This document shows positions 1 through 64,000 of a DNA stretch of 64,000 nt, one piece after another. Under the pieces are notes generated by a model. That model did no database searches and was not told the DNA's origin. It saw only the letters and a list, made by a program, of their open reading frames with translations. The number at the start of each line of letters is the position of its first letter. Positions within the stretch are counted from its first letter, which is position 1. The stretch covers positions 3,606 to 67,605 of the forward strand of contig DASQLQ010000175.1 of the NCBI GenBank assembly GCA_035629935.1, read 5' to 3'. This stretch comes from Actinomycetota bacterium. GTDB lineage: Bacteria; Actinomycetota; CADDZG01; WHSQ01. Made by a program: the position numbers and the translations under genes.

Positions 1-69
1 GCGGGTCTTCTGAAGGAACGTGGGCCCCGACGATCATGCCCCGAAGGTACATGGCAAGATGCACCGATC

Positions 70-465
70 ATGAAACTGCTGAGAGACGTCGCCGTACGCC
101 ATCTACTCACGGTCGACCCCCAGGGTTCGCTACGTCGGGCCGCCCAGATGATGACCGACCGAGGAGTCGGATGCGCCGTCGTGATCGACAAGGAGAAAGT
201 CGCAGGGATCATCACCGAGAGGGACATCCTTCTTGCCGTCGCTCACGAGAAGAACGTCGATACGACCAAGGTCGAAGACGTGATGACCAAGGGCGTTGTT
301 TCCGGTGCCCCGGGGTGGGAGATCACTCGTGCCGTGAAGGCCATGACCGACGGTGGATTCCGTCACCTGCTCGTGACTGAGATGGACGACCCGGTAGGCA
401 TCGTTTCGCTACGAGACCTGATGGACTCGATGGCGGAGCTGGTTCAGTCTCAGACCTCGGCCTGA
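70..465 (+). CDS. CBS domain pair protein
   Basis: 131 aa; two CBS-like repeats (GIITERDIL, GIVSLRDLM motifs). Confidence 0.8.
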   Translation: MKLLRDVAVRHLLTVDPQGSLRRAAQMMTDRGVGCAVVIDKEKVAGIITERDILLAVAHEKNVDTTKVEDVMTKGVVSGAPGWEITRAVKAMTDGGFRHLLVTEMDDPVGIVSLRDLMDSMAELVQSQTSA

Positions 466-902
466 CCGGTCAGCGCGTCCAAGACGCGGTCCTGCATCCG
501 GCGCAAACGCCGGCGGAGAAACACCGCCAGGATCCGCCCGGAGAATCCGGTCGGCATGTCCGCCTCCAGCCGGCGAGTGACCAACGACCCCTCCTCTGAC
601 TCCTCCACGCGATAGAGGACGCGCATCCGAACCCCGACGACGACGTCCTCTACGAACTCTTTCTCGTCGGCGGACGTGGTGAGACTCGTTCCCTGGACGG
701 TGAATCCCAGCAGCCGAGCGCGGCCGGTCACCACATCCCCCTCGGCGAGCTTTTCCGGACCCTCGGTGGAGATGATCTCCGGCTGCCAGGACGGCCACGT
801 GCTCGGATCCATCACGCGTTGCATGACGGATCGAGGAGTCAAAACTGAGTGACGGGTGGACTCGACGACGAAGAGTCTGGAGACGGACCGATCCCGAGCC
901 AC
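450..902 (-). CDS. SRPBCC (polyketide cyclase/dehydrase-like) family protein
   Basis: 150 aa; size and pattern (VMDPSTWPSWQPEI...) typical of SRPBCC ligand-binding fold; convergent 16-nt overlap with the CBS gene. Confidence 0.55.
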   Translation of the reverse strand: MARDRSVSRLFVVESTRHSVLTPRSVMQRVMDPSTWPSWQPEIISTEGPEKLAEGDVVTGRARLLGFTVQGTSLTTSADEKEFVEDVVVGVRMRVLYRVEESEEGSLVTRRLEADMPTGFSGRILAVFLRRRLRRMQDRVLDALTGQAEV

Positions 903-939
903 GACCGCATCCTAGGTTCGACCCATTAACCTGCCTTCG

Positions 940-2436
940 ATGAGCAAACCTCACCTTGCCATAGCCGCCGGCAGCCGATTGGGTTGCCATGCCGCCGAGA
1001 AAGTGGCGCGCTCGGGTGGGAACGCGGTCGACGCTTGCCTGGCCTCGGCGGTCACCGGATGGGTGGCGGAACCGTTCTTCGCGTCGCTCGGAGGGTCTGG
1101 CTTCGTGGCCGTAGGCACTCCGGCAGGCGAAGTAGAGGTGATCGACGGCAACAACATGATGCCGCTCACCGTTCCCGACGAACCGGGCCAGGGGATGAAG
1201 CGGATCTTCCTGCCGGACTACGCGGACGGCCTCTACATGGGCATCGGCGGCGGGTCCGTTTCGGTGCCGGGCATCCTTAAAGCGGTTCATCGAGCATGGG
1301 AACGGCACGGCAAGATCGAGTGGGCGGCACTGTTCAGCGATGCGATCGACCTTGCGCGCTCCGGCTTCCCGTTCCCCAAGACCTCGGACTATTACCTCTC
1401 GTGTACGTGGGGCGAGATCTGGTCGAAGTACGACAGCTCGCGTTCGATCTTCATGGTGGACGACCGGCCGATGCGAGAGGGCGACACCCTCGTTCAGCCG
1501 GAGCTTGCCGAGGCCCTGGAAGAGGTCGCCTCGAAGGGCCCCGAAATCTTCTACAAAGGCTCCCTGGGTGCCGACGTCGTTGGATCTATCGCCGACGACG
1601 GAGGGTTCCTCTCTCTCGAGGACCTCGATGGCTACGAAGCCGAGATACGTGCCCCGATCACTACCGAAGCCTTCGGCTGGAAGATCGAATCCAACCCTCC
1701 ACCCGCGGTCGGCGGCGCGGTTCTGATCCACATGCTGGCCCTGATGGACGGCGCCAACCTGAGTGACCCGGTCGAGCGTTTGAGCGCGATCGTAGAAGCT
1801 CAGCGTGCTGCCGTCGGATACCGGCGCGAGCGTTACCAAGACGCGACCGGCATCGCGGCGGCATTCGAGGAAGCCCTTCACGACCTCGGCGCCAGGGCTC
1901 GAAGTGCATCCACGACGCACTCGTCCTCATCCGATGCCGAGGGATACGTCTGCTCACTGACCGAGTCCAATGGTTACGGCGCAGGATTGTCGGTCCGCGG
2001 GATCTTGCTCAACAACACACTCGGCGAGGAAGAGTTGAATCCCCTTGGGGCTCACCGCCTCCCACCGGGAGCACGAACGCACTCGAATATGGCGCCGACG
2101 ATCGCGCTGGGTCCCAACGGCACCGTGGCGATGGGTTCCCCCGGCGCCGACCGTATCGTCGGAGCCATCTCGCAAACGTTCCTGCACCTTGCCGTCGACG
2201 GAGCTCCGCTCGCTGAGGCAGTGGCGGCACCTCGGGCGCACCTCGACCCTCGCCAGGAGGGCGAAACACTGTGCTTCGAGCCCGGACTTCCGGGGGATCA
2301 GTTGGCCTATGCGCCGCGCCCCTACGACGATATCCATATGTATTTCGGCGCCGTGCAGGCGGCATCCGTTACGAAGGACGGAGACGTCGATGCAGCAGCT
2401 GATCCGCGACGCTCGGGAGGAAGCGCACTAGTCTGA
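940..2436 (+). CDS. ggt: gamma-glutamyltranspeptidase family protein
   Basis: 498 aa; GGT-like N-terminus (AGSRLG..GGNAVDA), autoprocessing Thr region (STTHSSSSD), GSPGADRI motif near C-terminus. Confidence 0.85.
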   Translation: MSKPHLAIAAGSRLGCHAAEKVARSGGNAVDACLASAVTGWVAEPFFASLGGSGFVAVGTPAGEVEVIDGNNMMPLTVPDEPGQGMKRIFLPDYADGLYMGIGGGSVSVPGILKAVHRAWERHGKIEWAALFSDAIDLARSGFPFPKTSDYYLSCTWGEIWSKYDSSRSIFMVDDRPMREGDTLVQPELAEALEEVASKGPEIFYKGSLGADVVGSIADDGGFLSLEDLDGYEAEIRAPITTEAFGWKIESNPPPAVGGAVLIHMLALMDGANLSDPVERLSAIVEAQRAAVGYRRERYQDATGIAAAFEEALHDLGARARSASTTHSSSSDAEGYVCSLTESNGYGAGLSVRGILLNNTLGEEELNPLGAHRLPPGARTHSNMAPTIALGPNGTVAMGSPGADRIVGAISQTFLHLAVDGAPLAEAVAAPRAHLDPRQEGETLCFEPGLPGDQLAYAPRPYDDIHMYFGAVQAASVTKDGDVDAAADPRRSGGSALV

Positions 2437-2463
2437 CGACTAAGTCTGGTTAAGGAGGAAATC

Positions 2464-3066
2464 GTGGCACGGTTGTTTTCGTTCAAGCCCAGCCTCACGT
2501 TCAAGGGTCGGAAGTTCAAAGGCATCAGGGGCTTCTCCGGTAAACCGTTCCACCCACCTCTCACCGACATCACCGTCGCGGCCTACTTCTTACTGGCGGC
2601 CTTCGACCTCGTTTCCTACGTCGCCTTCAAGATGGACCGTCTCGAGGTCGCGGCAGACTTCTACGTCTCCGCGACCAACGTGGTCCTGGCCGGCGCGATC
2701 GTCTCCGTTCCGACGATCCTCACCGGGTTCTGGGACTGGTTGAAGTCGACACCGAAACATTCCCAAGCTTGGCGAACGGCCAACGCTCACATGGCGATCA
2801 TGCTGACCGTTTCGATGCTAGTGGCGGCGAACCTCGTCATGCGTCTCGCTTACTACGGCGCCGACCTCAAATACCCGGATCTGACCATCCTCGTTCTGTC
2901 GTTGTTGATCGGTGGGCTCGTTTCGTGGGGTGCCGTCTACGGCGGGACGATGGTCTACGAATACGGGTTCAACGTCGAACAGGACTTCGATCACGCGTAC
3001 TCGGAATCCGAGGTCGACAAGTACCCCGGCCAGAAGGACACTCCTGCACAGGAGCCGAGTTCCTAG
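2464..3066 (+). CDS. DUF2231-like integral membrane protein
   Basis: 200 aa, GTG start 7 nt after AAGGAGG; HPPLTDI motif followed by 4 predicted TM helices. Confidence 0.5.
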   Translation: MARLFSFKPSLTFKGRKFKGIRGFSGKPFHPPLTDITVAAYFLLAAFDLVSYVAFKMDRLEVAADFYVSATNVVLAGAIVSVPTILTGFWDWLKSTPKHSQAWRTANAHMAIMLTVSMLVAANLVMRLAYYGADLKYPDLTILVLSLLIGGLVSWGAVYGGTMVYEYGFNVEQDFDHAYSESEVDKYPGQKDTPAQEPSS

Positions 3067-4040
3067 ACCGCGAACCTGATGTTGAGCACGTCTCCTTCTT
3101 GCACGACGTAGTCCTTGCCCTCGACGCGCAGTAGGCCCTTGGTTTTGGCTCCATCCCACGAACCGCTCTCGACCAGCTGCGCGTAGCCGACGACTTCAGC
3201 TCGGATGAAGCCTCGTTCGAGGTCGGAGTGGATCACTCCGGCTGCCTCAGGCGCCTTCGCGCCCCGGCGCACTTCCCAGGCCCGCGTCTCGTCTTCACCG
3301 GTCGTGAGAAACGTGATCAGGTCCAACGCGCGGTAACAAGCCGCTACGACGCGATCGAGACCCGGCTCCTCGATACCGAAGCCGAGCAGAAGCTCGCGAG
3401 CATCGGTGGGCTCCATCCCGGCGACCTCGGCTTCGAGCGCTGCACTGATCGCTAGCGCGTCGGGTAGGTCCGCCGACTCGGTATCGCCTTCCGCGACGTT
3501 GGCGACAACGACCCAAGGTTTGAGGCTAAGCGGCCCGAATCCCCTCAGGATCTTCAACTCGTCTCCATCGAAACCGCCATCGCGGAGAGGTCGCTCTTCC
3601 GATAGCAGCGCGTGGGCCTTCTCGAGAACGGCTACCTCGGCCGCCCCCTCACCCTTTCCCCTTGCTTTCTTCTTCGCCTTCTCCAAACCGCCTTCGACAC
3701 TGACCAGATCGGCGAGGACCATCTCCGTTTCGAGCGTGGCCAACTCGTCCTTGGGATTCGCATCACTACCGAACGCACGAACGACCATGCACAGCGCGTC
3801 CACCTGCCGGAACTCACCGATCCCCTGAGCCGTCAGTCCACCCGGGACATCGACGAACCGGACCTTGGCGGAGACGACCTTTTTCGAGCTCTCCTGATCC
3901 GACAGGACCTTCAACCGTTCGTCGGGGACCTCGACCACCGCCTGGTTGGACCGCCCCCCCACACCTCCGGAACGGGTCAACGCGGTGAACAGAGTCGATT
4001 TACCCGAGTAGGGCATGCCGACGATGCCGACGTCTTTCAC
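3063..4040 (-). CDS. ychF: redox-regulated ATPase YchF (Obg-like GTPase family)
   Basis: 325 aa; P-loop GMPYSGKSTLFTALT; C-terminal TGS-like GKDYVVQEGDVLNIRFAV. Confidence 0.9.
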   Translation of the reverse strand: MKDVGIVGMPYSGKSTLFTALTRSGGVGGRSNQAVVEVPDERLKVLSDQESSKKVVSAKVRFVDVPGGLTAQGIGEFRQVDALCMVVRAFGSDANPKDELATLETEMVLADLVSVEGGLEKAKKKARGKGEGAAEVAVLEKAHALLSEERPLRDGGFDGDELKILRGFGPLSLKPWVVVANVAEGDTESADLPDALAISAALEAEVAGMEPTDARELLLGFGIEEPGLDRVVAACYRALDLITFLTTGEDETRAWEVRRGAKAPEAAGVIHSDLERGFIRAEVVGYAQLVESGSWDGAKTKGLLRVEGKDYVVQEGDVLNIRFAV

Positions 4041-4082
4041 AGTTTCCTCCTACGCATGCGGGTGAGGGTAGCGTCCCTCGAC

Positions 4083-4853
4083 ATGGAGACGGGTCTCGAA
4101 GGCAAGGTCGTGTTGGTCACCGGTGGAGCAGGTGGCATCGGAACCGCCATCACCCGCGCATTCGCTGCCGAGGGGGCTGTGCCCGTTATCCACTACCGCT
4201 CGAGCGAGGAAAGAGCGCGCGCTCTCGAAAAGGAGACCGGCGGCTTCGCGCTACGAGCGGATCTAACGGTCGAAACAGAGGTCGAGGATCTCTTCGAGCA
4301 GGCGGTCGTGACTGCCGGGCGATTGGACATCCTCGTTGCGAACGCGGGTTGGTGGCCGTCGACGGACGAGCCGGTGTGGCAGATGTCAACGGACCGGTGG
4401 CGTCGAACCCTCGCGATCAATCTCGACGGAACGTTCTTCTGTTGCCGGGCCTTCCTTCGCCATGTCGAGAAGACGGGCAACGGCAACATCGTGCTCGTCT
4501 CGTCGACGGCAGGCGTCCTAGGAGAAGCAGGGCACGCGGACTACGCGGCGGCGAAATCTGCACTCGCCGGAGGCTTCTTGAAGAGTCTCAAGAACGAGAT
4601 CGTCCGCGTGGCCCCGGCGGGCAGGGTGAACACCGTGTGCCCCGGATGGACCCAAACCGAGATGACCAAGGACGAGCTGAAGGATCCGGAGCTCGTTCGG
4701 AAGATCACGCGCACCATGGCCCTAGAAAAAGTGGGGCAAGCGGAGGACGTAGCGCGCGTCGTCGTTGCCCTCGCGTCGGACGAGATCTCGGGTCACGTCA
4801 CCGGCGAAGTCATAACGGTCGCCGGCGGCATGGAGGGGAGATTGCTCCGGTAA
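4083..4853 (+). CDS. short-chain dehydrogenase/reductase (SDR)
   Basis: Rossmann motif VTGGAGGIG; YAAAK catalytic motif; ORF-track start 3612 rejected because it runs antisense through ychF. ATG 4083 chosen, 4056 also possible. Confidence 0.85.
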   Translation: METGLEGKVVLVTGGAGGIGTAITRAFAAEGAVPVIHYRSSEERARALEKETGGFALRADLTVETEVEDLFEQAVVTAGRLDILVANAGWWPSTDEPVWQMSTDRWRRTLAINLDGTFFCCRAFLRHVEKTGNGNIVLVSSTAGVLGEAGHADYAAAKSALAGGFLKSLKNEIVRVAPAGRVNTVCPGWTQTEMTKDELKDPELVRKITRTMALEKVGQAEDVARVVVALASDEISGHVTGEVITVAGGMEGRLLR

Positions 4854-4855
4854 AA

Positions 4856-4885
4856 GAACGCCGGCGGGCTCGGCCGTCGGCGAGA
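4856..4885. repeat. REP-like structured intergenic repeat, copy A
   Basis: GAACGCC flank + stem CGCCGGCGG / loop GCTCGG / CCGTCGGCG, between the convergent SDR and arginase genes. Confidence 0.7.
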
Positions 4886-4887
4886 CT

Positions 4888-5802
4888 TCAAAGGATACGC
4901 GCGCCCAGTGCACTGGCGGAGAGTTCGACCGCCAGCTGTCCGGTCGTGTCCGCGAGGTCGAGCACCGGATTGACCTCGACTACTTCCAACGACGTGAGCA
5001 CGCCGGAATCAGCGATCAGCTCCATCGCGAGATGAGCCTCTCTGTACGACAGGCCCCCGCGGACCGGGGTTCCTACCCCGGGGGCTATCTCGGGATCACA
5101 GACGTCGACGTCGAGCGATAGGTGGAAGAACGCAGCACCCGTAACGACCTCGAGAGCGGCATTGACGACGGTCGCCACGCCCTGGCGGTCGATGTCGGCC
5201 ATCGTGAAGACCTTGAGATCGAGCTCTCTGACCAACTCCTTCTCTCCCGGATCCATCTGCCGCACGCCGACGAGCGCGACGTGTTTGGGATCCACCCACG
5301 GGGGGCCATCGAATCCGTCGAGAGTGAAGCCGCACTGGTCCAGAGCGGCGGCGAGAGGCATGCCGTGCACGTTCCCCGTCGGAGAAGTGTGCGGTCGATT
5401 GAGGTCCCCGTGCGCATCGACCCACAACACGCCGCCCAGGCCGTAAACAGAATGCAACCCGGCGAGGGTTCCCATCGCGATCGAGTGATCGCCGCCGAGG
5501 ACCAAAGGCATCTCGCCGGCCTCGGCGATGGCAGCTACCCGTCGCCCTATCTGTGAACAGGTCGCAAGGATGGCCGGCAGGTAACGGGACTTCTCGTCAC
5601 TCTCGGGTGCGACCTCGGGGATCTCCGTTCCGACGTTTCCGTGATCGTCGACCTGAAACCCCAGACTCTCCAGGCGCTCGGCGAGACCCGCGTAGCGGAT
5701 CGCGCTGGGCCCCATGTCGACACCACGTCTGGTGCTTCCGAGATCCAGTGCCGCTCCCAGGATCGCAACGCTCTTGTCCAGCGTGGAACTATTCGAGCTC
5801 AT
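4888..5802 (-). CDS. rocF: arginase/ureohydrolase family protein (arginase-like)
   Basis: 304 aa; Mn-binding motifs GGDHSIAMG, WVDAHGDLN, SLDVDVCDP. Confidence 0.85.
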   Translation of the reverse strand: MSSNSSTLDKSVAILGAALDLGSTRRGVDMGPSAIRYAGLAERLESLGFQVDDHGNVGTEIPEVAPESDEKSRYLPAILATCSQIGRRVAAIAEAGEMPLVLGGDHSIAMGTLAGLHSVYGLGGVLWVDAHGDLNRPHTSPTGNVHGMPLAAALDQCGFTLDGFDGPPWVDPKHVALVGVRQMDPGEKELVRELDLKVFTMADIDRQGVATVVNAALEVVTGAAFFHLSLDVDVCDPEIAPGVGTPVRGGLSYREAHLAMELIADSGVLTSLEVVEVNPVLDLADTTGQLAVELSASALGARIL

Positions 5803-6712
5803 CGGGTTTCTTCGGGAAAGCCATGGACAACGCGATCGTTGCCGTGAGGACGACGGTGATCACACCCAACGACAAAAGTATCGGGATTTCCACATGGACG
5901 GCCTCTAACAGCATCTTGGTTCCAACGAAACCCAGGATCAGAGCTAACCCGTATTTCAGCAGATGGAATCGGTCGATGACGTCTGCCAGCAAGAAGTAGA
6001 GGGCCCTCAAACCCAGGATCGCGAACACGTTGGAAGTCAGGATGATGAACGGGTCGCGCGTGATAGCGAAGATGGCCGGTATCGAGTCGACGGCAAAGAC
6101 GATGTCGGTCAGCTCGATGAACAGAAGGACGATGAAGAGTGGAGTGGCCACGCGCTTTCCGTTCTCGACGGTGAAGAGTTTCTGGCCGTGGTACTTGGTG
6201 GTCGTGCGGATCCGCTTCTGCGCCCACTTGAGTATCGGATTGTCCTCGGGATGAACCTCGCTATGGCCGAACGCAAATCTGATCGCGGTGATGATGAGGA
6301 AGGCGCCGAAGATGTAGATGACCCACTCGAATCTCTCGATCAAGGCAACGCCGGCCGCGATGAAGATCCCACGGAAGATCATCGCTCCCAAGATCCCGTA
6401 GAAGAGCACCTGGTGCTGGTAACGGAACGGCACTTTGAAATAGCTGAAGACCAGCACGAACACGAACATGTTGTCGACCGACAGAGCTTTCTCGATCAGG
6501 AACCCGGTGAAGTACTGCGCACCGGCGGTGGGCCCTTTCCAAACGAGAACGATCACGCCGAAGACGACCGCTAGTCCTATCCAGATCGCTACCCACAACC
6601 CCGACTCCTTCGGAGTGGGATCGTGTTCGTCCGCGTGGAAGACCTTCAGGTCCACTAACAACATCGCGATCACGAAAGCGATGAAGGCCGCGTACAGATA
6701 CCAGGGGACCAA
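5789..6712 (-). CDS. TerC family integral membrane protein
   Basis: 307 aa; TTG start after GAGGAGG; LSVDNMFVF and DSIPAIFAIT TerC motifs. Confidence 0.9.
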   Translation of the reverse strand: MVPWYLYAAFIAFVIAMLLVDLKVFHADEHDPTPKESGLWVAIWIGLAVVFGVIVLVWKGPTAGAQYFTGFLIEKALSVDNMFVFVLVFSYFKVPFRYQHQVLFYGILGAMIFRGIFIAAGVALIERFEWVIYIFGAFLIITAIRFAFGHSEVHPEDNPILKWAQKRIRTTTKYHGQKLFTVENGKRVATPLFIVLLFIELTDIVFAVDSIPAIFAITRDPFIILTSNVFAILGLRALYFLLADVIDRFHLLKYGLALILGFVGTKMLLEAVHVEIPILLSLGVITVVLTATIALSMAFPKKPDELE

Positions 6713-6789
6713 CGTTCCTCCTCGTCACTTAGGGTCGCAGGCCATCGGCGGCGTCATACCTGCGCTGTTGATTCTCAGGGGAAGGATAG

Positions 6790-7689
6790 ATGACCTCATC
6801 AGGCATCCACCGTCATGAGGTAACCGGTGTGGCTTTCGCCGTTCTGGCCGCCGTCGCCTTCGGCACCTTGGCGATATCGGCGAAACTCGCCTACCGCGCC
6901 GGGGTCGAGGCCTTGCCGTTGCTCGCCGCGCGCTTCACCCTGTCGGCGATCCTCCTTGCGGCATACAACCGGGCTCGAGGGATCAAGATCTCCGTGGACA
7001 AACGTCGTTTCACGCGATTGATCTTCGGTGGTGGGTTCCTATACGGGCTGGAGGCATCTCTGTTCTTCTCTGCGCTCACCCGAGCACCGGCTGCCGTGGT
7101 GGGTCTCGTCTTCTACAGCTATCCCATCTGGACGACCCTCCTCGGCTTCATGATGCGCATCGAGCCTTTCCGCTGGAGCACGATCGCGGCTCTCGTCCTG
7201 GGAGGGAGCGGGGTCGCGTTGGTGTTCTCTCTGCCGGAAACGTCTCTCGCGGGACCTCTGCTGGCAGTCGCCGCGGCGATCATGGTCGCGATCTATCTGA
7301 TCTACATGCAGCTGGTACTACGCGACGTCGAAGCTTCGGTCGCCGCGATGTGGACCACCGCGGGGAGCGCCGTCGCCTTCATCGCTGCAAGCCTCGTCAC
7401 CGGTCAGAGTTTCCCGGCCGCGGCGATCGGACCTTCCCTGTCGCTTGCGTTCGCTTCGTCCATCGCGTTTGTGGCCCTCTTCCAGGCGATCACTCGTATC
7501 GGCTCGGCGAGGTCGTCGATAGCTGCGATGCTCGAACCGGTCACCACGTTGATCCTGGCTGCGATCTTTCTTGGCGAGGAGCTCGGCCCCCGCATCCTCC
7601 TCGGGGGTGCATTGATCGTGGCGGTCCTGCCCGTCCTGGCCGCCTCGGGCAGAGAGGAAAGTGGGATGCCGGCGGCCGACACACTCTAG
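6790..7689 (+). CDS. EamA/DMT family transporter
   Basis: 299 aa; about 10 TM helices in two EamA-like halves. Confidence 0.8.
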   Translation: MTSSGIHRHEVTGVAFAVLAAVAFGTLAISAKLAYRAGVEALPLLAARFTLSAILLAAYNRARGIKISVDKRRFTRLIFGGGFLYGLEASLFFSALTRAPAAVVGLVFYSYPIWTTLLGFMMRIEPFRWSTIAALVLGGSGVALVFSLPETSLAGPLLAVAAAIMVAIYLIYMQLVLRDVEASVAAMWTTAGSAVAFIAASLVTGQSFPAAAIGPSLSLAFASSIAFVALFQAITRIGSARSSIAAMLEPVTTLILAAIFLGEELGPRILLGGALIVAVLPVLAASGREESGMPAADTL

Positions 7690-8627
7690 GGATCGAGGAT
7701 CGAAGCGATCTCGTCGAGGTTCTTGGCCTCGAGCTCCACCGATCCGGCGCCTGCGTTCTCTTCGACGTGCTCGGGCGACCGGGAGCCGGCGATCGCTCCG
7801 GTGACACCGGGCTGGTGCCACACCCACGCGAGCGCAAGCTGCGGCAACGTGATCCCGAGCCGGTCGGCGATCGGACGTAAAGCGTCGACCTTCTCGAGGT
7901 TCTTCTCGTAGTTCCCAGGAGAGAACAGGGGCTCGTAGTAGTGGTCGAGTCCTTGCTTGCCACTGCGCCAGTCGTCATCGGAGAACTTCGTGTCCTTGTC
8001 GAAGACACCCGTCAACAATCCGTAGGCGAGAGGGCCGTAGCAGATGATGCCGATCCCCTTGGATTCGCAATAAGGAAACAGGCTGGTCTTCACGCGCTGG
8101 CGAAGCATCGAAAACTGGGGCTGGAGCGAGTCCACATGTCGCACCGCCTCGCACCGCTCGAGCAGATCCACCCCGAAGTTGGAAACGCCGATGTAGCGCA
8201 CCTTGCCTTCGTCGACGAGAGCGGCGCAGGCCTGCCACGTCTCCTCGATCTCGATCGACTCATCCGGCCAGTGGAGCTGGAAGAGATCGATCACGTCGCG
8301 ACCTAGTCGCTTCAGGCTCGCTTCGGCGGCCGCTCTGATCTCGTCGGGGGCAAATCCTGTTCCCCCGGGCTTCGGGGCCACCTTCGTGAAGACCATCGCC
8401 TCCGGCCGGCCCTTGACCGCTTGGCCGACGAGCTCCTCCGACCGGCCGCCGCCGTAGACCTCGGCCGTGTCGATCCACGTGATGCCGTTATCCAGGGCGA
8501 CCTGCATCGCCCTGATCGTTTGTTCGTCCGGCGGGTTCTCGCCCCACCCCATGCCCCCGGCCTCCCAGGCGCCGAACCCGACGACCGATATCTCCGGTCC
8601 ATCACTTCCAAGCTTTCGTTTCTGCAT
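7686..8627 (-). CDS. aldo/keto reductase
   Basis: 313 aa; GFGAWEAGG, IDTAEVYGGGRSEE, LQPQFSML motifs. Confidence 0.9.
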   Translation of the reverse strand: MQKRKLGSDGPEISVVGFGAWEAGGMGWGENPPDEQTIRAMQVALDNGITWIDTAEVYGGGRSEELVGQAVKGRPEAMVFTKVAPKPGGTGFAPDEIRAAAEASLKRLGRDVIDLFQLHWPDESIEIEETWQACAALVDEGKVRYIGVSNFGVDLLERCEAVRHVDSLQPQFSMLRQRVKTSLFPYCESKGIGIICYGPLAYGLLTGVFDKDTKFSDDDWRSGKQGLDHYYEPLFSPGNYEKNLEKVDALRPIADRLGITLPQLALAWVWHQPGVTGAIAGSRSPEHVEENAGAGSVELEAKNLDEIASILDP

Positions 8628-8629
8628 AT

Positions 8630-9079
8630 CTAGCCTCCCAATTTGGCGTGGTTCCAGGACGCGACCCGTTCGAGAGTCAGAACGATGCCCTTGCGTTTGC
8701 CCGCCTGTCGTCTGATCTCGACCTCGGGCCCCTGCACTGCGAGGCCCGTAGCGGGCAACGTGTAGCGCTCGTAGAGCCTTACCCCGATCGCGTAAACATC
8801 ATCGACGTCTTCCACGAGCCGTGCCTCACCTCGCACGAGGATGCCCCGCAGGTTCGCGTACGTCGTGCCTTCCTCGACCATGAATGCGCAACGAGCATCA
8901 CGCTCGACGTTCCGCACCTTTTGACTCTTGGCGTAAGCCCACATGTGAACCTCCCCCGGCGAACCATCCACGAAGGCGAACCACATGCCGGTGAGATGAG
9001 GGAATCCGTCGACCCCCAAGGTCGATAGCGACGCAGTCAGTGGGGCATCCAGAAAACCTGCGATCTCTTCCCTCGACAT
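8630..9079 (-). CDS. PPOX-class (pyridoxamine 5'-phosphate oxidase-like, probably F420-dependent) split-barrel protein
   Basis: Start moved to ATG 9079 (MSREEIAGFLD..LSTLG.DG.PH), a typical PPOX-family N-terminus; upstream extension is low-complexity. Confidence 0.7.
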   Translation of the reverse strand: MSREEIAGFLDAPLTASLSTLGVDGFPHLTGMWFAFVDGSPGEVHMWAYAKSQKVRNVERDARCAFMVEEGTTYANLRGILVRGEARLVEDVDDVYAIGVRLYERYTLPATGLAVQGPEVEIRRQAGKRKGIVLTLERVASWNHAKLGG

Positions 9080-9105
9080 CGATACGTCTACGCGCGGGCT
9101 CACGC

Positions 9106-9127
9106 GGCGCACTCTATAGAGTGCGCC
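9106..9127. promoter_or_regulatory. perfect 22-bp palindrome (operator or RNA hairpin candidate)
   Basis: GGCGCACTCTATAGAGTGCGCC, ends 1 nt before ATG 9129, in a 49-bp divergent intergenic region. Confidence 0.6.
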
Positions 9128-9128
9128 G

Positions 9129-10790
9129 ATGCTGGCACGCAGAGCCGTCGCACTGGTAGTGGTGATGATGCTCGGCGCCGGGGCCTGGTTCCTGACCCGC
9201 GCTGACGAGCCTCCCCCGGCTACACGGCTGTCGACCTCGGATCGCACGTTCGCTTCGACCGATCCTCTCGAGCGAGCTTGCGCCCTCGACGAGGAATACC
9301 TGGTGCGCCTATGGAGAGGTCACCACCCCGTGCACTCGGAAGACATCACGACCGTGCCTCAGGAACCTAACTACTCGGGGTCGTTCGGGGTCACGAGTCA
9401 TTCGGGACCGTGGGACTACGTACAGACGATCCCGCTGGTGTTCTATGGCCCCAACCACATCACCCAGCAGTCTGCGCCACTGAAGAACGTCACGGCGAGC
9501 ATCACCGACGTCTACGCGACCGTCGGTGACCTCGTCGGCGTCGATCTACCCGCCAGAGACGGGGAGGTACTCGACGTCTCTGCAGGACCTCCCCCACCGA
9601 AGCTGATCGTCACGGTCGTATGGGACGGGGTGGGACGGAACGTTCTGGAACGTCACCCCGACGCGTGGCCGAATCTCGCGCGCATGGAGAAGGAAGGGAC
9701 CTCGTTCCTCGACGCCACCGTTGGTTCGTCTCCATCCATAACCCCCGCGACGCATTCCAGCCTGGGCACCGGCTCCTTCCCGCGGGAGCACGGCGTGACC
9801 GCGATCGAGTTTCGCACCGAGGAGGGCGATGTCCGGAGTGCCTTCGCTGGGAAGGACCCAAGTGACCTCGAGCTAACAACTTTCGGCGACGAGATCGACC
9901 TTGCCTTGAACAACGAGCCCCTCGTCGGGATGCTTGCGTGGAAGTCCTGGCATATGGGGATGTTGAGCCATGGTGTCCTGTCCCCGGGCGGTGACGCGGA
10001 CGAGATGACGCTGATCGATCCGCATGGTGGGCTCACCGGTAACGACGCCCTCTACACGACGCCGCTCCACTTAACGCGTTTGGAACCGAGGCTTGCCGAA
10101 CTCGCCGCCGAGCTCGACCAGGAGGACGGGAAGCTCGACGGCAACTCGATGGGTCACGACATCCTCGAGATGCACGACAACCCTGCATGGGTGGACTACC
10201 AGGGAGAGCTGCTCCTCCAGATGCTCGAGTCGGGTAGCTACGGGCAGGACGATGTGCCCGATCTGTTCATGACGAACTTCAAAGTCACAGACATCGTGTC
10301 GCACCAGTACTCGATGGACTCGGAAGAAGAGGCCATAGCTCTGCGAGCGCAGGACCGTGTGCTCGGCGAACTTGTCGACTATCTCGATGCCAACGTTCGC
10401 GACTACGTAGTGATCGTCACGGCGGACCACGGGAACACGCCGCCCCCCAAACGGACCGGAGCGTGGCCGATCCTCCAGGGTCAACTGCAGGAAGACGTCG
10501 ACGCCCATTTCGAGATCCCCGACGGCTCCTCCTTGATCGAGCAAACCACCGCCGTGGGTCCCTTCGTGAACCGCTCGACGATGAAAGAGTTGGGCGTGAG
10601 GCAGGCCGAGATCGCGGAGTTCCTCAACGGCTACACGATCGCCGACAACTGGAACGAAGAGGAGCTCCCGGCCGGCTACGAGAACCGGGGAGAAGAGAAC
10701 GTTTTCGCGGCCGCGTTCCCCAGCGACTGGATGGAACGTGTGAACCGATGCGCATTCGGGCAAGAAACACCAATTACCGAAGGCAATTAG
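9129..10790 (+). CDS. alkaline-phosphatase superfamily nucleotide pyrophosphatase/phosphodiesterase-like protein, membrane anchored or secreted
   Basis: 553 aa; N-terminal TM/signal; VVWDGVG...SSPSITPATHSSLGTG (nucleophile Thr region) and VTADHGN metal-site motifs. Confidence 0.7.
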   Translation: MLARRAVALVVVMMLGAGAWFLTRADEPPPATRLSTSDRTFASTDPLERACALDEEYLVRLWRGHHPVHSEDITTVPQEPNYSGSFGVTSHSGPWDYVQTIPLVFYGPNHITQQSAPLKNVTASITDVYATVGDLVGVDLPARDGEVLDVSAGPPPPKLIVTVVWDGVGRNVLERHPDAWPNLARMEKEGTSFLDATVGSSPSITPATHSSLGTGSFPREHGVTAIEFRTEEGDVRSAFAGKDPSDLELTTFGDEIDLALNNEPLVGMLAWKSWHMGMLSHGVLSPGGDADEMTLIDPHGGLTGNDALYTTPLHLTRLEPRLAELAAELDQEDGKLDGNSMGHDILEMHDNPAWVDYQGELLLQMLESGSYGQDDVPDLFMTNFKVTDIVSHQYSMDSEEEAIALRAQDRVLGELVDYLDANVRDYVVIVTADHGNTPPPKRTGAWPILQGQLQEDVDAHFEIPDGSSLIEQTTAVGPFVNRSTMKELGVRQAEIAEFLNGYTIADNWNEEELPAGYENRGEENVFAAAFPSDWMERVNRCAFGQETPITEGN

Positions 10791-10801
10791 GCTCGAAAAA
10801 G

Positions 10802-11818
10802 ATGAAAACAGGACTGGTTCTGGGCGGGGGCGGGCTCGTTGGGATGGGCTACCACGCCGGCGCGATCAAGGCACTAGACGAGTGGGGCGTTGATACGAGC
10901 CGGGCCGATCTCATCGTCGGGACCAGCGCAGGTTCCGTTATCGGGTCCTATCTCGCCGCCGGATGGAAGCCCTCCGATTTCTACGCTTACGCGCAAGGCG
11001 AACATCCGAAGGCTCGCCGGGGCGATCAAGACGCCGGCGTCCAGGCGATCTTCACTCCCCTGTGGTCGACACGCTCCGAGCGCGTCCGTCGCTCGATCGG
11101 ATCCTTCTTCGCGCTGGCTTCGTCCCGCGGGTATTGGAGACGCGCTACGAACGGGAGCACGCCCGGCGCGCCCCTACGACACACCTTCCCGGCCGGGATG
11201 TACTCGACTTCCGAAACGCGCCTGCGGCTTCATGAGGATCTTCCCGAAGAGTGGCCCGATCGTGACGTCTTCATCTGCGCGGTCGATCTCTATACGGGCG
11301 GGCGGATCCCCTTCGGTCACCCGGACGCGCCGACCGCTTCCTTCCCGGAGTCGGTCCTTGCATCCGTTGCGATCCCAGGCGTCTTCCCTCCGGTCAAGAT
11401 CGGCGACCGTCAATACGTCGACGGAGGAGCCTTCAGTGCGACCTCACTCGATCTCGCGGCCGATGCGGGCTGCGAGGCGATCATCTGCATCGCGCCACTG
11501 GGCTACAAGAGTGACTTGATAGTCGCCGCCCGCGACCCCAAGTTGTGGGGGCCGATGGCTTTGCGCGGCTTGTTCGCTCGGGCGCTTCGTCGCGAAGTCG
11601 TAGCAGCGCGAGAGCGCGGGATAGAGGTATTTGTCGTCAGGCCGTGGTTGACCGATCTGAAGACTCACGGAACGAACTCGATGCGTAACTTCGACACAGC
11701 GCAGTTCACAGACGAAGCTCGTGAATCCACCCTGAGGTTGTTAGAGGACAATGCAGATCATCCGGCTCTAAAAGCATTCGCAAAGAAGAGGGCTCGGACC
11801 ACAGAGAAGGCGGTTTGA
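10802..11818 (+). CDS. patatin-like phospholipase
   Basis: GGGGLVGMGYHAG oxyanion motif, GTSAGS nucleophile elbow, DGG catalytic Asp motif; ATG 10802. Confidence 0.85.
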   Translation: MKTGLVLGGGGLVGMGYHAGAIKALDEWGVDTSRADLIVGTSAGSVIGSYLAAGWKPSDFYAYAQGEHPKARRGDQDAGVQAIFTPLWSTRSERVRRSIGSFFALASSRGYWRRATNGSTPGAPLRHTFPAGMYSTSETRLRLHEDLPEEWPDRDVFICAVDLYTGGRIPFGHPDAPTASFPESVLASVAIPGVFPPVKIGDRQYVDGGAFSATSLDLAADAGCEAIICIAPLGYKSDLIVAARDPKLWGPMALRGLFARALRREVVAARERGIEVFVVRPWLTDLKTHGTNSMRNFDTAQFTDEARESTLRLLEDNADHPALKAFAKKRARTTEKAV

Positions 11819-13479
11819 TGGGATCAGCTTTGGACGGTCTGCGACAGGTTGCCGAATTCGCCAACCCGAGGAACCTCATGCGTCTAAGGGAGGCAGGAGC
11901 GGTCGACGCCAAGGGGCCGCTGGGCATCGCCGCGGCCTTCCCCTGGCTGATCGGTAGAGGCCCGTCGCTCGGGATCTTGAGCCAGATGCACGCGGTCGTT
12001 CTCGGCGACAAGCCCGCGATCCTCGACCGGAACGGAACGGAGAGCTGGAAGGAGCTCGACCGCAGAGCGAATCAGGTCGCTCGCGCTCTAAAACAAGAAG
12101 GCCTCCGCGGTAACGACCGCGTCGCTCTTTTGCTGCGCAACGGCCGGGAGATGATCGAGGTCGCGCTCGGCACGCAGAAACTCGGCATTGTCGCCTGTCC
12201 CCTGAACACATGGGCGAAGCCGAAGGAGCTCAAGAGCACCATCGAGTCGGCCGACCCCTCGTTGCTTTTCTACGACACGAAGCACGCGGAGCAGGTCGAG
12301 GAGTGCTCGCACCAGGGGATCACTCTCGTCTACGTGGGCTCGAAGGAAGGCGCCCTGCCCGATTCGATCTCGTATGAGGATTGGATCGGGGAGCAGAGCA
12401 CTCTTCCACCGCCGCCCTTCACGCGCGACCGCGGCTCGCCCAAGGTTGTCATCCACACCTCCGGCACCACGGGAACGCCCAAAGGAGCCGAAAGGAATGC
12501 ATCGGCCGCCGGCATCGGAACCCTTGCGAACCTGCTCGGTCGTGTCCCCTATCGACGGGACGACATCGTGTTCTGCCCGGCCCCCCTATTCCACTCGTTC
12601 GGCCTCGCTACTTTCACCTTCGCAAGCGCGTTGGGCTCAACGATGGTGCTCCCCGAGAAGTTCGATCCCGAAGAGTCTCTGAAGTTGATCGACGAGCACA
12701 AGGCAACGGCCGCTTCGTTCGTCCCCGTGATGATCAAACGGATCGTCTCGCTGGATGACGAGATCAAGAAGAAGTACGACCTGTCTTCTCTTCGGGTTGT
12801 TCTGGCCAGTGGCTCCGCCATGTCCCCGGAGTTGAGGAAAGCCGCGATGGAGCTGTTCGGCGACGTCCTCTACGACCTTTATGGCTCGACCGAGATCGGA
12901 TGGGCAACGATCGCCACGCCCGAAGACATGAAGTCCAAGCCGAAGACGGTGGGCAAGGTTGTGGACGGGATCGAGGTTGCCGTCTTCTCGGAGTCGGGGG
13001 ATCGACTCCCGGAAGGCGAAACCGGCGAGCTGTTCGTGAAGAGCAGCATCCTTTTCGAGGGTTACACCTCGGGCGAAACGAAGGATGAGCGCGACGGGTA
13101 CATGTCGATCGGCGACCTTGGTTATCTCGACGGTGATGGGCATCTGTTCATCGAGGGCCGGGCCGATGACATGGTCGTGGTCGGTGGAGAGAACGTCTAT
13201 CCGATCGAGATCGAGGAGCTCATCGAGTCCCTCGATGGCGTGGACGAAGCCGCCGTCCTGGGCGTGAAGGACGATGAGTACGGAGAGGTCCTCGCAGCTT
13301 TCGTTGTGGGATCCACGTCGGAGGACAAGGTGCAGAGCGCGTGCGAGAAGGACCTCGCTTCTTACAAGGTGCCTAAGCGGGTCGAGATCATCGACGAGCT
13401 GCCCCGCACCTCCACCGGCAAGGTCCTGAAGCGTGAGCTCATCGAGAGCCTCGAAAACGTGGAACCGCTAGAGACCTAG
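11818..13479 (+). CDS. AMP-dependent acyl-CoA synthetase/ligase
   Basis: TSGTTGTPKG AMP-binding motif, GYLDGDGHLFIEGR, SYKVPKRV; TGATG coupling to the patatin gene. Confidence 0.85.
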   Translation: MGSALDGLRQVAEFANPRNLMRLREAGAVDAKGPLGIAAAFPWLIGRGPSLGILSQMHAVVLGDKPAILDRNGTESWKELDRRANQVARALKQEGLRGNDRVALLLRNGREMIEVALGTQKLGIVACPLNTWAKPKELKSTIESADPSLLFYDTKHAEQVEECSHQGITLVYVGSKEGALPDSISYEDWIGEQSTLPPPPFTRDRGSPKVVIHTSGTTGTPKGAERNASAAGIGTLANLLGRVPYRRDDIVFCPAPLFHSFGLATFTFASALGSTMVLPEKFDPEESLKLIDEHKATAASFVPVMIKRIVSLDDEIKKKYDLSSLRVVLASGSAMSPELRKAAMELFGDVLYDLYGSTEIGWATIATPEDMKSKPKTVGKVVDGIEVAVFSESGDRLPEGETGELFVKSSILFEGYTSGETKDERDGYMSIGDLGYLDGDGHLFIEGRADDMVVVGGENVYPIEIEELIESLDGVDEAAVLGVKDDEYGEVLAAFVVGSTSEDKVQSACEKDLASYKVPKRVEIIDELPRTSTGKVLKRELIESLENVEPLET

Positions 13480-13512
13480 CCCGAACGCCGGCGGGCTCGA
13501 CCGTCGGCGCAG
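13480..13512. repeat. REP-like structured intergenic repeat, copy B
   Basis: TAG-CCCGAACGCC flank + CGCCGGCGG / GCTCGA / CCGTCGGCG immediately after the acyl-CoA synthetase stop. Confidence 0.7.
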
Positions 13513-13647
13513 AGCAACTTGGCAGCTAGGACAAATCGCCACAAATAGCATTCTGTGAGTCATTAACCACGTAATGTTGCCAAAACGACCCTTCGGCGAG
13601 TAGATTTCCCGGCGACGGCGACCCAGAATCATCCAAGGAGGACCCCC

Positions 13648-14904
13648 GTGGCGCGACGCATCCCCGTATTCATCGCGGCGATGACACTTCTGATGTCATT
13701 CGCCCCTGCAGCACCTGCAGCCGAGGCGGAAGCCAAGACAACGTTCGCTCTCGAGGGTGAAGCGCGCGCGTTGGAAGTCGCGCTCGGAGACCAGGGGATA
13801 ACGCTGGGCCTTGCCATGTCCCGCGCCGATTCCTCGCCTATGGCGATCGGCGTTGCGGCCGGTCAGTGCGCGGTGCTCGCCGACAACCCGGACCCCGACA
13901 ACTTGCCTTGCGCCGAGTCGACCACCGAGAAGTCTTCGACCGACGGGAACAAAGGTGAGGCCGGCGAAACCTGCGCGGCTCCATCCGTCCCCGAGCCACT
14001 GGGCAGCGTCCTCAACGTCGACATCGCCTGCGGGTCGAGCATCTCCGGCATCGTCGGTGGTGAGCTCCCCATCACGACCAACGAAGGCAAGGTTGCGGAC
14101 ATCTCGCTCGGCCTCGACCTAACCGCGCTCGTGCCTCAAGCCGAAGACGTCAAAGAGCAGCTCGTCGATCAGCTCCAGGAGATCATCCAGCAGGCTCCCG
14201 AGCAGGTCAGGAATGCCGTCGATCAGCTCCTCGACTCCGTCGACGAAGGCCAGGCGATCAAGATCGTCGCGGGCCCGGCGACGTCAAACGTCAGCGCCAA
14301 GGGTCCCGCTCTCTCCGTCAGATCGACCGCCGCGGGTGCTCGCATCGGTGTCGTCGGTATCCCCGATCTCGACACCGATGGGATCCCCATCCCGGGCAGC
14401 TCGAACGCCGTCGAAGACGGATTGATCATCATCGAGGTCGGCGCTGCCAGCGCTAGTGCAGAGGTGCTCAAAGCGGACGCTTCTTCGTCTTCAGAGGCAT
14501 CGGCTGCGATCGTCACCGTCAAGGTGCGTGACATCACCAAGCTCGAGCCCACCTATACCGAGATCCCAGTTGCACCGGGACAGACGGTCACGATTCTCCA
14601 AGGAACTCCAGCCGAATCGACGATCTCGGCGGCGGCAGCGACCACCAAGGAAACGAAAGGCTCAGCGGTTGCGGGCGCCGACGCGGTCAGGCTGCACCTG
14701 CTCAAGGGCGTGCAAGGCGGGCTCAAGGTCGGGCTCGGTCGTGCAACCGCCGCCGTCAACGCGAAGCAGGTCCAACCGCAACAGCAGGAACGTCCTCCCG
14801 TCGCCTTGCCGGCAACCGGTGGCACGGACCTGCGGTGGTTGGGTCTCATCTTGGTTGTCGGAGCCCTGGCAGCGCTGGCTCTCCGGCGGCGCTTCACCCA
14901 CTAG
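13648..14904 (+). CDS. LPXTG-anchored cell-surface protein (sortase substrate)
   Basis: 418 aa; GTG after AAGGAGG; signal peptide; C-terminal LPATG + hydrophobic helix + RRRF tail. Confidence 0.8.
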   Translation: MARRIPVFIAAMTLLMSFAPAAPAAEAEAKTTFALEGEARALEVALGDQGITLGLAMSRADSSPMAIGVAAGQCAVLADNPDPDNLPCAESTTEKSSTDGNKGEAGETCAAPSVPEPLGSVLNVDIACGSSISGIVGGELPITTNEGKVADISLGLDLTALVPQAEDVKEQLVDQLQEIIQQAPEQVRNAVDQLLDSVDEGQAIKIVAGPATSNVSAKGPALSVRSTAAGARIGVVGIPDLDTDGIPIPGSSNAVEDGLIIIEVGAASASAEVLKADASSSSEASAAIVTVKVRDITKLEPTYTEIPVAPGQTVTILQGTPAESTISAAAATTKETKGSAVAGADAVRLHLLKGVQGGLKVGLGRATAAVNAKQVQPQQQERPPVALPATGGTDLRWLGLILVVGALAALALRRRFTH

Positions 14905-14922
14905 AACCAACAAGGATCGCCT

Positions 14923-15546
14923 ATGCCGTTCCGCCGGCCATCACCTCGGCTGATCAGCCGCGTGCTCACGGGCGCGGCGATCGTCCTTGCCCTCGCGGGT
15001 ATCGGGGTCGTCGCTTATCCGTTCGCTACCGATCTCTGGGCGGCCCGGATCCAACGGGGCCTGGCCGGAGACCTGGCCGCCAAAGCCGTCGACTACGAAG
15101 CCGGCAGAGTGAAAGTCGGCGAGCCTTTGACGCAACTCGAGATCCCACGCCTGGGTGTCGACGTTGTTGTCGTTGAAGGAACGACTCTCTCCGCGCTGCA
15201 AGCAGGAGCAGGGCACTATCCGAAGACGCCTCTGCCCGGTGAGAAGGGGAACGTCGCCATCGCCGGTCACCGCACGACATACGGCAAACCGTTCAACCGG
15301 ATGGACGAGCTCCAAGAGGGCGACCGCGTGATCTTGACGACGCCGCTCGAACGGCACGTCTACGAGATCGAGGGCCAACCGCGCGTCGTCGAATTGGATG
15401 ACTGGTCCGTGATCAACCGTTATCCCAAGCGAGGTTCCTACCTGACCCTCACCTCTTGCCACCCCGAGGGAAGTGCCGACTATCGGATCGTGGTCCGAGC
15501 AAATCTGATCCAGTCCACCGATGTCGTTGCGGAGGCTGCTCGATGA
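14923..15546 (+). CDS. srtE: class E sortase
   Basis: 207 aa; N-terminal TM; active-site His (IAGHRTTYG), TLTSCHP Cys motif, conserved Arg (RIVVRA). Confidence 0.85.
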   Translation: MPFRRPSPRLISRVLTGAAIVLALAGIGVVAYPFATDLWAARIQRGLAGDLAAKAVDYEAGRVKVGEPLTQLEIPRLGVDVVVVEGTTLSALQAGAGHYPKTPLPGEKGNVAIAGHRTTYGKPFNRMDELQEGDRVILTTPLERHVYEIEGQPRVVELDDWSVINRYPKRGSYLTLTSCHPEGSADYRIVVRANLIQSTDVVAEAAR

Positions 15547-16595
15547 AGCTACGCGCACTTCTCATCGCTGCAGCGCTCCTTGTCGTCTTCGCTCCGCCGG
15601 CCGGTGCACAGCGCGGCGTGACCGTGCAACTCGACGGATTGCAGGATGGCGCAAGTGTCAGCGGCACATTGCCGCTTTCGGTCCATGCCTCTGCAACATC
15701 GGGGATCAGACGGCTCACGCTGACCGTTGATGGCGAGGTCGTCATCGACCAGTCGCCCAACGGCATCAAACAGAACGTCGATGCGTCCTTCGACTGGGAC
15801 ACGACTCGCTATGTGGGGTCGTCCGGTCTGGCGCGAAACAGGGAGTACTCGGTGCAGGTCCGCGCCGTCTCGCACAGTGGAGGCGAGGATCAACTGAGCG
15901 CGCTGGCCATCGTCAACAACCAGCCTGCCGTCCCCAGCGGATTGAGCACCAGCGTTGCCGGCCGCGACGTAACCATCGCCTGGGACGCTAATCCGGAGCC
16001 CGACATAACCGGATACCGCGTCGAGCGCTACTTCGGAAGTGACTATGTCGAGGCAGCAACTGTGACGGAGACGATCTTCACGGAGGCTCCCGGCTCCGGC
16101 CGCTTCTCCTACCGGGTGGTCGCGATCCGGCACAGCGACGCCTCTCCGGAAGGCATCGAGTCGGTGCCGACCGAGCAATTGACGATGACGGTTTCGGCCC
16201 CAGCCCCCGGGTCCGGCGCAGGGGGAGGCGGAACGGGGAAGTCGGGTGGCTCTTCCAAACGCGGAGGGAGTTACTCCACCAACGGGTCCGTCGGTGCGAC
16301 CGGCTTGCCGGGCGGCGCTGCGCTTCCGGGATCGCGTGGTCTCGGCGGCATCCCCGAGCTGCCGGCACCCGAGTGGGGCAGCTTCAAGAAACGTCTTCCG
16401 TACAAGCTCCCGAAAGGCGGAGTCCCGCTGCGCGCATCTGCCGTCAGCCGTTCCGGCGGGCCGCTGAGGATCATCCCGCCCGACGGCCTTCGATGGGTGG
16501 CCTTGGGGCTGCTGTTCCTTTGTATCGCCGGGTTCGCGCGGTTGATGGCCATCCGGATCACTCCTCCGTCCGAACCCGCGAAGATCGAGGCGTGA
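15543..16595 (+). CDS. secreted Ig-like/fibronectin type III domain protein with C-terminal TM anchor
   Basis: ATGA overlap with the sortase gene; signal peptide MKLRALLIAAALLVVFAPPAGA; FN3-like VTIAWDANPEPDITGYRVERY; Gly/Ser linker; C-terminal TM. Confidence 0.7.
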   Translation: MKLRALLIAAALLVVFAPPAGAQRGVTVQLDGLQDGASVSGTLPLSVHASATSGIRRLTLTVDGEVVIDQSPNGIKQNVDASFDWDTTRYVGSSGLARNREYSVQVRAVSHSGGEDQLSALAIVNNQPAVPSGLSTSVAGRDVTIAWDANPEPDITGYRVERYFGSDYVEAATVTETIFTEAPGSGRFSYRVVAIRHSDASPEGIESVPTEQLTMTVSAPAPGSGAGGGGTGKSGGSSKRGGSYSTNGSVGATGLPGGAALPGSRGLGGIPELPAPEWGSFKKRLPYKLPKGGVPLRASAVSRSGGPLRIIPPDGLRWVALGLLFLCIAGFARLMAIRITPPSEPAKIEA

Positions 16596-17080
16596 ATAAG
16601 TTCAAACCCGGCGACCACTTCCACGACCTCGAGAAGTGGGAGGAACGTCGACCCGAGGGGCCCCATATCTGGCGCACGCTCGGCTACAACAGAACACTCT
16701 GGGAGCCGGGACGTCAGGTGATCGAGTGGAAGGCAACCGAGGATTACTCGTTCCCCATCATGTCCGGACACATCGTCCACGGAGGGATGGTCTCGACGAT
16801 CCTCGACACGGCGATGGGTGGAGCGTGCTGGACGCTCTTGAACAACGATGAGGCATTCCTGACGTCCAACCTCAACGTCGAGTTCTTCCGGGCCACCCGC
16901 CCGGGCCTGCTACGTGCCGAAGGTCGCGTCGTAAGTCGAACGAAGCGCGCCATTTTCTGCGCCGCCGATCTATTCGATGAGGACGGCAAGCACACGGCCG
17001 GCGCCCGTTGCACACAGATCGTCCTCCCGTCCGAAACCGCGGGAAGACCCTGGCATGGTAAGGACGAGAAACCGGAATAA
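16592..17080 (+). CDS. PaaI/hotdog-fold thioesterase
   Basis: GTG start overlapping the upstream stop; HGGMVSTILDTAMG motif typical of PaaI-type thioesterases. Confidence 0.7.
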   Translation: MNKFKPGDHFHDLEKWEERRPEGPHIWRTLGYNRTLWEPGRQVIEWKATEDYSFPIMSGHIVHGGMVSTILDTAMGGACWTLLNNDEAFLTSNLNVEFFRATRPGLLRAEGRVVSRTKRAIFCAADLFDEDGKHTAGARCTQIVLPSETAGRPWHGKDEKPE

Positions 17081-17093
17081 GGGGCGGTCCGTC

Positions 17094-17122
17094 GAACGCC
17101 GGCGGTCTCGACCGGCGGCGAG
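17094..17122. repeat. REP-like structured intergenic repeat, copy C
   Basis: CGAACGCC flank + CGCCGGCGGT / CTCG / ACCGGCGGCG (1 mismatch), between the thioesterase and maoC genes. Confidence 0.65.
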
Positions 17123-17136
17123 AAAGAGAGGTAGAT

Positions 17137-17592
17137 ATGCCCACCGAAGTCAGCGTCGAAGAGCTCAAGAGCCTCAGTGGCGAGAAGGATCTCGGGACCA
17201 GTGACTGGCACCGCGTCGAGCAGAAGCACATCGACCTGTTCGCCGATGCAACCGGCGACCACCAGTGGATCCACGTGGATCAGGAGATGGCGAAGCAGGG
17301 ACCGTTCGGCCAGACCATCGCCCACGGTTACCTGTCTCTTTCACTGTTACCCATGTTGATGTCTCAAGTCATGTCGGTCACGGGCGCAAAGATGGGCATC
17401 AACTACGGCACCGACAAGGTGCGCTTCACGAACCCCGTTCCATCGGGATCGGACGTGAGACTCAAGGCCAAGCTCCTGTCCGCGCAACCGAAGGGCGACG
17501 GGCTTCTCTACAAGGTCGGCGTCGAGGTCGAGATCAAGGATCAGGAGAAGCCGGCGATGGTAGGCGAGGTTCTCTACCTGGTCTTTGCCTGA
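17137..17592 (+). CDS. MaoC-like (R)-specific enoyl-CoA hydratase/dehydratase
   Basis: 151 aa; DxNPIH-like motif (GDHQWIHVD), IAHGYL hotdog motif. Confidence 0.85.
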   Translation: MPTEVSVEELKSLSGEKDLGTSDWHRVEQKHIDLFADATGDHQWIHVDQEMAKQGPFGQTIAHGYLSLSLLPMLMSQVMSVTGAKMGINYGTDKVRFTNPVPSGSDVRLKAKLLSAQPKGDGLLYKVGVEVEIKDQEKPAMVGEVLYLVFA

Positions 17593-18754
17593 GGAGAACC
17601 CGCGTCCCGAAAGCCAGCGCCGCGCCGGCGCAGAGTACTGCCGGTAGTCCGTAGCCCACGCCGAACCCGTAACTGTTGGCGATCAGGCCCACCAGGTAGG
17701 TGCCGGCGCCACCTCCGATGTCGAAGAAAACCGTGAACGTTGCGAGAGCGGCTCCTCGTTCGTGATCGCCTACGCGATCAGCCGTGAGAGCGAGCAACGC
17801 CGGGAAGAGAACGGCGAACCCCGCGCTGTAAGCGGCAACCCCAAGATAAGCGGCCCAGGGAAACTGGAAAACGGCGAGAGTAGTCATCCCCACCGTCGCT
17901 CCGATGATGCCCGGCAGCGCAACGCTCACGCGCCCGTGTCGGTCTGCCCACCGGCGGCTCAACAAGCGGATCGCAAGGATCGTGAGCGAGAAAGTGATGT
18001 AAAGACCCGCTGAGGAGCTGAGCCCGATCGATCGCGCGTAGAGCGGCGAGAACGCAGTGATCGCCGTGTATCCGGTGGCCGCACACATGACCACGAGCCC
18101 GGGCCCCAACGCCGCACCGTGAAGTCCGAAGCGAGGATGCACAACATCCGCGTGGGGTGGGTGGGGAACCAATGTCTCGGGAAGCGAGAGAGTGATGGCG
18201 AACGCGACGACAGATAAGACGCTTGCCGTGACCCAAACGCTTCCGAACCCGATCTGCGTCGCGAGCCACTCCCCGAGTGCAGGCCCGGCCGCGAAACCGA
18301 TGTAGAGGAAAAGGCTGAACAACGTCACGGTCTCCGCGCGTCGTCCCGGTGGACTCATATCGGTGGCCATCGTGGCCGCGCCCGTATAGAAAGCGGCCCC
18401 CACTCCTCCACGAACGACGCTGAGAAGGACGATCGCCCAGACCGACCCGGCAGCGAAGTACAGCACCGACAACACCGCAGCCACCGATGTGGCCGCCAAC
18501 AGGGCCGGGCGTCGGCCGACTCGATCCAACGCGACCCCGATGAAAGGACGGGCGAGCACCGCAGCAGGGAAGAAGGCTGCCGTCGCCACCCCTACAACCG
18601 CTCGCGAACCTCCGAGAACGTCATGAACGTAAAGAGGGATCGCCGACATGAACATGCCCATCGCCACGAAGTGAAAGAGGGTCGCGGAGCAGAGGCGCGC
18701 CAGACGCGCTCGGTCCAGAGACTCTGAAGCACCGGCTCGGTTCGTCACGAGCAT
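17534..18754 (-). CDS. MFS transporter
   Basis: 406 aa; 12 predicted TMs; DRVGRRP loop motif; 3' end overlaps maoC by 59 nt (convergent). Confidence 0.8.
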   Translation of the reverse strand: MLVTNRAGASESLDRARLARLCSATLFHFVAMGMFMSAIPLYVHDVLGGSRAVVGVATAAFFPAAVLARPFIGVALDRVGRRPALLAATSVAAVLSVLYFAAGSVWAIVLLSVVRGGVGAAFYTGAATMATDMSPPGRRAETVTLFSLFLYIGFAAGPALGEWLATQIGFGSVWVTASVLSVVAFAITLSLPETLVPHPPHADVVHPRFGLHGAALGPGLVVMCAATGYTAITAFSPLYARSIGLSSSAGLYITFSLTILAIRLLSRRWADRHGRVSVALPGIIGATVGMTTLAVFQFPWAAYLGVAAYSAGFAVLFPALLALTADRVGDHERGAALATFTVFFDIGGGAGTYLVGLIANSYGFGVGYGLPAVLCAGAALAFGTRVLLRQRPGREPRLPSPASPDP

Positions 18755-18792
18755 TTGGTCCTATCATCCAGAGCCTCACGGCACAGGAGGCC

Positions 18793-19701
18793 ATGATGAC
18801 TGCAGGCAGATCGGGCACCGTTAAGACCGTCGACATCGACGGCCCCATCAACTACGTGGACTTCGGCGGCGACGGTCCCGAGATGATCCTTGTCCATGGG
18901 CTCGGCGGATCCGTTCAGAACTGGTTCGCCGTCGCACCCGGTTTGGCCGAGAACTATCGCGTCACCGCCGTTGATCTCGTCGGTTTCGGCCGCACACCGC
19001 GTCCCGAAGGTCGATCGGCCAAGGTCAGGGACAACCGGCTCGTGCTCGATCGATTCGTCGACGAGGTAGCGGGCGGCTCGTCCATCCTGGTCGGCAACTC
19101 GATGGGCGGAGCCATCTCGATCCTCGAAGCCGCGCAGGAACCGGACAAGGTCGCAGCGTTGGTGTTGGTCGATCCGGCGGTCCCGTACCCCGCCGGGCAG
19201 GAAGCCGATCCGGTCGTCGCGATGACGTTCGGCACCTACATGATGGACAACGCCGAAGAGCTGGTGACCGCCTATCTCACGCAAGTGGGCCCCGAAGCCG
19301 CGGTCCGGACGACGATGGAGCTCTGTTGCGTCGATGCCGACCGCGTCCCGGCCGAGGTGCTTGACGCGCAGATCGAGTTGATGAAAGAACGATCGGAGAT
19401 GGAGTGGGCCAACGGTTCGATGGTCGAGGCCGCGCGTTCATTGCTCGAGTTGAACGCGAATGAAGACGACTTCTTCGCGGCGGTGAAGGCGATCACAGCC
19501 CCTACCCTTCTCGTTCACGGCGACAGCGACCGGCTGATCCCGCTGACGGCCGCGCAACAGTTAGCGAACATCCGCCCCGACTGGCGCTTCGAGGTCTTCG
19601 CCGACACCGGCCACGTCCCCCAACTGGAGACCCCCGAGAGGTTCCTCTCGGTTGTCGGCGGCTGGCTCGAGACCGTCCTAACGAAAGAAACGGTCGGCTA
19701 G
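18793..19701 (+). CDS. alpha/beta hydrolase
   Basis: 302 aa; HGLGGS oxyanion region, GNSMGG nucleophile elbow, C-terminal GH. Confidence 0.85.
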   Translation: MMTAGRSGTVKTVDIDGPINYVDFGGDGPEMILVHGLGGSVQNWFAVAPGLAENYRVTAVDLVGFGRTPRPEGRSAKVRDNRLVLDRFVDEVAGGSSILVGNSMGGAISILEAAQEPDKVAALVLVDPAVPYPAGQEADPVVAMTFGTYMMDNAEELVTAYLTQVGPEAAVRTTMELCCVDADRVPAEVLDAQIELMKERSEMEWANGSMVEAARSLLELNANEDDFFAAVKAITAPTLLVHGDSDRLIPLTAAQQLANIRPDWRFEVFADTGHVPQLETPERFLSVVGGWLETVLTKETVG

Positions 19702-19705
19702 GCGC

Positions 19706-20953
19706 TCAGCTGCGCTTGATGTCCTTCCACGGCACACCCTTGTCGGCCGCGGGATCGCGCGGCAGACCAAGGATCCGCTCCGCGAGCTGATTCTTGAGGA
19801 TCTCCGTCGTGCCCCCTTCGATCGAATAGCCGCGCGCTCGCAAGAACGCCCGGGCACGGGCTTCGGCCCCCTTGTCATCGGGAAGCCAAGCGATCGCCCC
19901 CGGACCCGCTGCATTCATCGCGAACGAGGTCTGTCGCTGGTTCAACTCGGCATTGAAGACCTTGCCCACGCCACCCTCGGCACCGGGTGATGCTCCGACA
20001 CGCCGGGCGGCCGCAGCACGGAACGCCGTCATCTCCTTAACCTCGCGCTCGACATGGAAGCGCGCCACGCTCTGGCGTACCAAACGATCGTCGCGGTGAG
20101 GGATCGAGTGAACGAACATCTTCCAGGGATCTTTCCGGGCGCCGCCCATGAAAGCCTCGGGGCTGGTGGACAACCCGGATAGAGCCACGCGCTCGTTCAT
20201 CAACGTCGTGCGGGCTATCTCCCAACCTTGACCAACCTCGCCGACGCGGTTGGCGTCGGGGATGCGCAGACCGTCGAAGTACACCTCGTTGAACTCCGAA
20301 GCACCGGTTATCTGGCGGAGTGGCCGGACCTCGACACCTTCGGCTTTCATCGGACAGATGAAATACGTGAGGCCTTCGTGCTTCGGGAGACTCGGATCGG
20401 TTCGAGCTACCAGCATCCCGAACTGCGCCCACTCGGCGATCGACGTCCAGACCTTCTGACCCTTGATGACCCACTCGTCTCCGTCCTTCTCGGCGCGGGT
20501 CGCGAGCGAAGCCAGGTCGGAGCCGGCCCCCGGCTCGGAGAACAGCTGGCACCAAACCTCTTCGCTGGTGAGAATCTTGGAGAGATATCGCTCCTTCTGC
20601 GCATCCGACGCGTGCTCGATCAACGTCGGCCCGGCGAGCCCTATACCGAGGATGTTGATCCCGAACAGCGGAAGCCGGAGACGAGCCAGCTCCTCGCGGA
20701 CCACGTTCTGCATCCACACCTTGCCCGACAGACCGCCGTACTCCTTCGGCCATAGGGGGGCCGCGTAACCGGCCGCGCCGATCGTGCGATTCCAATCCAT
20801 AACGTCGAAGTGCGACCACGCAGCCTCGAACGCGGTTTCATCGCCCTTCTCGAGCGCTTCGATCCACCCATCGGGAACGTTCGCCTTGACCCAGGACAAG
20901 AACTGTTGACGGAACTCGGCCTGCTCCGGCGTGTCTTCGATCCGCCACCGCAT
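19706..20953 (-). CDS. acyl-CoA dehydrogenase (catalytic-Glu-containing subunit)
   Basis: 415 aa; ACAD fold motifs; C-terminal SIEGGTTEI keeps the catalytic Glu position. Confidence 0.9.
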   Translation of the reverse strand: MRWRIEDTPEQAEFRQQFLSWVKANVPDGWIEALEKGDETAFEAAWSHFDVMDWNRTIGAAGYAAPLWPKEYGGLSGKVWMQNVVREELARLRLPLFGINILGIGLAGPTLIEHASDAQKERYLSKILTSEEVWCQLFSEPGAGSDLASLATRAEKDGDEWVIKGQKVWTSIAEWAQFGMLVARTDPSLPKHEGLTYFICPMKAEGVEVRPLRQITGASEFNEVYFDGLRIPDANRVGEVGQGWEIARTTLMNERVALSGLSTSPEAFMGGARKDPWKMFVHSIPHRDDRLVRQSVARFHVEREVKEMTAFRAAAARRVGASPGAEGGVGKVFNAELNQRQTSFAMNAAGPGAIAWLPDDKGAEARARAFLRARGYSIEGGTTEILKNQLAERILGLPRDPAADKGVPWKDIKRS

Positions 20954-22086
20954 CAGTTATCACCCCCGATGTCCGTCAAGCGGGCTAAGACGTCCCGGTG
21001 ATAGTCACCGTCGCCGAGATAGATCTCAGACGACTTCGCTCTGCGGAAGTACAGATGCACGTCGTGCTCCCAGGTGAACCCGATGCCGCCGAGCACCTGG
21101 ATCGTCTTTCCCGCCACATCGAAGAACGCTTCCGAGCAATAGGACTTGGCCAGCGAAGCGGCAACCGGTAGTTCGCTTTCGTCTTCAGACACTGCCCACG
21201 CCGAGTAGTACGCAGCAGACTTCGCCATCTCGACTTCGATGAGCATCTCGGCGCACTTGTGCTTGACCGCTTGGAACGATCCGATCGGTCGTCCGAACTG
21301 GACTCGCGTGTTCGCGTGCTCCGTGGCCGTGTCCAAGCACCACTGCGCCCCGCCGACCATCTCGGCGGCGAGGCCCACGGCCGCCTGCTGCAACGTGCGC
21401 TCGAGGGCGGCGGCCCCGCCGCCGGCCTGGCCCAACAACGTGGCTGGTGTCGACGAGAAATCGACCTTGGCCTGCTTCCGCGACATGTCGAGCGTATCGA
21501 GCGGCGTTTTCGTCAGCCCATCCGCATCGGCGTCGACAAGGAACAATTCGATGTCATCACCCAACCGAGCAGCCACGACCAGCACGGTCGCGGTGTGGCC
21601 GTCGAGGACGTACATCTTCGTTCCGTTCAGCGCGTACCCGCCGTCCTTCTGTGTAGCGGCAAGCGTTATCCCAGTGGCATCCCAGCGCCCCGACTCCTCG
21701 GTGAATGCGAGCGTAGCGCGCGTCGATCCGTCCGCAAGCTTGGGCAACAGATCCTTTCTCTGTTCCTCGGTGCCCGCATTCAGGACCGCTTCGGCACCGA
21801 GCACGACGGACGAGAAGAAGGGCGCCGCCAGGTTGGCTCGCCCCATCTCTTCCAGAAGCACCCCAAGCTCGGTGAACGTGTAGCCGGCACCCCCGTACTC
21901 CTCGGGGATGGCGATCCCCATCCATCCAAGCTCGGACATCTGCTTCCAGGTCGCTTCATCGAACCCCTCGGTCGACTCCATCGCGGAGCGGATCGCCTCC
22001 GAGCCGGAGTTCTCCTGTAGGAACCTCTTGGCGGAAGCCCGTAGCTCCTGCTGTTCATCGGTGAAGACTCCAGGTGTATTCATCAA
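20953..22086 (-). CDS. acyl-CoA dehydrogenase family protein (lacks Glu at the MCAD-type catalytic position)
   Basis: 377 aa; ACAD fold; position equivalent to IYEGT reads IYLGD; 1-nt overlap with the downstream ACAD gene. Confidence 0.85.
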   Translation of the reverse strand: MMNTPGVFTDEQQELRASAKRFLQENSGSEAIRSAMESTEGFDEATWKQMSELGWMGIAIPEEYGGAGYTFTELGVLLEEMGRANLAAPFFSSVVLGAEAVLNAGTEEQRKDLLPKLADGSTRATLAFTEESGRWDATGITLAATQKDGGYALNGTKMYVLDGHTATVLVVAARLGDDIELFLVDADADGLTKTPLDTLDMSRKQAKVDFSSTPATLLGQAGGGAAALERTLQQAAVGLAAEMVGGAQWCLDTATEHANTRVQFGRPIGSFQAVKHKCAEMLIEVEMAKSAAYYSAWAVSEDESELPVAASLAKSYCSEAFFDVAGKTIQVLGGIGFTWEHDVHLYFRRAKSSEIYLGDGDYHRDVLARLTDIGGDN

Positions 22087-22103
22087 ATGAAATTACCAGG
22101 GAG

Positions 22104-22928
22104 CTAAGTGTCGAAGTTGAGATCGGACTGGTGATGGGCTCGGCCATCGCCCAACGAAGGTGGAGCGATACCTGCTGCTCCTTCGACACGAGGCCCCGGC
22201 ACCCCTCGGAACTCGTAGAGCTCGCACGTTCTGCCCGGTTGGCAGACGAATATCTGACCGGTGCCGTTCGAAGTAGCTATCTGGACCACCGCAGTGGCCA
22301 CATCCTCCGGCTGTAAGAGGGGGAAGTCGTTCCGGCGGAACAGCGGTACCGCCCCCTGGAGCATGGGCGTCTCGACGAATCCGGGGCAGATCGCGTTGAT
22401 CCGGATATTCCGCGGAGCCAGCTGCTGGGCGACCGAGCGAACGAATCCCACTACAGCGTGTTTGGTTAGTCCGTAAACCGGATCGGTGGGATACGGCATC
22501 AGACCCGCGAGGGAAGCGGTCGCGATGATCTGACCCCCTTCGCTCATCGACTGGACGCATGCCTTCGCCCCGAACACCACCCCGCCGACGTTGATCCCCC
22601 AGGCACGTTGGAACCCCTGCACGTCCAGCTCCACCAGATCGACATCACGTTCCACGACGCCCGCGTTCAGATGGGCGATGTCGAGTCGGCCGAGTTCAGC
22701 TCGCGCAGATCGAACGGCTGCCGCTATCTGTTCCGGGTCCGATACGTCCGCTGCAACGAACAATCCATCAACTTCATCCGCAGCCGACTTGCCGCCGGAC
22801 TCGTCGAGGTCCACCACCGCTACCCGTGCACCTTCGGCCGACATGCGCCGAGCCACACTCAGGCCGATGCCCGAGGCGGCCCCGGTCACGAGCGCGACTT
22901 TGCCGGCGAACTGGCTCATCTCATCCAC
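22104..22928 (-). CDS. short-chain dehydrogenase/reductase (SDR)
   Basis: 274 aa; VTGAASGIG Rossmann motif; YGLTKHAV catalytic motif. Confidence 0.85.
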   Translation of the reverse strand: MDEMSQFAGKVALVTGAASGIGLSVARRMSAEGARVAVVDLDESGGKSAADEVDGLFVAADVSDPEQIAAAVRSARAELGRLDIAHLNAGVVERDVDLVELDVQGFQRAWGINVGGVVFGAKACVQSMSEGGQIIATASLAGLMPYPTDPVYGLTKHAVVGFVRSVAQQLAPRNIRINAICPGFVETPMLQGAVPLFRRNDFPLLQPEDVATAVVQIATSNGTGQIFVCQPGRTCELYEFRGVPGPRVEGAAGIAPPSLGDGRAHHQSDLNFDT

Positions 22929-23907
22929 CGAACAATCTGCGTGGGTTATCGGTCAGGATCGAATCGAACGTCGCCCTGTCTACCCCCGCGGCCTCCAGCT
23001 TCGGCCAAAAGTCGGTGAACAGGTAGTCGTGCGGACGACCGACCATCTGCTCGCGCACCCACGGTTCGATCTGATCGAACGTTTCTTCCATGCCCGCAGG
23101 TATCGGATAAGGGAACTTGTGCGAGCGAAGACAGCACATGTGGTCCTGGCTGAGGCACAAGCGCTCTTGATGCCCGGCCTCCAGCATCCCCTTGACCAGT
23201 GAAACGCGGTTCTCTTCGGGCGCGAGCACCTCGAAACCAACCCGATCGACGCCGGCGAATGAGCCCTGCTCGGCGATCTTGACGAGCTGGGTTGCATCGG
23301 TCGCCTGATCCTGATGGCCGATCAGACAGCGAGATAACTCGACGCCTTCATCGGCCAGGATCTCTTGCTGCACGTCCCATCCGTTCGAGTTCTCGCAGTG
23401 CGTGATCACGCTCAGCCCCGAATCCTTTGCCGCGCGTGCGGCGGCTCGAGCCACCTTCTTCTCGAGCTCGGTAGGCGGGTCGCCGGTCGCGATCTTGACC
23501 ACTCCGGGTTTGATGCCCGTGTCACCGATCCCATTCGATATCTCGTCCATGTAGAACTCATGGATCTCATCGATGCTGCGGAGCCGCCAGTAATAGGGGA
23601 TACCGATGTGCTCGTGATAAAAGCCGGTCGAGCAGACGAGCTGCATCCCGGCGCGCTCGGCAACCTCTGCCAGCATCTCCGGATCGCGGCCGAGGTCGAT
23701 CGGACATGGATCCACCCATGTCTTGATGCCAAAGGCTTGGGTTTGTTTCATCCGTTCGACTGCCACACTGATGCAACGTGACCGCTCGAACGTGTCGTTC
23801 GGATCGAGCACGTCGCCGGGATAAGAGATGTAGATGTGCTCGTGCACCAGCGTGGGGCCGAGCTCCGACGTGTCGATCGGCCCGAGCACCGTCTGAAGGG
23901 TCGCCAT
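22921..23907 (-). CDS. phosphotriesterase-like (PTE/PLL) amidohydrolase, probable lactonase
   Basis: 328 aa; binuclear metal ligands VHEHI, VKIATG (Lys), ITHC, IGH, LSQDH. Confidence 0.8.
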   Translation of the reverse strand: MATLQTVLGPIDTSELGPTLVHEHIYISYPGDVLDPNDTFERSRCISVAVERMKQTQAFGIKTWVDPCPIDLGRDPEMLAEVAERAGMQLVCSTGFYHEHIGIPYYWRLRSIDEIHEFYMDEISNGIGDTGIKPGVVKIATGDPPTELEKKVARAAARAAKDSGLSVITHCENSNGWDVQQEILADEGVELSRCLIGHQDQATDATQLVKIAEQGSFAGVDRVGFEVLAPEENRVSLVKGMLEAGHQERLCLSQDHMCCLRSHKFPYPIPAGMEETFDQIEPWVREQMVGRPHDYLFTDFWPKLEAAGVDRATFDSILTDNPRRLFGG

Positions 23908-23941
23908 CCGCCCGAAACTACAGCCCGTTTAGAGTCACCAC

Positions 23942-25015
23942 ATGCTCGAGAAGACGAAGGCGGCGATCGTCGAAGGCGCTGATCCATCGGTGGTCGGTCC
24001 GTATCTTGCCGAACATCTCGGCGACGAGTCCTGGAACACCGTTTCCGTCGAGCTCATCTCCGGAGGCAAATCGAACCTCACCTACCTCGTGACGTCGGGC
24101 GCCGGCGAAGTCATCCTTCGGCGCCCTCCCCTCGGCCACGTACTGCCTACCGCGCACGACATGACCAGGGAGTTCACCGTCCTCAGCGGCCTAAGTGACA
24201 CGGACGTCCCCACCCCCCGGCCCATCCACCTCTGTACCGATCCGGACGTGCTCGGCGTGACGTTCTATGTGATGGAGCGCATGAAAGGTCACATCGTGCG
24301 CAACGAATTCCCACCCGGGTACGCGGACACTCCCGAACAGAAACGTCTCATCGGCGAGGGACTCGTCGACACACTGGTCCGGCTGCACCGTGTGGACTGG
24401 AAGGCGGTCGGGCTCGGCGAGTTCGGTCACCCCGAGGGATTCATGGCCCGGCAGATCCGGCGTTGGAAGCAGCAATGGGAGAAGTCGGTCACGCGACCGC
24501 TCGAGATCATGGATCAATTGATCTCCCAACTCGAGCAGAACCTCCCGGTGTCTCCCTCTCCGACCATCGTGCATGGGGACTTCCGTTTGGACAACGCGAT
24601 CCTCGACGCGACCGATCCCGGCAAAGTCGTGGCTGTTCTCGACTGGGAGATGTCGACGATCGGCGACCCCCTTGCGGATCTAGGCCTGATGCTTTGTTAC
24701 TGGCCGCAACAGGACGATAACGACGAGTTCAAGCGTTCGTTCTCGGGCATCACCGCGACGGCCGCACCTGGGTTCCCCTCGCGCGACAGTGTGCTGGAGC
24801 AGTACGCGCGCCGGTCGGGCCGCGACGTGTCGCAGGTCTACTACTACTGGGCATTCGGCTTCTTCAAGCTCGCGGTGATCCTCGAAGGGATCCACGCGCG
24901 GTTCTTGCAAGGAAAGACATTGGGAGAAGGCTTCGAAGGCATCGGCGAACGGGTTCCACCGCTCGTGATGCTGGGGTTATGGGTACTCGACCGCAAAGAG
25001 GTTTCTGCCATCTAA
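23942..25015 (+). CDS. APH-type phosphotransferase (ACAD10/11 N-terminal kinase-like)
   Basis: 357 aa; ISGGKSNLTY, HGDFRLDN catalytic loop, LDWEMSTIGDPLADL. Confidence 0.85.
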   Translation: MLEKTKAAIVEGADPSVVGPYLAEHLGDESWNTVSVELISGGKSNLTYLVTSGAGEVILRRPPLGHVLPTAHDMTREFTVLSGLSDTDVPTPRPIHLCTDPDVLGVTFYVMERMKGHIVRNEFPPGYADTPEQKRLIGEGLVDTLVRLHRVDWKAVGLGEFGHPEGFMARQIRRWKQQWEKSVTRPLEIMDQLISQLEQNLPVSPSPTIVHGDFRLDNAILDATDPGKVVAVLDWEMSTIGDPLADLGLMLCYWPQQDDNDEFKRSFSGITATAAPGFPSRDSVLEQYARRSGRDVSQVYYYWAFGFFKLAVILEGIHARFLQGKTLGEGFEGIGERVPPLVMLGLWVLDRKEVSAI

Positions 25016-25024
25016 GGAGGCGTC

Positions 25025-26239
25025 GTGGATTTCGAACACAGTAGGAAGTCGCAGGAGTTGCAAGAGAAGCTGCTCGACTTCATGGACAACCACATCTATC
25101 CGAACGAGCGCACCTACGTCGATCAGATGATGGCCCAGGAGGACGTCCACGTGATGCCGCCGGTCATGGAGCAGCTGAAGAAAGAGGCCCGCAGCCGCGG
25201 TCTTTGGAATCTCTTTCTGCCGAACCCGGAGCACGGCGCGGGGCTGAACAACCTCGACTACGCGCCACTGGCCGAGATCATGGGACGAAGCCCGATCGCA
25301 TCCGAAGCCACGAACTGCGCGGCCCCCGACACCGGCAACATGGAGATCCTCGCCGAGTACGGCAACCAGGAGCAGAAGGAGAAGTGGCTGAAGCCGCTCC
25401 TCGAAGGCGAGATCCGATCGTGTTTCAGCATGACCGAGCCGGAGGTTGCGTCGAGCGACGCGACCAACCTCGCTACCCGCATCGAGCGAGTGGGCGACGA
25501 GTACGTCGTCAATGGTCGCAAGTGGTGGTCCTCGGGAGCGGCCGATCCACGCTGCAAGCTCAGTTTGTTGCTCGGGCGTAGCGACTTCTCAGAACCGCAA
25601 GACCGCACGGCCCGGTACCTTCAGCACAGTCTCGTGCTGATCCCGATGGACACGCCGGGCGTGAAGGTCCTTCGCACCCTTCCGGTATTCGGTTTCGATG
25701 CCGGCCACGGTCACTGCGAGATCGTCTTCGAAGACGTTCACATCCCGCTTGCGAACCTACTCGGCGAAGAGGGCGGCGGGTTCGTCATCGGGCAGGCACG
25801 TTTGGGCCCGGGCCGGATCCATCACTGCATGCGTGCTATCGGGATGGCGGAGCGGGCCCTCGAGCTGATGTGCGAGCGCGCCCAGTCACGCGTTGCGTTC
25901 GGCATCCCGCTGTCGAAGCAGGGTGTCATCCGGGACTGGATCGCGGAGGCTCGCATCAGGATCGAGCAAGCGCGCCTGTTGACTCTCAAGGCCGCATGGA
26001 TGATGGATCGCGCCGGCAACAGGGAAGCTCGTATCGAGATCTCGGCGATCAAGGTGGCTGCGGCGGAGCTTGCTACATGGGTCATCGACCGTGCCATACA
26101 GGTTCATGGGGGGGCAGGCGTCTCGAACGACACCCCGCTGGCGATGATGTACGCACATGCCAGGACCCTTCACATCGTCGACGGGGCAGACGAGGTCCAC
26201 AAGATGCTGATCTCCCGCGAAGAGCTAAAGAAGTACTAG
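25025..26239 (+). CDS. ACAD10/ACAD11-like acyl-CoA dehydrogenase
   Basis: 404 aa; GTG after AAGGAGG; [14 protein letters not shown] motif; C-terminal IVDGADEVH (Asp in place of the usual catalytic Glu). Confidence 0.9.
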
Positions 26240-26673
26240 CCGAACTTGTAGATCAGGTGCTGCTCGGTGCGGCCCCCGGGAACGAAGCCGGACTTCTCCA
26301 GCACCCGGATCGAAGCCGCATTGTGCTCGGCGACGTAAGCGTGGAGCGGGCGTTGTTCAACAAGTGCGACGAACCGGGGTAGCACAGACGAAGCTATCCC
26401 CTTGCCCCAATAGGGCTTGCCGATCCAATACCCGATCTCCTGCCCACTATCGGTTGCCCAACTGACGAGGTTGCCGGCTACGGCGCCGCCGACCACGACC
26501 GTCTGCATGAACACAGTTGGGTCCGTCCGTATCTTCTTCAGGTGTGCGAAGTAATCCGCTTCGCTCCGCGGAGGAAAGGCAGCCATCGCTGCCGCATCCG
26601 GGTCCGCTTGCTGCTCGTAGAAGATCGGGACGTCGGTGTCGACGACGTCGCGCAGTGAAGGTTCGTCGCTCAA
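26236..26673 (-). CDS. GNAT family N-acetyltransferase
   Basis: 145 aa; acetyl-CoA binding region YWGKGIAS; [13 protein letters not shown]. Confidence 0.8.
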
Positions 26674-26676
26674 CGG

Positions 26677-28380
26677 CTAGTAACGAGATTGGCCGAACAT
26701 CTCGCCCAGCCTGATCGCCACCTTCGCGTCGCCCAACAACTGGATCCTGCCCTCCATCATCGCGAGGGCGCCGTTCTCCTCCCCGCTGGCGATGCGCAGG
26801 TACGTCGGCGCGCCCATCTGTACGGTCACGGCCGGCGAATCGGCGTGGCCCGGCACGAGCTCAGCGAGCTCCCCGTCAACATGCACGAAGTACTCGTGAG
26901 AAGACCCACCCCCCTCAACGGTCAAGACGTACTGGATGTCTCCATTGAACCCACGCGTGTATTGCGGGTCGAACCCGGCAACCATCCCGTGCAGGATGAG
27001 CTCGAGGACCTGGGTGGTGCGCACCATCTCGAGCAGCTCCGCATCCGTTTTCCCGCGCAGTTGGTCGAGGAACTGCTCCTGCGGTGAAGCGGTGTCCGCG
27101 CGAGGTGCCAGAGTCCAGGTGCGACCCGCGCTCCTCTCACCATCCGGCCGCACGACGTAGTCCTCATCAGCTTCGCGGGCAGGCTCGCGTCGAGCCATAG
27201 CGGCTTCGATCGCGGGAGCCAGTCGTTCCATCTTCTTCTTCTCTGCGGCTTCGGCCCGATCCGCGTAGATCGGAAGGACTTCCTTGCCGAAGAGCTCCAG
27301 TGACTCACAGACCTCTTCGTGCACGTTGTTCCCGCACTGAGCAACGAAGATGACTTGGTCCACCCCGGCCGCCTCGTAGCGATCGATCAGATCCATGATC
27401 TGCTTCGGCGTACCTACCGCCCCTCGCATCGACCCCAGACCTTGTTCGAGCAGCTTGACACCGAGGGTGTCCCCTTCTGCCCGGATGATCTCTCGGGCGA
27501 AACCGAACTTGCCTCGATGCTGTTGGAACTCATTCCACACGTTCGTGCGACCCGGTTGGTGCTCGCCGAAGACGTAGTAGTGCGCCAGCGAATAGCCGAA
27601 GAAGTGCCCGCCGTCGATCCCGCGCTGGATCGCAGTCTCTTCGTCCTCATGACAGAAGAGTGGAACAACGACGGCCAGGTTGGGATTCACGTCGAATCCC
27701 GCCGGCACGCATCTGTCCGACGAGAGGATCGCGTAGTAGTCGTCAACCCATTCCTTCGCATCCTCGGGCTCGACGAACGAGAACGACAACGCGCCGATCC
27801 CCTTTTCGGCCGCCATCAAGATCGTCTCCCGACGCGAGCACGCAACCCATAAGGGCGGATGTGGCTTCTGTTGGGGCTTCGGGACGACGTTGCGTTGCGG
27901 AACCGAGATGAAGTCTCCGTCGTGCCCGGCGAAGGGCTCCTCGACGAACATCCGCGTGATCACATCGAGCGCCTCTGTCCACTGCGCTCGCTTCTGCTCC
28001 CTTTCCACGCCGAAACCGCCGAGCTCCATCTGGGAAGACGCCTCTCCGGTTCCGAAGTCGACGCGCCCGTTGGATACGAGATCCAGGGTCGCGACACGTT
28101 CGGCGATGCGCGCGGGATGGTTGAAGGCTGGAGGCAACTGAACGATCCCATGCCCTAGACGGATGCGCTCGGTGCGCTGACTCGCGGCCGCAAGGAACAC
28201 CTCGGGCGCGCTCGAATGCGAGTACTCCTCGAGGTAATGGTGTTCGACTTCCCAGACGTGGTCGAACCCAAGACGGTCGGCGAGCTCGATCTGGTCCAGC
28301 GCGTTGCGCAACAACTCGCCTTCGGCACCCTCGCGCCACGGTCGCGGCATCTGGTGCTCGTAGAACAGACCAAACCGCAT
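26677..28380 (-). CDS. luciferase-like (LLM class) flavin-dependent oxidoreductase fused to a C-terminal SCP2 sterol-carrier-like domain
   Basis: Start moved to MRFGLFYEHQ (ATG 28380); LLM TIM-barrel motifs over about 400 aa; C-terminal about 110 aa SCP2-like (ALAMMEGRIQLLGDAKVAIRLGEMF). Confidence 0.8.
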   Translation of the reverse strand: MRFGLFYEHQMPRPWREGAEGELLRNALDQIELADRLGFDHVWEVEHHYLEEYSHSSAPEVFLAAASQRTERIRLGHGIVQLPPAFNHPARIAERVATLDLVSNGRVDFGTGEASSQMELGGFGVEREQKRAQWTEALDVITRMFVEEPFAGHDGDFISVPQRNVVPKPQQKPHPPLWVACSRRETILMAAEKGIGALSFSFVEPEDAKEWVDDYYAILSSDRCVPAGFDVNPNLAVVVPLFCHEDEETAIQRGIDGGHFFGYSLAHYYVFGEHQPGRTNVWNEFQQHRGKFGFAREIIRAEGDTLGVKLLEQGLGSMRGAVGTPKQIMDLIDRYEAAGVDQVIFVAQCGNNVHEEVCESLELFGKEVLPIYADRAEAAEKKKMERLAPAIEAAMARREPAREADEDYVVRPDGERSAGRTWTLAPRADTASPQEQFLDQLRGKTDAELLEMVRTTQVLELILHGMVAGFDPQYTRGFNGDIQYVLTVEGGGSSHEYFVHVDGELAELVPGHADSPAVTVQMGAPTYLRIASGEENGALAMMEGRIQLLGDAKVAIRLGEMFGQSRY

Positions 28381-28417
28381 GCGTTTCCTCCCGTTTTGCC
28401 CGTTTCGGGTGGTAAGG

Positions 28418-28432
28418 GTTACTGTTAGTAAC
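28418..28432. promoter_or_regulatory. candidate TetR operator (inverted repeat GTTAC-N5-GTAAC)
   Basis: GTTACTGTTAGTAAC in the 52-bp divergent region between the LLM-SCP2 and tetR genes, ending 1 nt before the tetR ATG. Confidence 0.5.
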
Positions 28433-29170
28433 ATGCCGCGGGCGGAGGGGTCAATCGGAAATGCGACCGGTGAGCAGCGCGCGGGCCGTCGTCAGGAACT
28501 CCTCGATGCCGCCCACCGAGTGATCCGGCGGGACGGGCCCACCGCCTCGATGGACGACGTGGCAGCCGAAGCCGGAATCACGAAGCCGATCCTGTATCGA
28601 CACTTCGGCAACAAGGGCGGACTCTACAAAGCGCTCGCCGAGCGCTACGTGTGGGCCCTGCTCACCGAACGACGACGGATCGTCCAAGACCAGACCGACC
28701 CGCACCTCCGTCTTCGAGCGACGATCGATGCCTATCTCGCCTTCGTGGAACAAGATCCTCAGGTCTACCGATTCCTTGCGCAACACGCCTTCTACGAACG
28801 ACCCGAAGCCCAGGCCGCCCTCACCGACTACATCCGGACCCTCGCCGGCGATGTCGCGGCCGAGTTGGACGAAGGGCTCAAGCGTGCCGGCGGGAACCGA
28901 GCGGCCGCCCAACCGTGGGCGTTCGGGATCATCGGTCTTGTGCAAATGGCGACCGACTGGTGGCTCGAGGACCGGTCGATGTCCCGCGCCGAATTCGTGG
29001 ATCACCTAACGAACCTCTTATGGACCGGGATGAGTCGGCCTGAAATTGGAAGAGCACGGGGGATAGGCTCTGCGCCCGAGGAAGCCAAGTCTTTGGAAGC
29101 CAAGTCCGAACGCCGAACGTCTCGACGTTCGGCGGTAGAAAAGAAGGTCGGGGGGCCTTTACGTGGGTGA
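28433..29170 (+). CDS. TetR family transcriptional regulator
   Basis: HTH MDDVAAEAGITKPILYRHFGNKGGLY; divergent from the LLM-SCP2 gene; low-complexity C-terminal tail reads through a REP-like repeat. Confidence 0.85.
   Translation: MPRAEGSIGNATGEQRAGRRQELLDAAHRVIRRDGPTASMDDVAAEAGITKPILYRHFGNKGGLYKALAERYVWALLTERRRIVQDQTDPHLRLRATIDAYLAFVEQDPQVYRFLAQHAFYERPEAQAALTDYIRTLAGDVAAELDEGLKRAGGNRAAAQPWAFGIIGLVQMATDWWLEDRSMSRAEFVDHLTNLLWTGMSRPEIGRARGIGSAPEEAKSLEAKSERRTSRRSAVEKKVGGPLRG
29106..29136. repeat. REP-like structured repeat, copy D (inside the tetR 3' coding tail)
   Basis: CCGAACGCC flank + perfect stem CGCCGAACGT / CTCG / ACGTTCGGCG. Confidence 0.65.
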
Positions 29171-29843
29171 GACGGCTCTGAAAGAGGCTGTCGTCGAAGA
29201 GTCGCCGGGGGAAGCGAAACCGGGACGACGGCTTCGGCTTCCCTGGCCGCGCAAGGAACGCGCTGCCACCGTCGCCATGGAGAAGGGCGACGACACCGTC
29301 GAGGAAGTCGAGCCTTCACCGCTGGCTTACAGGACCTTCTCGCCCAAGCTGGCTCCCGCGGCCACTGCGATCGGCGGAGCACTCGCCATCCTCGGCGGCC
29401 TCGGTGCATGGGTGCGCGCAACCCAGGTGGAAACCGAAGGGCTCCCCGCCGAACAAGTTGCCGTCCAGATGGGCTACAACGATGCCGAGGGTTTGGCGAT
29501 CGCCGTTTTCGGTGGCCTCGCGGTGCTGACAGCTCTTCTCTGGATCCGGAAGCGGCCCTTGTTCAAAGTCGTCCCGGCGTTCGTCGTGAAACTCGTTCCA
29601 CTATTGCTGTCGTTGGCCATCGTCGGCCTCAGCGCGTGGCAACTGCCTCTGGTCGATCAAGCCGCGCAGGAGTTAGCACGGCAAGCGATCGAGGATGCGA
29701 ACTTCACTAATTTCCACGCGGGCCTGGGATGGGGCGCTTGGTGTTTGGTCGTCAGCGCGGTGGTGCTGTTTCTCGGGTGCGCCGTCGGAACCTTGAGAGA
29801 ACTGGACCTTCGGAGGGCAAAGAAAAGGGGGGCCGAGGGATGA
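29163..29843 (+). CDS. hypothetical 4-TM membrane protein
   Basis: 226 aa; GTG start overlapping the tetR stop (start uncertain, ATG 29277 possible); four hydrophobic helices, Trp-rich loops. Confidence 0.5.
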   Translation: MGETALKEAVVEESPGEAKPGRRLRLPWPRKERAATVAMEKGDDTVEEVEPSPLAYRTFSPKLAPAATAIGGALAILGGLGAWVRATQVETEGLPAEQVAVQMGYNDAEGLAIAVFGGLAVLTALLWIRKRPLFKVVPAFVVKLVPLLLSLAIVGLSAWQLPLVDQAAQELARQAIEDANFTNFHAGLGWGAWCLVVSAVVLFLGCAVGTLRELDLRRAKKRGAEG

Positions 29844-31372
29844 GGCTCAAGCAAGTCGCGTTCATTATGGCTATCGCACTTCTGGTGGCCGGCTGCAACG
29901 GTCATGCGGTCTTGGTCGAACGCAAAGCGGGTGAAGTCGGCGCGGGCGGCGTCGCGCCCGGAACACTCGACGAAGCAGGCGGTGGCGGCAACGCTCTGTC
30001 CGAAGGTGGCAGCGGAAGCGTCGACCTCGGCGACCAGGCGGCCGGAGGATCGGGAGGAGCGAGTGGCGTGCCGGGCACGAAGGACGCCGGCGAAGCGAAC
30101 TGCGCGACCAACTCGAACCCGGAGCAAGGATTCACCGACAAGACTCTGAAACTCGGAACGATCGTCCCCGTGTCGGGCGCCTTAAGGCCCCTCGGCGAAC
30201 AAACAGCGCGCGTGATGAAGGTTTCTGTTGAAGCAACGATGAACCGACAACAGTTCATCCCCGGCCCCTACTCGAACCTGAACTGGGGCTGTCCCACCCG
30301 CCCCGGCATCTTCGGACGGAAGGTCTCGCTGAAGATCTTCTCGCTGCAAGCGAACACACCGGAAGAGGCGCTTGCCGGTATGAGGCGTCTGATCGACGTC
30401 GAGAACATCTTCCTAGTCCGTGACTGCTATCTACAGACGAGCCTTATGGGCCCGGCCACCCAATACCAGGGCTCGAAAGGTGTACCGGGGATCTGGTGCC
30501 ACTTCTCCGAGATGCCCTACCCGGAGCTGGCTCCATGGAACTTCGCTCCCGGGGCCGATCCCCAGGTCCTATCTGCCTTGCACACCGGTTTGTTGGTCAA
30601 ACAGTTCGACAAGGAACGTCTCGCGATCCTTGCGGACCCAACCGCGAAAAGCACGACGGTTCGGGCCGCGCTCGCGACCGCCAAGTATCTGAAGCACCCG
30701 ATCCCCTCGGACTGCGTTGTGTACAAGCGCGCCCAGGAAGCGCCGAATGGGATGAGGTCGGAGATCGCCGCGCTCCGCACCTGCTACGGGGGTCAGGCCC
30801 CCGACGCCGTTATCGCTCTCGATGCACTCAACGGTGTATTCGGCGCGCTCGAGGCAAAACAGCAGGGTTGGCGGCCCGCCGACTCCGGCGTGAAGTGGTC
30901 GTGCACCGGAACCTCTTGTTGGATCACGAGCCTTGCGGAGCTGTGCGCAAACGCGTGCGAGGGGATGTTGACCGACTGCGCGACCCTGCCCTGTGTGCCG
31001 TTCGCGAGTCCGAAGAAATATCCGGCCGTCGAAGCTCTCGAGCGAACCAGAACCCAGAACTTCCCGCAGGAGCCGCAAGACATCCTGACGTATGCCCCCG
31101 CGGCGATCACCGGAGGGATCGCGCTATGGCTCACGATGACCGGCCCCGATCTGTCGCGCGAGAAGTTCCGGGAAACGATGGAGAACGACCTCAAGAACTG
31201 GAGTGCAGGCATCGGACCGGTGATCAACATCACCCCTGACGATCACTTCGGAGCCGCAGCGGGTTGGATCATCGAGTTCACCGGACGAAGCAGCTGGTTC
31301 AAAGACCAGAGCGGCGGATTCCTGACACTCGATGATGTTGGGGTCCCCTACTCGATAGCGGTCGGGAACTGA
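29840..31372 (+). CDS. ABC transporter substrate-binding lipoprotein (LivJ/K-like, type 1 periplasmic binding fold)
   Basis: ATGA coupling; lipobox LLVAGC; Gly/Ser-rich linker; LKLGTIVPVSGALRPLGEQ typical of Leu/Ile/Val-binding family. Confidence 0.8.
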   Translation: MRLKQVAFIMAIALLVAGCNGHAVLVERKAGEVGAGGVAPGTLDEAGGGGNALSEGGSGSVDLGDQAAGGSGGASGVPGTKDAGEANCATNSNPEQGFTDKTLKLGTIVPVSGALRPLGEQTARVMKVSVEATMNRQQFIPGPYSNLNWGCPTRPGIFGRKVSLKIFSLQANTPEEALAGMRRLIDVENIFLVRDCYLQTSLMGPATQYQGSKGVPGIWCHFSEMPYPELAPWNFAPGADPQVLSALHTGLLVKQFDKERLAILADPTAKSTTVRAALATAKYLKHPIPSDCVVYKRAQEAPNGMRSEIAALRTCYGGQAPDAVIALDALNGVFGALEAKQQGWRPADSGVKWSCTGTSCWITSLAELCANACEGMLTDCATLPCVPFASPKKYPAVEALERTRTQNFPQEPQDILTYAPAAITGGIALWLTMTGPDLSREKFRETMENDLKNWSAGIGPVINITPDDHFGAAAGWIIEFTGRSSWFKDQSGGFLTLDDVGVPYSIAVGN

Positions 31373-31373
31373 C

Positions 31374-32840
31374 GTGCGAACAGTGAAGCGCTTGACACTG
31401 GTAGGGATCATCGGGCTGCTCATCACCGCGCTGGTAACGCCGCCCGTTGCCGTTGCCCAATCCGACGATCTGAACTACTCGATCAAGGAGGCGCGGGCGT
31501 ATGCGCAGAAGGCCTCCCTCGACAAGAACGTGGTCGAGGCAGTGCCGAAGTGCAACCCCGACGAGGACAAGTACAAGTGCGACGAAGGACAGTGGAACCA
31601 CAAGCCGAACTGCCCGAAAGAGGTCGAGATCGGCCCTTCGGGAAAGGTTCCGACCCCCAAGCCACCCGATGCCGAGGCAGCAAGCGGCGGGGCGGGAGAC
31701 ACGGCCGGCGGAGAACAACCCCCGCCTCAATCGAGTCCCATCCGATACAACCGATTCGTAGCACTCGGCACCTTGTCGCGCATCGCCGGGTTGAATGAAG
31801 CGCGTGGCTTCGCATCGCGCATCTACGTCGATCTGTCCGGTCGTGACGATGGCGAAGCGCATACCGAGAGCGAGGCCGTGGGCACCCAACGCAGATGGGA
31901 GGAACGTTGCTTCCCCGACGGCGCGGCGAACGACGGCGGCAGCGATTACAGCCACATGTTCTCTCGCTCCAACACGCAGCTCTCGACCTACCACTTCACG
32001 GAATGTCACAAGCGGGATTGCTTCGAGCAAGCAACCGGTCCGGGCACGTTCGGGGCGGACGCCGAGAAGGCCACTGCGATCGTCGACCTTCACGAAGAGG
32101 ACGGGGAGGTCGTCGGTAAGCTCTCTTCCGTTGTCGAGGACCTGAACTATGGCGGAGGCGCACTTACGATCGAATCGGTCGAGACATTCATCGACTTCCG
32201 GTCCGACGGCACACCGCAAGGTCTGAAGTGGTCCGTGAGCTCGACGGCGAATGGCGTGAAGCTCGGCGGCCAGCCCATCACCCTGCCGCCCGGAGAGATG
32301 ATCTCCCAACCCGGCATCGCGGTCGGCATGGCAGCCCCTTACGTGAACGCGTCGGAGGACGGCACGAAACTCACGATCGTCGCCGCCGGTCTGACACTCG
32401 GAACCGACCAACAGGCAGTTTTCGTGGGGGGAGCGGAACTGCTCGCCGGATTCGGCGGTGGCCTGGGTGATTTCGAACTGCCTCCACTCGACGAAACCGA
32501 GCCGCCAACCACGACGGATGTGGGCGGCGGAGGCGGTGACGACATCACCTCTCCCGTCGGTGGCATCGGTTCCGTGGGAGGAAGCAGCGGGTTCGACGTT
32601 GCCGCACCTCTGTCGGAGGACGCGACCGCACCCGTTGCCGCAGGAGAACCCGAAGAGATCCTCATCTATGAGATGGCAACGGGCAGGGGCGCCGTTCCCG
32701 CGATCATCGCGTTGGGGATCGTGATGTGGTTCTTGTTATTGAGCCGCTGGCTGCAACGGTTCACCTGGGGTCGCAAGCTGACGCGCTACCAACCGTTCAG
32801 AACTGTCGACTGGGTCTACCGGGCCTTCGTCAAGACATGA
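31374..32840 (+). CDS. hypothetical secreted protein with C-terminal TM anchor (no recognisable family)
   Basis: 488 aa; GTG 1 nt after the SBP stop; signal peptide; Cys-rich N-terminal region; Gly/Asp-rich linker; C-terminal TM helix. Confidence 0.6.
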   Translation: MRTVKRLTLVGIIGLLITALVTPPVAVAQSDDLNYSIKEARAYAQKASLDKNVVEAVPKCNPDEDKYKCDEGQWNHKPNCPKEVEIGPSGKVPTPKPPDAEAASGGAGDTAGGEQPPPQSSPIRYNRFVALGTLSRIAGLNEARGFASRIYVDLSGRDDGEAHTESEAVGTQRRWEERCFPDGAANDGGSDYSHMFSRSNTQLSTYHFTECHKRDCFEQATGPGTFGADAEKATAIVDLHEEDGEVVGKLSSVVEDLNYGGGALTIESVETFIDFRSDGTPQGLKWSVSSTANGVKLGGQPITLPPGEMISQPGIAVGMAAPYVNASEDGTKLTIVAAGLTLGTDQQAVFVGGAELLAGFGGGLGDFELPPLDETEPPTTTDVGGGGGDDITSPVGGIGSVGGSSGFDVAAPLSEDATAPVAAGEPEEILIYEMATGRGAVPAIIALGIVMWFLLLSRWLQRFTWGRKLTRYQPFRTVDWVYRAFVKT

Positions 32841-33766
32841 TCACTCTCGCGGCGCCCGTAACGGAAGTAACAGTCTTCGGACTGTCGTCGGGCGCGGTGT
32901 ACGCGCTGATCGCCCTGGGACTCGTCCTGATCTATCGCACTACGGGTGTGATGAACTTCGCGCAATGGGCGATCGGTTTGATCGCTCTCGTCATGTATGT
33001 CGTCCTCAGTAACCTCGGCCTTCCGGGACCCGTTGCCGCCGCGATCGGGATGGCGGCGGCTGTGGGGGGTGGTGTTCTTTCCTACCGACTCGTCTTCCGT
33101 CGCATCTCCGGCTCCGGCCAGATCATCGTCATCCTGATCTCCATCGGTATAGCTCAGTTCTTCTCGTCACTCGCGGCCTTCGCTCTCGGCTTCGAACAGT
33201 TCACGCGTTTGCAACCATGGCTGCCGGTGGTCGATTGGCACATCGGGTCGGTTGCCGTCCGGTCTTCCGAGATCATCACTGCGGCAACCGCTATCGGCGT
33301 CGCGTTCGGGTTCCTTCTCTGGTTCCGTTTGTCGCGCACCGGCCGGGCGTTGCGAGCCGTGGCTCAGAATCGCGAAGCCGCGATGCTCGCCGGCATCGAT
33401 GCTGTTCGCTACTCGTCGATCGCATGGGGGATCGGATCTGCACTCGGCGCTCTGGCTCTGCTGCTCGTCCTTCCCCACACGGCGGGCGAACAAGGTGGAC
33501 TGATCACGGTCTTCGACGTAACCCCGTTCGGCACGTTGCTGATCCCTGCGTTCGGGGCAGCGTTGGTCGGCGGCCTCGTGCACCTGCCGATGGCACTAGT
33601 CGGAGGTTTCATTTTCGGCCTCTCACGCGAACTCCTCGTTCTCGCCCCACAACCGTGGAACAACTTGAGGTCTGCCGTTGCCGCGATCCTCATCGTCTTC
33701 TTGTTGCTGCTTAGGACGGAACGCTTCTTCGCCTCGAGACAGGAGCTGGAGGCGCTAGGAGGATGA
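32837..33766 (+). CDS. livH: branched-chain amino acid-type ABC permease (LivH-like)
   Basis: ATGA coupling; YALIALGLVLIYRTTGVMNFAQ motif. Confidence 0.85.
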   Translation: MITLAAPVTEVTVFGLSSGAVYALIALGLVLIYRTTGVMNFAQWAIGLIALVMYVVLSNLGLPGPVAAAIGMAAAVGGGVLSYRLVFRRISGSGQIIVILISIGIAQFFSSLAAFALGFEQFTRLQPWLPVVDWHIGSVAVRSSEIITAATAIGVAFGFLLWFRLSRTGRALRAVAQNREAAMLAGIDAVRYSSIAWGIGSALGALALLLVLPHTAGEQGGLITVFDVTPFGTLLIPAFGAALVGGLVHLPMALVGGFIFGLSRELLVLAPQPWNNLRSAVAAILIVFLLLLRTERFFASRQELEALGG

Positions 33767-34881
33767 CGACCGACGTACTTCAGCCGGTTACAACACAACC
33801 GGCAGAGGAAACCTCCTCCGACGAGAAGGCCGAGCGGCCTAGGTGGCGTCCTACACGCAGTCACCTCATCGCTGCAGCTGCTCTGATCGGTCTGGCCGCT
33901 CTCCCGATCCCGTTCGGAGACTTCGGATTCTTCGTCGGTCAGTACGCGTTGATCTACGCGATCATCGGCCTCTCGGTCGTCGTGGTGACCGGTTACGCAG
34001 GGCTCATCTCGCTCATGCCGTACTCCTTCGCCGGCATCGGAGCGATCATCGTCGGCGTCGCTCTGGGCTCGTGGGGTTGGCCCTTCTGGCTCGCACTTCC
34101 GCTGGGTGCGGTCGCAACCGTGCCGATATCCATCCTCGTAGGGATCTCATCGGTCCGTTTGAAGGGCCTGTACCTCGCGATCGCAACGCTTACGTTCTCG
34201 AATGCTCTCGGCGAAACCTTCTTCAAATGGGACGCGGCCACCGGCGGCGCTGCCGGTTGGGTCGTGGAGCGACCGATCGTCGGCCCGATCGATTTCAGCA
34301 GCGACATCAGCTTCTACGTCTTGTGCCTGGTTGCTGTCGGCCTGCTGGTGTGGATGGTTGAAGGACTACGCACCTCGCGCACCGGCCGAGCAATGCTCGC
34401 GGTGAAGGACAACGAACTCGAGGCGCAGGCCCTGGGCATCAACGTCTACAGGACGAAACTGGTGGCGTTCGTGCTGTCCGGTCTGATCGCAGGCTTCGGT
34501 GGGGGGTTGCTGGCCCTGCTGCTCATCACCGTGACTCCTTCGGCGTTCCAGTCCCCGCTGGCCGAAGCGACTTCTATCCTGCTCGTCACGCTCGTTGCGA
34601 TCGGCGGGATGGATCGGGCGATCGGTCCCTTGTTCGGTGCAGTCGCACTCGTCATCCAGCAACAGGTCTTCCAGGGGGCCGAGTTCTTCTTCGCTTTCGT
34701 CGGTATCTACGCAGCCGTGGTGCTGATCGTCTTCATGATGTTCCGTCCCGGCGGGATCGTTCAGGCAGGCAAGCGGTTGGTCGAGGTGACCAAGGCTCGA
34801 CCCGCACTGGGGCTCGCTATCTGGGCCTTCGTACTCATCACCAACGTCGGAGGAGCATGGCTCTTCCTGGCCCTCTCATGA
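33763..34881 (+). CDS. livM: branched-chain amino acid-type ABC permease (LivM-like)
   Basis: 372 aa; ATGA coupling; GYAGLISLMPYSFAGIGA motif. Confidence 0.85.
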   Translation: MTTDVLQPVTTQPAEETSSDEKAERPRWRPTRSHLIAAAALIGLAALPIPFGDFGFFVGQYALIYAIIGLSVVVVTGYAGLISLMPYSFAGIGAIIVGVALGSWGWPFWLALPLGAVATVPISILVGISSVRLKGLYLAIATLTFSNALGETFFKWDAATGGAAGWVVERPIVGPIDFSSDISFYVLCLVAVGLLVWMVEGLRTSRTGRAMLAVKDNELEAQALGINVYRTKLVAFVLSGLIAGFGGGLLALLLITVTPSAFQSPLAEATSILLVTLVAIGGMDRAIGPLFGAVALVIQQQVFQGAEFFFAFVGIYAAVVLIVFMMFRPGGIVQAGKRLVEVTKARPALGLAIWAFVLITNVGGAWLFLALS

Positions 34882-35663
34882 GTCTCCTTCGAACCCGCGA
34901 CATCAGCATCCACTTCGGGGGGATCGCCGCGCTCGATGAGGTCGACCTGTCGATCGAGGCCGGCGAGATCGTCGGGATCCTCGGCCCCAACGGTGCCGGT
35001 AAGTCGACCCTGTTCAACGTCATCTCGGGTTTCCTCAAGCCCGCCCACGGTCGGATCCTCTACATGGAGGAAGAGATAACCCACCTTTTGCCCTACGAGC
35101 GCGTCGGGATCGGCCTCGGGCGAACCTTCCAGCACGTGCGACTGTTCCGTAACCTGACCGTGTACGAGAACCTGCTGGCAGCGCAGCACCGGCACCTCTC
35201 CAGTGGATCGTTCGCGGCGATGTTGCGGCTGCCGGGATGGCGGCGCGACGAGGACCAAGCCCACGCCCGCGTCGAACAGATCCTCGACGTGGTCAACCTG
35301 CGGCCGTGGAGAGACGCCCGGCCGGGCGAACTGTCCTATGGAACAACCCGTTTCCTGGAGCTGGCCGCCGTTCTGTCGATCAAACCGAAGGTGCTGCTGC
35401 TCGACGAGCCGGCTTCCGGTATCCAACAGAAAGAAGTTGAAGCTCTCGGCCCCCTCTTGAAGCAGATCCGGGACGAGACCGGCGTCGCAATCCTGCTGAT
35501 CGAGCACGACATGGGATTGCTTCTCAAGACTTCGGAACGCATCTACGCACTCGACTTCGGCAAGATCATCGCGGAGGGTACCCCCGACGAAGTCACGGCG
35601 AACGATCAGGTGCTCGAGTCTTATCTCGGCCGCACGAGGAGGAAATCCACTGCTACAGCTTGA
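34878..35663 (+). CDS. livG: ABC transporter ATP-binding protein (LivG-like)
   Basis: ATGA coupling; Walker A GPNGAGKST, signature LSYGTTRFLE, Walker B LLLLDEP. Confidence 0.9.
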   Translation: MSLLRTRDISIHFGGIAALDEVDLSIEAGEIVGILGPNGAGKSTLFNVISGFLKPAHGRILYMEEEITHLLPYERVGIGLGRTFQHVRLFRNLTVYENLLAAQHRHLSSGSFAAMLRLPGWRRDEDQAHARVEQILDVVNLRPWRDARPGELSYGTTRFLELAAVLSIKPKVLLLDEPASGIQQKEVEALGPLLKQIRDETGVAILLIEHDMGLLLKTSERIYALDFGKIIAEGTPDEVTANDQVLESYLGRTRRKSTATA

Positions 35664-36375
35664 GCGGATCGACGCGTTCTACGGCCCGATAAAGGTTCTG
35701 TTCGACGTGAACCTCGAAGTGGGGGAAGGCGAGATCGTCGCGCTACTCGGTACCAACGGCGCAGGCAAGACGACGATCCTTCGAGTGATCTCCGGGATCC
35801 TGCGACCGACCGTCGGCGACGCCACCTGGAAAGGTGAGTCGATCATCGGTCAGCGCCCTTCCGAGATCGTCAGGAAGGGGATCGTTCAGATGCCCGGGGG
35901 CCGCGGGGTCTTCCCCGGGATGACCGTGTACGAGAACCTCGAGATCGCAGGCTTCCTGTATGGACGGGATAACGCAAAACGCAAGCACATGATCGACAAG
36001 GTGTTCGAGTTCTTTCCCAAGCTCGTCAAGAAACGCCGTCAGGCGGCCGGGAGCATGTCGGGGGGCGAGCAACAGATGCTCACGTTGGCGAAGTCGTTCA
36101 TCATGGACCCCGACCTTCTGCTCATCGACGAGCTCTCGTTGGGTCTGGCACCCAAGGTAGTGCAAGACCTGCTCGAGATCATCCGCAAGTTCAACTCCGA
36201 AGGGGTAGCAGTCGTGATCGTCGATCAGCACGTCGATCTGGCGCTCGACGTTGCCTCGCGCGCGTACTTCATAGAGCGGGGTGAGATCCGTTTCTCCGGA
36301 CCGGCGGAGGAGCTACGGGGCCGCGACGACCTGCTGCGCTCGGTGTTCCTGAGAGGAGAGATGACGAAGGCATGA
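35650..36375 (+). CDS. livF: ABC transporter ATP-binding protein (LivF-like); probable CTG start
   Basis: Walker A GTNGAGKTT, signature MSGGEQQML, Walker B LLLIDE. First canonical start (GTG 35707) would remove the conserved N-terminal strand/A-loop (RIDAFYGPIKVLFDV); CTG 35650 lies 7 nt after GAGGAGG. Confidence 0.8.
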   Translation: MLQLERIDAFYGPIKVLFDVNLEVGEGEIVALLGTNGAGKTTILRVISGILRPTVGDATWKGESIIGQRPSEIVRKGIVQMPGGRGVFPGMTVYENLEIAGFLYGRDNAKRKHMIDKVFEFFPKLVKKRRQAAGSMSGGEQQMLTLAKSFIMDPDLLLIDELSLGLAPKVVQDLLEIIRKFNSEGVAVVIVDQHVDLALDVASRAYFIERGEIRFSGPAEELRGRDDLLRSVFLRGEMTKA

Positions 36376-36797
36376 GCACGGTCACCGCACCGGTCGGGCT
36401 TGCGACCTCGAACGCAGCCAGACTCAAGTTCCTCAGGTTCGTTCTGTTCGCCGCCGCCGTCGGCCATCTCGTCGTTGGGCTGTCGTTCTGGTTCGCACCG
36501 GAGCTCGCTGTAGAAGAGATCCTGGCGTGGGGGCCGGCCTCGGGATGGACGACCATCCTCGGTTCGTACGATCTTTCGGTCGCGTTCGCTCTATTGCTGG
36601 CGTTCCGCGACCCGCTTCATAACCTTGGGATAGTCCGATTCGTTGGGTTCCTCCTCGTGCTGCATGCCGGAACGCACGCTTACTACACGGCTTTCGGAGA
36701 TTCCCCGCCACGGTTCTGGTTCGTGATCTCGTATCTGGCTGCGACGGGCATCGTTCTGCTGTGGCTCGCATCGGCCGTACAGAAGAGCGAGACCTAG
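36372..36797 (+). CDS. hypothetical 4-TM membrane protein
   Basis: 141 aa; ATGA coupling to livF; four hydrophobic helices. Confidence 0.5.
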   Translation: MSTVTAPVGLATSNAARLKFLRFVLFAAAVGHLVVGLSFWFAPELAVEEILAWGPASGWTTILGSYDLSVAFALLLAFRDPLHNLGIVRFVGFLLVLHAGTHAYYTAFGDSPPRFWFVISYLAATGIVLLWLASAVQKSET

Positions 36798-37829
36798 GTG
36801 CTGGCAGCAAGATTCCATGCGTCCGATCGGGCGCTCAAACTCGAAGACGTTCCGATACCCGAGCCAGGCCCCCTCGACGTCGTCGTGAAGGTCGAGGCGT
36901 GCGGCATCTGCCTCTCCGATGTGCATCTGATCGACGGGTCGTTCCCCGCACTAACCGAGGTCGTCACGATGGGCCACGAGTCGGCCGGGACCGTTCACAA
37001 GACCGGCGAGATGGTTCAGGGTTGGAAGCCCGGTGACCGCGTCGTCTTGATGGCAGGGCGTCCTTGCATGAAGTGCACGCGCTGCACCCAAGGACGCGTA
37101 GATGCATGCCTGCAGCTCGAGCTGATGGGCTTCCACTACGACGGGGCCTGGGCTGAGTACATCTCGGTTCCCTATTTCACGCTGACCCCTGTGCCGGACG
37201 GGATCGACCTCGAGCAAGCTGCGATCCTCGTAGATGCCGTCGCCACGCCTTACGCCGCCATCACGGAGCGAGCGGAGCTCAAGCCCGGCGAGAGCATCGG
37301 TCTGTGGGGCATCGGTGGGCTCGGCACCCACGCGGTTCAGACGGCTCGCTTGATCGGTGCCGGCCTGATCGTGGCCGTCGACCCGTTACCGAGCGCCCGC
37401 GATCGGGCACTCAAACTCGGAGCCGACGTGGCTCTCGATCCACTCGAGGTCGACGTGGTCTCGGAGGTTCAACGAATCACCGGGGGCACGGGTCTCGACG
37501 TGACACTCGATCTAGTCGGATCGAACAGGGTTCTCCAACAGTGTGTGCAGTGTCTTGCAGCCGGGGGCCGCGCGGTGATCGTTGGAATATCGATGGACCA
37601 ACTCGAGCTCGGTCCGACCATCCTCCTGACGGTGCAACGCCAAACGATCATGGGCCATCTCGGGTATTCGAAGAAGAACCTGGACGACTTGGTGAAGCTT
37701 CTACACAGTGGGCGGCTCGACCTAACCGCTTCCATCTCGGACGTGATGCCGTTGGAGGAAGTGCCCGAAGGCGTGCGCCGGCTCAGCGAGAAGGACGGGG
37801 ATCCGGTCCGATTGGTGGTGAAGCCATGA
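36798..37829 (+). CDS. zinc-dependent alcohol dehydrogenase (MDR family)
   Basis: 343 aa; GTG immediately after the upstream TAG; GICLSDVH, GHESAG zinc motifs, structural Zn Cys cluster CMKCTRC, GIGGLG NAD motif. Confidence 0.85.
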   Translation: MLAARFHASDRALKLEDVPIPEPGPLDVVVKVEACGICLSDVHLIDGSFPALTEVVTMGHESAGTVHKTGEMVQGWKPGDRVVLMAGRPCMKCTRCTQGRVDACLQLELMGFHYDGAWAEYISVPYFTLTPVPDGIDLEQAAILVDAVATPYAAITERAELKPGESIGLWGIGGLGTHAVQTARLIGAGLIVAVDPLPSARDRALKLGADVALDPLEVDVVSEVQRITGGTGLDVTLDLVGSNRVLQQCVQCLAAGGRAVIVGISMDQLELGPTILLTVQRQTIMGHLGYSKKNLDDLVKLLHSGRLDLTASISDVMPLEEVPEGVRRLSEKDGDPVRLVVKP

Positions 37830-39130
37830 CTGACGCCGCCGACATGATGACCAATCTGGCCGAGCAGATGATCTCGATCGACCTCGCTCCGGAGGAGATC
37901 GACATCTTCCAACCGGGAGTGGCCGAGATGGCGCTGTTCTCGCCGATGGCGCCGAAGGTCCGGGCGAACCCATGGCCCATCTATCACGCCCTGCGCGAGC
38001 AGGACCCGATCCACTTCAGCCCATTCGGCACCTGCTTGCTCACGCGCTACGAGGATGCCGTTTCGGTCCTGCGCGACAAGCGTTTCTCCGTCGAGCACCG
38101 CAACTACGCCGAGGATCGACAGGGAACGATGATGGGCGACACGTTCGGCCCGGCCCCCAGCGAACGCGATCTATCGAACGTGATGCTGTTCATAGACCCG
38201 CCTCGGCACACCCGTTTGCGAACCTTGGTGAACAAGGCATTCACACCCCGGGTCGTCGAGCGGTTGCGAACGCGTGTGGAAGAGATCGTGGACGAGTTGC
38301 TCGACCGGGCCGAGGGCACCGGCTCGATGGACGTGATCTCGGACTTCGCCTACCCGCTGCCCGTCCAGGTGATCTGCGAGATGCTCGGGGTTCCCGCAGA
38401 GGACCAGGATCGCATCCGCGTGTGGTCCCGGAAGATCGCCCCGATCCTCGATCCGATCGTGACGGCAGAAGCGCAAGCCGGGATCGAGGAAGCCGCCGAC
38501 TATCTCGATACCTACTGGGACGAGTTGATCGAGACGCGGCGGAAAGACCTGCGAGACGATCTGTTGAGCGAGCTGATCCGAGCCGAGGACGAGGGTCACC
38601 GGCTCGACCACGCCGAGCTCCGGTCGACCTGCAACCTCGTTCTGATCGCCGGACACGAGACGACCATGAACCTGATCGGCAACGGCCTCCTCGCGTTGCT
38701 GCGGAACCCGAGCGAGAAAGACAAGCTCCGGGAGCGTCCCGAGCTCGCCCGCAGCGCGGTCGAGGAGCTCCTGCGCTTCGACTCTCCCGTTCACCTAACC
38801 GCGCGCTCGGCAAGCGAGCCTTTGGAAGTCGGCGGTGTCGAGTTCGAACGCGGGCAACTAGCCGTGATCGCGATCGGCGGTGTGAACCGCGATCCATCGC
38901 AGTTCCCCGACCCCGACAGGCTCGACATCGAACGCGACCCCAACCATCACATCGCGTTCTCCGCCGGCGCGCACTTCTGCGTCGGAGCCCAGCTTGCCCG
39001 CCTCGAAGCCCAGATCGCATTCCCGAAGTTGCTGCAGCGGTTCCCGAGCATCGAGCTGGCCGTGGAACAGCCTGAGTACCGCGAGACGATCACGTTACGG
39101 GGCCTGCAGGAACTTCCCGTCGCGTTCTGA
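37826..39130 (+). CDS. cytochrome P450
   Basis: ATGA coupling; EELLR (ExxR) and heme loop FSAGAHFCVGAQLA; ORF-track extension to 37304 lies inside the ADH gene. Confidence 0.9.
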   Translation: MTDAADMMTNLAEQMISIDLAPEEIDIFQPGVAEMALFSPMAPKVRANPWPIYHALREQDPIHFSPFGTCLLTRYEDAVSVLRDKRFSVEHRNYAEDRQGTMMGDTFGPAPSERDLSNVMLFIDPPRHTRLRTLVNKAFTPRVVERLRTRVEEIVDELLDRAEGTGSMDVISDFAYPLPVQVICEMLGVPAEDQDRIRVWSRKIAPILDPIVTAEAQAGIEEAADYLDTYWDELIETRRKDLRDDLLSELIRAEDEGHRLDHAELRSTCNLVLIAGHETTMNLIGNGLLALLRNPSEKDKLRERPELARSAVEELLRFDSPVHLTARSASEPLEVGGVEFERGQLAVIAIGGVNRDPSQFPDPDRLDIERDPNHHIAFSAGAHFCVGAQLARLEAQIAFPKLLQRFPSIELAVEQPEYRETITLRGLQELPVAF

Positions 39131-40389
39131 TGCTCGACTCTCCTCTCCAGATCGGCACCTGCACGGTCCGAAACCGGTTGTATCGCGCGCCGGTGCTGGA
39201 GGGCGCCGGCGATGGTCCCGATGCACCCGGCGTCTACGCCGAAGCATTCGAGGCCAACTCCAAGGCCGGGGTCGGACTGATCATCCAAGGCAACTCGTGC
39301 ACGACGGAGGAAGGTCGCTCCTCGCCGGGGATGACGCTCGTCAATACCCGCGCAGCAACGATGCGTTTGAAGACAGTGACGGAAGCGGTTCACCGTTGGG
39401 GGGGCCGGATCTTCCTGCAGATAGGGGGAGCCGGCATCTATGCGATGGAGGGCTGGCACGCGATCTATGCGGCCCAACGCAAGCAGCCGCTGACTGCCGT
39501 GTCTCCCCCACCGATCCACGTCCGGCCGGCTTTGCGCGGCGTGCGGGTGAAGGTCCTGACGACGGAAGACGTTCGACACCTCATCCAGACGTTCGCCGAC
39601 AGCGCTGCTTGGGCCCGCGAGGCCGGTTACGACGGGGTACAACTTGCGTCATCGAACGCGAAGCTGATCCACCAGTTCCTCTCGCCGTACTACAACAGGC
39701 GCGGTGACGAGTTCGGCGGCAGCCTGCGAAACCGGGCACGTATCCTCGAAGACATAAGCGTTGCCATCTGGCAGAAGGCCGGTGACGACTTCCCACTGAC
39801 GGTGAAGATCCCGATCGGCGAAGACGCGCCACCCCTGGCACCCAGAACCACCTTCGACGAAGGCATCCAGCTCTGCAAGATGGCCGAGGACTTCGGGTAT
39901 CAGGCGATCACGCCTGTTGGCTTATCGGTTTTCCCGCACGCATCGTTGTGTCGGGGAGCCGATCCCAAGGACATCCTCGAGGTGAAGTCGATCAAGAAGC
40001 GATTCGAGCAAGCGCTCGGCGGCTCCAAGCTCAAGCTCGCGGTTTTGCGTTGGGGATATCGCCGTGCGGCGAAGGACTATCCGTTCGAGCCGGTGTGGAA
40101 CCGTCGATACTTCACGGCCGCCAAGACTGCCGTGTCGATACCCGTCTTCGCGGTCGGCGGCATCCGGTCGCTGGACGACTGCCTCTCGGTCCTCGAACCA
40201 AACCAAGCCGACATGGTGGGGATCGGACGGCCCTTCTACGCAGAGCCCGACCTGCCCGCTCGCCTACTCGCCGGGGACCGAACTCCGGCGTTCTGCGAAT
40301 CATCGAACCGGTGCGTGCCGGCTCAGCAACTGGGGATGAAAGCCCGTTGTTACAACTCGAACGTCGCCCGTCGACTGGCGGACCATTAA
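39130..40389 (+). CDS. NADH:flavin oxidoreductase (Old Yellow Enzyme-like TIM barrel)
   Basis: 419 aa; TGATG coupling; GYDGVQLASSNAKLIHQFLSPYYNRRGDEFGGSLRNR motif. Confidence 0.85.
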   Translation: MLDSPLQIGTCTVRNRLYRAPVLEGAGDGPDAPGVYAEAFEANSKAGVGLIIQGNSCTTEEGRSSPGMTLVNTRAATMRLKTVTEAVHRWGGRIFLQIGGAGIYAMEGWHAIYAAQRKQPLTAVSPPPIHVRPALRGVRVKVLTTEDVRHLIQTFADSAAWAREAGYDGVQLASSNAKLIHQFLSPYYNRRGDEFGGSLRNRARILEDISVAIWQKAGDDFPLTVKIPIGEDAPPLAPRTTFDEGIQLCKMAEDFGYQAITPVGLSVFPHASLCRGADPKDILEVKSIKKRFEQALGGSKLKLAVLRWGYRRAAKDYPFEPVWNRRYFTAAKTAVSIPVFAVGGIRSLDDCLSVLEPNQADMVGIGRPFYAEPDLPARLLAGDRTPAFCESSNRCVPAQQLGMKARCYNSNVARRLADH

Positions 40390-40522
40390 CTAGTCCGAAA
40401 AAATAGTCCGAATCTCTTGCGCACATGGACATGGGTAATCATCCCGCTGTCCTAAAGTCCCGCCCTTAGGTGCCGACGTAACAACAAGCAAATGTCGCCA
40501 ACCCGACACTCTGGGAGGAACA

Positions 40523-40963
40523 ATGAAGTCGTTTTTCGCTAGAACCACGCCCGTGATCCTTTGCCTGTCCCTCATGGCATCCCCTGCGCTGGCTCGCACT
40601 GCCGAAGAGCCGGTCGCCGACGGCGAGGTAGCTCCGGCCAGCATCGCCGTGGACTCCTTCGTAGAGGCCGCCTACACGAACAACCTGCTCGAGGGCCGGG
40701 TCTTCGTGACCGAGGTCAACGAGAGCAACCGGATGTGTGCCGCCTTCCGCCGCGTCAACCTGGTGCAGTCCACCAAGACCAAGCGCGGGTGGAAGAACAA
40801 GGTCGCCGGCTGGGACGCATCCACGGCAACCGGAGCCTTCAAGTTCCGTGTATCGAAGGGTTTCTGGACGGTCAAGGTCCCTGCCCACTCCTACGAAAAC
40901 AACGACGGCACCGAGGTGCAGTGCAAGGCCGTCAAGCTGACCAAGCGCATCAAAGTCTCGTAA
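40523..40963 (+). CDS. hypothetical small secreted protein
   Basis: 146 aa; GGGAGG RBS; Sec signal peptide ending ALA-RT; no recognisable family. Confidence 0.5.
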   Translation: MKSFFARTTPVILCLSLMASPALARTAEEPVADGEVAPASIAVDSFVEAAYTNNLLEGRVFVTEVNESNRMCAAFRRVNLVQSTKTKRGWKNKVAGWDASTATGAFKFRVSKGFWTVKVPAHSYENNDGTEVQCKAVKLTKRIKVS

Positions 40964-40975
40964 AGCAGTACCTCT

Positions 40976-42490
40976 CTATAGGAGCTTGCGCAGCTCCTTA
41001 CGGTCGATCTTGAAGACCGGGGTCAGGGGCACGTTGTCGACGACATGAACCTCGCGTGGGTACTTGTACTTGCCCAGCTTGGTCTTGGCGAACTCAACGA
41101 GTTCCTCCCCGGTCACTTCTTGTCCCGGGTTGAGCTGAACGAACCCAACAACCTCTTCTCCCTTGACCGGATCGGGTTTGCCGACGACCCCCGCTATGGC
41201 CACCGAAGGATGCTGAACGAGCACATCCTCGATGTCGCGGGGATAGACGTTGAAGCCTCCGCGAATGATCAGGTCCTTCTTGCGATCGAGGATGTATAGG
41301 TAGCCCTCACTGTCGAGCTTTCCGATGTCCCCGGTGTAGAACCAGCCGTCCTTGATCGCCTCGGCCGTGGCGTCTTCCGACTTCCAGTAGCCCTGCATGA
41401 CCATCGGGGACCGACAGATGATCTCGCCTTCCTCGCCGGTTGCCAGGTCCTTGCCTTCGTCATCGACGATGCGGACCTCGGAACCGGGTACGAGCTTTCC
41501 GACCGAGCCGAGCTTGCGCTCACCCGGCGGCGTCGTCGATACCAACGCAGTGGTTTCCGTCAGTCCATAGCCCTCACGGATCTGTGCACTCGGGACGCGA
41601 CGCTCGAATTCGTGCACGACGTCGGCAGCCAGAGGCGAGGCGCCGGAAACGACAAACTGCAACGAGGAGAGGTCGTGATCCTCGAGCGGAAGCGCCAGGA
41701 GCATCTGGAGCATCGAAGGAACGACGGCAGCGAGTTGCAGCTTGTGCTCCTCGATTAGCTCGAGGAAGTTCGGCCCGTCGAACCAGCGTTGTATGGCGGC
41801 GACGCCTTGCTCTTCGCCATGCAATCCGACGGCCGTCACCAACAATCCATACGAGTGCGACAACGGCAGTGGAACCAGGTTGCGGTTGATGCCTTCACGG
41901 TGACTCGCATCGTGTCCGGCCTTGCCCGCGCGCCATAGGTTCTCGTGACTGATCATCACGCCCTTCGCTCGCCCGGTCGTTCCGCCGGTGTACATGAGAG
42001 CGGCAAGATCGGAATCCTCCCGGGGGACGATGTCCCCAGGTCCCGCGTTTTCGAGAGAGTTGAGCGACATGATCCCGTTACTCTCTTCACCGACGCACAG
42101 GATCCACTTCAACGTGTCGATGCCTTCCGCTGCCGTCTTCACCGTCTCGAGGAACTCGGGGGTGGTGATGATCGCTCTCGCTCCAGAGTGTTCGAGGATG
42201 TGCCGCAGGTCGTCTGCCTGGAGCAAGAAGATCGCCGGGGTGATCACGGCACCGGCGCGCCACAACGCGGTGTAGCAGATCCCGACCTCCGGGCAGTTCG
42301 ACATCATCACGACCACCCGGTCGTTGGGCTCGATCCCCAGCTCTACGAAGCCTCGGGACATCCGCGCAGACCGATCCCTGAGCTGCCCGGTCGAATGCCA
42401 CTGTCCTTCGAAGAACAGAGCCTGATGATCACCGTTGCGTTCGAAGGCCCGCTCCGACAGCACTGCCAGGTTGTGCTCGCCGAGTCCCAT
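40976..42490 (-). CDS. fadD: long-chain fatty acid-CoA ligase (AMP-dependent synthetase)
   Basis: Start moved to MGLGEHN (ATG 42490, GGGAGGG RBS); YTGGTTGRAKGV, GYGLTE, TGDIGKLDSEGYLYILDRKKD motifs. Confidence 0.9.
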   Translation of the reverse strand: MGLGEHNLAVLSERAFERNGDHQALFFEGQWHSTGQLRDRSARMSRGFVELGIEPNDRVVVMMSNCPEVGICYTALWRAGAVITPAIFLLQADDLRHILEHSGARAIITTPEFLETVKTAAEGIDTLKWILCVGEESNGIMSLNSLENAGPGDIVPREDSDLAALMYTGGTTGRAKGVMISHENLWRAGKAGHDASHREGINRNLVPLPLSHSYGLLVTAVGLHGEEQGVAAIQRWFDGPNFLELIEEHKLQLAAVVPSMLQMLLALPLEDHDLSSLQFVVSGASPLAADVVHEFERRVPSAQIREGYGLTETTALVSTTPPGERKLGSVGKLVPGSEVRIVDDEGKDLATGEEGEIICRSPMVMQGYWKSEDATAEAIKDGWFYTGDIGKLDSEGYLYILDRKKDLIIRGGFNVYPRDIEDVLVQHPSVAIAGVVGKPDPVKGEEVVGFVQLNPGQEVTGEELVEFAKTKLGKYKYPREVHVVDNVPLTPVFKIDRKELRKLL

Positions 42491-42554
42491 GAGAATCCCT
42501 CCCCGATTTAGCCTCTGTGCCGAGATTCTAGGCATTTCAACCAAGGAGGACCTC

Positions 42555-42965
42555 TTGACCAATCTTCGTCTCGATCACGTTGCCGTAGCGGTGCACGCCA
42601 TCGACCCGGCCCTCAAGCTTTTCCGGGACGCACTGGGGGCCGAGTACCTGAGCGACGGCCCCATCGATGCGGGCGATGACCGGGGCAGCTGGCGCTGGTA
42701 TCAGATGAGGCTTCCGGGTGGAGGGAAGATCGAGCTACTCGAGCCCATCACGGACGGCTTCCTCACGAAGTTCCTGGCACAGAGGGGCGAAGGCCTCCAC
42801 CACATCACCCTCAAGACCGACGACATCCGGGCATCCATCGAGCGAGTTCGCTCCTACGGCTTCGAGCTAGTCGACGTGAACCTCGAGAGTCCGCATTGGA
42901 AGGAAGCCTTTTTGCGTCCCAGCCAAGCGCACGGAACGTTGATCCAGTTGGCACAATCCACCTAG
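42555..42965 (+). CDS. VOC/glyoxalase family protein (methylmalonyl-CoA epimerase-like)
   Basis: TTG start 6 nt after AAGGAGG; LDHVAVAV and GEGLHHITL metal-binding motifs. Confidence 0.65.
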   Translation: MTNLRLDHVAVAVHAIDPALKLFRDALGAEYLSDGPIDAGDDRGSWRWYQMRLPGGGKIELLEPITDGFLTKFLAQRGEGLHHITLKTDDIRASIERVRSYGFELVDVNLESPHWKEAFLRPSQAHGTLIQLAQST

Positions 42966-43996
42966 GGGCGGGCCGCGACCCTGACTTCGAGCTTCACGTC
43001 ACGGTCGGGGGCGTGCACGTTGCAGGCGACGACGATCTCGGTGTAGCGCGGGCGCTCGGTTCCACACTCCGGTGGCGCTAAGCCCTGGCCGTCTTCCTTG
43101 GGTAGGAACTGCAGCCCCGCCTCGCCGTTGACCGGACCTTCATCGCCCACGTAGAGGTGGTAGCCGTTGCCGGGGTCGCCGGCCGCTCCCTTGTGCGCGG
43201 AGTCACGAACACGGCTTCGTCCCGAGACCGCCTCAGCGACACCGGGGCCCGAAGCCGGTCTGTCCTCAACCGCAAACCGCGGTGCGAACGAACGGCTCTC
43301 GCTCCCGGAGGTTTCTCCCTCTGAGGACGGAGCTGTGGTCGCTTGCAACGGAACCATCAGAACCGCAACAACTCCGCAGAAAGCGACGACCGCGCCGGCT
43401 GGTAGCTCGGCTGGGATCGCGTGCCGCCGGACGCCCGAGGACACGCGCCAGCCGAACCGCCGAAGCTCGAACCCCATTACAAAGATCCCGGCGGACGCGC
43501 TCTCCATAAGTGCCGTCAGCTTGCGACGGGCTCGCATGCGCAGCATCTTCAAAGCGTCACCGCTGGAGATGGCCGGTTCGGGCCCACCGATCTCGGCTAG
43601 CAACACGGAACGCTGACTGGACTTAAGGCGAGGCAACAGGCGATAAACACGGCCGAGCTCTTCCCGCGCGATCCCGGATCGTTCCACGTCGTGGCTACCG
43701 GGCACATCCGGGATAAGGCCAAGCACCTCGCCGGGAGCCTTGCGATGCTGCTCGTCCCATAGGAGATTGTGCGCGATCGTCAGAGCAAGGCCGCTGGGAG
43801 AACGTTGGACGTCGACCTGATCCCACATCCGAAACAACCGCAGCGCTGTCTCCTGAATGATGTCGTCTCGCACCCAGGAGGACGCGCCTCGCGCGGTCAA
43901 TGAATTCCGAACACGGCGCGACAGCTCCGGCCACTCTTCCTCGAACGAGCGGTCGGACCCCATCCCGTCATCACGTCTAGTCATGAGTTCAGTCAT
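42962..43996 (-). CDS. ECF-like sigma-70 family protein fused to a TM helix and an extracytoplasmic C-terminal domain
   Basis: Region 2-like DDIIQETALRLFRMW, region 4-like LKMLRMRARRKL, then TM (AVVAFCGVVAVLMV) and about 140 aa of unknown domain; start ATG 43996 (43984 possible). Confidence 0.55.
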   Translation of the reverse strand: MTELMTRRDDGMGSDRSFEEEWPELSRRVRNSLTARGASSWVRDDIIQETALRLFRMWDQVDVQRSPSGLALTIAHNLLWDEQHRKAPGEVLGLIPDVPGSHDVERSGIAREELGRVYRLLPRLKSSQRSVLLAEIGGPEPAISSGDALKMLRMRARRKLTALMESASAGIFVMGFELRRFGWRVSSGVRRHAIPAELPAGAVVAFCGVVAVLMVPLQATTAPSSEGETSGSESRSFAPRFAVEDRPASGPGVAEAVSGRSRVRDSAHKGAAGDPGNGYHLYVGDEGPVNGEAGLQFLPKEDGQGLAPPECGTERPRYTEIVVACNVHAPDRDVKLEVRVAARP

Positions 43997-44096
43997 CCGC
44001 TTCAGCCACAAGTACGTCACTCGGGCTAACTGGTAACGCAGAGGGCTCGAAGATCCCGATTCCGTTACCGGGGGCCGGGCCAGAAGTAATAGAGGC

Positions 44097-44468
44097 ATGC
44101 AGACAGAACCGGAAGTCACAGCACACGTAGAGACAGACGTACAGGGGCCAGAAGGCTGGCTATTCCTCCGACCCAGCGCGGTGCCCGAGCGGTGGCGCAG
44201 CCGAGCGATCCCCATGTCATTCGTCCCTTTGTTGCCGGAAGAGGCCGCTGCTCTAACGGCAGGAGACGACGCTCAACAAGCTCCGCAGCAGCCCGGAGGG
44301 GAAGAGTTCCTCAAGCTCGTCGCCCGAGGTCTCTCCGCCCGGGTGATCGCGAGACAGTTGGGCATCTCCCCCCGGAGCGTTCATCGAAGAACCGCGCGGT
44401 TGAGAGACAGCCTCGGGGTCGGTTCGACCGCAGAGCTCGCGGCCGAGCTATCGAGACGGGGGTTCTGA
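44097..44468 (+). CDS. LuxR-type HTH DNA-binding protein (no receiver domain)
   Basis: C-terminal LKLVARGLSARVIARQLGISPRSVHRRTARLRDSLGV; start uncertain (ATG 44097 or 44214). Confidence 0.6.
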   Translation: MQTEPEVTAHVETDVQGPEGWLFLRPSAVPERWRSRAIPMSFVPLLPEEAAALTAGDDAQQAPQQPGGEEFLKLVARGLSARVIARQLGISPRSVHRRTARLRDSLGVGSTAELAAELSRRGF

Positions 44469-44500
44469 TTTTCAGACGGCTAGGAAAGGAAGTGAGCAGC

Positions 44501-45706
44501 ATGGGGACCAGACGATTCACGGCGGTAGCGGCGGGGCTGATGTTGATCCAGACGATGTTCGCTCCGAGTGCGTTCGGAGCCACCCTTTGCGGCGGCCAGA
44601 ACACGACGGTAGAGGGCACGGACGACGCGGACACCCTCGAGGGGACAGAAGGCGACGATGTGATCGCGGCCCTTGGTGGGGACGACGTGATCAACGGCAA
44701 CGGCGGTAACGACATCCTGTGCGGGGATGCAGGTGCAGACACTCTCAGGGGCGGGGCGGGCGACGACCTGCTGCTCGGAGGTGATGGTGACGATTCCACC
44801 TCGACCTTCGTGAACGTGAACGTTGGCGGCGAGCCGATGGGCATCGATCTCGAAACAGGTGGCCTCGCCGGCGGCAAGGGAAACGACAAGCTCATGGGCG
44901 GCGCGGGGGACGACTCCCACTTCGGCCAAGCTGGTACCGACACGCTTCAAGGTGACGGTGGCGGCGACTACTACGAAGGCGGAAAGGGCAACGACACCCT
45001 CACCGATGACGCCGGCGAAGACGGCATGTGGGGAAACGCGGGTAACGACTCTCTACTCGCGGGGGCCGAAGACGATCACCTCAACGGTGGTGCGGGTAAC
45101 GACAGCTTGAATGCAGGTGCCGGCGAGAACGATGTTTACGGCGAAGACGGACGCGACGCCATCACGAGTGGTGATCAAGGTGATTACATCAACGGTGGCA
45201 AGGGCAACGACCGGATCGATGCGGCCGGAGGCGAGAACACGCTCCTAGGAGCGGCCGGAACCGACTCGATCACAGCCGGAAGCGCCGACGACTACATCAA
45301 CGGTGGCGGAGGAGCCGACCTTCTGAATGCCGGTAACGGCGAGAACTCTGTTTACGGAGAAGGCGGGAAAGACGTCATGAGTGCCGGCTCGGCGGGCGAC
45401 TTCATGAGCGGCGGTGGCAGTGGCGACCGGATCGAGGCTGGGGCCGGCGAGAACAGTCTTCACGGTGGCAATGGCAATGACGAGATCGAGGCAGCCAACG
45501 GCCCCGATTTCCTGTACGGCGAGGGTGGGTCCGACATCATCCGGGCCGCGGGGGGCAACGACAACCTTTACGGAGGGGATGGGAACGACAACCTCTACGG
45601 AGAGGCCGGTGACGACCGCATCGATGGAGGCGGAGGGAAGAACCTGGCGGACGGCGGCAATGGCAACGACGAATGCAACAACGTCGCTACCGCTAAGAAC
45701 TGCTGA
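44501..45706 (+). CDS. secreted hemolysin-type (RTX-like) calcium-binding repeat protein
   Basis: Signal peptide; more than 20 GGxGxD nonapeptide repeats (GGDDVINGNGGNDILCGDAGADTLRGGAGDD...). Confidence 0.8.
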   Translation: MGTRRFTAVAAGLMLIQTMFAPSAFGATLCGGQNTTVEGTDDADTLEGTEGDDVIAALGGDDVINGNGGNDILCGDAGADTLRGGAGDDLLLGGDGDDSTSTFVNVNVGGEPMGIDLETGGLAGGKGNDKLMGGAGDDSHFGQAGTDTLQGDGGGDYYEGGKGNDTLTDDAGEDGMWGNAGNDSLLAGAEDDHLNGGAGNDSLNAGAGENDVYGEDGRDAITSGDQGDYINGGKGNDRIDAAGGENTLLGAAGTDSITAGSADDYINGGGGADLLNAGNGENSVYGEGGKDVMSAGSAGDFMSGGGSGDRIEAGAGENSLHGGNGNDEIEAANGPDFLYGEGGSDIIRAAGGNDNLYGGDGNDNLYGEAGDDRIDGGGGKNLADGGNGNDECNNVATAKNC

Positions 45707-45713
45707 GGGATCT

Positions 45714-45755
45714 GGCATGGCCGCCGGCGGGAACAAAATAAGCTGCGGCCATGCC
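45714..45755 (+). other. 11-bp perfect inverted repeat spanning the RTX-like/hydrolase junction
   Basis: GGCATGGCCGC-N20-GCGGCCATGCC; the right arm contains hydrolase start codon ATG 45751. Confidence 0.6.
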
Positions 45756-46560
45756 CCACTTCAGTTATGACGGGTTCAAGATTGCCTTCGAGCAACGCGG
45801 GCGTAAACAGGGAGCCGCCGAGCGCCCGATAGTCCTGATCCACGGGCTCCTGCTCCCCCGGACCCATCACTATCCCCTCGCCGATGCCCTGGCCGACCGC
45901 GGAAACAGGGTGATCCTCGTCGACCTCTTGGGCCACGGCGACAGCGACGCTCCGAACCACTCCCGCTTCTATTCGATGGAGATCTTCGGTCGCCAGGTGA
46001 TCGGTCTCCTCGATCATCTCGACATCTCGGAGGCCGTGATCGGCGGTACCTCTCTGGGGGCCAACGTCACGCTCGAGGCCGCGGGTCACGCGCCCGATCG
46101 ATGCAGGGCGATGTTCCTCGAGATGCCGGTTCTGGAACGGGCTGCCCCTGCGGCCGGCGCTATGTTCCTCCCTCTAACGATCGCTTACTCACAAGCAGCA
46201 CCTGTCTTCCAGTACACGTCTGCTTTCTTGCGCCGCCTCCCCAGAGGACTGTCTCTGTACGCAGACGTCGTACTAGACGTGTTGTCGCGCGACCCGGTTC
46301 CATCAGCCGCGATCCTGCACGGGCTGTTGACCGGCCGCATGGCTCCGCATCCGACCGAGCGCGAGAAGATGGAAGCTCCCACGCTGATCATGGGCCACAA
46401 CAGGGACCTTCTTCACCCATTCTCGGATGCAGAGGCTCTCGCACGCGAACTGCCGAACTCAGAGCTGATCCAATCGACGTCCTTCTTCGAGCTTCGCTTT
46501 CCTCCGAACCGTTTGTCGGACCTCATCTGTGAGTTCCTCGATGAAACGTGGGCCAGCTGA
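45751..46560 (+). CDS. alpha/beta hydrolase
   Basis: 269 aa; HGLLL oxyanion region, GTSLGA nucleophile elbow. Confidence 0.8.
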
Positions 46561-48008
46561 GAAAACCTGACCCATGCGTTTGCGTGATCTTCGGCGCCTC
46601 CGGCGACCTGGCAAGCCGCAAGCTGTTCCCGGCGCTGCACAACCTCCAAGCCGAAGGACTGATCCCCTCCGAAACGGCGATAGTCGGCACCGGTCGCACG
46701 GAGTTCACCGATAGCGCGTTCGCCGAACAGATCCGCAAGGCGGTCGACGAGCACTCGCGAATGAAACCAACGACCGGCTCGTGGGACGTATTCGCGAGCG
46801 ACATCCACTACGTCACCGGCGACGTCGCCGATGACGATTTCTTCAGACGGTTGAAGGAACAACTGGAGGAGCTCGACGCGAAGGCCGGCACGAAAGGGAA
46901 CCGGGTCTGGTACCTCGCCACTATGCCCGCATTGTTCGGACCCATCGCGGAAGGGATCGGCAAGTCCGGGCTTCTCGATACGAGTGGATGGCACCGTCTC
47001 GTGGTCGAGAAACCGTTCGGCACCGATCTCACCTCGGCTAAAGACCTCAACGCAACGATCGGATCCAGCTTCGCCGAGGACCAGATATTCCGCATCGATC
47101 ATTACCTCGGCAAAGAGACGGTCCAGAACCTCTTGGTGTTTCGCTTCGCGAACGCCATCTTCGAACCGATCTGGAACCGTCGTTACGTCGATCACGTACA
47201 GATAACCGTGGCCGAGACCCTCGGTGTCGAGAGCCGGGCCGCGTTCTACGAGCAGACAGGCGCGTTACGAGACGTTGCCCAGAATCACTTGCTGCAGCTC
47301 CTCACGTTGATCGCTCTCGAACCCCCCGTCTCCTGGGACGCGGACGCGATCCGAAGCGAGAAGGTGCAGGTGCTGCGTGCGGTACGGCGATGGGCCTCGG
47401 ACGAATGCAGCGAGCGCGTCGCTCGAGGGCAGTACGAGGGGTATCTACAGGAGAAAGGGGTGGACTCCTCTTCCTCAACGGAGACGTTCATCGCGATAAA
47501 GCTTCTCATCGACAACTGGAGGTGGGCCGGAGTCCCGTTCTACGTGCGGACCGGCAAACAACTTCCCGCAAAGATGACCGAGATCGCGATCCAGTTCAAA
47601 GAGGTGCCCCACCTCATGTTCCGTAAGACCGCCGTCGAAGAGTTGGACCCGAACGTGCTGAGCGTGCGCATCCAACCCAACGAAGGTATCTCGCTCACTT
47701 TCGGAGCCAAGGTCCCGGGCCCCGAGGTCAACGTGACAACCGTCGACATGGAGTTCGACTACGAGCAGGACTTCGGGTCGGGCACCCCCGAGGCATACGA
47801 ACGACTCCTGCTCGATTGCATGCTCGGCGATGCCACTTTGTTCACTCGCGCCGATGAGATCGAAGAAGCGTGGGAGATCATGCAGCCGATCCTCGATCTC
47901 TGGAGCCGGGGTGGGAGGCCGGGGCCTTACGACTCCGGGTCGTGGGGGCCGCCGCGTGCGGACGAGCTCCTCAGCAAGGACGGTAGAGCCTGGCGGAATC
48001 CAGACTGA
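46548..48008 (+). CDS. zwf: glucose-6-phosphate dehydrogenase
   Basis: [20 protein letters not shown] motif, RIDHYLGKE active-site motif; start GTG 46548 (GTG 46587 possible). Confidence 0.92.
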
Positions 48009-48679
48009 TGGCGTTCAAGGTCGAGGTGCTGAACGACCATCCGAAGGAAGCCGCCGCGCGCATCGGCGCCGATTTGCCTCCCCGGGGATCCGTCGTACTG
48101 ACCGGAGGCACAACCGCCGAGAAGATCTATCCGTTCCTTGCCCTCCAGCAGAGGGATTGGTCCCGGATCGAAGTCTTGTTCTCCGACGAACGTTGCGTCC
48201 CACCGGATGACCCCGCCAGCAACTTCAAGATGGCTACCGACCTGTTACTCAATCGAACCTCCCCCGGGGCCGTTCATCGGATGCGCGGAGAGGACGAGCC
48301 CGCCGCCGCCGCGATCGCGTACCACGATGAGATCGCTTCCCTCGTGGACGCAGGCCTCGACCTGATGTTGCTCGGCATGGGCGCCGACGCGCACGTCGGT
48401 GCCAACTTTCCCGACTCCCCTGCCGTGAAGAGATCCAAAAATCTCTGCAGAGCAGTCGATCGACCAGATGGGATGAAGGGGCTAACGCTCACTCCGCGGG
48501 CGATCCTGTTCGGAGTGAAGGTCCTTCTCTTGGTAACGGGTAACGCCAAAGCCGACACCGTCCGCCGAGTCATCGAGGGCGACGAGGACCCGACAACCTG
48601 CCCGGCGCGTCTACTAGCAGGTCATCCTGATGTGACTTTCCTTCTCGATCAAGCTGCAGCTAGTCGTCTGTCGCGCTGA
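48008..48679 (+). CDS. pgl: 6-phosphogluconolactonase
   Basis: 223 aa; TGATG coupling to zwf; LTGGTT, FSDERCVP, LLGMGADAH motifs. Confidence 0.85.
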   Translation: MAFKVEVLNDHPKEAAARIGADLPPRGSVVLTGGTTAEKIYPFLALQQRDWSRIEVLFSDERCVPPDDPASNFKMATDLLLNRTSPGAVHRMRGEDEPAAAAIAYHDEIASLVDAGLDLMLLGMGADAHVGANFPDSPAVKRSKNLCRAVDRPDGMKGLTLTPRAILFGVKVLLLVTGNAKADTVRRVIEGDEDPTTCPARLLAGHPDVTFLLDQAAASRLSR

Positions 48680-49818
48680 TCCTCCGACGGGTTCGGCGGC
48701 GAACGCCCCGGCTCGAACCGCCTACCGTCCGGCCGATACCAGGAGACTTCGTTGCCTTTGAGTGCCACGTTCCAGTTGCCTTCGTGCACGAGCTTGTGAT
48801 GCCAGTGGCAGACGAGAACCAGGTTGTCCAGATCGGTCGGCCCACCTTTGATCCAGTGCCTGATGTGGTGTGCGTGCAGGAACCACTTCGCTTCGCAGCC
48901 CGGAAACGTGCAACGACCGTCGCGGTAACGAAGTTGGCGTTGGAGCCAGCTAGCCACCGTGCGCGAAGCACGCCCGATCCCAACGACCTTGCCGCCCCCG
49001 TTAAGCACCACGGTCTGCAGCCGGGCATCACAACAGAGTCGAAGAGCGGTGTCGGCATGGATCACAGGCCCGTTCTCGATCTTGCACCCGCTCGTCGCTG
49101 CGACGAGTGCACCGAGCTCCGCCTGCACCACGATCGTGGCCCGGTCCGCATCCTGGTCCTCGGCGATAGCTCGGGAGCACATCGCGTAAAGGGCATCGGC
49201 GCGTCGAGCGTCGAGCGTGCCTTCTGGTAGTGGGGTGTCGTCTTCGTCGTCCTGCACGATGTCGGGGAGTCGTCCGGCGAGACGGTCGAGCGCTTTAGCT
49301 ACGACCGCTCCCTGATCTGCCGGTAGCACTCCCTGCAGGGCCAACACCTTCTGGTCGTCGGTCCACCAGTAGTGGAGGTAGCGCTCCTTGTCCCTGTCAA
49401 CGGCATCCTGCTTCGATGTGGCGACCGCGACATTTGCTGTCTCGCGCACACATGCGGGAGAGACACGTCGCGCCCAGGTAATCAGCTTCCGTTCGGTGGT
49501 AGGTGTGGCGAAACGACACAGATCTAGGACCTTGTCGAGACTGAGGCTCCCGGCTCCGAACGCAGCAGCTAGACGAGGAAGGGAAGGGAGCGCATGAGCT
49601 GCAATGATCCACCGCCGTGCGGTCCATGAAGAGATACCCAGCTCGGTGGCCAGCCAGTGAGGGAAGTCACGGGCCGCCCCGTCGTCCCAGATCCGTTCGT
49701 CGTCGCAAGCAACGATGTCTTGGAGTAGCTCACGGTGGGCCGCCATCGCCTTGGCGTAGCCGGCCTGGAGCCGGTCGACGGGGTGTATTCGGTTGTCGTG
49801 CTGAGTGGCCGACTCCAT
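48649..49818 (-). CDS. DUF222 domain HNH endonuclease (REP13E12-like, putatively mobile)
   Basis: 389 aa; N-terminal DUF222-like region; C-terminal HNH (CTFPGC...HAHHIRHW...NLVLVCHWHHKLVHEG); 3' end overlaps pgl by 31 nt. Confidence 0.85.
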   Translation of the reverse strand: MESATQHDNRIHPVDRLQAGYAKAMAAHRELLQDIVACDDERIWDDGAARDFPHWLATELGISSWTARRWIIAAHALPSLPRLAAAFGAGSLSLDKVLDLCRFATPTTERKLITWARRVSPACVRETANVAVATSKQDAVDRDKERYLHYWWTDDQKVLALQGVLPADQGAVVAKALDRLAGRLPDIVQDDEDDTPLPEGTLDARRADALYAMCSRAIAEDQDADRATIVVQAELGALVAATSGCKIENGPVIHADTALRLCCDARLQTVVLNGGGKVVGIGRASRTVASWLQRQLRYRDGRCTFPGCEAKWFLHAHHIRHWIKGGPTDLDNLVLVCHWHHKLVHEGNWNVALKGNEVSWYRPDGRRFEPGRSPPNPSEDQRDRRLAAA

Positions 49819-49864
49819 AGAGCACCTCTAAGCCGGACCGGTGAAGCGCGGAGTGACCAGAGTA

Positions 49865-49880
49865 TCGAACGTATGTTCGC
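49865..49880. promoter_or_regulatory. candidate LexA SOS box (TCGAAC-N4-GTTCGc)
   Basis: TCGAACGTATGTTCGC, 47-62 nt upstream of the HNH/DUF222 start codon; 11/12 match to the mycobacterial-type SOS box. Confidence 0.6.
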
Positions 49881-49938
49881 TTGTCAAGCTATTTCTGGCC
49901 CCCACACTGGGATAGAGGCAGCACCGCCCGAACACATC

Positions 49939-50045
49939 TAGTTCCCGCCGAACGTCTCGACCCGAGTGGCACCTAGCCCGAACGCCGAACGTCTCGACCC
50001 GAGTGGCACCTAGCCCGAACGCCGAACGTCTCGACGTTGGGCGAA
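49939..50045. repeat. tandem array (about 2.8 x 37 bp) of REP-like units
   Basis: Units 49939-49973, 49974-50010 (TAGCCCGAACGCCGAACGTCTCGACCCGAGTGGCACC), and 50011-50045 ending in hairpin CGCCGAACGT/CTCG/ACGTTGGGCG. Confidence 0.85.
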
Positions 50046-50066
50046 AGAACAAACTGTGGATGAGCT

Positions 50067-50104
50067 TTTACGGCCGGGAAACCGACGCGAAACAAACCCG
50101 AAAC
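50067..50104 (+). promoter_or_regulatory. candidate GlnR binding site (two a-n6-b boxes)
   Basis: TTTAC-ggccgg-GAAAC-cgacgc-GAAAC-aaaccc-GAAAC, 111 nt upstream of the amt start. Confidence 0.65.
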
Positions 50105-50214
50105 ACCTCCCCCTGAATCTGTGCCCGTAAAGAAAGTCCACTTCCCCCGGTGACGGGGTCGACTGCGACGAAGGCGACGCAGCAGACGCCTGATCCAGCG
50201 GCCCAAAGAGAGGG

Positions 50215-54312
<4,098 letters not shown>

Positions 54313-54340
54313 CCCCCCGGGCATCGGGTACAAGCAACCC

Positions 54341-55816
54341 ATGCCTACGGAAACAGCCCGTCTTGTCGGGGAGCGCTACCGCCTGCTCGAGCCTTTGGGC
54401 CGGGGGGGCATGGGCCTCGTTTGGCGGGCCGACGACACACTCCTGAACCGACCCGTAGCGGTCAAAGAGGTCGAGATCCCAACAGGCCTTCCCGACCAAG
54501 AGAAGGAAGCCCTCCAGGCGCGGGTCTTGCGTGAGGCGCGCGCAGCGGCGCGTCTCAACCATCCGAACGTCGTAACGGTTTTCGATGTGGTCGAGGACGA
54601 AGGACGCACCTTCATCGTCATGGAACTGATCGAGGCCCCCACCCTTGCCGAGATGGTCGAGCACCAGGGTTCCCTCTCGCCGGCACGAGCCCGTGAGGTC
54701 GCCCTCGAGGTCCTTAGCGCGATCGAGGCGGCCCATGCGGAAGGGATCGTCCATCGCGACGTCAAACCCGGAAACGTGATGATCCCGCCGGCCGGTCGGG
54801 TGAAGCTCGGGGACTTCGGCATCGCGTCGGTCAAAGGTGATCCCAAGCTCACGTCAACGGGACTGATCCTTGGCTCACCCTCGTACATGGCGCCCGAACA
54901 AGCGACGAGCGCGACGAGTGGGCCCGAGGCCGATCTATGGGCACTCGGAGCGTTGCTGTACTTCGCCGTCGAAGGGGAACCGCCGTTCGACAAGGGCCAG
55001 GCATTGCCGACGCTCGCGGCTGTGGTCGGTGAAGAACCGAAGCCGCTCGGTGACGGGCCTCTCCGAACCGTCGTCGAGGCTCTGATGAGGAAGGAGCCGG
55101 CAGCTCGACCCAGCATCGCCGAAGTGCGCAGCATGCTGTTGATCCCGTCCGGCGCCCCCACCGTCGGCCCGACTAAGCCGATGATCCAACCGGACCCGCA
55201 GCAGACACACACTGCCGCCCGATCCAAGAGGCCATGGGCGGTCGTCGGCGCCCTGGGTGCGCTGCTACTCGCAGCCGCCCTCCTCATGATCACCCTCGAC
55301 CGGAACGAAGCACCCCCGACAGAACCGCGAGCAGGGCAGAACGGGGAGCCGGAGAAGGCGGTTATCCCCCCATCGTGGGTCACCTATAAGCAGGAGGCGA
55401 TCGGCTTCACGATCGCCCACCCCGGGGGATGGCAGGTAGAGGAGAACTCCATCGATGATTCGAGTATCGACTTCCTGGATCCCGATTCCAGCACCTATCT
55501 GAGGCTGGACTGGACCGACACCCCGGGGGACTCCCCTGCGGGGGCCTGGCGCTCCCTCGAGCAGTCCTTCGAGGCCGCACACAGTGGGTACAGCCGGATC
55601 GGCATCACCCCCACCACCTTCAAGGGGATGGATGCGGCCACATGGGAGTTCACCTACGTGGACGGCGGGGTCACCCTCCATGCGATCGACCTCGGCTTCG
55701 TCACGAGCGATGGCTCCTATGGGTTCGCCCTGAACTTCCAGACCCTCGAGGAGGACTGGGCGGCTTCCCAGCCGATATTCGAGCAGCTCAAGGCCAGCTT
55801 CCAGGCGCCCGGCTAG
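54341..55816 (+). CDS. Ser/Thr protein kinase with TM helix and extracellular C-terminal domain
   Basis: GRGGMGLVW..VAVK, HRDVKPGN, DFGIA, SPSYMAPE; TM about residues 295-315. Confidence 0.9.
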   Translation: MPTETARLVGERYRLLEPLGRGGMGLVWRADDTLLNRPVAVKEVEIPTGLPDQEKEALQARVLREARAAARLNHPNVVTVFDVVEDEGRTFIVMELIEAPTLAEMVEHQGSLSPARAREVALEVLSAIEAAHAEGIVHRDVKPGNVMIPPAGRVKLGDFGIASVKGDPKLTSTGLILGSPSYMAPEQATSATSGPEADLWALGALLYFAVEGEPPFDKGQALPTLAAVVGEEPKPLGDGPLRTVVEALMRKEPAARPSIAEVRSMLLIPSGAPTVGPTKPMIQPDPQQTHTAARSKRPWAVVGALGALLLAAALLMITLDRNEAPPTEPRAGQNGEPEKAVIPPSWVTYKQEAIGFTIAHPGGWQVEENSIDDSSIDFLDPDSSTYLRLDWTDTPGDSPAGAWRSLEQSFEAAHSGYSRIGITPTTFKGMDAATWEFTYVDGGVTLHAIDLGFVTSDGSYGFALNFQTLEEDWAASQPIFEQLKASFQAPG

Positions 55817-55975
55817 GAGTCTAGAAATCACCCCTAACCGCTCAAGGCGGCTACCCGGAGTGCCGAATTAGTACTCAGTAACACCCAACGAACAGGCAAA
55901 CCTGCGGCAACGCAGGGGCGCAAAGCCAGGGGCCCCCCAGGGGTCGCCCAGCTACCGAACTGGGAGGAACGTGCC

Positions 55976-56458
55976 GTGAGCGCTACCAAGCGTTATGTCG
56001 CCGGGGCGGTGGCATCGATCTTGATCTTCTCTCTCTTTCCCGCCATCACTGCGTCGGCGGCCTGCTACTCACCCACGCGCAAAGAACGCCAGTTCGTGCG
56101 CAAGATGAATCAAGAGCGCAGAGAAGCCGGTAAGTCTCCCCTCAAACTCGACCTCGAAGTCTCGAAGGTGTCGAAGACCCACACCCGCGCCATGGCCAAG
56201 AACGCCAGCCTGTATCACACGGCCTCTGACGTTCTCAGTCGTCGCGTCACCAACTGGATACTTCTGGGTGAGAACGTCGGCGTCGGCGGCAGCGTCGGAT
56301 CGCTGCACCAGGCCTTCATGGATTCCCCCGCGCACCGCGCGAACATCATGCTCACCTCGTTCAAGTACGTCGGAGTCGGCACCGTTCAAGCCGGCGATCG
56401 CCTGTGGGTAACCGTCACATTCGAGGCAAAATCGAATCCAGGCTCCCCGCTCTGCTGA
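55976..56458 (+). CDS. secreted CAP/SCP (YkwD-like) domain protein
   Basis: 160 aa; GTG after GGGAGG; signal peptide; HT..M......HT...GENVG...FM.SP.HR.NI motif series. Confidence 0.8.
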   Translation: MSATKRYVAGAVASILIFSLFPAITASAACYSPTRKERQFVRKMNQERREAGKSPLKLDLEVSKVSKTHTRAMAKNASLYHTASDVLSRRVTNWILLGENVGVGGSVGSLHQAFMDSPAHRANIMLTSFKYVGVGTVQAGDRLWVTVTFEAKSNPGSPLC

Positions 56459-56636
56459 TTCTGCTCACCCGTAAGGCCCGACCTCATTTCCCGCTAGGGG
56501 AAGCCCGCTAACCCGAACGAGTTTTCGCTACGTACCAACGCCTACGCACCTCTCCTTACGCACAGCGCCCCATTTAGAGGGCCATCGAAATGTCCGACAT
56601 TCATTTCATCGACCCGTGATGCCTGGGAGGCACTAG

Positions 56637-57173
56637 ATGAAGACACTTCGCCAGATCGTGACCGTTGCGACAACCGCTGCGCTACTCGTGATCTTCGTTC
56701 CGGCATCGACTTCTACGGCGTCTGCAGCCTGCTCGCGTGGGTGGGCGTATCGCGATGCGGAGACTTCCTTCGCTGCGAGGATCAACCATGCACGCGCTAC
56801 GGCGGGACAAGGCAACCTCCGACTCGACAAAGAGTTGTCGAAGGCAGCTCGACGTCACACGAGGGAGATGCTCGAGAGCAACACGCTGTATCACACGCCG
56901 GCTCCCGCTCTCAAGAACCGCGTGACCAACTGGACATGGCTGGGTGAGAACGTCGGCGTTGGAAACACCGTCGATTCGCTGCACGTCGCCTTCATGAACT
57001 CACCCGACCACCGCGACAACATCTTGTTCTCGAAGTTCCGTCACATTGGGATCGGCACCCGGATGCAGGGTGGACGCATGTGGGTGACGGTTCTTTTCGA
57101 AGCCAAGACCGATCCCGGCACGACGTTGCCGATGCCGACCTGCAAGGGCCTGATCTCCCTGAAGAGGAACTAG
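56637..57173 (+). CDS. secreted CAP/SCP (YkwD-like) domain protein, paralogue
   Basis: 178 aa; same motif series as 55976..56458 (LGENVGVG, AFM(D/N)SP(A/D)HR(A/D)NI, LWVTV.FEAK). Confidence 0.8.
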   Translation: MKTLRQIVTVATTAALLVIFVPASTSTASAACSRGWAYRDAETSFAARINHARATAGQGNLRLDKELSKAARRHTREMLESNTLYHTPAPALKNRVTNWTWLGENVGVGNTVDSLHVAFMNSPDHRDNILFSKFRHIGIGTRMQGGRMWVTVLFEAKTDPGTTLPMPTCKGLISLKRN

Positions 57174-58885
57174 AGGTCGACGACGAACACCACGGGATCG
57201 GAGCTGGAAGAACCGTGATCCTTGTCCCGCCGGAAGAGTGCCGACGCCCGGAAGGTTCCGCCCTCGGTGGGAACGCCGAACTCGAATCGATAGCCACTGC
57301 CTTTGTCGAGAGGAACGCTCTCTGTGACCATGGGGACGTATTCCGAGCCGTCGAAGTGCTCGATCTTCACGACCACCTCTTGATTGACGTGAGCCGGGGC
57401 TACCGCCCCGCTCAGGACGACTGCCTCGGTCCCCGGCGGATGGTGCGAGACGCCCGCGGTATCGGGAGTGCCTCCCTCCGCCTCTATCGTGACCGAAGGA
57501 TCGATCAGCACGCGGGCAACGTCGCTCTGATCTCCCCAATGGTTGGTGTCTCCATCGTAGGCCGCGACCGCCTGAACGTTCCTTTCGGTGGCGATCTCGA
57601 ACGCGAAAGCACCGTCGGAATCCGTGACCGTCTCGGGCCCCTGTCGCCACCGGCCTCCCGCGACCCGGTAGTAGACGTTCACCGGCCGGGCGCCCATGGG
57701 CGCCAGCTTCACGTCCGTGAGCGATCCCTCGAAAACAGCCGGGTCGCCGTAGTCGGCATGCAGTGACCCAGATCTCAACTCGAGGAGCGATCCCGGCTTG
57801 CCTTTGCCCTTCAACGTCGCCACCTCTCGCCTGATCGTCGGTAAGCCTCTGTAGACAGTGGTGCCCGGGCATGCGGTCTGACCGGCGTCCCGGTGCCCCG
57901 AGATGTAGTGAAGCCTTCTGGCTCCGCCCCCTTCGGGATTGCGATACACGTGCCTTGCCTGAGGCACCAGATCGTGTCGATCGGTCTCCCACGCGAGGAG
58001 CTCTACGAGGGTCCGGCGCGCTGCCGGCTGAAGGTCGACCTGCGAGTAGTTGCCCATGAGGCTGATCCCGAGACTGCCCGAGTTGTAGTTGGCAACGTGT
58101 GCGCCCGCGACGACCTCCTGGTTGCCGTTCTCCGCGTCGTGTTTCTCCCACGGCCGGTACGGTCTCGCCCAACGTCCTTCGTACAGCGATCCATCGGGGG
58201 CGATGACGAAGTTGTATCCAACGTCACACCACCCTTGCCGGACCACGTGGTACCAGTAGATGGCTCGCATCGTCGCCTTCGGATGTTGGTCGAAGTTCTC
58301 TCCGGCGGTGTGATGAACGAAGATCTGCTGCAAGTCGAAGAACCGGCGCTTGCAACCTCCGGACTTCCGTTTGAGGGATTCGTCGGCCCCCCACTCCGCG
58401 CGCGTGATTATGCGCGGTTCGTTCGCGGCAGCCGCGGCGACCCTGGGGATGGTCACTTCACGTCGGGGCCCGTCCATGGTGTTCAGGTAGTCGAGGATCA
58501 CGTCGGACACCCGGCCATGTGCCTTCCAATCGACGCTGACGGCAGCGTCCACGGACAACACTGCGGAGTAGTGACGGCCAAGCTTCTCCGCTGCCTCCGA
58601 TCCGTGCACCTCCCGTGCGCGCTGCCAGAGCGATACCTCGCCCGCCTCGGACACGGTGCGGAAACGGACGGTGGTGGAGCGGGGGCCGCGCCAGCTGAAC
58701 ATGATGTGCGTAGCCGAGAAATCCAGCGCCACGGGGTCCGGCGAACCGGTCGCGGACAGGTGCACGCTGCGCGACAGAGTGACCGGCACCGTTAACGTCC
58801 GTGTGGGAGCTGCCCACGACGTGGTCAATTGCCCCCCGACGAGGGCAACCACCAACCCGACTCGAACCACCAACCACGGCCTCAT
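57170..58885 (-). CDS. N-acetylmuramoyl-L-alanine amidase (PGRP/amidase_2 domain) with C-terminal Ig-like domains
   Basis: 571 aa; signal peptide; FVHHTAG...GWCDVGYNF...ISGHRDAGQTACPG zinc-amidase motifs. Confidence 0.85.
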   Translation of the reverse strand: MRPWLVVRVGLVVALVGGQLTTSWAAPTRTLTVPVTLSRSVHLSATGSPDPVALDFSATHIMFSWRGPRSTTVRFRTVSEAGEVSLWQRAREVHGSEAAEKLGRHYSAVLSVDAAVSVDWKAHGRVSDVILDYLNTMDGPRREVTIPRVAAAAANEPRIITRAEWGADESLKRKSGGCKRRFFDLQQIFVHHTAGENFDQHPKATMRAIYWYHVVRQGWCDVGYNFVIAPDGSLYEGRWARPYRPWEKHDAENGNQEVVAGAHVANYNSGSLGISLMGNYSQVDLQPAARRTLVELLAWETDRHDLVPQARHVYRNPEGGGARRLHYISGHRDAGQTACPGTTVYRGLPTIRREVATLKGKGKPGSLLELRSGSLHADYGDPAVFEGSLTDVKLAPMGARPVNVYYRVAGGRWRQGPETVTDSDGAFAFEIATERNVQAVAAYDGDTNHWGDQSDVARVLIDPSVTIEAEGGTPDTAGVSHHPPGTEAVVLSGAVAPAHVNQEVVVKIEHFDGSEYVPMVTESVPLDKGSGYRFEFGVPTEGGTFRASALFRRDKDHGSSSSDPVVFVVDL

Positions 58886-58969
58886 GAAGTCGTGAATGCT
58901 ACGGAAATGGTGCTCATACCGATAGAGACATGTGGGGAAACGCCAGGCTCGGCCTGCTTGTGGCGAACC

Positions 58970-58998
58970 CTCTTATAGGAGTGCTAAAAGGGTGAGTG
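58970..58998. promoter_or_regulatory. conserved upstream motif of transporter-RHH module 1
   Basis: CCTCTTATAGGAGTGCTAAAA then GGTGAGTG; aligns with 60382-60401 (CCTCCTATAGGAGTGTTATAA); two GAGTG copies about 14 bp apart. Confidence 0.5.
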
Positions 58999-60108
58999 CA
59001 AACTAACCGAGCCAATGCGCGAAGCGACGGCGCTCGATATCTGAGATTGGTCATCGGGATCGGACGTTGGGCCGCTACCCTCTTCCTCTTCATCGGAGCG
59101 ATCCAGGTTCTCAAGACGGGCGCAGGCGAGCTCGACATCCTCGACGCCGGCGGCCGCTTTACTGCCAGCGCTCTCTCGACCTTGGGGTTGGGCTGGATCG
59201 GTGCCATGCTCACGCTCTCGGGCTCACCCGCGGTGGCCACTGCTCTGACTCTCCGCGCTACCGGAGCCATCGGCGAAGTACAGGCATTCACCATGGTGAC
59301 CGGGGCGCGGATGGGGGCCGCCTTCGTCGTTCTACTGGTGGCTGTTCTCTTCGCCTCCCGCCGAGCGGAGGGCCAGCGGATGGCCCCGATATCCACCGCC
59401 GTGATGACGCTCGTGATCACTGCAACCATGTACGTTCCCGGAGCCTTGATAGGCCTAGGGATCCTGGGATGGGATTCCTTCAAAGGCGTCCGTCTCCAAT
59501 CGCCTCCTACCTTCACGGGATTCCTGGATGCCGTCTACGACCCCATCCTCAGCCGGATCGAATCGTGGCCTCCGGCCATCCTGTTCGTGGGGGGCCTTGT
59601 CTTATTGGTCGTTTCGTTCAAGTTGCTCGATTCCATGGTTCCCGAGTTCGACGAGAAACGACTGTCCGACTCGGTTATGAAGCGCCTGCGATCCAAGTGG
59701 CCGATGTTCTTCCTCGGGATCGGGATCGTGATCGCGACGTTGTCCGTGTCGGTCGCGTTAACCGTTCTGATCCCGCTTGTCGGGAAGGGTTACCTCAAGA
59801 GGGAAGACCTAGTGCCCTACATCATCGGGGCCGATATCGGGACCCTGGTGGACAAGCTCCTGATCGCCTTTTTGGTCGGCGCGGGGACGATCAATCCGGC
59901 GTCCCCCGTTCGAGTCATACTCGCCGAGTTGGTAGGTGTAACCATCATGGGTCTAGTGATCATGGGCTTCATCTATATCCCGTTCCGAAGGGCCATCTGG
60001 AGGTTCCAGCGGCAGATGGTCCGAAGCAAACCTCGACTTGCAGCCTTTACGGGCGCTCTCTTCGTCATACCGATCGCTCTGATCGTGGTGGGTGTCGTCA
60101 CGACATGA
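58996..60108 (+). CDS. Na/Pi-cotransporter-like (PNaS family-like) membrane protein, copy 1
   Basis: 370 aa; two internal repeats resembling Na_Pi_cotrans signature regions (LSGSPAVATALTL..MVTGARMGAAF and LSVSVALTVLIPL..IIGADIGT); start GTG 58996 (TTG 59047 possible). Confidence 0.5.
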   Translation: MQTNRANARSDGARYLRLVIGIGRWAATLFLFIGAIQVLKTGAGELDILDAGGRFTASALSTLGLGWIGAMLTLSGSPAVATALTLRATGAIGEVQAFTMVTGARMGAAFVVLLVAVLFASRRAEGQRMAPISTAVMTLVITATMYVPGALIGLGILGWDSFKGVRLQSPPTFTGFLDAVYDPILSRIESWPPAILFVGGLVLLVVSFKLLDSMVPEFDEKRLSDSVMKRLRSKWPMFFLGIGIVIATLSVSVALTVLIPLVGKGYLKREDLVPYIIGADIGTLVDKLLIAFLVGAGTINPASPVRVILAELVGVTIMGLVIMGFIYIPFRRAIWRFQRQMVRSKPRLAAFTGALFVIPIALIVVGVVTT

Positions 60109-60359
60109 AGAGAGACGCCGACGCACACGTCACCCTGAAGATCCCGAGACCCCTCTACGAGGCCCTCAAGCAGGTGATCGAAGGATCGGGTTTCCACTCG
60201 GTCACCGAGTTCGCCGTCTACGTGCTGCGAGACCTGGTCTCGCACCGGCGAGACCCCTCCGCCCCGGCCCTCAAAGCGCCGGAGAGTGACGTGGAGGCCC
60301 TGAAGCCGGACGAGATAGAGGCCATCCGCAAGCGTCTGGAGTCCCTCGGTTACCTGTAA
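60105..60359 (+). CDS. ribbon-helix-helix (CopG/Arc/MetJ-like) small protein, copy 1
   Basis: 84 aa; ATGA coupling to the transporter; beta-strand VTLKIP + two helices ([30 protein letters not shown]); acidic linker; C-terminal [11 protein letters not shown]. Confidence 0.7.
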   Translation: MKRDADAHVTLKIPRPLYEALKQVIEGSGFHSVTEFAVYVLRDLVSHRRDPSAPALKAPESDVEALKPDEIEAIRKRLESLGYL

Positions 60360-60382
60360 AGACTGAGGGTCGAGAACCACCC

Positions 60383-60407
60383 TCCTATAGGAGTGTTATA
60401 ACACTCC
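60383..60407. promoter_or_regulatory. overlapping perfect palindromes upstream of transporter-RHH module 2
   Basis: CTCCTATAGGAG (60383-60394) overlapping GGAGTGTTATAACACTCC (60390-60407), ending 1 nt before ATG 60409. Confidence 0.55.
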
Positions 60408-60408
60408 G

Positions 60409-61458
60409 ATGCGCTTCGCTTGGTGGGTCCTCAAGTTTCTCCTCGCCTTATTCCTCTTCGTCGGGGCTCTGCAGGTGATGAAGACGGGCGCCGGAGGGAT
60501 AGGCGCCTTGCAACACGGGGGCCTACTGGTGAAGAACGCCGGTTCCACGTTGGGGCTTGGCTGGTTGGGCGCGCTCCTGGTCCTATCGGGCTCCCCGATC
60601 GCAGCTTCCGCCCTTTCCCTCGTCGCCTCGGGCGCCATCGACGAGATCGAAGGTTTCACGATGGTCACCGGGTCGAGGCTGGGCGCGGCGTTCGTCGTGC
60701 TGCTCGTCGCTGTGATCTACGCGTTGCGCGGAGGCGAAGGCAAGCGGATGGCTCCCGTGTCCACCGCGGTGATGGCGTTATCGACGACGGCATTGATCTA
60801 TGTCCCCGGCGCAGTGGTCGGCTTCGCTCTGTTGAAATGGGGGCCGTTCGCACAGCTGAAGCTGACCTTCCCCGGTCAATTCAGCGATCTGGTGGATCTC
60901 GTGTTCGGCCCCCTGCTCGAGCGGATCGAAAACCTTCCAGCGATCCTCCTCTTCGTGGGCGGGCTGGGGCTGCTCTTGGTCGCCTTCAAGTTGATCGACT
61001 CCGTAGTTCCCGAGATGTCGGGAGAATCGATCGAGCGGAACCGATTGTCCTGGCTCAGTGGCAAATGGACGATGTTCGGACTCGGCTGTCTCGTTGCCCT
61101 GATCGCGATGTCAGTGTCGGTCGCGCTGACCGTGCTGGTCCCCCTTGTAGCTAAGGGATACGTGAAACGCGAGGACATACTTCCGTACATCATGGGCGCG
61201 AACATCACGACATTGGGAGACACACTCTTGGCGGCGTTCCTGCTCCATTCACCGGCCGCGGTCAGGATCGTCCTCGCCGGGATCATCGGGACGAGCCTCA
61301 TCAGCATCCTGATACTCGCCTTCGCTTATCCACAGATCCGCCGAGGGATATGGAAGTTCCAACGACAGGTAGTGAAGAGCAAGCCGCGCCTGGCAGCCTT
61401 CACTGCGGCCTTATTCGCAGTTCCTGTGGCTTTGATCGTCATAGCGGGGGTGGTCTAG
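60409..61458 (+). CDS. Na/Pi-cotransporter-like (PNaS family-like) membrane protein, copy 2
   Basis: 349 aa; collinear with 58996..60108 at roughly 55-60% identity by eye. Confidence 0.5.
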   Translation: MRFAWWVLKFLLALFLFVGALQVMKTGAGGIGALQHGGLLVKNAGSTLGLGWLGALLVLSGSPIAASALSLVASGAIDEIEGFTMVTGSRLGAAFVVLLVAVIYALRGGEGKRMAPVSTAVMALSTTALIYVPGAVVGFALLKWGPFAQLKLTFPGQFSDLVDLVFGPLLERIENLPAILLFVGGLGLLLVAFKLIDSVVPEMSGESIERNRLSWLSGKWTMFGLGCLVALIAMSVSVALTVLVPLVAKGYVKREDILPYIMGANITTLGDTLLAAFLLHSPAAVRIVLAGIIGTSLISILILAFAYPQIRRGIWKFQRQVVKSKPRLAAFTAALFAVPVALIVIAGVV

Positions 61459-61706
61459 TGCCGAAAGAAGGAAGCGACAACCAGGTCACTCTGAAGATCC
61501 CACGACCTCTGTACGAGGCTCTGAAACAGGTCATCGAGGGCTCGGGGTTCCATTCCGTGACCGAGTTCGCCGTTTACGTCCTCCGCGATCTCGTCTCTCA
61601 CCGGAAGGGCGTGACCGACAAGGCCCCCGAGGCCGACGTGGAGGCCCTCAAGCCGGACGAGATCGAGGCCATCCGCAAGCGCCTCGAGTCTTTGGGGTAT
61701 CTCTAG
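61458..61706 (+). CDS. ribbon-helix-helix (CopG/Arc/MetJ-like) small protein, copy 2
   Basis: 82 aa; GTG overlapping the transporter TAG by 1 nt; 40-aa RHH core and 23-aa C-terminus identical to copy 1. Confidence 0.7.
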
Positions 61707-61731
61707 CTATTCCGCTACACTCCGCGAACCA

Positions 61732-62484
61732 ATGGCGGTACAAAAAAACGGGCATCTGGTCGAGATCGACCACGTCACGAAGAGCTTCGGGTCGAACGTC
61801 GTTTTAGACGACGTCAGCCTGTCGATCAGTCGCGGGGAAGCGATCGTGATCGCAGGAGTCTCGGGCTCGGGGAAATCGACGATGCTGCGCTGCATCAACG
61901 GTCTCGAGACGGTCGATTCCGGCGACGTTCGGTTCGACGGGCAATCCATCACGGGGGCCGGCAAGGGGATCTTCGCCCTGAGGGCCGAGATGGGGATGGT
62001 GTTCCAGCAGTTCAACCTCTTCCCTCACAAGACCGTCTTCGACAACATCACCCTGGGCCCCATCGAGGTGAAAGGCGTCTCCGAGAAGGAAGCCGCCGAG
62101 CGGGCCAAGAAGCTCTTGGAGCGCGTTGGCATCCCGGAGAAGGCAGACCAGTATCCTGCGGACCTATCCGGGGGACAGCAGCAGCGGGTCGCCATCGCTC
62201 GGGCGCTTGCGATGGAACCGAAGCTGATGCTGTTCGACGAACCGACGTCGGCGCTCGACCCCGAGATGATCCGGGAGGTCCTCGACGTGATGCGGGACCT
62301 GGCGCGCGAGGGCATGACGATGATCGTCGTGACTCACGAGATGGGATTCGCTCGGGAGGTGTGTGACCGGATCGTGTTCATCGACGAAGGAAAGATCGTC
62401 GAGGAAGGGAGCCCGGAGGAGTTCTTCAACAACGCCCAGAGCCAGCGGGCACGAGATTTCGTAGACAAGATCCTGCATCACTGA
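61732..62484 (+). CDS. glnQ: polar amino acid ABC transporter ATP-binding protein
   Basis: 250 aa; Walker [37 protein letters not shown]. Confidence 0.92.
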
Positions 62485-62515
62485 TGATGAAGGAAGAAAT
62501 GGAAGGGGGAATCGC

Positions 62516-63433
62516 ATGCAGAGTGTAAGGAAATGGCGTGGGCTCGTAGCCGCGCTGTCCATGGTCGCGCTTCTTGGTGTGGCCTGTGGTGGAGGTGAAG
62601 AGGAGCCGACGGATCCCGGCGCTGGAGCAGAGGAGCCGGAAGAGTTCCCGGCCGGTTCCACGATGGCGAAGTTGCAGGAAAAAGGCACGATCAAGGTGGG
62701 CGTCAAGTACGACGTTCCGCTCTTCGGATTCAAGAACCCGCAGTCGGGTGAGGTCGAAGGTTTCGACGTCGATCTCGCGCAGCGGGTGGCAGACGAGCTG
62801 GGCGTCGAGCTTAAGACGGTCGAGGCCATCTCGGACAACCGCATCCCCTTCCTCCAGGAAGGTACGGTCGACCTCGTCTTCTCCACCATGACGATCACGA
62901 CCGACCGGGATGCAGAGATCGACTTCTCCCGGCCGTACTTCATCGCTCACGGACGGGTCCTGGTACCCGGAGATTCCGACGTTAAGAGCATCAAGGACCT
63001 CGGCGAAGGGACGACGACCTGCACGGCCCTCGACTCGACCTACGAGACGACGGTCATTCCCAAGCAGGCGCCCGACACCGAGATCAAAGCACTCGGCAGC
63101 TACTCGGAGTGCTTCGCACAGCTGCAGCGGGGCTCGGTCGACGCTCTGATCACCGACAACGTGATCCTGGCCGGCTTCCTACAGCAGGACGACAGCATGG
63201 CAATCGTCGGTGAGGACCTCACCACGGATCCATACGGTGCCGGCATCAAGGAAGGCGACACCGAGTTCGCTGACTTCGTTTCGGGCGTGCTGGACGAGAC
63301 GCTCGAGGACGGCACGTGGCAGGACCTGTACGACAACTGGGTCGGCCAGTACACCGGTGATGAAGCAGAAGACCCCACCGACTGGACGCTCGAGCAAGCA
63401 CTAGAGACGTACCCCTGCGTCGAGACCTGCTAG
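62516..63433 (+). CDS. polar amino acid ABC transporter substrate-binding lipoprotein
   Basis: 305 aa; lipobox LLGVACG; type 2 SBP motifs (IKVGVKYDVPLFG, GFDVDLA, DLVFSTMTIT..R). Confidence 0.85.
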   Translation: MQSVRKWRGLVAALSMVALLGVACGGGEEEPTDPGAGAEEPEEFPAGSTMAKLQEKGTIKVGVKYDVPLFGFKNPQSGEVEGFDVDLAQRVADELGVELKTVEAISDNRIPFLQEGTVDLVFSTMTITTDRDAEIDFSRPYFIAHGRVLVPGDSDVKSIKDLGEGTTTCTALDSTYETTVIPKQAPDTEIKALGSYSECFAQLQRGSVDALITDNVILAGFLQQDDSMAIVGEDLTTDPYGAGIKEGDTEFADFVSGVLDETLEDGTWQDLYDNWVGQYTGDEAEDPTDWTLEQALETYPCVETC

Positions 63434-63462
63434 CAGCAGCCTCGACAACGGACTAAGAGACG

Positions 63463-64000
63463 ATGGAATTCTGGGAGGTGCTGCAACGGCACCTCCCAGA
63501 ATTCGTTTCGGGGTTCTTAACAACACTCAAGATCGTCGCGGCGGCATTCCTGATCGCCGTGGTGGTCGGAACGTTCGTCGCGGCCTTCCGCGTAGCGCCA
63601 TCGAAGTGGCTCAATCGCATCGGCAGCCTGTACGTCGAGTACTTCCGCAACATCCCTCTGTTGATCCTCGTTTTCATAATCTTTTACGGGCTCCCGGCCG
63701 AGCTGAACATCGACGAGACGATCGCCGGAATCGTTGGCCTGGGCCTCTACACCGCCGCCTACGTCGCCGAAACGGTTAGGTCGGGCGTCTTCGCGGTCGG
63801 TAAGGGCCAGATCGACGCGTCTCTCTCACTCGGCTTCACCTATTCGGCAACCCTGAGGCGCATAGTTCTCCCGCAAGCTTTTCGCACCGTCATCCCACCT
63901 CTGGGAAGCCTCACGATCGCCATGATCAAGAACTCCGCGGTCATCGGAGGGGCGCTTGCCGTGGCCGACCTATTGCACACCGCCCGCTTAGTGAACTCCG
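63463..64000 (+). CDS. polar amino acid ABC transporter permease (partial, runs off the window)
   Basis: Open frame from ATG 63463 to the window end; HisM/GlnP-like (YVEYFRNIPLLILVF, EAA-loop region SLSLGFTYSATLRRIVLPQA). Confidence 0.85.
   Translation, partial: MEFWEVLQRHLPEFVSGFLTTLKIVAAAFLIAVVVGTFVAAFRVAPSKWLNRIGSLYVEYFRNIPLLILVFIIFYGLPAELNIDETIAGIVGLGLYTAAYVAETVRSGVFAVGKGQIDASLSLGFTYSATLRRIVLPQAFRTVIPPLGSLTIAMIKNSAVIGGALAVADLLHTARLVNS
63466..63504 (+). other. 16-bp perfect stem, 7-nt loop hairpin at codons 2-14 of the permease gene
   Basis: GAATTCTGGGAGGTGC-TGCAACG-GCACCTCCCAGAATTC, verified base by base. Confidence 0.8.

What the first reader, a model, noticed from the sequence alone, without database searches (positions are those of the whole stretch)
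9106..9127. Perfect 22-bp palindrome abutting the start codon of the AlkP/NPP-family phosphodiesterase gene
GGCGCACTCTATAGAGTGCGCC (11-bp arms, no spacer) fills almost half of the 49-bp divergent region between the PPOX-like gene and the phosphodiesterase gene. It ends 1 nt before ATG 9129.

An AT-centred perfect palindrome of this length is very unlikely by chance in DNA of about 64% GC. Its core CTC-TATA-GAG with flanking CACTC/GAGTG resembles the CTCCTATAGGAG and GGAGTG...CACTC palindromes in front of the two Na/Pi-cotransporter-like genes at 58970-60407.

One speculative reading is a common regulator, possibly the RHH proteins encoded there. It would link a phosphate-releasing phosphodiesterase to phosphate-type transporters. 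The TATAGA could alternatively be a -10 element for a leaderless transcript.
Basis: partly seen in the sequence, partly recalled or inferred. Interest (0 to 1): 0.6.

Follow-up and report, generated by a model that had tools for sequence, protein, structure and literature searches.

The report
Palindromic two-way promoter for leaderless genes
The perfect palindrome is most likely a tiny two-way promoter: two mirror-image -10 boxes set back to back, each starting a messenger RNA at its gene's start codon. Its unusually strict conservation in related bacteria suggests that an unidentified regulator also binds it.

Summary
The palindrome is real and is longer than reported. It is 24 bp (9105-9128, CGGCGCACTCTA|TAGAGTGCGCCG) and occurs once in a 2.87-Mb actinobacterial MAG.

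It fills 24 of the 25 nt between two divergent start codons: ATG 9129 (AlkP/NPP phosphodiesterase) and GTG 9103. GTG 9103 is the revised start of the PPOX-like gene, not ATG 9079.

Each half is a TAGAGT (TANNNT) -10 box lying 6-7 nt from its start codon. That is the geometry of actinobacterial leaderless promoters. About 317 starts in this genome have it, including 7 other compact divergent pairs. It is therefore a member of the known bidirectional-promoter kind. This scan has already reported that kind on other DNA.

What stands out is conservation. The 20-bp core is invariant in six orthologous loci (70-96% protein identity), while only 6-12% of flanking four-fold sites are invariant. A control two-way promoter at similar divergence keeps only about 10 of 22-24 positions. 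This points to an extra constraint, probably an operator for an unknown symmetric regulator.

The proposed link to the RHH/NaPi genes is unlikely. Their conserved 16-bp operator has arms 2 bp further apart and occurs once per genome, at its own locus.

The parts
9105..9128 (.). 24-bp perfect palindrome CGGCGCACTCTA|TAGAGTGCGCCG. It fills 24 of the 25 nt between the two divergent start codons.
   Evidence: unique in the genome
9107..9126 (.). 20-bp core GCGCACTCTATAGAGTGCGC. It is invariant in six orthologous loci (five different source records) with 70-96% PDE protein identity.
9117..9122 (+). -10 hexamer TAGAGT (TANNNT), 6 nt upstream of ATG 9129. Predicted promoter of a leaderless PDE mRNA.
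   Evidence: Geometry is enriched genome-wide. Orthologues carry TAGCCT/TACCCT/TAGGTT at the same distance.
9111..9116 (-). -10 hexamer TAGAGT on the minus strand, 7 nt upstream of GTG 9103. Predicted promoter of a leaderless PPOX-like/AKR mRNA.
9123..9128 (+). Discriminator GCGCCG between the -10 box and the predicted +1 (A of ATG 9129). Its first four bases belong to the invariant core.
9104..9110 (-). Discriminator GCGCCGC (minus strand) between the -10 box and the predicted +1 (G of GTG 9103).
9129..10790 (+). AlkP/NPP-family phosphodiesterase gene (PF01663), with an N-terminal membrane anchor or signal.
8630..9103 (-). PPOX-class (PNPOx_N, F420-type-like) gene. Start revised to GTG 9103.
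7686..8627 (-). Aldo/keto reductase gene, 2 nt downstream of the PPOX-like gene. Probably the same transcript.
   Evidence: the same order in L023, L173 and L175
10811..11818 (+). Patatin-like phospholipase gene, 20 nt after the PDE gene. Probably the same transcript.
   Evidence: the same order in L021 and L175
11815..13479 (+). Acyl-CoA synthetase-type (AMP-binding) gene that overlaps the patatin stop by 4 nt. Probably the same transcript.
   Evidence: the same order in L175

Best explanation
The palindrome is a compact bidirectional core promoter. Two mirror-image -10 hexamers (TAGAGT) lie back to back as A-N3-TA|TA-N3-T.

Each is followed by a GC-rich discriminator and then, 6 or 7 nt later, by a start codon. 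RNA polymerase bound in one orientation would start a leaderless mRNA at ATG 9129, covering the PDE, patatin lipase and acyl-CoA synthetase genes. Bound in the other orientation it would start at GTG 9103, covering the PPOX-like oxidoreductase and aldo/keto reductase genes.

The two predicted start points are only 26 bp apart, so the two polymerase binding modes exclude each other.

Shown here: the geometry, its genome-wide use, its conservation at this locus across the family, and the strict invariance of the 20-bp core in the closest relatives.

Inferred: the transcription start points. Also inferred is the reason for the invariance. The most likely reason is that the same 20 bp also serve as the operator of a symmetric, probably dimeric, regulator. 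Sitting on both -10 boxes, it would switch both transcription units off together. That regulator is not encoded within about 9 kb and is unidentified.
For: 1. TANNNT placed 6 or 7 nt before ATG/GTG is about 2.3-fold over-represented in this genome. It is followed by an ORF of >=150 aa in 60% and 47% of cases, against a 20% baseline. That gives 317 such starts. TAGAGT is among the ten commonest hexamers, and there is no -35 signal. This matches the mapped leaderless promoters of Mycobacterium tuberculosis (PMC3898074).
2. Both sides of the palindrome fit this geometry.
3. Family orthologues of 55-64% identity keep a TANNNT 6-7 nt before the PDE start. Where the PPOX-like gene is divergent they keep a second one before its ATG, with 6-24 bp between the boxes.
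4. The PDE frame has a stop (the TAG of TAGAGT) 9 nt upstream of ATG 9129, and the gap is only 25 nt. There is no room for a leader with a ribosome-binding site.
5. Seven other divergent pairs in this genome share a TA step (ANNNTANNNT, starts 23-25 bp apart). This is the published '23-bp class' of bidirectional promoters (PMC12825309, PMC12976309).
6. Extra constraint. The 20-bp core is invariant at 20 of 20 positions in six loci. Four-fold sites of the flanking genes are invariant at only 6/49 and 4/64, and codon positions 1+2 at 76% and 67%.
7. Control. A two-way leaderless promoter in relatives of 82-73% identity, two of them from the same samples, keeps only about 10 of 22-24 positions. 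Both its discriminators and one hexamer's middle bases vary.
Against:
- The predicted start-point distance of 26 bp is not one of the published preferred distances (10, 18, 23 bp).
- No regulator gene lies within about 9 kb.
- No second copy or half-site relative of the motif exists in the genome. An operator would therefore serve this one locus only.
- In the 67% orthologue L175 the same GCGCAC/GTGCGC arms are kept but lie 2 bp closer, around a shared-TA dyad. That fits a constraint on each promoter half better than a rigid dimer.
- Only six sequences from five different source records define the invariance.
Confidence: 0.55

Rival explanations
1. Promoter only. The palindrome is two back-to-back leaderless core promoters and nothing else binds it. 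The perfect symmetry arose by an inverted duplication or template switch that copied one half onto the other. Each half (TAGAGT plus GCGC) is then conserved because polymerase itself prefers it.
For: - All the promoter evidence above applies.
- L175 keeps GTGCGC after each -10 box although the two halves lie 2 bp closer. This suggests that each half is constrained on its own.
- In the control promoter one whole hexamer (TAGTGT plus the next T) is also invariant, so hexamer interiors can be conserved without an operator.
- There is no nearby regulator and no second site.
Against: - Genome-wide, the middle bases of the hexamer and the discriminator carry almost no information (0.03-0.06 bits; GCGC is not preferred).
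- The control promoter's discriminators vary freely at the same divergence.
- 20 of 20 invariant positions exceeds even codon positions 1+2 of the flanking genes.
Confidence: 0.3
2. The palindrome is an operator of the RHH proteins encoded next to the NaPi-like genes at 58996-61706. This would tie the phosphodiesterase to phosphate-type transporters in one regulon.
For: - The resemblance is real. The NaPi/RHH operator in relatives is CACTC[CT]TATA[GA]GAGTG, and the palindrome here contains CACTC-TATA-GAGTG.
- Both loci lie on the same contig in G000, G011 and G019.
Against: - The NaPi/RHH motif always has 6 bp between CACTC and GAGTG. The PDE site has 4 in all its conserved copies.
- Aligned on the centre, only CTATAG is shared.
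- The conserved flanks differ (GCG...CGC here, TTATAG or TTGA there).
- In 11 of 24 family genomes the 16-mer occurs exactly once, at the NaPi-RHH locus. In the loci examined the family's PDE orthologues have no such palindrome, so the regulon looks like self-regulation only.
- CTA|TAG at the centre is already forced by two abutting TAG-type -10 boxes.
- The small proteins match no Pfam or NCBIfam model.
Confidence: 0.07
3. A transcribed hairpin. Promoters further upstream, inside the neighbouring coding regions, make leadered mRNAs. The palindrome would then fold as a 10-12 bp stem next to the start codon, acting as a translational block, a processing site or a two-way terminator.
For: The strand folds well as a hairpin (-13.5 kcal/mol as DNA, z = -4.2). 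The outer pairs 11 and 12 change on both arms in L023 and L024.
Against: - No T-tract or terminator-like site, no sigma-70-type upstream promoter and no Rfam match.
- The stem is invariant rather than covarying.
- There is no ribosome-binding site.
- Both start codons sit at the leaderless distance from a TANNNT, as in hundreds of other genes here.
- The outer-pair changes are G/C swaps in a GC run, and in L021, L022 and L173 the pairing there is broken.
Confidence: 0.05
4. A CIRCE-like heat-shock operator bound by HrcA, because the arms GCACTC/GAGTGC are the CIRCE arms.
For: The six inner arm bases are identical to those of CIRCE. The genome has four canonical CIRCE sites.
Against: The genome's own CIRCE sites are TTAGCACTC-N9-GAGTGCTAA. 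Here the spacer is 4, the TTA/TAA flanks are missing, and the genes are not chaperone genes.
Confidence: 0.02

Closest known systems
Prokaryotic bidirectional promoters built on -10 element symmetry (Warman et al. 2021 Nat Microbiol, cited in PMC12976309; PMC12825309), in particular the '23-bp class' in which -12T and -11A of the two promoters co-locate
   Same: Two -10 elements on opposite strands in one short pseudo-symmetric stretch between divergent genes. Polymerase binding in the two orientations is mutually exclusive. This genome has seven clear 23-bp-class pairs.
   Different: Here the hexamers abut (TA|TA) instead of sharing the TA, so the predicted starts are 26 bp apart, not 10, 18 or 23. 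Both transcripts are leaderless. The symmetry is perfect over 24 bp and conserved over 20 bp, well beyond what the -10 consensus needs.
Actinobacterial leaderless promoters (TANNNT 7-12 bp upstream of the TSS, no -35; M. tuberculosis, PMC3898074), including divergent leaderless pairs such as prpD/Rv1129c
   Same: The TANNNT hexamer, no -35 signal, a start codon at the predicted +1, and closely juxtaposed divergent promoters.
   Different: No TSS data exist for this uncultured organism. In this case the two promoters are exact mirror images.
Repressor operators that overlap the -10 box of a leaderless gene, for example the 28-bp perfect palindrome at G000:C173:8797-8824 in this same genome
   Same: A perfect palindrome laid over a TANNNT box 6 nt from an ATG.
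   Different: That site serves one gene, which also has a TTGACA -35. The PDE site serves two genes and no regulator is known for it.
NaPi-like/RHH module operator CACTC[CT]TATA[GA]GAGTG of the same bacterial family
   Same: CACTC and GAGTG arms around a TATA centre.
   Different: The arms lie 2 bp further apart. The flanks differ. In L180 and L188 it begins inside a TTGACA (-35-like) and lies upstream of a TATAAG (-10-like). There is one copy per genome, at its own locus.

Membership tests
Bidirectional promoters with symmetric -10 elements | Two -10 elements on opposite strands within one short symmetric stretch between divergent transcription units | tested here: met
   TAGAGT at 9117-9122 (+) and 9116-9111 (-), back to back
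Bidirectional promoters with symmetric -10 elements | Divergent start points at one of the preferred distances (10, 18 or 23 bp; PMC12825309) | tested here: not met
   The predicted starts 9103 and 9129 are 26 bp apart because the hexamers abut rather than overlap. Seven other pairs in the genome are at 23-25 bp.
Bidirectional promoters with symmetric -10 elements | Experimentally mapped divergent transcription start sites | not testable with these tools
The organism is known only from metagenomes.
Actinobacterial leaderless genes | TANNNT hexamer about 6-8 nt upstream of the start codon and no room for a Shine-Dalgarno leader | tested here: met
   Spacing is 6 nt (+) and 7 nt (-). The gap is 25 nt, and an in-frame stop lies 9 nt before ATG 9129. 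The geometry is enriched genome-wide.
Actinobacterial leaderless genes | The same arrangement in orthologues | tested here: met
   TANNNT lies 6-7 nt before the PDE start in 14 of the 29 family loci scanned. Where the PPOX-like gene is divergent, a second one lies before its ATG in 6 of 10 loci.
Operator of a symmetric transcription factor | Dyad symmetry conserved beyond what the promoter consensus requires | tested here: met
   The 20-bp core is invariant against 6-12% at four-fold sites. The control promoter keeps about 10 of 22-24 positions.
Operator of a symmetric transcription factor | A cognate regulator identified, or binding shown | tested here: not met
   No regulator gene within about 9 kb on either side. 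No other site in the genome. Binding cannot be tested with these tools.
RHH operator of the NaPi-like module | 16-bp palindrome CACTC[CT]TATA[GA]GAGTG with 6 bp between the CACTC and GAGTG arms | tested here: not met
   The PDE site has 4 bp between the arms in all conserved copies. The 16-mer form is found once per genome, at the NaPi-RHH locus, in 11 of 24 family genomes.
CIRCE / HrcA operator | TTAGCACTC-N9-GAGTGCTAA upstream of chaperone genes | tested here: not met
   The spacer is 4, there are no TTA/TAA flanks, and the context is not chaperone genes. Four canonical CIRCE sites lie elsewhere in the genome.
Intrinsic terminator or REP-like repeat | A hairpin followed by a T-tract, or many copies in the genome | tested here: not met
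   No terminator-like site. The motif is single-copy.
PhoP/PhoB PHO box | Direct repeat units (established knowledge of actinobacterial PHO boxes) | tested here: not met
   The element is an inverted repeat, not a direct repeat. Phosphate response itself is not testable here.

The most novel reading that the evidence does not exclude
The perfect symmetry is itself the selected trait. On an exactly mirror-symmetric core promoter the polymerase's choice of orientation would be an unbiased coin-flip. Individual cells would then express either the lipid/phosphoester-scavenging operon or the PPOX/AKR operon, giving mutually exclusive, noisy expression. Alternatively, the 24-bp palindrome extrudes as a cruciform under the negative supercoiling that divergent transcription creates, and so works as a built-in supercoil-sensing brake. 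In either case no dedicated regulator is involved.
Probability: 0.06. Interest if true: 0.7.

Novelty: new member of a known kind. Interest (0 to 1): 0.3.

Why it matters
It gives a clean, comparative example of how small an actinobacterial control region can be. Twenty-five bases carry two promoters, two transcription starts that are also translation starts, and probably an operator.

It corrects the start of the PPOX-like gene. It also shows that compact two-way leaderless promoters are a regular design in this uncultured lineage, with eight pairs in 2.9 Mb.

The strictly conserved 20-mer is a ready-made probe for finding the unknown regulator of a secreted phosphodiesterase / lipase / acyl-CoA synthetase operon that may serve phospholipid scavenging. 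It does not open a new category of system.

Tried and rejected
1. Regulon search. The 20-, 16-, 14- and 12-mers with up to 5 mismatches, and half-site patterns with variable spacing, found no second site in the genome. The best near-match (C126:15099) lies inside an aroA-like ORF.
2. Public collections. The 20-mer is absent from 185,579 species genomes and from the JGI metagenome set. The 16-mer gives more than 140 hits. Apart from one further orthologue (L048), they are unrelated low-GC taxa, terminator-like hairpins or conserved genes.
3. CIRCE/HrcA was rejected on spacer and flanks.
4. RNA element. No Rfam match, terminator or E. coli-type promoter was found.
5. Chromosome dif/Xer site and PhoP box were considered from memory only and rejected. 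The element keeps its place between the same two genes, has no dif-like core and is not a direct repeat.
6. NrdR-box resemblance was recalled from memory only (acaCwAtATaTwGtgt). There are no nrd genes here, and it was not tested further.
7. Symmetric changes at outer pairs 11 and 12 were examined as possible covariation. They are too few and are G/C swaps in a GC run, so they were not counted as evidence.
9. Warman et al. 2021 itself is not held in the paper library, so it is cited only through papers that describe it.

Full report
**Observation**

The sequence GGCGCACTCTATAGAGTGCGCC is at 9106-9127. The perfect palindrome is one pair longer on each side. Its arms are 9105-9116 and 9117-9128, 12 nt each, 100% complementary and with no spacer.

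The window is part of contig C175 of a 2.87-Mb, 198-contig, 62.3%-GC assembly. Close protein homologues carry the source label Actinomycetota MAG. Genome-wide there are eight spacerless perfect palindromes with arms >=12. Ten first-order Markov simulations of the genome gave 0-1, mean 0.4.

The motif is single-copy. Searches with 20-, 16-, 14- and 12-mers at up to 5 mismatches, and half-site patterns with variable spacing, found no second site. The closest near-match lies inside an aroA-like ORF.

**Genes**

- On the + strand ATG 9129 opens an AlkP/NPP-type phosphodiesterase (PF01663). A patatin-like lipase gene follows after 20 nt, and an AMP-binding acyl-CoA synthetase gene overlaps the patatin stop by 4 nt.
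- On the - strand lies a PPOX-class, PNPOx_N-fold gene, with an aldo/keto reductase gene 2 nt downstream.
Eight codons upstream there is an in-frame GTG at 9103, giving VSPRVDVSM.
- In the orthologues this extension is kept as (V/M)SPR(V/A)DVSM, with third-position changes. The first codon alternates between GTG and ATG.
- The gene therefore starts at 9103. The divergent gap is 25 nt and the palindrome fills 24 of them.

**What the halves are**

In family-level orthologues (55-64% identity) the PDE start codon is preceded at 6-7 nt by a TANNNT hexamer, mostly TAGCCT. Where the PPOX-like gene is divergent, its ATG is preceded the same way by TAGGGT, TAAGGT, TAGTCT and similar hexamers.

This is the signature of actinobacterial leaderless promoters. 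In M. tuberculosis the -10 is TANNNT, 7-12 bp upstream of the TSS, with no -35. There, 22-26% of genes are leaderless and closely juxtaposed divergent promoters are common (PMC3898074).

I tested whether this genome uses the same design.
- TANNNT placed 6 or 7 nt before ATG/GTG occurs 307 and 283 times, against about 130 at other spacings.
- It is followed by an ORF of >=150 aa in 60% and 47% of cases, against a 20% baseline and 13-28% for a control hexamer.
- The 317 such starts show TAG-type hexamers, with TAGAGT in the top ten. There is no -35 signal and almost no information in the discriminator.

In the window, TAGAGT at 9117-9122 lies 6 nt before ATG 9129. The mirror TAGAGT at 9116-9111 lies 7 nt before GTG 9103. 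The PDE frame is closed 9 nt upstream of its ATG by the TAG of the hexamer itself. A leadered mRNA with a ribosome-binding site is therefore hard to fit.

**A recurrent design**

Pairing the 317 starts gave 19 divergent pairs within 150 nt.
- Seven share the central TA (ANNNTANNNT), with start codons 23-25 bp apart.
- This is the published '23-bp class' of bidirectional promoters, in which -12T and -11A of the two promoters co-locate (PMC12976309). Preferred distances of 10, 18 and 23 bp are given in PMC12825309.
- The raw ANNNTANNNT pattern with flanking start codons is not itself enriched: 9 observed against 5.5 simulated. However, seven of the nine instances have long ORFs on both sides.
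- The window's pair is the only one with abutting hexamers (TA|TA, starts 26 bp apart). It is also the only pair that is symmetric beyond the hexamers.

**Conservation**

The closest homologues of the PDE in the 5.8-billion-protein collection were traced to their contigs.

The loci L021 (96% identity), L022 (81%), L023 (73%), L024 (74%) and L172/L173 (71/70%; identical over this stretch, from two different samples) all keep GCGCACTCTATAGAGTGCGC between the same two start codons.

| Sites compared across window, L021-L024 and L173 | Invariant |
|---|---|
| 20-bp core | 20/20 |
| Four-fold sites, PPOX-like gene | 6/49 |
| Four-fold sites, PDE gene | 4/64 |
| Codon positions 1+2, PPOX-like gene | 76% |
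| Codon positions 1+2, PDE gene | 67% |

- The outer pairs 11 and 12 vary. In L023 and L024 they change on both arms, and L024 is again a perfect 24-mer. In L021, L022 and L173 the outer pairing is broken. I do not count this as covariation.
- A metagenome contig (L048) keeps an 18-bp palindrome.
- At 67% identity the element decays. L174 has ...CACTCTA|TAAAGTG..., which is imperfect. L175 has GCGCAC-CTTAAA-GTGCGC, a shared-TA dyad with the same arms 2 bp closer.
- No genome of the 86-member family has the palindrome. G000 is the only member of its genus, and the other PDE orthologues are <=64% identical. There the two -10 boxes are 6-24 bp apart.
- The palindrome is thus a derived, compacted state of an older divergent leaderless promoter pair. 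It has been held fixed within a genus-level clade.

**Control**

To see what a promoter alone conserves, I took another compact two-way leaderless promoter of this genome: a PHP-domain gene and an ATP-dependent DNA ligase gene at C66:76843/76866. I fetched relatives of 82, 74, 74 and 73% identity. Two come from the same samples as L022 and L172.

Only about 10 of 22-24 intergenic positions are invariant there. One hexamer is fully conserved. The other varies in its middle bases (TAGAGT, TAGGCT, TAGTGT), and both discriminators vary in sequence and even in length.

The invariance of the GAG bases and of four discriminator bases on both sides at the PDE locus therefore goes beyond ordinary promoter constraint.

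**Mechanism**

I read the element as a two-way leaderless core promoter. I rate that part about 0.8 likely. Its full 20-bp dyad is probably also the operator of a symmetric regulator that covers both -10 boxes and co-represses both operons. I rate the operator about 0.5 given the promoter.

Against the operator:
- No regulator gene lies within about 9 kb.
- There is a single site in the genome.
- In L175 the same arms lie at a different spacing, which would suit a constraint on each half better than a rigid dimer.

The main rival is 'promoter only'. In that reading the symmetry was created by an inverted duplication or template switch.

A transcribed hairpin is unlikely. There is no T-tract, no upstream E. 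coli-type promoter and no Rfam hit. The stem is invariant rather than covarying, although the strand would fold at -13.5 kcal/mol as DNA.

That region is a tandem duplication of a two-gene module. One copy is a NaPi-like gene (58996-60108) plus an 84-aa gene (60105-60359). The other is a NaPi-like gene (60409-61458) plus a second small gene ending at 61706. The small proteins match no Pfam or NCBIfam model.

- In relatives the module is preceded by a 16-bp palindrome, CACTC[CT]TATA[GA]GAGTG.
- A pattern search that allowed both geometries found exactly one site per genome in 11 of 24 family genomes. It was always the 16-bp form, and where the small gene had been located (5 of the 11 genomes) the site lay within about 1.5 kb of it. 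The 14-bp form was found only in G000, at the PDE gene.
- The resemblance is therefore real, but the two motifs are separately conserved. They have different arm spacing (6 against 4 bp) and different flanks. Aligned on the centre they share only CTATAG, which two abutting TAG-type -10 boxes produce anyway.
- I put a shared regulator at about 0.07.
- CIRCE shares the six inner arm bases, but the genome's four CIRCE sites have the canonical N9 spacer and TTA/TAA flanks.

**Novelty**

Bidirectional promoters built on -10 symmetry and leaderless actinobacterial promoters are both established. Earlier notes of this scan describe palindromic two-way leaderless promoters in other genomes, including an A-N3-TATA-N3-T dyad read as a promoter pair plus operator. 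I treated those notes as leads only.

This case is a new member of that kind. It is notable for the abutting-hexamer geometry and for strict conservation of the whole dyad.

**Limits**

- The invariance rests on six sequences from five different source records.
- Warman et al. 2021 could not be read directly.

Noticed in passing
G000:C173:8797-8824 (outside the window): 28-bp perfect palindrome CATGTTGTCAGGATATCCTGACAACATG. It overlaps a TATCCT -10 box 6 nt before the ATG of a 171-aa gene, and a TTGACA lies 18 nt upstream. It looks like a classic repressor operator on a one-way leaderless promoter, since no minus-strand gene starts there.
   Followed up: partly
G000:C43:325-348, C43:4142-4165, C100:4227-4250, C12:29439-29460 (outside the window): A family of 22-24-bp perfect palindromes, CGCCGA-N-GG/CG-(T/C)CTAG(A/G)-...-TCGGCG, whose arms differ between copies but stay complementary. 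It could be a repeat element or an operator family.
   Followed up: no
window 58968-58983 and 60380-60395; L177-L201: The NaPi-like plus 84-aa gene module is tandemly duplicated in this genome. Its 16-bp palindrome CACTC[CT]TATA[GA]GAGTG is found once per genome in 11 of 24 family genomes. In G000 both copies have a degenerate left arm (CCCTC). In L180 and L188 the palindrome begins inside a TTGACA and is followed by TATAAG, as expected for an operator in a promoter spacer.
   Followed up: partly
window 902/940 and 23907/23942; G000 C66:76843/76866, C189:4975/4999, C91:465/489, C91:13953/13977, C112:1801/1826, C143:15816/15841, C96:632/657: Further divergent leaderless-type gene pairs. Seven have the two -10 boxes sharing one TA step and start codons 23-25 bp apart. 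The two pairs in the window have 12 and 9 bp between the boxes.
   Followed up: partly
L021:460-520: The 96%-identical metagenome orthologue has a frameshift just after the PDE start (MLARRAVALTSGGDARCGGL...), so its gene was called at 442 aa. This is either an assembly error or a broken copy.
   Followed up: no
G000:C49:44078, C152:669, C168:15340, C180:581; C66:27930-27951: Four canonical CIRCE elements (TTAGCACTC-N9-GAGTGCTAA) and a perfect 22-bp palindrome containing an actinobacterial SOS-box-like core (TCGAAC-ATAT-GTTCGA).
   Followed up: no
L175:542-1462: In the 67% relative an extra gene (PF18741, MTES_1575) sits between the EamA and aldo/keto reductase genes. Otherwise the gene order EamA-AKR-PPOX|PDE-patatin-AMP ligase is the same as in the window.
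   Followed up: no

Follow-up and report, generated by a model that had tools for sequence, protein, structure and literature searches.

Does a lactonase-like hydrolase gene that lies back-to-back with genes for a small-molecule kinase and an acyl-CoA dehydrogenase (ACAD) supply that pair with its substrate? This question is raised by a locus in a 64,000-nucleotide stretch of DNA (contig DASQLQ010000175.1; the window) from an uncultured soil Acidimicrobiia-like actinobacterium. A first-pass annotation had read three open reading frames as a phosphotriesterase (PTE)-like lactonase, an APH kinase and an ACAD10/11-like dehydrogenase forming a candidate module for lactone catabolism. All three exist at exactly the coordinates that it gave, and Pfam searches recovered the expected families (PTE, 4.7e-62; APH, 5.3e-52; and three ACAD domains), with E-values well outside the range that chance would produce. 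The central features are:

22921-23907, minus strand: PTE-family lactonase-like hydrolase (PLL), 328 aa, heading a minus-strand operon
23908-23941, no strand: divergent control region, 34 bp between the PLL and APH start codons
23942-25015, plus strand: APH-family small-molecule kinase, predicted 4-hydroxyacyl-CoA 4-kinase, 357 aa
25025-26239, plus strand: ACAD10/11/LvaC-type ACAD, predicted 4-phosphoacyl-CoA phosphate-eliminating enzyme, 404 aa

4-Hydroxy fatty acids enter beta-oxidation via a kinase and ACAD pair. Our working hypothesis, to which we assign a probability of roughly one half, is that the cluster turns gamma-lactones into ordinary beta-oxidation intermediates; 4-oxo and 4-hydroxy acids are probably also among its substrates. 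Opening of a gamma-lactone fits this pathway because its product would be exactly the 4-hydroxy acids that this class of kinase needs.

The kinase and ACAD pair

ACAD11 is by far the nearest solved relative of both the kinase and the ACAD. The kinase matches PDB entries 9o56 (1.6e-84) and 3dxp (8e-59), aligns end to end (residues 20-348) with the kinase domain of mouse ACAD11 (8v3v; 1.8e-52) and contains both the catalytic loop H211-G-D213-x4-N218 and D234-W-E; on sequence grounds, it is predicted to be equivalent to LvaA and to the N-terminal domain of ACAD10/11. For the ACAD, the best PDB matches are ACAD11 structures (2wbi, human, 1.2e-128; 8v3u, 1.1e-125), and the next ACAD type follows at 1e-47. 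Both motifs highlighted in the first-pass annotation were located in its translation, the first spanning residues 135-148 and the second, DGADEVH, residues 386-392. Mutagenesis of mouse ACAD11 defines the essential residues of that enzyme (PMC12440821), and the window ACAD retains every one of them: R259, R264, H267-C-M-R270 and D386, which are the positions for phosphate binding and catalysis, align at identical spacing with mouse R626, R631, H634, R637 and D753. These matches bear out the earlier proposal that the pair is the split equivalent of mammalian ACAD10/ACAD11, with which both catalytic domains share full-length homology. The window proteins differ in being two polypeptides encoded by adjacent genes and in having no HAD domain, and nothing in the mammalian proteins corresponds to their lactonase-like genomic partner.

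A parallel to Pseudomonas putida LvaA/LvaC had also been drawn, and it holds for the catalytic Asp and for the R...R..HCMR phosphate-binding helix of the ACAD. The lva operon encodes the LvaA kinase, LvaB, the LvaC ACAD, the LvaD short-chain-type oxidoreductase (SDR) and the LvaE CoA ligase. As in lva, a separate APH-type kinase adjoins an ACAD10/11-type ACAD, SDR and CoA ligase genes are nearby, and the predicted chemistry runs from 4-hydroxyacyl-CoA via 4-phosphoacyl-CoA to 2-enoyl-CoA. Unlike in lva, the window pair diverges from an operon that is headed by the PLL gene and includes a two-subunit ACAD, and the conserved set adds a MaoC hydratase, a thioesterase and an MFS transporter; with only 9 bp between the kinase stop and the ACAD start, a small LvaB-like gene could not fit. 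Split bacterial kinase/ACAD pairs have been demonstrated to run both reactions, and the mammalian kinase rejects 5-OH and 6-OH acids (PMC11342911). The window pair joins this known, biochemically validated kind, represented by LvaA/LvaC and the B. pseudomallei orthologues.

The lactonase-like hydrolase

The best solved relatives of the PLL are the Geobacillus lactonases GsP and GKL (1e-52), from the PLL group that includes Dr0930, followed by M. tuberculosis PPH (7e-47). Its AF2 model (pLDDT 90.8) is a TIM-barrel for which the G. kaustophilus lactonase GKL is the best fold match (TM 0.89-0.91 at 33-34% identity). The full binuclear metal set claimed earlier is indeed there (H22, H24, K138, H170, H198 and D255), and all six ligands are invariant across an alignment of 22 homologues. 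Y97, E99 and R222 correspond to Y99, E101 and R230 of GKL, D266 of GKL likewise has an equivalent, and residue 97 is a Tyr as opposed to the Trp of true phosphotriesterases. Unlike GKL and GsP, the window PLL belongs to a separate actinobacterial clade, falls in neither established PLL subgroup and aligns poorly over approximately residues 256-300, after beta-strand 8. Modelled fold and active-site residues thus support a lactonase-like assignment, in line with the family originally suggested. A signal peptide is absent from the PLL, which in the proposed pathway would most likely be cytoplasmic.

We also considered that this protein may not be a lactonase, acting on another ester or amide or on a phosphorylated by-product and filling the role of the histidine-phosphatase whose gene adjoins that of the kinase in D. 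radiodurans and P. citronellolis. The PTE family also includes non-lactonase members, the identity of the PLL to any characterised lactonase is only 33-34%, and all of its scores against NCBIfam equivalog profiles are far under the cut-offs. Moreover, other clusters pair the kinase with a phosphatase (PMC6692424). However, PLL homologues show no variation in the lactonase-type active site as a whole or in the Tyr and Arg that mark PLLs, and the top sequence and fold matches are lactonases. In addition, the equivalent position in Tsukamurella is occupied by an orthologue (2e-109) of M. tuberculosis PPH, a protein reported as a lactonase. A non-lactonase function therefore appears very unlikely.

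Gene linkage in close and distant relatives

The three-gene unit initially proposed proved too narrow. The SDR, a two-ACAD pair, MaoC, thioesterase and CoA ligase genes belong to it, as do an MFS transporter and an alpha/beta hydrolase, and all of these had been overlooked. The surrounding features are:

11815-13479, plus strand: AMP-binding acyl-CoA synthetase, candidate CoA-activation enzyme (Pfam AMP-binding, 1.4e-74)
16373-17080, plus strand: 4HBT/PaaI-type thioesterase (Pfam 4HBT, 2.4e-14, residues 133-206)
17137-17592, plus strand: MaoC-type enoyl-CoA hydratase (Pfam MaoC, 8.2e-26), in the extended conserved set
17534-18754, minus strand: MFS transporter (Pfam MFS_1, 5.6e-47)
18793-19701, plus strand: alpha/beta-fold hydrolase (Pfam Abhydrolase_1, 2.2e-33)
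19706-20953, minus strand: ACAD subunit, pimC-like large subunit (NCBIfam pimC_large, 3.8e-65, below cut-off)
20953-22086, minus strand: ACAD subunit, pimD/IpdE2-like (Pfam ACAD domains; best NCBIfam matches IpdE2 and pimD_small, both below cut-off), probable partner of the preceding gene, which it overlaps by 1 nt
22104-22928, minus strand: SDR oxidoreductase (Pfam adh_short, 1.6e-49), its start overlapping the PLL stop by 8 nt
26677-28434, minus strand: luciferase-like monooxygenase-SCP2 fusion, LLM-SCP2 (Pfam Bac_luciferase, 6.9e-55, and SCP2)
28379-29170, plus strand: TetR-family regulator (Pfam TetR_N and TetR_C_32), divergent from LLM-SCP2 and a candidate regulator of the region

The extended cluster also contains patatin, phosphodiesterase and CoA-ligase genes. 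Because the thioesterase domain is confined to the C-terminal ~165 aa of its reading frame, the true start of that gene is probably later.

A neighbour-joining tree places the seven distinct closest PLL orthologues (the window together with L081, L161/L162, L163, L164/L165, L166 and L172; 69-79% identical to the window PLL) in a single clade. The APH gene is directly divergent from the PLL gene in 7/7, and the ACAD follows APH wherever the contig extends far enough. The 8-nt SDR/PLL overlap is identical in L163 and L172, the smaller ACAD gene (20953-22086) follows the SDR in L161, L163, L164, L166 and L172 (68-71% identity), and its partner is 78-83% identical across syntenic loci. Synteny extends to the thioesterase adjoining MaoC (L161, L163), the MFS gene (L161, L163, L166), the alpha/beta hydrolase (L161, L163), LLM-SCP2 (74-80% identity) and the TetR gene (L161, L166, L172); the CoA ligase, which in the window is 9.4 kb away from the PLL, is directly 3' of the thioesterase in L161. 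This 10-gene synteny inside the clade could reflect simple inheritance.

Beyond these seven, L001 and L008 (PLLs 67% and 57% identical to that of the window) have an ACAD11-like gene directly divergent to the PLL while all other flanking genes differ, and the kinase is absent within 10 kb in both; an SDR orthologue (49%) sits behind the PLL in L008. In Tsukamurella tyrosinosolvens, the order is MaoC-APH-ACAD11L-ACAD-ACAD-PLL-FadD, with a PPH-type PLL (30% identical to that of the window) directly followed by the fatty-acid-CoA ligase. Its MaoC, directly upstream of APH, is 55% identical to that of the window, its counterparts of the 19706-20953 and 20953-22086 ACADs are 44% and 35% identical, its cluster also includes an MFS gene, and another alpha/beta hydrolase adjoins it. 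A lake actinobacterium (L041) has the order PLL-ACAD-ACAD-ECH-ACAD11-like-APH, with a PLL 43% identical to that of the window. The kinase/ACAD/MaoC/ACAD-pair core also occurs without a PLL, in Deinococcus, Methylobacterium, Nonomuraea and L169; in L169 an SDR orthologue (54%) is divergent to APH-ACAD, and in the ACAD11-like cluster of D. radiodurans MaoC (44% identical) is followed by a PaaI thioesterase.

In favor of the linkage, an ACAD11-like gene was present in the flanks of 0 of ~37 loci with PLLs less than 42% identical to that of the window. Elsewhere the partners are found apart: many PLLs at 52-66% identity have neither partner, and PPH-type PLLs in Nocardioides and one Acidimicrobiales MAG have unrelated contexts. 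In the sister PLL clade (59-64%), the genes found with the PLL are instead LLM-SCP2, TetR and one for a binding protein, and no kinase or ACAD is in reach; there, LLM-SCP2 (63-79% identical) is the direct divergent PLL partner (L083, L089, L090, L098/L003, L100, L103, L105 and L118) and the TetR gene directly follows the PLL. Among nine close ACAD11-like orthologues, four stand alone and one is accompanied by APH and SDR without a PLL. Co-conservation with the kinase/ACAD pair thus extends to all of the closest PLL orthologues and to distant PLLs in other lineages, but it is sporadic and clade-specific, neither universal nor family-wide. The first-pass annotation had named a lack of such co-conservation in related genomes as grounds for rejecting its proposal, and on this count the proposal was not refuted.

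This distribution raises the possibility that two separate modules share a lipid-catabolic island, the APH-ACAD pair having a general housekeeping function in the use of 4-hydroxy acids of whatever origin and the PLL-SDR-ACAD-ACAD operon serving another lactone, for example a delta- or epsilon-lactone that the neighbouring luciferase-like monooxygenase would make from a cyclic or branched ketone if it acted as a Baeyer-Villiger-type enzyme. Consistent with this arrangement, LLM-SCP2 is the commonest direct PLL partner in the sister clade and is near the PLL in the window clade too, ACAD11-like orthologues of ~80% identity are without a PLL in 5/9 loci, the two-ACAD pair resembles ring or side-chain ACADs (IpdE2, PimCD), with scores below family cut-offs, and generic lipid genes abound in the region. 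However, L001 and L008 keep the ACAD11-like gene beside the PLL despite their otherwise changed surroundings, and distant PLLs have been recruited to the kinase/ACAD/two-ACAD/MaoC set in Tsukamurella and L041. Furthermore, the two-ACAD pair accompanies ACAD11L in Nonomuraea even without a PLL, which ties the minus-strand operon to kinase/ACAD function. We therefore regard two independent modules as somewhat unlikely.

A candidate route for gamma-lactones and its precedents

In the gamma-lactone pathway that we favor, the PLL would open the lactone to a 4-hydroxy acid, an acyl-CoA synthetase (candidate, 11815-13479) would convert it to 4-hydroxyacyl-CoA, the APH kinase would phosphorylate the 4-hydroxyl group, and the ACAD11-like flavoenzyme would eliminate the phosphate to give 2-enoyl-CoA. 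The MaoC hydratase, SDR and two-subunit ACAD may carry out subsequent beta-oxidation-type steps; alternatively, the SDR may be LvaD-like and reduce 4-oxoacyl-CoA to 4-hydroxyacyl-CoA. Phosphorylation and elimination are predicted from strong homology to enzymes with demonstrated activity. Lactone opening is suggested by fold, active-site conservation and recurrent gene linkage, while we infer CoA activation, the later steps and the identity of the substrate. The recurrence of the linkage in unrelated lineages is suggestive of a full bacterial pathway for gamma-lactone consumption, though it falls short of proof. Overall, the computationally checkable parts of the original interpretation are supported.

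The first half of such a route has a precedent. In the Rhodococcus erythropolis qsd operon (qsdR, TetR; qsdA, PLL lactonase; qsdC/fadD, CoA ligase), a PLL and a CoA ligase form the established first half of gamma-lactone catabolism, and the 4-hydroxyacyl product is said only to undergo beta- or omega-oxidation, with no mention of a kinase or ACAD11-type enzyme (PMC3689677, PMC6262395). The proposed pathway resembles qsd in that a PLL comes first in lactone assimilation, followed by CoA activation, with a candidate TetR-type regulator, and the Tsukamurella cluster holds the same PLL-FadD pair; it differs in that an SDR rather than a ligase follows the window PLL, which is ~30% identical to PPH/QsdA-type enzymes. 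The first-pass annotation was aware of no description of the combination as a unit, and our literature search found no description of a PLL with a kinase/ACAD pair, the qsdA-qsdC operon being the nearest precedent. Because the PLL and CoA-ligase half is already known, only the link from the lactonase to the kinase/ACAD step appears to be new.

The same enzyme activities would be required if the PLL were a salvage or repair enzyme that reopens gamma-lactones formed, with release of CoA, by spontaneous cyclisation of 4-hydroxyacyl-CoA; in that case the pathway would be fed primarily by 4-hydroxy or 4-oxo acids, for instance from oxidised lipids via the patatin and phosphodiesterase genes nearby. 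The lability of 4-hydroxyacyl thioesters, which cyclise to gamma-lactones, is established chemistry and supports this scenario. So do the absence of a signal peptide, the back-to-back position with the kinase gene, the occurrence of the core without a PLL in four settings, which makes the PLL optional, and the patatin, phosphodiesterase and CoA-ligase genes of the extended cluster. Against it, the qsdA-qsdC operon enables Rhodococcus to grow on exogenous lactones, and the PLL-FadD pair of Tsukamurella resembles this operon; we consider a salvage role improbable.

Returning to the gamma-lactone pathway, the 34-bp gap reported between the divergent genes was confirmed as the spacing of their start codons. 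Because no more than 34 bp separate the divergent PLL-SDR-ACAD-ACAD and APH-ACAD operons, they are probably co-regulated. A TANNNT box (TAGAGT) sits 6 nt ahead of the APH ATG in the window, and L161, L163, L165 and L172 have boxes of this kind (TAGAGT, TAAAGT, TAATCT) 6-9 nt upstream of the conserved APH start. Their closeness to the start in the window and its relatives suggests that the APH mRNA may be leaderless.

The kinase/ACAD pair

The first-pass annotation had described three open reading frames, and Pfam searches confirmed all of them: a phosphotriesterase (PTE)-like gene and, divergent from it, genes for a kinase and an acyl-CoA dehydrogenase (ACAD).

Core genes of the window
22921-23907, minus strand: PTE-family protein, 328 aa (Pfam PTE, 4.7e-62)
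23942-25015, plus strand: APH-family kinase, 357 aa (Pfam APH, 5.3e-52)
25025-26239, plus strand: acyl-CoA dehydrogenase, 404 aa (Pfam, all three ACAD domains)

The ACAD motifs quoted in the annotation were likewise found, a 14-residue motif at residues 135-148 and DGADEVH at residues 386-392. The G+C content of the window is 61-65%, and its proteins have their closest homologues in metagenome bins of uncultured Actinomycetota and Acidimicrobiia.

As annotated, the start codons of the PTE-like and kinase genes are divergent with 34 bp between them (23908-23941). In the window and in the homologous loci L161, L163, L165, and L172, the kinase start is annotated inconsistently in database gene calls, although alignment of their spacers reveals a conserved GTG/ATG kinase start 6-9 nt 3' of a TANNNT box; therefore, we take the true spacer, as judged from this alignment, to be 15-34 bp. 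The kinase mRNA is probably leaderless, and the short spacer with its conserved TANNNT box suggests shared control of the divergent operons. A promoter and terminator scan of 19500-28600 with an E. coli-type model gave nothing useful.

The proposal that the kinase and the ACAD are the split equivalent of the two domains fused in mammalian ACAD10/11 was borne out by comparison with the PDB. The best matches of the ACAD are human and mouse ACAD11 (2wbi, 1.2e-128; 8v3u, 1.1e-125) and an M. abscessus homologue, while the best conventional ACAD match, the SCAD 2vig, reached only 1.1e-47. An Asp replaces the usual catalytic Glu, with D386 in VDGADEVH aligning with DGPDEVH of ACAD11 (mouse D753), and the phosphate-binding helix is present as R259-LGPG-R264-IH-H267-C-M-R270 with the spacing of mouse R626, R631, and H634-C-M-R637. 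Phosphate elimination by the mouse protein requires R626, H634, and R637 of the HCMR helix as well as the catalytic D753, and R631 positions the substrate (Rashan et al., PMC12440821); all ACAD11-like proteins compared have these five residues. Along its full length, the kinase aligns with the N-terminal kinase domain of mouse ACAD11 (8v3v, 1.8e-52; query 20-348, chain 24-352), and it also matches two stand-alone homologues from bacteria. It has the catalytic loop HxDxxxxN as H211-G-D213-FRLD-N218 and the metal-binding Asp motif as D234-W-E, with a presumed equivalent of the Asp mutated in the mouse enzyme. Each ACAD10 domain can be replaced in vitro by a separate B. pseudomallei protein (Paquay et al., PMC11342911). 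Because of this homology, the essential residues, and the in vitro activity of the split B. pseudomallei proteins, we assign the pair to a kind already validated in B. pseudomallei, namely a predicted 4-hydroxyacyl-CoA kinase and a predicted phosphate-eliminating 4-phosphoacyl-CoA ACAD; the latter is predicted to convert 4-phosphoacyl-CoA to 2-enoyl-CoA without conventional dehydrogenase activity.

The PTE-like protein and its gene cluster

The full binuclear metal ligand set that had been ascribed to the PTE-like protein is there: H22, H24, K138, H170, H198, and D255 (HxH, a carboxylatable Lys, two His, and Asp) are invariant among the 22 homologues in alignment A1. An active-site Tyr (SsoPox Y97, Y99 of the G. 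kaustophilus lactonase GKL) occupies the position of a Trp in bacterial PTE, and its partner is Arg (GKL R230). Here, Tyr97, Glu99, and Arg222 align with GKL Y99, E101, and R230, and both Y97 and R222 are invariant. The AlphaFold (AF2) model is a TIM barrel of the (beta/alpha)8 amidohydrolase fold (pLDDT 90.8, pTM 0.90), which best matches GKL structures in the PDB (TM 0.89-0.91 at 33-34% identity). The protein is nearly equidistant from PLL-B (Dr0930/GKL) and PLL-A (PPH/SsoPox/QsdA), with matches to GsP at 1e-52, PPH at 7e-47, and SsoPox at ~1e-44, and falls in a separate actinobacterial clade in a neighbour-joining tree. By all these computational criteria, it classifies as a PTE-family lactonase-like hydrolase (PLL) of an uncharacterised actinobacterial clade. 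Its residues and model suggest a lactonase, for which gamma-lactones, delta-lactones, and AHLs are candidate substrates; alternatively, this PTE-family protein may be no lactonase at all.

The three genes are real, but the three-gene unit of the first-pass annotation overlooked a minus-strand operon and further neighbours. The PLL gene heads this tight operon, in which the SDR gene starts 8 nt ahead of the PLL stop and precedes a pair of ACAD genes with a 1-nt overlap (20953-22086 and 19706-20953; best family matches pimD/IpdE2-like and pimC-like, respectively, both below cut-offs). Past the ACAD pair, Pfam identified alpha/beta hydrolase, MFS transporter, MaoC hydratase, and 4HBT thioesterase genes and, beyond a sortase/fn3 insertion, genes encoding acyl-CoA synthetase, patatin-like lipase, and phosphodiesterase. 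The opposite flank comprises a variable GNAT gene, the gene for a luciferase-like monooxygenase fused to SCP2 (LLM-SCP2), and TetR regulator and ABC transporter genes.

Further features of the cluster
13648-14904, plus strand: ORF with no Pfam match, upstream of the sortase gene; conserved
14923-16595, plus strand: sortase and fn3/Ig-domain surface-protein genes, between thioesterase and CoA ligase
26677-28434, minus strand: LLM-SCP2, luciferase-like monooxygenase with a C-terminal SCP2 lipid-binding domain; best PDB match 7bip, only 1.8e-31
29163-29843, plus strand: ORF with no Pfam match, in the TetR/binding-protein/permease transporter operon; also in L161, L166, and L172
31374-32840, plus strand: ORF with no Pfam match, in the same transporter operon; also in L161, L166, and L172

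The sortase/fn3 insertion recurs in L163 and is not there in L161, whose ligase gene directly adjoins that of the thioesterase. The GNAT gene (26236-26673) was rejected as a member of the unit, being absent or swapped in L161, L163, L166, and L172. The SDR, translationally coupled to PLL in the window, is also present in L008 and beside APH-ACAD in L169, where there is no PLL; it could be an LvaD-like 4-oxoacyl-CoA reductase or a 3-hydroxyacyl-CoA dehydrogenase. LLM-SCP2 is encoded at most three genes from PLL within the window clade and is the direct divergent partner of PLL across the sister clade (L083, L089, L090, L098/L003, L100, L103, L105, and L118); if it forms lactones by a Baeyer-Villiger-type reaction, its step would precede PLL. 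A second SCP2-tagged oxidative enzyme adjoins the PLL of L001, where a ribonucleotide-reductase-small-chain-like (R2-like di-metal oxidase) domain fused to SCP2 is encoded right after it (10986-12374, plus strand).

Conservation of the link between PLL and the pair

A genome scan and a metagenome scan supplied 160 PLL loci for comparison, to which targeted look-ups were added, and the window proteins were mapped onto these loci by tblastn. Our own greedy ORF calls and clustering of PLL neighbours were discarded for their many antisense artefacts in high-GC DNA, and neighbourhood conclusions are limited to those with tblastn, Pfam, or database gene-call support. An APH gene lies directly divergent from every PLL gene with any upstream sequence whose product is at least 69% identical to that of the window (L081, L161/L162, L163, L164/L165, L166, and L172). 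Long contigs carry LLM-SCP2 ... ACAD11-like-APH / PLL-SDR-ACAD-ACAD, then hydrolase, MFS, MaoC, and thioesterase genes, with local variants in which a carboxyltransferase or HAD gene is inserted or another gene replaces GNAT. In the neighbour-joining tree, the window-like PLLs with a divergent kinase form one clade, to which the PLL of L001 (67%) is sister, and that of L008 (57%) branches deeper. At both of these loci, an ACAD11-like gene (75-76% identical) is directly divergent to PLL, the other neighbours are unrelated, and there is no APH kinase gene within 10 kb of PLL. In the adjacent PLL clade (59-64%), the divergent partner is LLM-SCP2, followed by TetR and binding-protein genes. Many other PLLs of 52-66% identity, and almost all below 50%, lack either partner. 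The suggested co-conservation of PLL with the pair stands for the closest clade and for distant recurrences, and does not extend to the adjacent clade and most distant PLLs. PLL-APH proximity in Caulobacteraceae (L048, L080) was discounted as weak, with a TonB receptor gene in between and no ACAD11-like gene.

Starting instead from the ACAD, we placed nine ACAD11-like proteins, 79-82% identical to that of the window, on contigs. The full PLL arrangement was found in four of the nine loci (L161, L163, L166, and L172), one (L169) has SDR / APH-ACAD without PLL, and the remaining four orthologues stand alone among other lipid genes. Because five of these nine loci lack PLL, we conclude that the PLL link is far less widespread than the pair or the often solitary ACAD. 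PLL-free cores with an ACAD11-like gene, kinase, MaoC or crotonase, reductase, and often the ACAD pair occur in Deinococcus, Methylobacterium, Nonomuraea, and Streptomyces.

Several of these loci have features of their own. Besides L001 and L008, four other close ACAD11-like orthologues have no adjacent kinase gene; in those organisms, the kinase gene may lie elsewhere, or the ACAD may act without a kinase. In L167 (5412-7717) and L168 (11523-13828), a kinase-free ACAD11-like gene (81%) lies near SDR, sulfatase, and TetR genes and one for a type I Baeyer-Villiger/FMO-like monooxygenase, a further hint that ester- or lactone-forming oxygenases are linked with the ACAD11-like type. In the D. radiodurans ACAD11-like cluster (L174, NZ_OV024759.1), a histidine-phosphatase gene (9313-10026) directly 3' of the kinase gene, as also in P. 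citronellolis (PMC6692424), may serve proofreading or dephosphorylation of 4-phospho intermediates; no equivalent was seen in the window.

Among plasmids, a single record in the collection has ACAD11-like and PTE genes, 2.3 kb apart: Tsukamurella tyrosinosolvens NZ_LR134470.1. Its order is MaoC (55% identity to the window protein), APH (44%), ACAD11-like (57%), the ACAD pair (44% and 35%), PLL (30%), and FadD, after which come alpha/beta hydrolase, MFS transporter, and TetR genes; the PLL here is orthologous to M. tuberculosis PPH (2e-109). In L041, from a lake actinobacterium, PLL (43%), two ACADs, an enoyl-CoA hydratase, an ACAD11-like protein (39%; an HAMR variant of HCMR with the catalytic Asp kept), APH, and a Zn-dehydrogenase are encoded in this order on one strand. 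A 794-aa ORF there was rejected as an ACAD-kinase fusion; Pfam gives APH only, and the ACAD is encoded in a different frame. Because PPH-type PLLs of Nocardioides and an Acidimicrobiales bin have no ACAD11-like/kinase gene set in their neighbourhood, the link is recurrent but sporadic.

A rival reading is that the operons are mere neighbours in a lipid island and functionally separate, with PLL serving a lactone from the LLM-SCP2 enzyme, its divergent partner in the adjacent clade; L001, L008, Tsukamurella, and L041 weaken this reading. Neither chance nor inherited synteny alone easily accounts for three features: conservation throughout the closest clade, an ACAD-PLL adjacency kept while all else around it changes, and the entry of two other PLL lineages into the same gene set. 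These features fit a 4-hydroxyacyl-CoA module to which PLL is an optional front end.

A candidate gamma-lactone pathway

Our tentative working hypothesis, to which we give a probability of about 0.4, is that in Actinomycetota PLL lactonases and the ACAD10/11-type pair each make up half of a pathway dedicated to gamma-lactone assimilation, which was repeatedly assembled from different PLL lineages. PLL would open a gamma-lactone to the 4-hydroxy acid, a CoA ligase, encoded in the extended window cluster and directly after PLL in Tsukamurella, would form 4-hydroxyacyl-CoA, and the kinase and the ACAD would convert this to 4-phosphoacyl-CoA and then enoyl-CoA. These steps are chemically coherent, and the mammalian kinase accepts 4-OH acids and does not accept 5-OH or 6-OH acids (PMC11342911). 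Alternatively, PLL may serve not to import carbon but to salvage lactones into which 4-hydroxyacyl-CoA spontaneously turns.

Both the components and the initial half of the assimilation pathway are already known from the P. putida levulinate (lva) operon, ACAD10/11, and the Rhodococcus gamma-lactone (qsd) operon. The PLL-to-kinase/ACAD join appears to be undescribed, in agreement with the first-pass annotation; a full-text literature search found no paper that mentions a lactonase together with ACAD11 or a phosphotriesterase-like lactonase together with 4-hydroxyacyl-CoA, nor anything closer. Compared with lva, no ORF fits the 9-bp gap between the kinase stop (25015) and the ACAD start (25025), excluding an LvaB-like gene there; because P. 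citronellolis also lacks LvaB (PMC6692424), this gene does not define the wider family. LvaD is an SDR that reduces 4-oxoacyl-CoA, and the tightly linked SDR of the window is a candidate for this role. In qsd, PLL is directly followed by a CoA ligase gene with a divergent TetR gene, whereas in the window the SDR gene follows PLL and the ligase and TetR genes are 9.4 kb and 4.5 kb away; the Tsukamurella PLL-FadD pair does mirror Rhodococcus qsdA-qsdC.

It was not until 2024-2025 that ACAD10/11 was assigned the chemistry by which 4-hydroxy acids enter beta-oxidation, and the bacterial cases are mainly the levulinate operon; for PLL lactonases, the enzymology is well studied and the physiological substrates are debated. 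The recurrent genomic join yields a concrete pathway hypothesis, from gamma-lactone through 4-phosphoacyl-CoA to enoyl-CoA. If correct, it would complete the Rhodococcus-type pathway, whose downstream steps are missing because as published it is unspecific past ring opening and CoA activation (PMC3689677, PMC6262395), and it would argue for nutritional catabolism of gamma-lactones and 4-hydroxy acids, not quorum quenching, as the native role of many PLLs. The gene set has a cultured carrier, T. tyrosinosolvens NCTC13231 (EL451_RS24395-24425), and is a natural one for engineering growth on bio-based lactones such as gamma-valerolactone. Addition of a lactonase to P. putida reportedly permits growth on this compound.

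What the first reader, a model, noticed from the sequence alone, without database searches (positions are those of the whole stretch)
28433..40389. Twelve-gene, about 12-kb gap-free operon joining a Liv-type ABC importer to ADH-P450-OYE redox enzymes
From tetR to the OYE-like reductase, every junction is either an overlap (ATGA, TGATG, an 8-nt overlap at tetR) or a gap of at most 1 nt. The order is tetR, 4-TM protein, SBP lipoprotein, orphan 488-aa secreted protein, livH, livM, livG, livF, 4-TM protein, Zn-ADH, P450, OYE-like flavin reductase.

Such tight coupling of a branched-chain-amino-acid-type importer with a P450/ADH/ene-reductase trio is unusual. It argues for a dedicated uptake-and-oxidation system for a non-amino-acid, probably hydrophobic, substrate. 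Liv-type SBPs are known to have been recruited for amides, urea and aromatic acids.

Three of the twelve proteins (29163, 31374, 36372) have no family I can recognise.
Basis: partly seen in the sequence, partly recalled or inferred. Interest (0 to 1): 0.65.

Follow-up and report, generated by a model that had tools for sequence, protein, structure and literature searches.

The report
Extended Liv-type importer with oxidation genes
An uncultured actinobacterium packs a regulator, an unusual seven-part nutrient importer (two parts belong to no known protein family) and three oxidising enzymes into one gap-free operon, most likely to take up and begin breaking down a greasy, non-amino-acid compound.

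Summary
The 12-gene, gap-free + strand block (28433-40389) is real. All 11 junctions are overlaps or gaps of at most 1 nt, against 5 of 23 elsewhere in the window. One correction: livF has no canonical start nearby. It starts at CTG 35650, where nine of fifteen related loci have ATG, GTG or TTG.

The same 12-gene order recurs in a relative whose orphan protein is about 70% identical (L016). In every other sufficiently complete related locus, all from uncultured Actinomycetota, the invariant unit is seven genes: 4-TM protein, lipoprotein SBP, 488-aa orphan, livH, livM, livG, livF.

The redox genes form a second module that recurs next to this core in shuffled order: Zn-ADH, luciferase-like monooxygenase (LLM), P450 and an FMN protein. 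Acyl-CoA ligase, acyl-CoA dehydrogenase and MaoC hydratase flank it.

The "OYE" is FadH-like and lacks the classical OYE catalytic residues. The TetR is closest to the acyl-CoA sensor FasR.

The orphan has a signal peptide, an all-beta ectodomain, a disordered linker, a TM helix and a conserved cytoplasmic tail. It has no Pfam, PDB or BFVD neighbour and only 65 representatives among 1.84 billion proteins.

Best reading: uptake and first oxidation of a hydrophobic acid or alcohol. The substrate is unproven. This is a new variant of a known kind.

The parts
28381..28432 (.). 52-nt divergent control region between the LLM-SCP2 gene (-) and tetR (+). It contains the palindrome GTTACTgttAGTAAC (28418-28432) and a TANNNT hexamer (28420-28425) 7 nt before the tetR ATG. 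Likely operator plus promoter of a leaderless transcript.
   Evidence: Sequence read. The motif AAGGGTTAC(T/C)GTTAGTAACATG is conserved in L016. There is no SD before 28433. The promoter and operator roles are inferred.
28433..29170 (+). TetR-family regulator, FasR-like.
   Evidence: TetR_N plus TetR_C_32. Best NCBIfam match is FasR, 106.6 bits, far below the 330 cut-off. Best PDB matches are M. tuberculosis FasR 6o6n/6o6p, E 1.5e-21 over the full length. Present in L016/L017 but not upstream of the core in most distant loci.
29163..29843 (+). tm4a: 4-TM membrane protein of no known family and the first gene of the invariant transporter core.
   Evidence: Four hydrophobic segments. No Pfam or NCBIfam hit; the weak Trp_oprn_chp match has E 0.05. 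Found directly upstream of the SBP in every related locus. Conserved motifs are YRTFSxKLAP, GGLGxWVRAT, FHAGxGWGAW and LRELDxRR. The family has 91 clusters, all from Actinomycetota MAGs.
29840..31372 (+). Lipoprotein substrate-binding protein. It is a divergent, Cys-rich Liv-type (Peripla_BP_6) protein with a Gly-rich tether of about 65 residues after the lipobox Cys.
   Evidence: Peripla_BP_6, E 1.3e-11. Lipobox LVAGC, with the Cys at least 90% conserved. AF2 model pLDDT 86.9. Foldseek TM-scores normalised to target length are 0.7-0.8 against LivJ/K-type SBPs that bind Leu, aromatic acids, fatty acid or urea, at 12-18% identity. No PDB sequence hit with the single sequence. The best profile hit is 4n03, E 4e-4, which the PDB entry title quoted calls a fatty-acid ABC transporter SBP.
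31374..32840 (+). Orphan 488-aa type-I membrane protein: signal peptide, all-beta ectodomain (about residues 30-360, six invariant Cys), disordered Gly-rich linker (363-436), TM helix (about 439-460) and a highly conserved cytoplasmic tail.
   Evidence: Alignment A1. AF2 model pLDDT 74.6 overall, and 80-96 (mostly above 90) in ten-residue blocks across residues 231-360. Hydropathy. No Pfam hit in any of 29 members. Foldseek gives nothing below E 0.001 against PDB or BFVD. Only 65 representatives among 1.84 billion proteins. It always lies between the SBP and livH.
32837..33766 (+). LivH-type permease.
   Evidence: BPD_transp_2, E 1.3e-24. LivH/UrtB are the best NCBIfam matches, below cut-off.
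33763..34881 (+). LivM-type permease.
   Evidence: BPD_transp_2, E 4.5e-33. LivM/UrtC are the best NCBIfam matches.
34878..35663 (+). LivG-type ABC ATPase.
   Evidence: ABC_tran plus BCA_ABC_TP_C. LivG, E 4e-79.
35650..36375 (+). LivF-type ABC ATPase with a CTG start codon and a 14-nt overlap with livG.
   Evidence: ABC_tran. LivF, E 2e-58 over residues 2-234 when translated from 35650. AGGAGG lies 7 nt upstream. The orthologous start codon is ATG, GTG or TTG in 9 loci and CTG in L016/L017.
36372..36797 (+). tm4b: small (141 aa) 3-4-TM protein of no known family that travels with the ADH gene.
   Evidence: No Pfam hit; the weak DUF6790 match has E 0.04. Hydropathy. Orthologs lie next to the ADH gene in L003, L015, L016 and L021, in either orientation.
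36798..37829 (+). Zn-dependent medium-chain alcohol dehydrogenase.
   Evidence: ADH_N plus ADH_zinc_N. The sequence shows GHESAG, the structural-zinc motif CMKCTRCTQGRVDAC and GIGGLG. Best PDB matches are archaeal NAD-ADHs, with Rhodococcus sec-ADH lower in the list. Orthologs of 63-70% identity lie near the core in 11 loci.
37826..39130 (+). Cytochrome P450, CYP107-like class I type; no redox partner is encoded nearby.
   Evidence: p450, E 7.6e-37. The sequence shows FSAGAHFCVG (heme Cys), AGHETT and EELLRF. Best PDB matches are PksS, CYP267B1, BioI, CYP164A2 and Vdh. Orthologs of 55-79% identity are in L003, L010, L016, L020, L021 and L022.
39130..40389 (+). Stand-alone FMN TIM-barrel protein (Oxidored_FMN), FadH-like and not a classical OYE.
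   Evidence: Oxidored_FMN, E 4.6e-47. The best PDB match is the N-terminal domain of E. coli 2,4-dienoyl-CoA reductase, E 2e-29. In the alignment the window has A..N..K at the positions where NEM reductase has H, N and Y. There are no FAD or NAD(P)H domains. Three Cys spaced C-x5-C-x11-C lie at the C-terminus. An ortholog of 70-79% identity follows the P450 gene in L016, L021 and L022.
26677..28380 (-). Luciferase-like monooxygenase with a C-terminal SCP2 lipid-binding domain, transcribed divergently from tetR. It belongs to the conserved redox module.
   Evidence: Bac_luciferase plus SCP2. Best PDB matches are the LLM 7bip and the LuxA alkanal monooxygenase. The start is ATG 28380 with SD GGGAGGA. 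ADH-then-LLM adjacency occurs in L003, L006, L015, L021 and L022, and LLM-then-P450 adjacency in L003, L010, L020, L021 and L022.
40976..42562 (-). Long-chain acyl-CoA ligase, convergent with the operon.
   Evidence: AMP-binding. NCBIfam long-chain-fatty-acid--CoA ligase, 424 bits against a 476 cut-off. Orthologs of 61-81% identity lie within 10 kb of the core in L003, L004, L005, L009, L013, L016 and L022; L014 has only a 49%-identical fragment at its contig end.
23942..26239 (+). APH-type kinase (23942-25015) and acyl-CoA dehydrogenase (25025-26239), part of the conserved neighbourhood.
   Evidence: Pfam. The ACAD ortholog is 76-82% identical and lies next to the core in L003, L010, L015, L016, L020, L021, L022 and L023; APH is present in L016 and L023.
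17137..17592 (+). MaoC-type enoyl-CoA hydratase. In distant loci its ortholog sits immediately upstream of the transporter core.
   Evidence: MaoC_dehydratas. Orthologs of 71-77% identity lie directly upstream of tm4a in L021, L022 and L023. L003 has a MaoC-domain gene in the same position, identified by Pfam only.

Best explanation
This is a single operon controlled by a FasR-like TetR repressor. It encodes an atypical Liv/HAAT-family ABC importer together with the first oxidative enzymes for a hydrophobic, non-amino-acid substrate. The substrate is most likely a medium- or long-chain aliphatic acid or alcohol, or a close lipid-like relative.

**Proposed mechanism. Gene content, order and conservation are shown; the steps themselves are inferred.**
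1. The lipoprotein SBP and the membrane-anchored all-beta orphan each sit on a disordered tether of about 65-75 residues. They capture the substrate outside the membrane.
2. LivH/LivM, powered by LivG/LivF, import the substrate. The 4-TM protein and the orphan's conserved TM helix and cytoplasmic tail act as extra subunits or adaptors of the complex.
3. Inside the cell, the P450 hydroxylates the substrate and the Zn-ADH oxidises the alcohol to a carbonyl.
4. The divergently encoded luciferase-like monooxygenase, which carries an SCP2 lipid-binding domain, oxygenates the carbonyl. This would be aldehyde to acid, as LuxA does, or ketone to ester, as type II Baeyer-Villiger enzymes do.
5. The FadH-like FMN protein reduces an activated C=C bond or passes electrons on.
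6. The flanking acyl-CoA ligase, acyl-CoA dehydrogenases and MaoC hydratase carry the product into beta-oxidation.
7. An acyl-CoA or the substrate itself releases the TetR from the palindrome that overlaps the leaderless promoter.
For: **Operon shown**
- All 11 junctions are 1 nt or less, against 5 of 23 elsewhere in the window.
- No internal promoter-like or terminator-like signal exceeds chance.
- L016 has the same tight 12-gene order, and L022 has an equally tight 12-gene run.

**Importer shown**
- Two BPD_transp_2 permeases, LivG-like and LivF-like ATPases and a Peripla_BP_6 SBP with a LivJ-type fold.

**Extra parts**
- tm4a and the orphan occupy fixed positions in the core in all related loci where that part of the contig is complete. 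This includes the most divergent locus, L018, which has no redox neighbours.
- The orphan's cytoplasmic tail is its most conserved segment.

**Link to oxidation**
- Orthologs of the ADH (63-70% identity), LLM (57-80%), P450 (55-79%), FMN protein (70-79%), acyl-CoA ligase (61-81%), ACAD (76-82%) and MaoC (71-77%) recur next to the core in varying order.

**Hydrophobic or acyl substrate inferred from:**
- The TetR is closest to FasR, which senses long-chain acyl-CoA (PMC7382501).
- The LLM carries an SCP2 domain and is closest to an LLM and to the LuxA alkanal monooxygenase.
- The FMN protein is closest to 2,4-dienoyl-CoA reductase.
- The best PDB profile hit of the SBP is an actinobacterial SBP whose PDB entry title calls it a fatty-acid SBP.
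- In R. palustris, most 'BCAA' COG0683 SBPs bind aromatic acids or C8-C14 fatty and dicarboxylic acids, and some lie next to the pimFABCDE beta-oxidation operon (PMC3223731).
Against: - No ligand is known for any member. Every genome concerned is an uncultured MAG.
- The SBP fold matches SBPs for Leu, aromatic acids, urea and fatty acid about equally well.
- The 4n03 profile hit is weak, E 4e-4.
- The core occurs without redox neighbours in L018, L011 and the P0043 contig.
- No ferredoxin or ferredoxin reductase for the P450 lies in any of the clusters.
- There is no flavin reductase of the usual type for the LLM.
- The FMN protein lacks both the classical OYE residues and the FadH electron-input domains, so its role is a guess.
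- A physical association of tm4a and the orphan with LivHMGF is inferred from gene order alone.
Confidence: 0.55

Rival explanations
1. The machinery is the same, but the substrate is an alicyclic or terpenoid compound and the pathway follows camphor-pathway logic. A TetR repressor controls the genes. The P450 hydroxylates the ring, the Zn-ADH makes the ketone, and the luciferase-like enzyme acts as a type II Baeyer-Villiger monooxygenase to open the ring. A CoA ligase then activates the product, and in some relatives an FMO-type BVMO follows. The FMN protein would reduce an enone.
For: - The enzyme set TetR + P450 + Zn-ADH + LLM + acyl-CoA ligase parallels camR, camC, camD, camE and camF of the P. 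putida CAM plasmid. There the diketocamphane monooxygenases are FMN-dependent two-component enzymes that have been grouped with bacterial luciferases as type II BVMOs (PMC6352141).
- FMO/BVMO-like genes lie next to the core in L010 and L020.
- The best PDB hit of the LLM, 7bip, is a luciferase-like monooxygenase; the papers citing the entry deal with rishirilide (polyketide) biosynthesis and poly(acrylic acid) degradation.
- The PDB hits of the ADH include secondary-alcohol dehydrogenases.
Against: - No putidaredoxin or reductase equivalents are present.
- The FasR-like regulator, the SCP2 domain, the long-chain acyl-CoA ligase model and the MaoC/ACAD neighbours point more to linear acyl chains.
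- Orthology to the cam genes was not tested.
Confidence: 0.2
2. The family imports long-chain alkyl sulfate esters or a related anionic amphiphile. A cytoplasmic alkylsulfatase-like metallo-beta-lactamase releases the alcohol. The ADH and LLM then oxidise it to the fatty acid for beta-oxidation. The window lineage has lost the hydrolase and now uses the system for the free alcohol or acid.
For: - A protein of about 410 aa with MBL and Alkyl_sulf_dimr domains, and with no signal peptide in the one sequence inspected (L022), directly follows livF in L003, L008, L013, L015, L021 and L022.
- Its best PDB hits are the sec-alkylsulfatase Pisa1 and SdsA1, E 1e-16 to 1e-13.
- Where this gene is present (L003, L015, L021, L022) the LLM lacks SCP2. 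In the window SCP2 is fused to the LLM.
Against: - The gene is absent from the window and is not seen in the held part of L016.
- The PDB similarity is partial and weak.
- The P450 and the FMN protein have no role in this scheme.
- No sulfate or sulfite handling genes were seen.
Confidence: 0.1
3. The transporter is an ordinary amino-acid (Leu/Ile/Val or similar) importer. It merely shares a transcript with lipid-oxidation genes in a compact genome, and the two unknown membrane proteins are unrelated passengers.
For: - All five canonical Liv components are present and score best against Liv/Urt models.
- Foldseek top hits include Leu-binding proteins.
- The core occurs without redox genes in some loci.
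Against: - Every Liv NCBIfam score is far below its equivalog cut-off.
- The SBP is 12-18% identical to LivJ-type SBPs and the single sequence has no PDB hit.
- No amino-acid catabolic genes are nearby.
- The two 'passengers' hold fixed positions in every locus, down to 28% identity for the orphan.
- Redox and beta-oxidation orthologs recur next to the core in 17 of 21 loci.
Confidence: 0.1

Closest known systems
LivJ/K-HMGF, the HAAT family of ABC importers (TC 3.A.1.4)
   Same: - Two BPD_transp_2 permeases.
- A LivG-type ATPase with the BCA_ABC_TP_C tail and a LivF-type ATPase.
- A cluster-B (Peripla_BP_6) binding protein.
- The same livH-M-G-F order.
   Different: - Two extra, strictly conserved genes sit inside the unit: a 4-TM protein before the SBP, and a 488-aa anchored beta-rich protein between the SBP and livH.
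- The SBP is a Cys-rich lipoprotein on a long tether and is only 12-18% identical to solved relatives.
- All NCBIfam scores are far below the Liv/Urt equivalog cut-offs.
- The unit is co-transcribed with oxidoreductases.
R. palustris Liv-type transporters RPA3723-3725 next to pimFABCDE, and the aromatic-acid Liv-type SBPs (PMC3223731)
   Same: A 'BCAA-type' ABC system recruited for hydrophobic acids (C8-C14 fatty and dicarboxylic acids, aromatic acids) and placed beside an acyl-CoA ligase and beta-oxidation genes.
   Different: - A different phylum (monoderm Actinomycetota MAGs).
- The accessory proteins are present here.
- The P450, ADH, LLM and FMN-protein genes lie in the same operon.
- No ligand data exist for this system.
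Camphor (CAM) catabolic genes camR-camDCAB, camE and camF of Pseudomonas putida (PMC6352141)
   Same: A TetR-family repressor divergent from an operon that holds a P450 and a Zn-ADH, with a luciferase-like FMN monooxygenase and a CoA ligase nearby. The logic is hydroxylate, oxidise, oxygenate, then make the CoA ester.
   Different: - No putidaredoxin or reductase genes are present.
- An ABC importer is in the operon here; none is described among the CAM genes in the parts of PMC6352141 read.
- The LLM carries an SCP2 domain.
- Homology to the cam genes beyond the family level was not tested.
M. tuberculosis FasR (PDB 6o6n/6o6o/6o6p; PMC7382501)
   Same: Best full-length structural-sequence match of the TetR (E 1.5e-21). 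It shares the TetR_N plus TetR_C_32-type architecture, and FasR senses long-chain acyl-CoA.
   Different: - The NCBIfam score is 106.6 bits against a cut-off of 330, so it is not an equivalog.
- FasR activates fas. Here the gene heads a catabolic or uptake operon and probably represses it.
E. coli 2,4-dienoyl-CoA reductase FadH (1ps9) and classical Old Yellow Enzymes
   Same: An FMN-binding TIM barrel of the Oxidored_FMN family. FadH is the best PDB hit (2e-29).
   Different: - The protein is only 419 aa, with no FAD or NADPH domains.
- It has three Cys, rather than the four I recall for the FadH Fe-S cluster motif.
- The positions where NEM reductase has H, N and Y read A, N and K.

Membership tests
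HAAT / Liv-type ABC importer | Two BPD_transp_2 (LivH/LivM) permeases | tested here: met
   PF02653, E 1.3e-24 and 4.5e-33.
HAAT / Liv-type ABC importer | LivG-type and LivF-type ATPases | tested here: met
   ABC_tran plus BCA_ABC_TP_C on livG. LivG E 4e-79 and LivF E 2e-58, both below the equivalog cut-offs.
HAAT / Liv-type ABC importer | Cluster-B (Peripla_BP_6, LivJ-fold) binding protein | tested here: met
   PF13458, E 1.3e-11. Foldseek target-normalised TM-scores of 0.7-0.8 against LivJ/K-type SBPs.
HAAT / Liv-type ABC importer | Canonical five-component composition | tested here: not met
   Seven conserved genes. tm4a and the 488-aa orphan are present in every related locus where that part of the contig is complete.
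HAAT / Liv-type ABC importer | Branched-chain amino-acid (or urea/amide) substrate | not testable with these tools
   Fold neighbours bind Leu, aromatic acids, fatty acid or urea. Pocket residues could not be mapped.
FasR-type TetR regulator | TetR_N HTH plus FasR-like C-terminal domain | tested here: met
   TetR_N plus TetR_C_32. FasR structures are the best PDB hits, E 1.5e-21.
FasR-type TetR regulator | Score above the NCBIfam FasR equivalog cut-off | tested here: not met
   106.6 bits against a cut-off of 330.
FasR-type TetR regulator | Long-chain acyl-CoA as effector | not testable with these tools
   Needs binding assays.
Cytochrome P450 (class I bacterial) | Heme-thiolate motif FxxGxHxCxG, ExxR, and the I-helix AGxxTT | tested here: met
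   FSAGAHFCVG, EELLRF and AGHETT in the translation. PF00067, E 7.6e-37.
Cytochrome P450 (class I bacterial) | Ferredoxin and ferredoxin reductase partner encoded alongside | tested here: not met
   None among the scanned window genes or beside the P450 in related loci.
Classical Old Yellow Enzyme ene-reductase | Oxidored_FMN TIM barrel | tested here: met
   PF00724, E 4.6e-47.
Classical Old Yellow Enzyme ene-reductase | His/His(Asn) substrate-binding pair and Tyr proton donor | tested here: not met
   The alignment to NEM reductase and SYE1 shows A..N..K in place of H..N..Y.
FadH / TMADH-type Fe-S flavoproteins | Four-Cys 4Fe-4S motif after the barrel | tested here: inconclusive
   Only three Cys (C-x5-C-x11-C) in the C-terminal 40 residues. 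The FadH motif is recalled from memory and was not aligned here.
FadH / TMADH-type Fe-S flavoproteins | C-terminal FAD and NAD(P)H-binding domains | tested here: not met
   The protein ends at 419 aa and has no Pyr_redox-type hits.
Zn-dependent medium-chain ADH | ADH_N plus ADH_zinc_N domains with catalytic and structural zinc ligands | tested here: met
   Pfam. GHESAG and CMKCTRCTQGRVDAC in the sequence.
Camphor-type (cam) pathway | TetR + P450 + Zn-ADH + luciferase-like monooxygenase + CoA ligase in one neighbourhood | tested here: met
   compared with PMC6352141. This is a resemblance in composition only.
Camphor-type (cam) pathway | Orthology to the cam genes and a terpenoid substrate | not tested
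   No cam sequences were compared.
Mce-type lipid importer | MCE-domain proteins and YrbE permeases | tested here: not met
   No such Pfam hits on any of the 12 proteins.
Trp_oprn_chp (PF09534), as a candidate family for tm4a | Score above the Pfam gathering threshold | tested here: not met
   13.9 bits against 29.6, E 0.05.

The most novel reading that the evidence does not exclude
The seven-gene core is a new subclass of ABC importer for monoderm Actinomycetota. In it, a Liv-type engine is joined by two added components. One is a membrane-tethered all-beta protein whose predicted fold has no neighbour in the libraries searched, acting as a lipid-capture or hand-over subunit that reaches into the cell wall on a flexible linker. 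The other is a 4-TM adaptor. Functionally this would resemble Mce or Lol/Lpt-style lipid hand-off, built on an unrelated scaffold and feeding a cam-like P450/ADH/luciferase-like oxidation line.
Probability: 0.2. Interest if true: 0.75.

Novelty: new variant of a known kind. Interest (0 to 1): 0.5.

Why it matters
[quoted passage not shown] This system adds a well-conserved case in uncultured soil and sediment Actinomycetota where the context points to a lipid-like substrate.

It also shows the canonical five-part machine extended by two conserved membrane proteins with no known family and, for the larger one, no structural neighbour in the libraries searched. If these are true subunits, they would reveal how a monoderm cell hands a poorly soluble substrate to an SBP-dependent importer.

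The operon supplies a compact, testable set of parts for assigning function to three orphan families and to an atypical FMN protein that is translationally coupled to a P450:
- the SBP;
- the TetR and its palindrome;
- the P450, ADH and LLM.

Tried and rejected
**Family and fold searches**
- Pfam and NCBIfam found nothing significant for the three unknown proteins, even at E up to 10 or across all 29 orphan homologs.
- Foldseek of the orphan model found no hit below E 0.001 against PDB or BFVD, and all TM-scores were below 0.25. The porin, FadL, LptD and lipovitellin hits are noise-level.

**SBP ligand**
- The single SBP sequence gave no PDB hit.
- The ligands of its fold neighbours are too mixed to assign a substrate.

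**Signals in and around the block**
- The promoter and terminator scan was at or below chance.
- No hairpin follows the last gene (z 0.27).
- The repeat scan showed only the paralogous Walker-A regions of livG and livF.
- Rfam found nothing in the block.

**Searches for specific partners**
- I looked for an alkylsulfatase-like gene in the window and found none.
- I looked for a ferredoxin next to the P450 in related loci. The 69-aa ORF in L020 is a small membrane protein, not a ferredoxin.

**Revised and rejected ideas**
- My first impression that the FMN protein was specific to the window's clade was wrong. It came from 14 GTDB loci that were truncated or lacked the gene, and L021 and L022 overturned it.
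- tetR is not conserved upstream of the core in distant loci.
- The small secreted ORF 40523-40963 has no homolog in any related locus, so I excluded it from the system.
- I rejected ATG 28379 as the tetR start and ATG 28434 as the LLM start.

Full report
**1. The observation**

The window has about 62% G+C throughout, with no compositional break at the block.

| Gene | Coordinates | Note |
|---|---|---|
| tetR | 28433-29170 | |
| 4-TM protein (tm4a) | 29163-29843 | |
| Peripla_BP_6 lipoprotein (SBP) | 29840-31372 | |
| 488-aa orphan | 31374-32840 | |
| livH | 32837-33766 | |
| livM | 33763-34881 | |
| livG | 34878-35663 | |
| livF | 35650-36375 | CTG start |
| 141-aa membrane protein (tm4b) | 36372-36797 | |
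| Zn-ADH | 36798-37829 | |
| P450 | 37826-39130 | |
| Oxidored_FMN protein | 39130-40389 | |

Ten junctions are as described: -8, -4, +1, -4, -4, -4, -4, 0, -4 and -1 nt.

The livG/livF junction needed correction. No ATG, GTG or TTG lies near the livG stop. The first canonical start, GTG 35707, would remove about 19 N-terminal residues, including the first residues of the ABC domain. That is the start chosen in the public gene calls for L001 and L016. The frame is open from 35500 and reads LLQLERIDAFYG, a typical LivF N-terminus. CTG 35650 lies 7 nt after AGGAGG. At the homologous codon, nine related loci have ATG, GTG or TTG behind the same Shine-Dalgarno sequence, and L016/L017 share the CTG. 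So livF starts at CTG 35650 and overlaps livG by 14 nt.

In crude gene calls for the rest of the window, only 5 of 23 same-strand junctions are 1 nt or less. Eleven in a row is therefore not chance. Simple promoter and terminator scans find nothing above shuffled expectation in 26000-43000: 0 promoter-like sites against 2.5 expected, and 12 terminator-like sites against 12.1 expected. There is no significant hairpin after the last gene.

**2. The 5' end**

The divergent luciferase-like gene starts at ATG 28380, behind GGGAGGA, and not at 28434. This leaves 52 nt before the tetR ATG at 28433. That ATG has no Shine-Dalgarno sequence. It is preceded by TACTGT (a TANNNT hexamer) plus 7 nt, and by the palindrome GTTACTgttAGTAAC. 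The whole motif is conserved in L016, although the proteins are only about 62-80% identical. I infer a leaderless transcript whose -10 region overlaps the TetR operator. This is inference, not shown.

**3. Synteny**

*Distribution.* The orphan protein has 76 homolog clusters, all from uncultured Actinomycetota MAGs or metagenomes and all annotated as hypothetical.

*Loci examined.* A scan of GTDB representative genomes with its alignment returned 14 loci. Look-ups of individual homologs gave further contigs.

*The core.* tblastn with the window's proteins, plus an HMM check for the most divergent case, shows one invariant unit. It is present in every locus complete enough to judge, in the same order and strand: tm4a, SBP, orphan, livH, livM, livG, livF. 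Even L018 keeps all seven genes, although its orphan is only 28% identical and it has no redox neighbours.

*The 12-gene order.* The full order tetR to FMN protein, with the same flanks, recurs in L016/L017, where the orphan is about 70% identical. The flanks are PTE, APH, ACAD, a divergent LLM-SCP2 and a convergent acyl-CoA ligase.

*More distant loci.* The redox genes are still there but rearranged:
- L022 reads ACAD(-), MaoC, core, MBL/alkylsulfatase-like, ADH, LLM, P450, FMN protein, ligase(-). It is again tightly packed.
- L021 is the same, with tm4b inverted.
- L003 and L015 are similar.
- L010 and L020 place P450-LLM-ACAD on the opposite strand upstream.
- L005, L009 and L023 keep ADH with or without the ligase.

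*Tally.* Of 21 informative loci, 17 have at least one ortholog within 10 kb, at these identities to the window's copy:

| Gene | Identity |
|---|---|
| ADH | 63-70% |
| LLM | 57-80% |
| P450 | 55-79% |
| FMN protein | 70-79% |
| Acyl-CoA ligase | 61-81% |
| ACAD | 76-82% |
| MaoC | 71-77% |

Recurrent sub-adjacencies are ADH then LLM, LLM then P450, and P450 then FMN protein. The coupling of importer and redox genes is conserved. The conserved architecture is a 7-gene core plus a movable module, and tetR is a clade-specific addition.

**4. The parts**

*SBP.*
- It has the lipobox LVAGC, with the Cys at least 90% conserved. A Gly-rich tether of about 65 residues follows it, and the protein has many invariant Cys.
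- The AF2 model (pLDDT 86.9) is a LivJ-type two-lobe fold. Target-normalised TM-scores are 0.7-0.8 and identity is 12-18% to SBPs that bind Leu, aromatic acids, urea or fatty acid.
- The single sequence finds nothing in the PDB.
- The family profile's best hit is 4n03 at E 4e-4, which is weak. The PDB entry title quoted calls it a fatty-acid ABC transporter SBP from Thermomonospora curvata.

*Orphan.*
- Its layout is a signal peptide, an all-beta ectodomain, a disordered Gly-rich linker (363-436), a TM helix, and a cytoplasmic tail that is the best-conserved segment, SRWLQRFxWGRxLxRxQPFRxIDWxYRAFVKT.
- The ectodomain has six invariant Cys and invariant EERC, H194, H207, D278 and D329.
- It has no Pfam hit in any of 29 members. 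It has no Foldseek neighbour below E 0.001 in PDB or BFVD.
- A profile search of 1.84 billion representatives finds only 65 proteins.

*tm4a.* It has four TM segments and conserved motifs. Its family has 91 clusters, with no Pfam family and the same taxonomic range.

*TetR.* The best matches are FasR, both in NCBIfam (106.6 bits, cut-off 330) and in the PDB (6o6n/6o6p, E 1.5e-21). FasR senses long-chain acyl-CoA (PMC7382501).

*P450.* It has an intact heme motif and is CYP107-like. Its best PDB matches are PksS, CYP267B1, BioI, CYP164A2 and Vdh. No ferredoxin or reductase lies nearby in the window or in related loci.

*ADH.* Both zinc sites are present.

*FMN protein.*
- It is closest to the N-terminal barrel of 2,4-dienoyl-CoA reductase.
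- The aligned positions where NEM reductase has H, N and Y read A, N and K.
- It lacks the FAD and NADPH domains and keeps three C-terminal Cys.
- 'OYE-like flavin reductase' is therefore too specific a label.

*LLM.* It carries a C-terminal SCP2 domain. It is closest to the LLM 7bip and to the LuxA alkanal monooxygenase.

*Flanks.* These include a long-chain acyl-CoA ligase, three ACADs, MaoC, an SDR, a PTE-family protein and APH.

**5. Interpretation**

*What is shown.* This is an operon-like, conserved fusion of an extended Liv-type importer with an ADH/LLM/P450/FMN-protein module, inside a beta-oxidation neighbourhood.

*What I infer.* It imports a hydrophobic, non-amino-acid acid or alcohol and oxidises it by this route:
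1. The P450 hydroxylates it.
2. The ADH oxidises the alcohol to a carbonyl.
3. The LLM oxygenates the carbonyl.
4. The product is ligated to CoA.
5. It then enters beta-oxidation.

An acyl-CoA-type effector would act on the TetR.

*Precedent and analogue.*
- The best precedent for the recruitment is R. palustris. There most 'BCAA' COG0683 SBPs bind aromatic acids or C8-C14 fatty and dicarboxylic acids, and RPA3723 and RPA3724 sit beside pimFABCDE (PMC3223731).
- The closest pathway analogue for the enzyme set is the camphor system: camR, P450cam, the CamD ADH, the luciferase-like diketocamphane monooxygenases and a CoA ligase (PMC6352141). This keeps an alicyclic or terpenoid substrate open as a rival.

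*Third clue.* In six distant loci a cytoplasmic alkylsulfatase-like MBL protein follows livF, which suggests alkyl esters as substrates in those lineages. The window lacks that gene.

*An ordinary amino-acid role is unlikely.*
- The SBP is too divergent.
- Two extra components are fixed in the unit.
- The neighbours are consistently lipid-related.

*Role of the two extra membrane proteins.* This is inferred from fixed gene order, overlapping stop and start codons, and the conserved cytoplasmic tail. They could be subunits or adaptors. The ectodomain could instead be a tethered enzyme or a metal-binding module.

**6. Novelty and score**

Liv-type systems recruited for hydrophobic acids are known, and so are P450/ADH/LLM catabolic sets under TetR control.

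What is new is the seven-part importer with two orphan families, one of them without any structural neighbour in the libraries searched. Also new is its conserved coupling to the redox module in a clade known only from metagenomes.

I rate it a new variant of a known kind, with interest 0.5. It is solid and testable, but the substrate and the role of the orphan proteins remain unproven.

Noticed in passing
window 35637-35663: livF uses a CTG start codon at 35650, behind a conserved AGGAGG. Orthologs have ATG, GTG or TTG at the same codon. The public gene calls for L001 and L016 instead start at GTG 35707 and shorten the protein by about 19 residues.
   Followed up: yes
window 55885-55959 (+), with genes 55976-56458 and 56637-57173: A c-di-GMP-I riboswitch (RF01051, 57.4 bits against a gathering score of 35) lies directly upstream of a secreted CAP-domain (cysteine-rich secretory protein family) gene. 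A second CAP paralog follows.
   Followed up: partly
window 28418-28433; L016 about 7052-7069: The conserved motif GGGTTAC(T/C)GTTAGTAAC runs straight into the tetR ATG. It holds a palindrome with 6-bp arms and a TANNNT hexamer 7 nt before the ATG, and there is no Shine-Dalgarno sequence. This suggests a leaderless mRNA with an operator overlapping the promoter.
   Followed up: partly
window 39130-40389: In the Oxidored_FMN protein, the positions where NEM reductase has H, N and Y read A, N and K. The protein has no FAD or NADPH domains and keeps a C-x5-C-x11-C triplet at its C-terminus. It is translationally coupled (TGATG) to the P450 gene here and in L016, L021 and L022.
   Followed up: partly
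L003 15028-16266, L015 9185-10414, L008 14880-16139, L013 14930-16174, L021 15054-16298, L022 13184-14413: A protein of about 410 aa with metallo-beta-lactamase and alkylsulfatase-dimerisation domains directly follows livF in six distant loci. The one sequence inspected (L022) has no signal peptide, and none of them has the SCP2 domain of true alkylsulfatases. In four of these loci (L003, L015, L021, L022) the LLM lacks SCP2, whereas in the window, which lacks this gene, SCP2 is fused to the LLM.
   Followed up: partly
window 17137-28380 compared with L021-L023: The MaoC ortholog sits immediately upstream of the transporter core in L021, L022 and L023. L003 has a MaoC-domain gene in the same position, identified by Pfam only. 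In the window about 11 kb of further lipid-metabolism genes lie in between: an MFS transporter, an alpha/beta hydrolase, two ACADs, an SDR, a PTE-family protein, APH, another ACAD, a GNAT and the LLM.
   Followed up: partly
window 42962-45706: A 417-aa protein with only a weak sigma-70 region 2 match lies on the minus strand. It is divergent from, and overlaps the start of, a 504-aa protein with 15 RTX calcium-binding repeat stretches.
   Followed up: no
window 40523-40963: A small secreted 146-aa ORF with a good Shine-Dalgarno sequence lies 133 nt after the operon. It has no homolog in any related locus. L016 has a different 143-aa ORF at the same position.
   Followed up: partly
L020 2273-2482 (-): A 69-aa ORF overlaps the end of the P450 gene by 4 nt. 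Its translation has two hydrophobic stretches (a probable 2-TM protein) and none of the Cys a ferredoxin needs, although its size and position might suggest one.
   Followed up: yes
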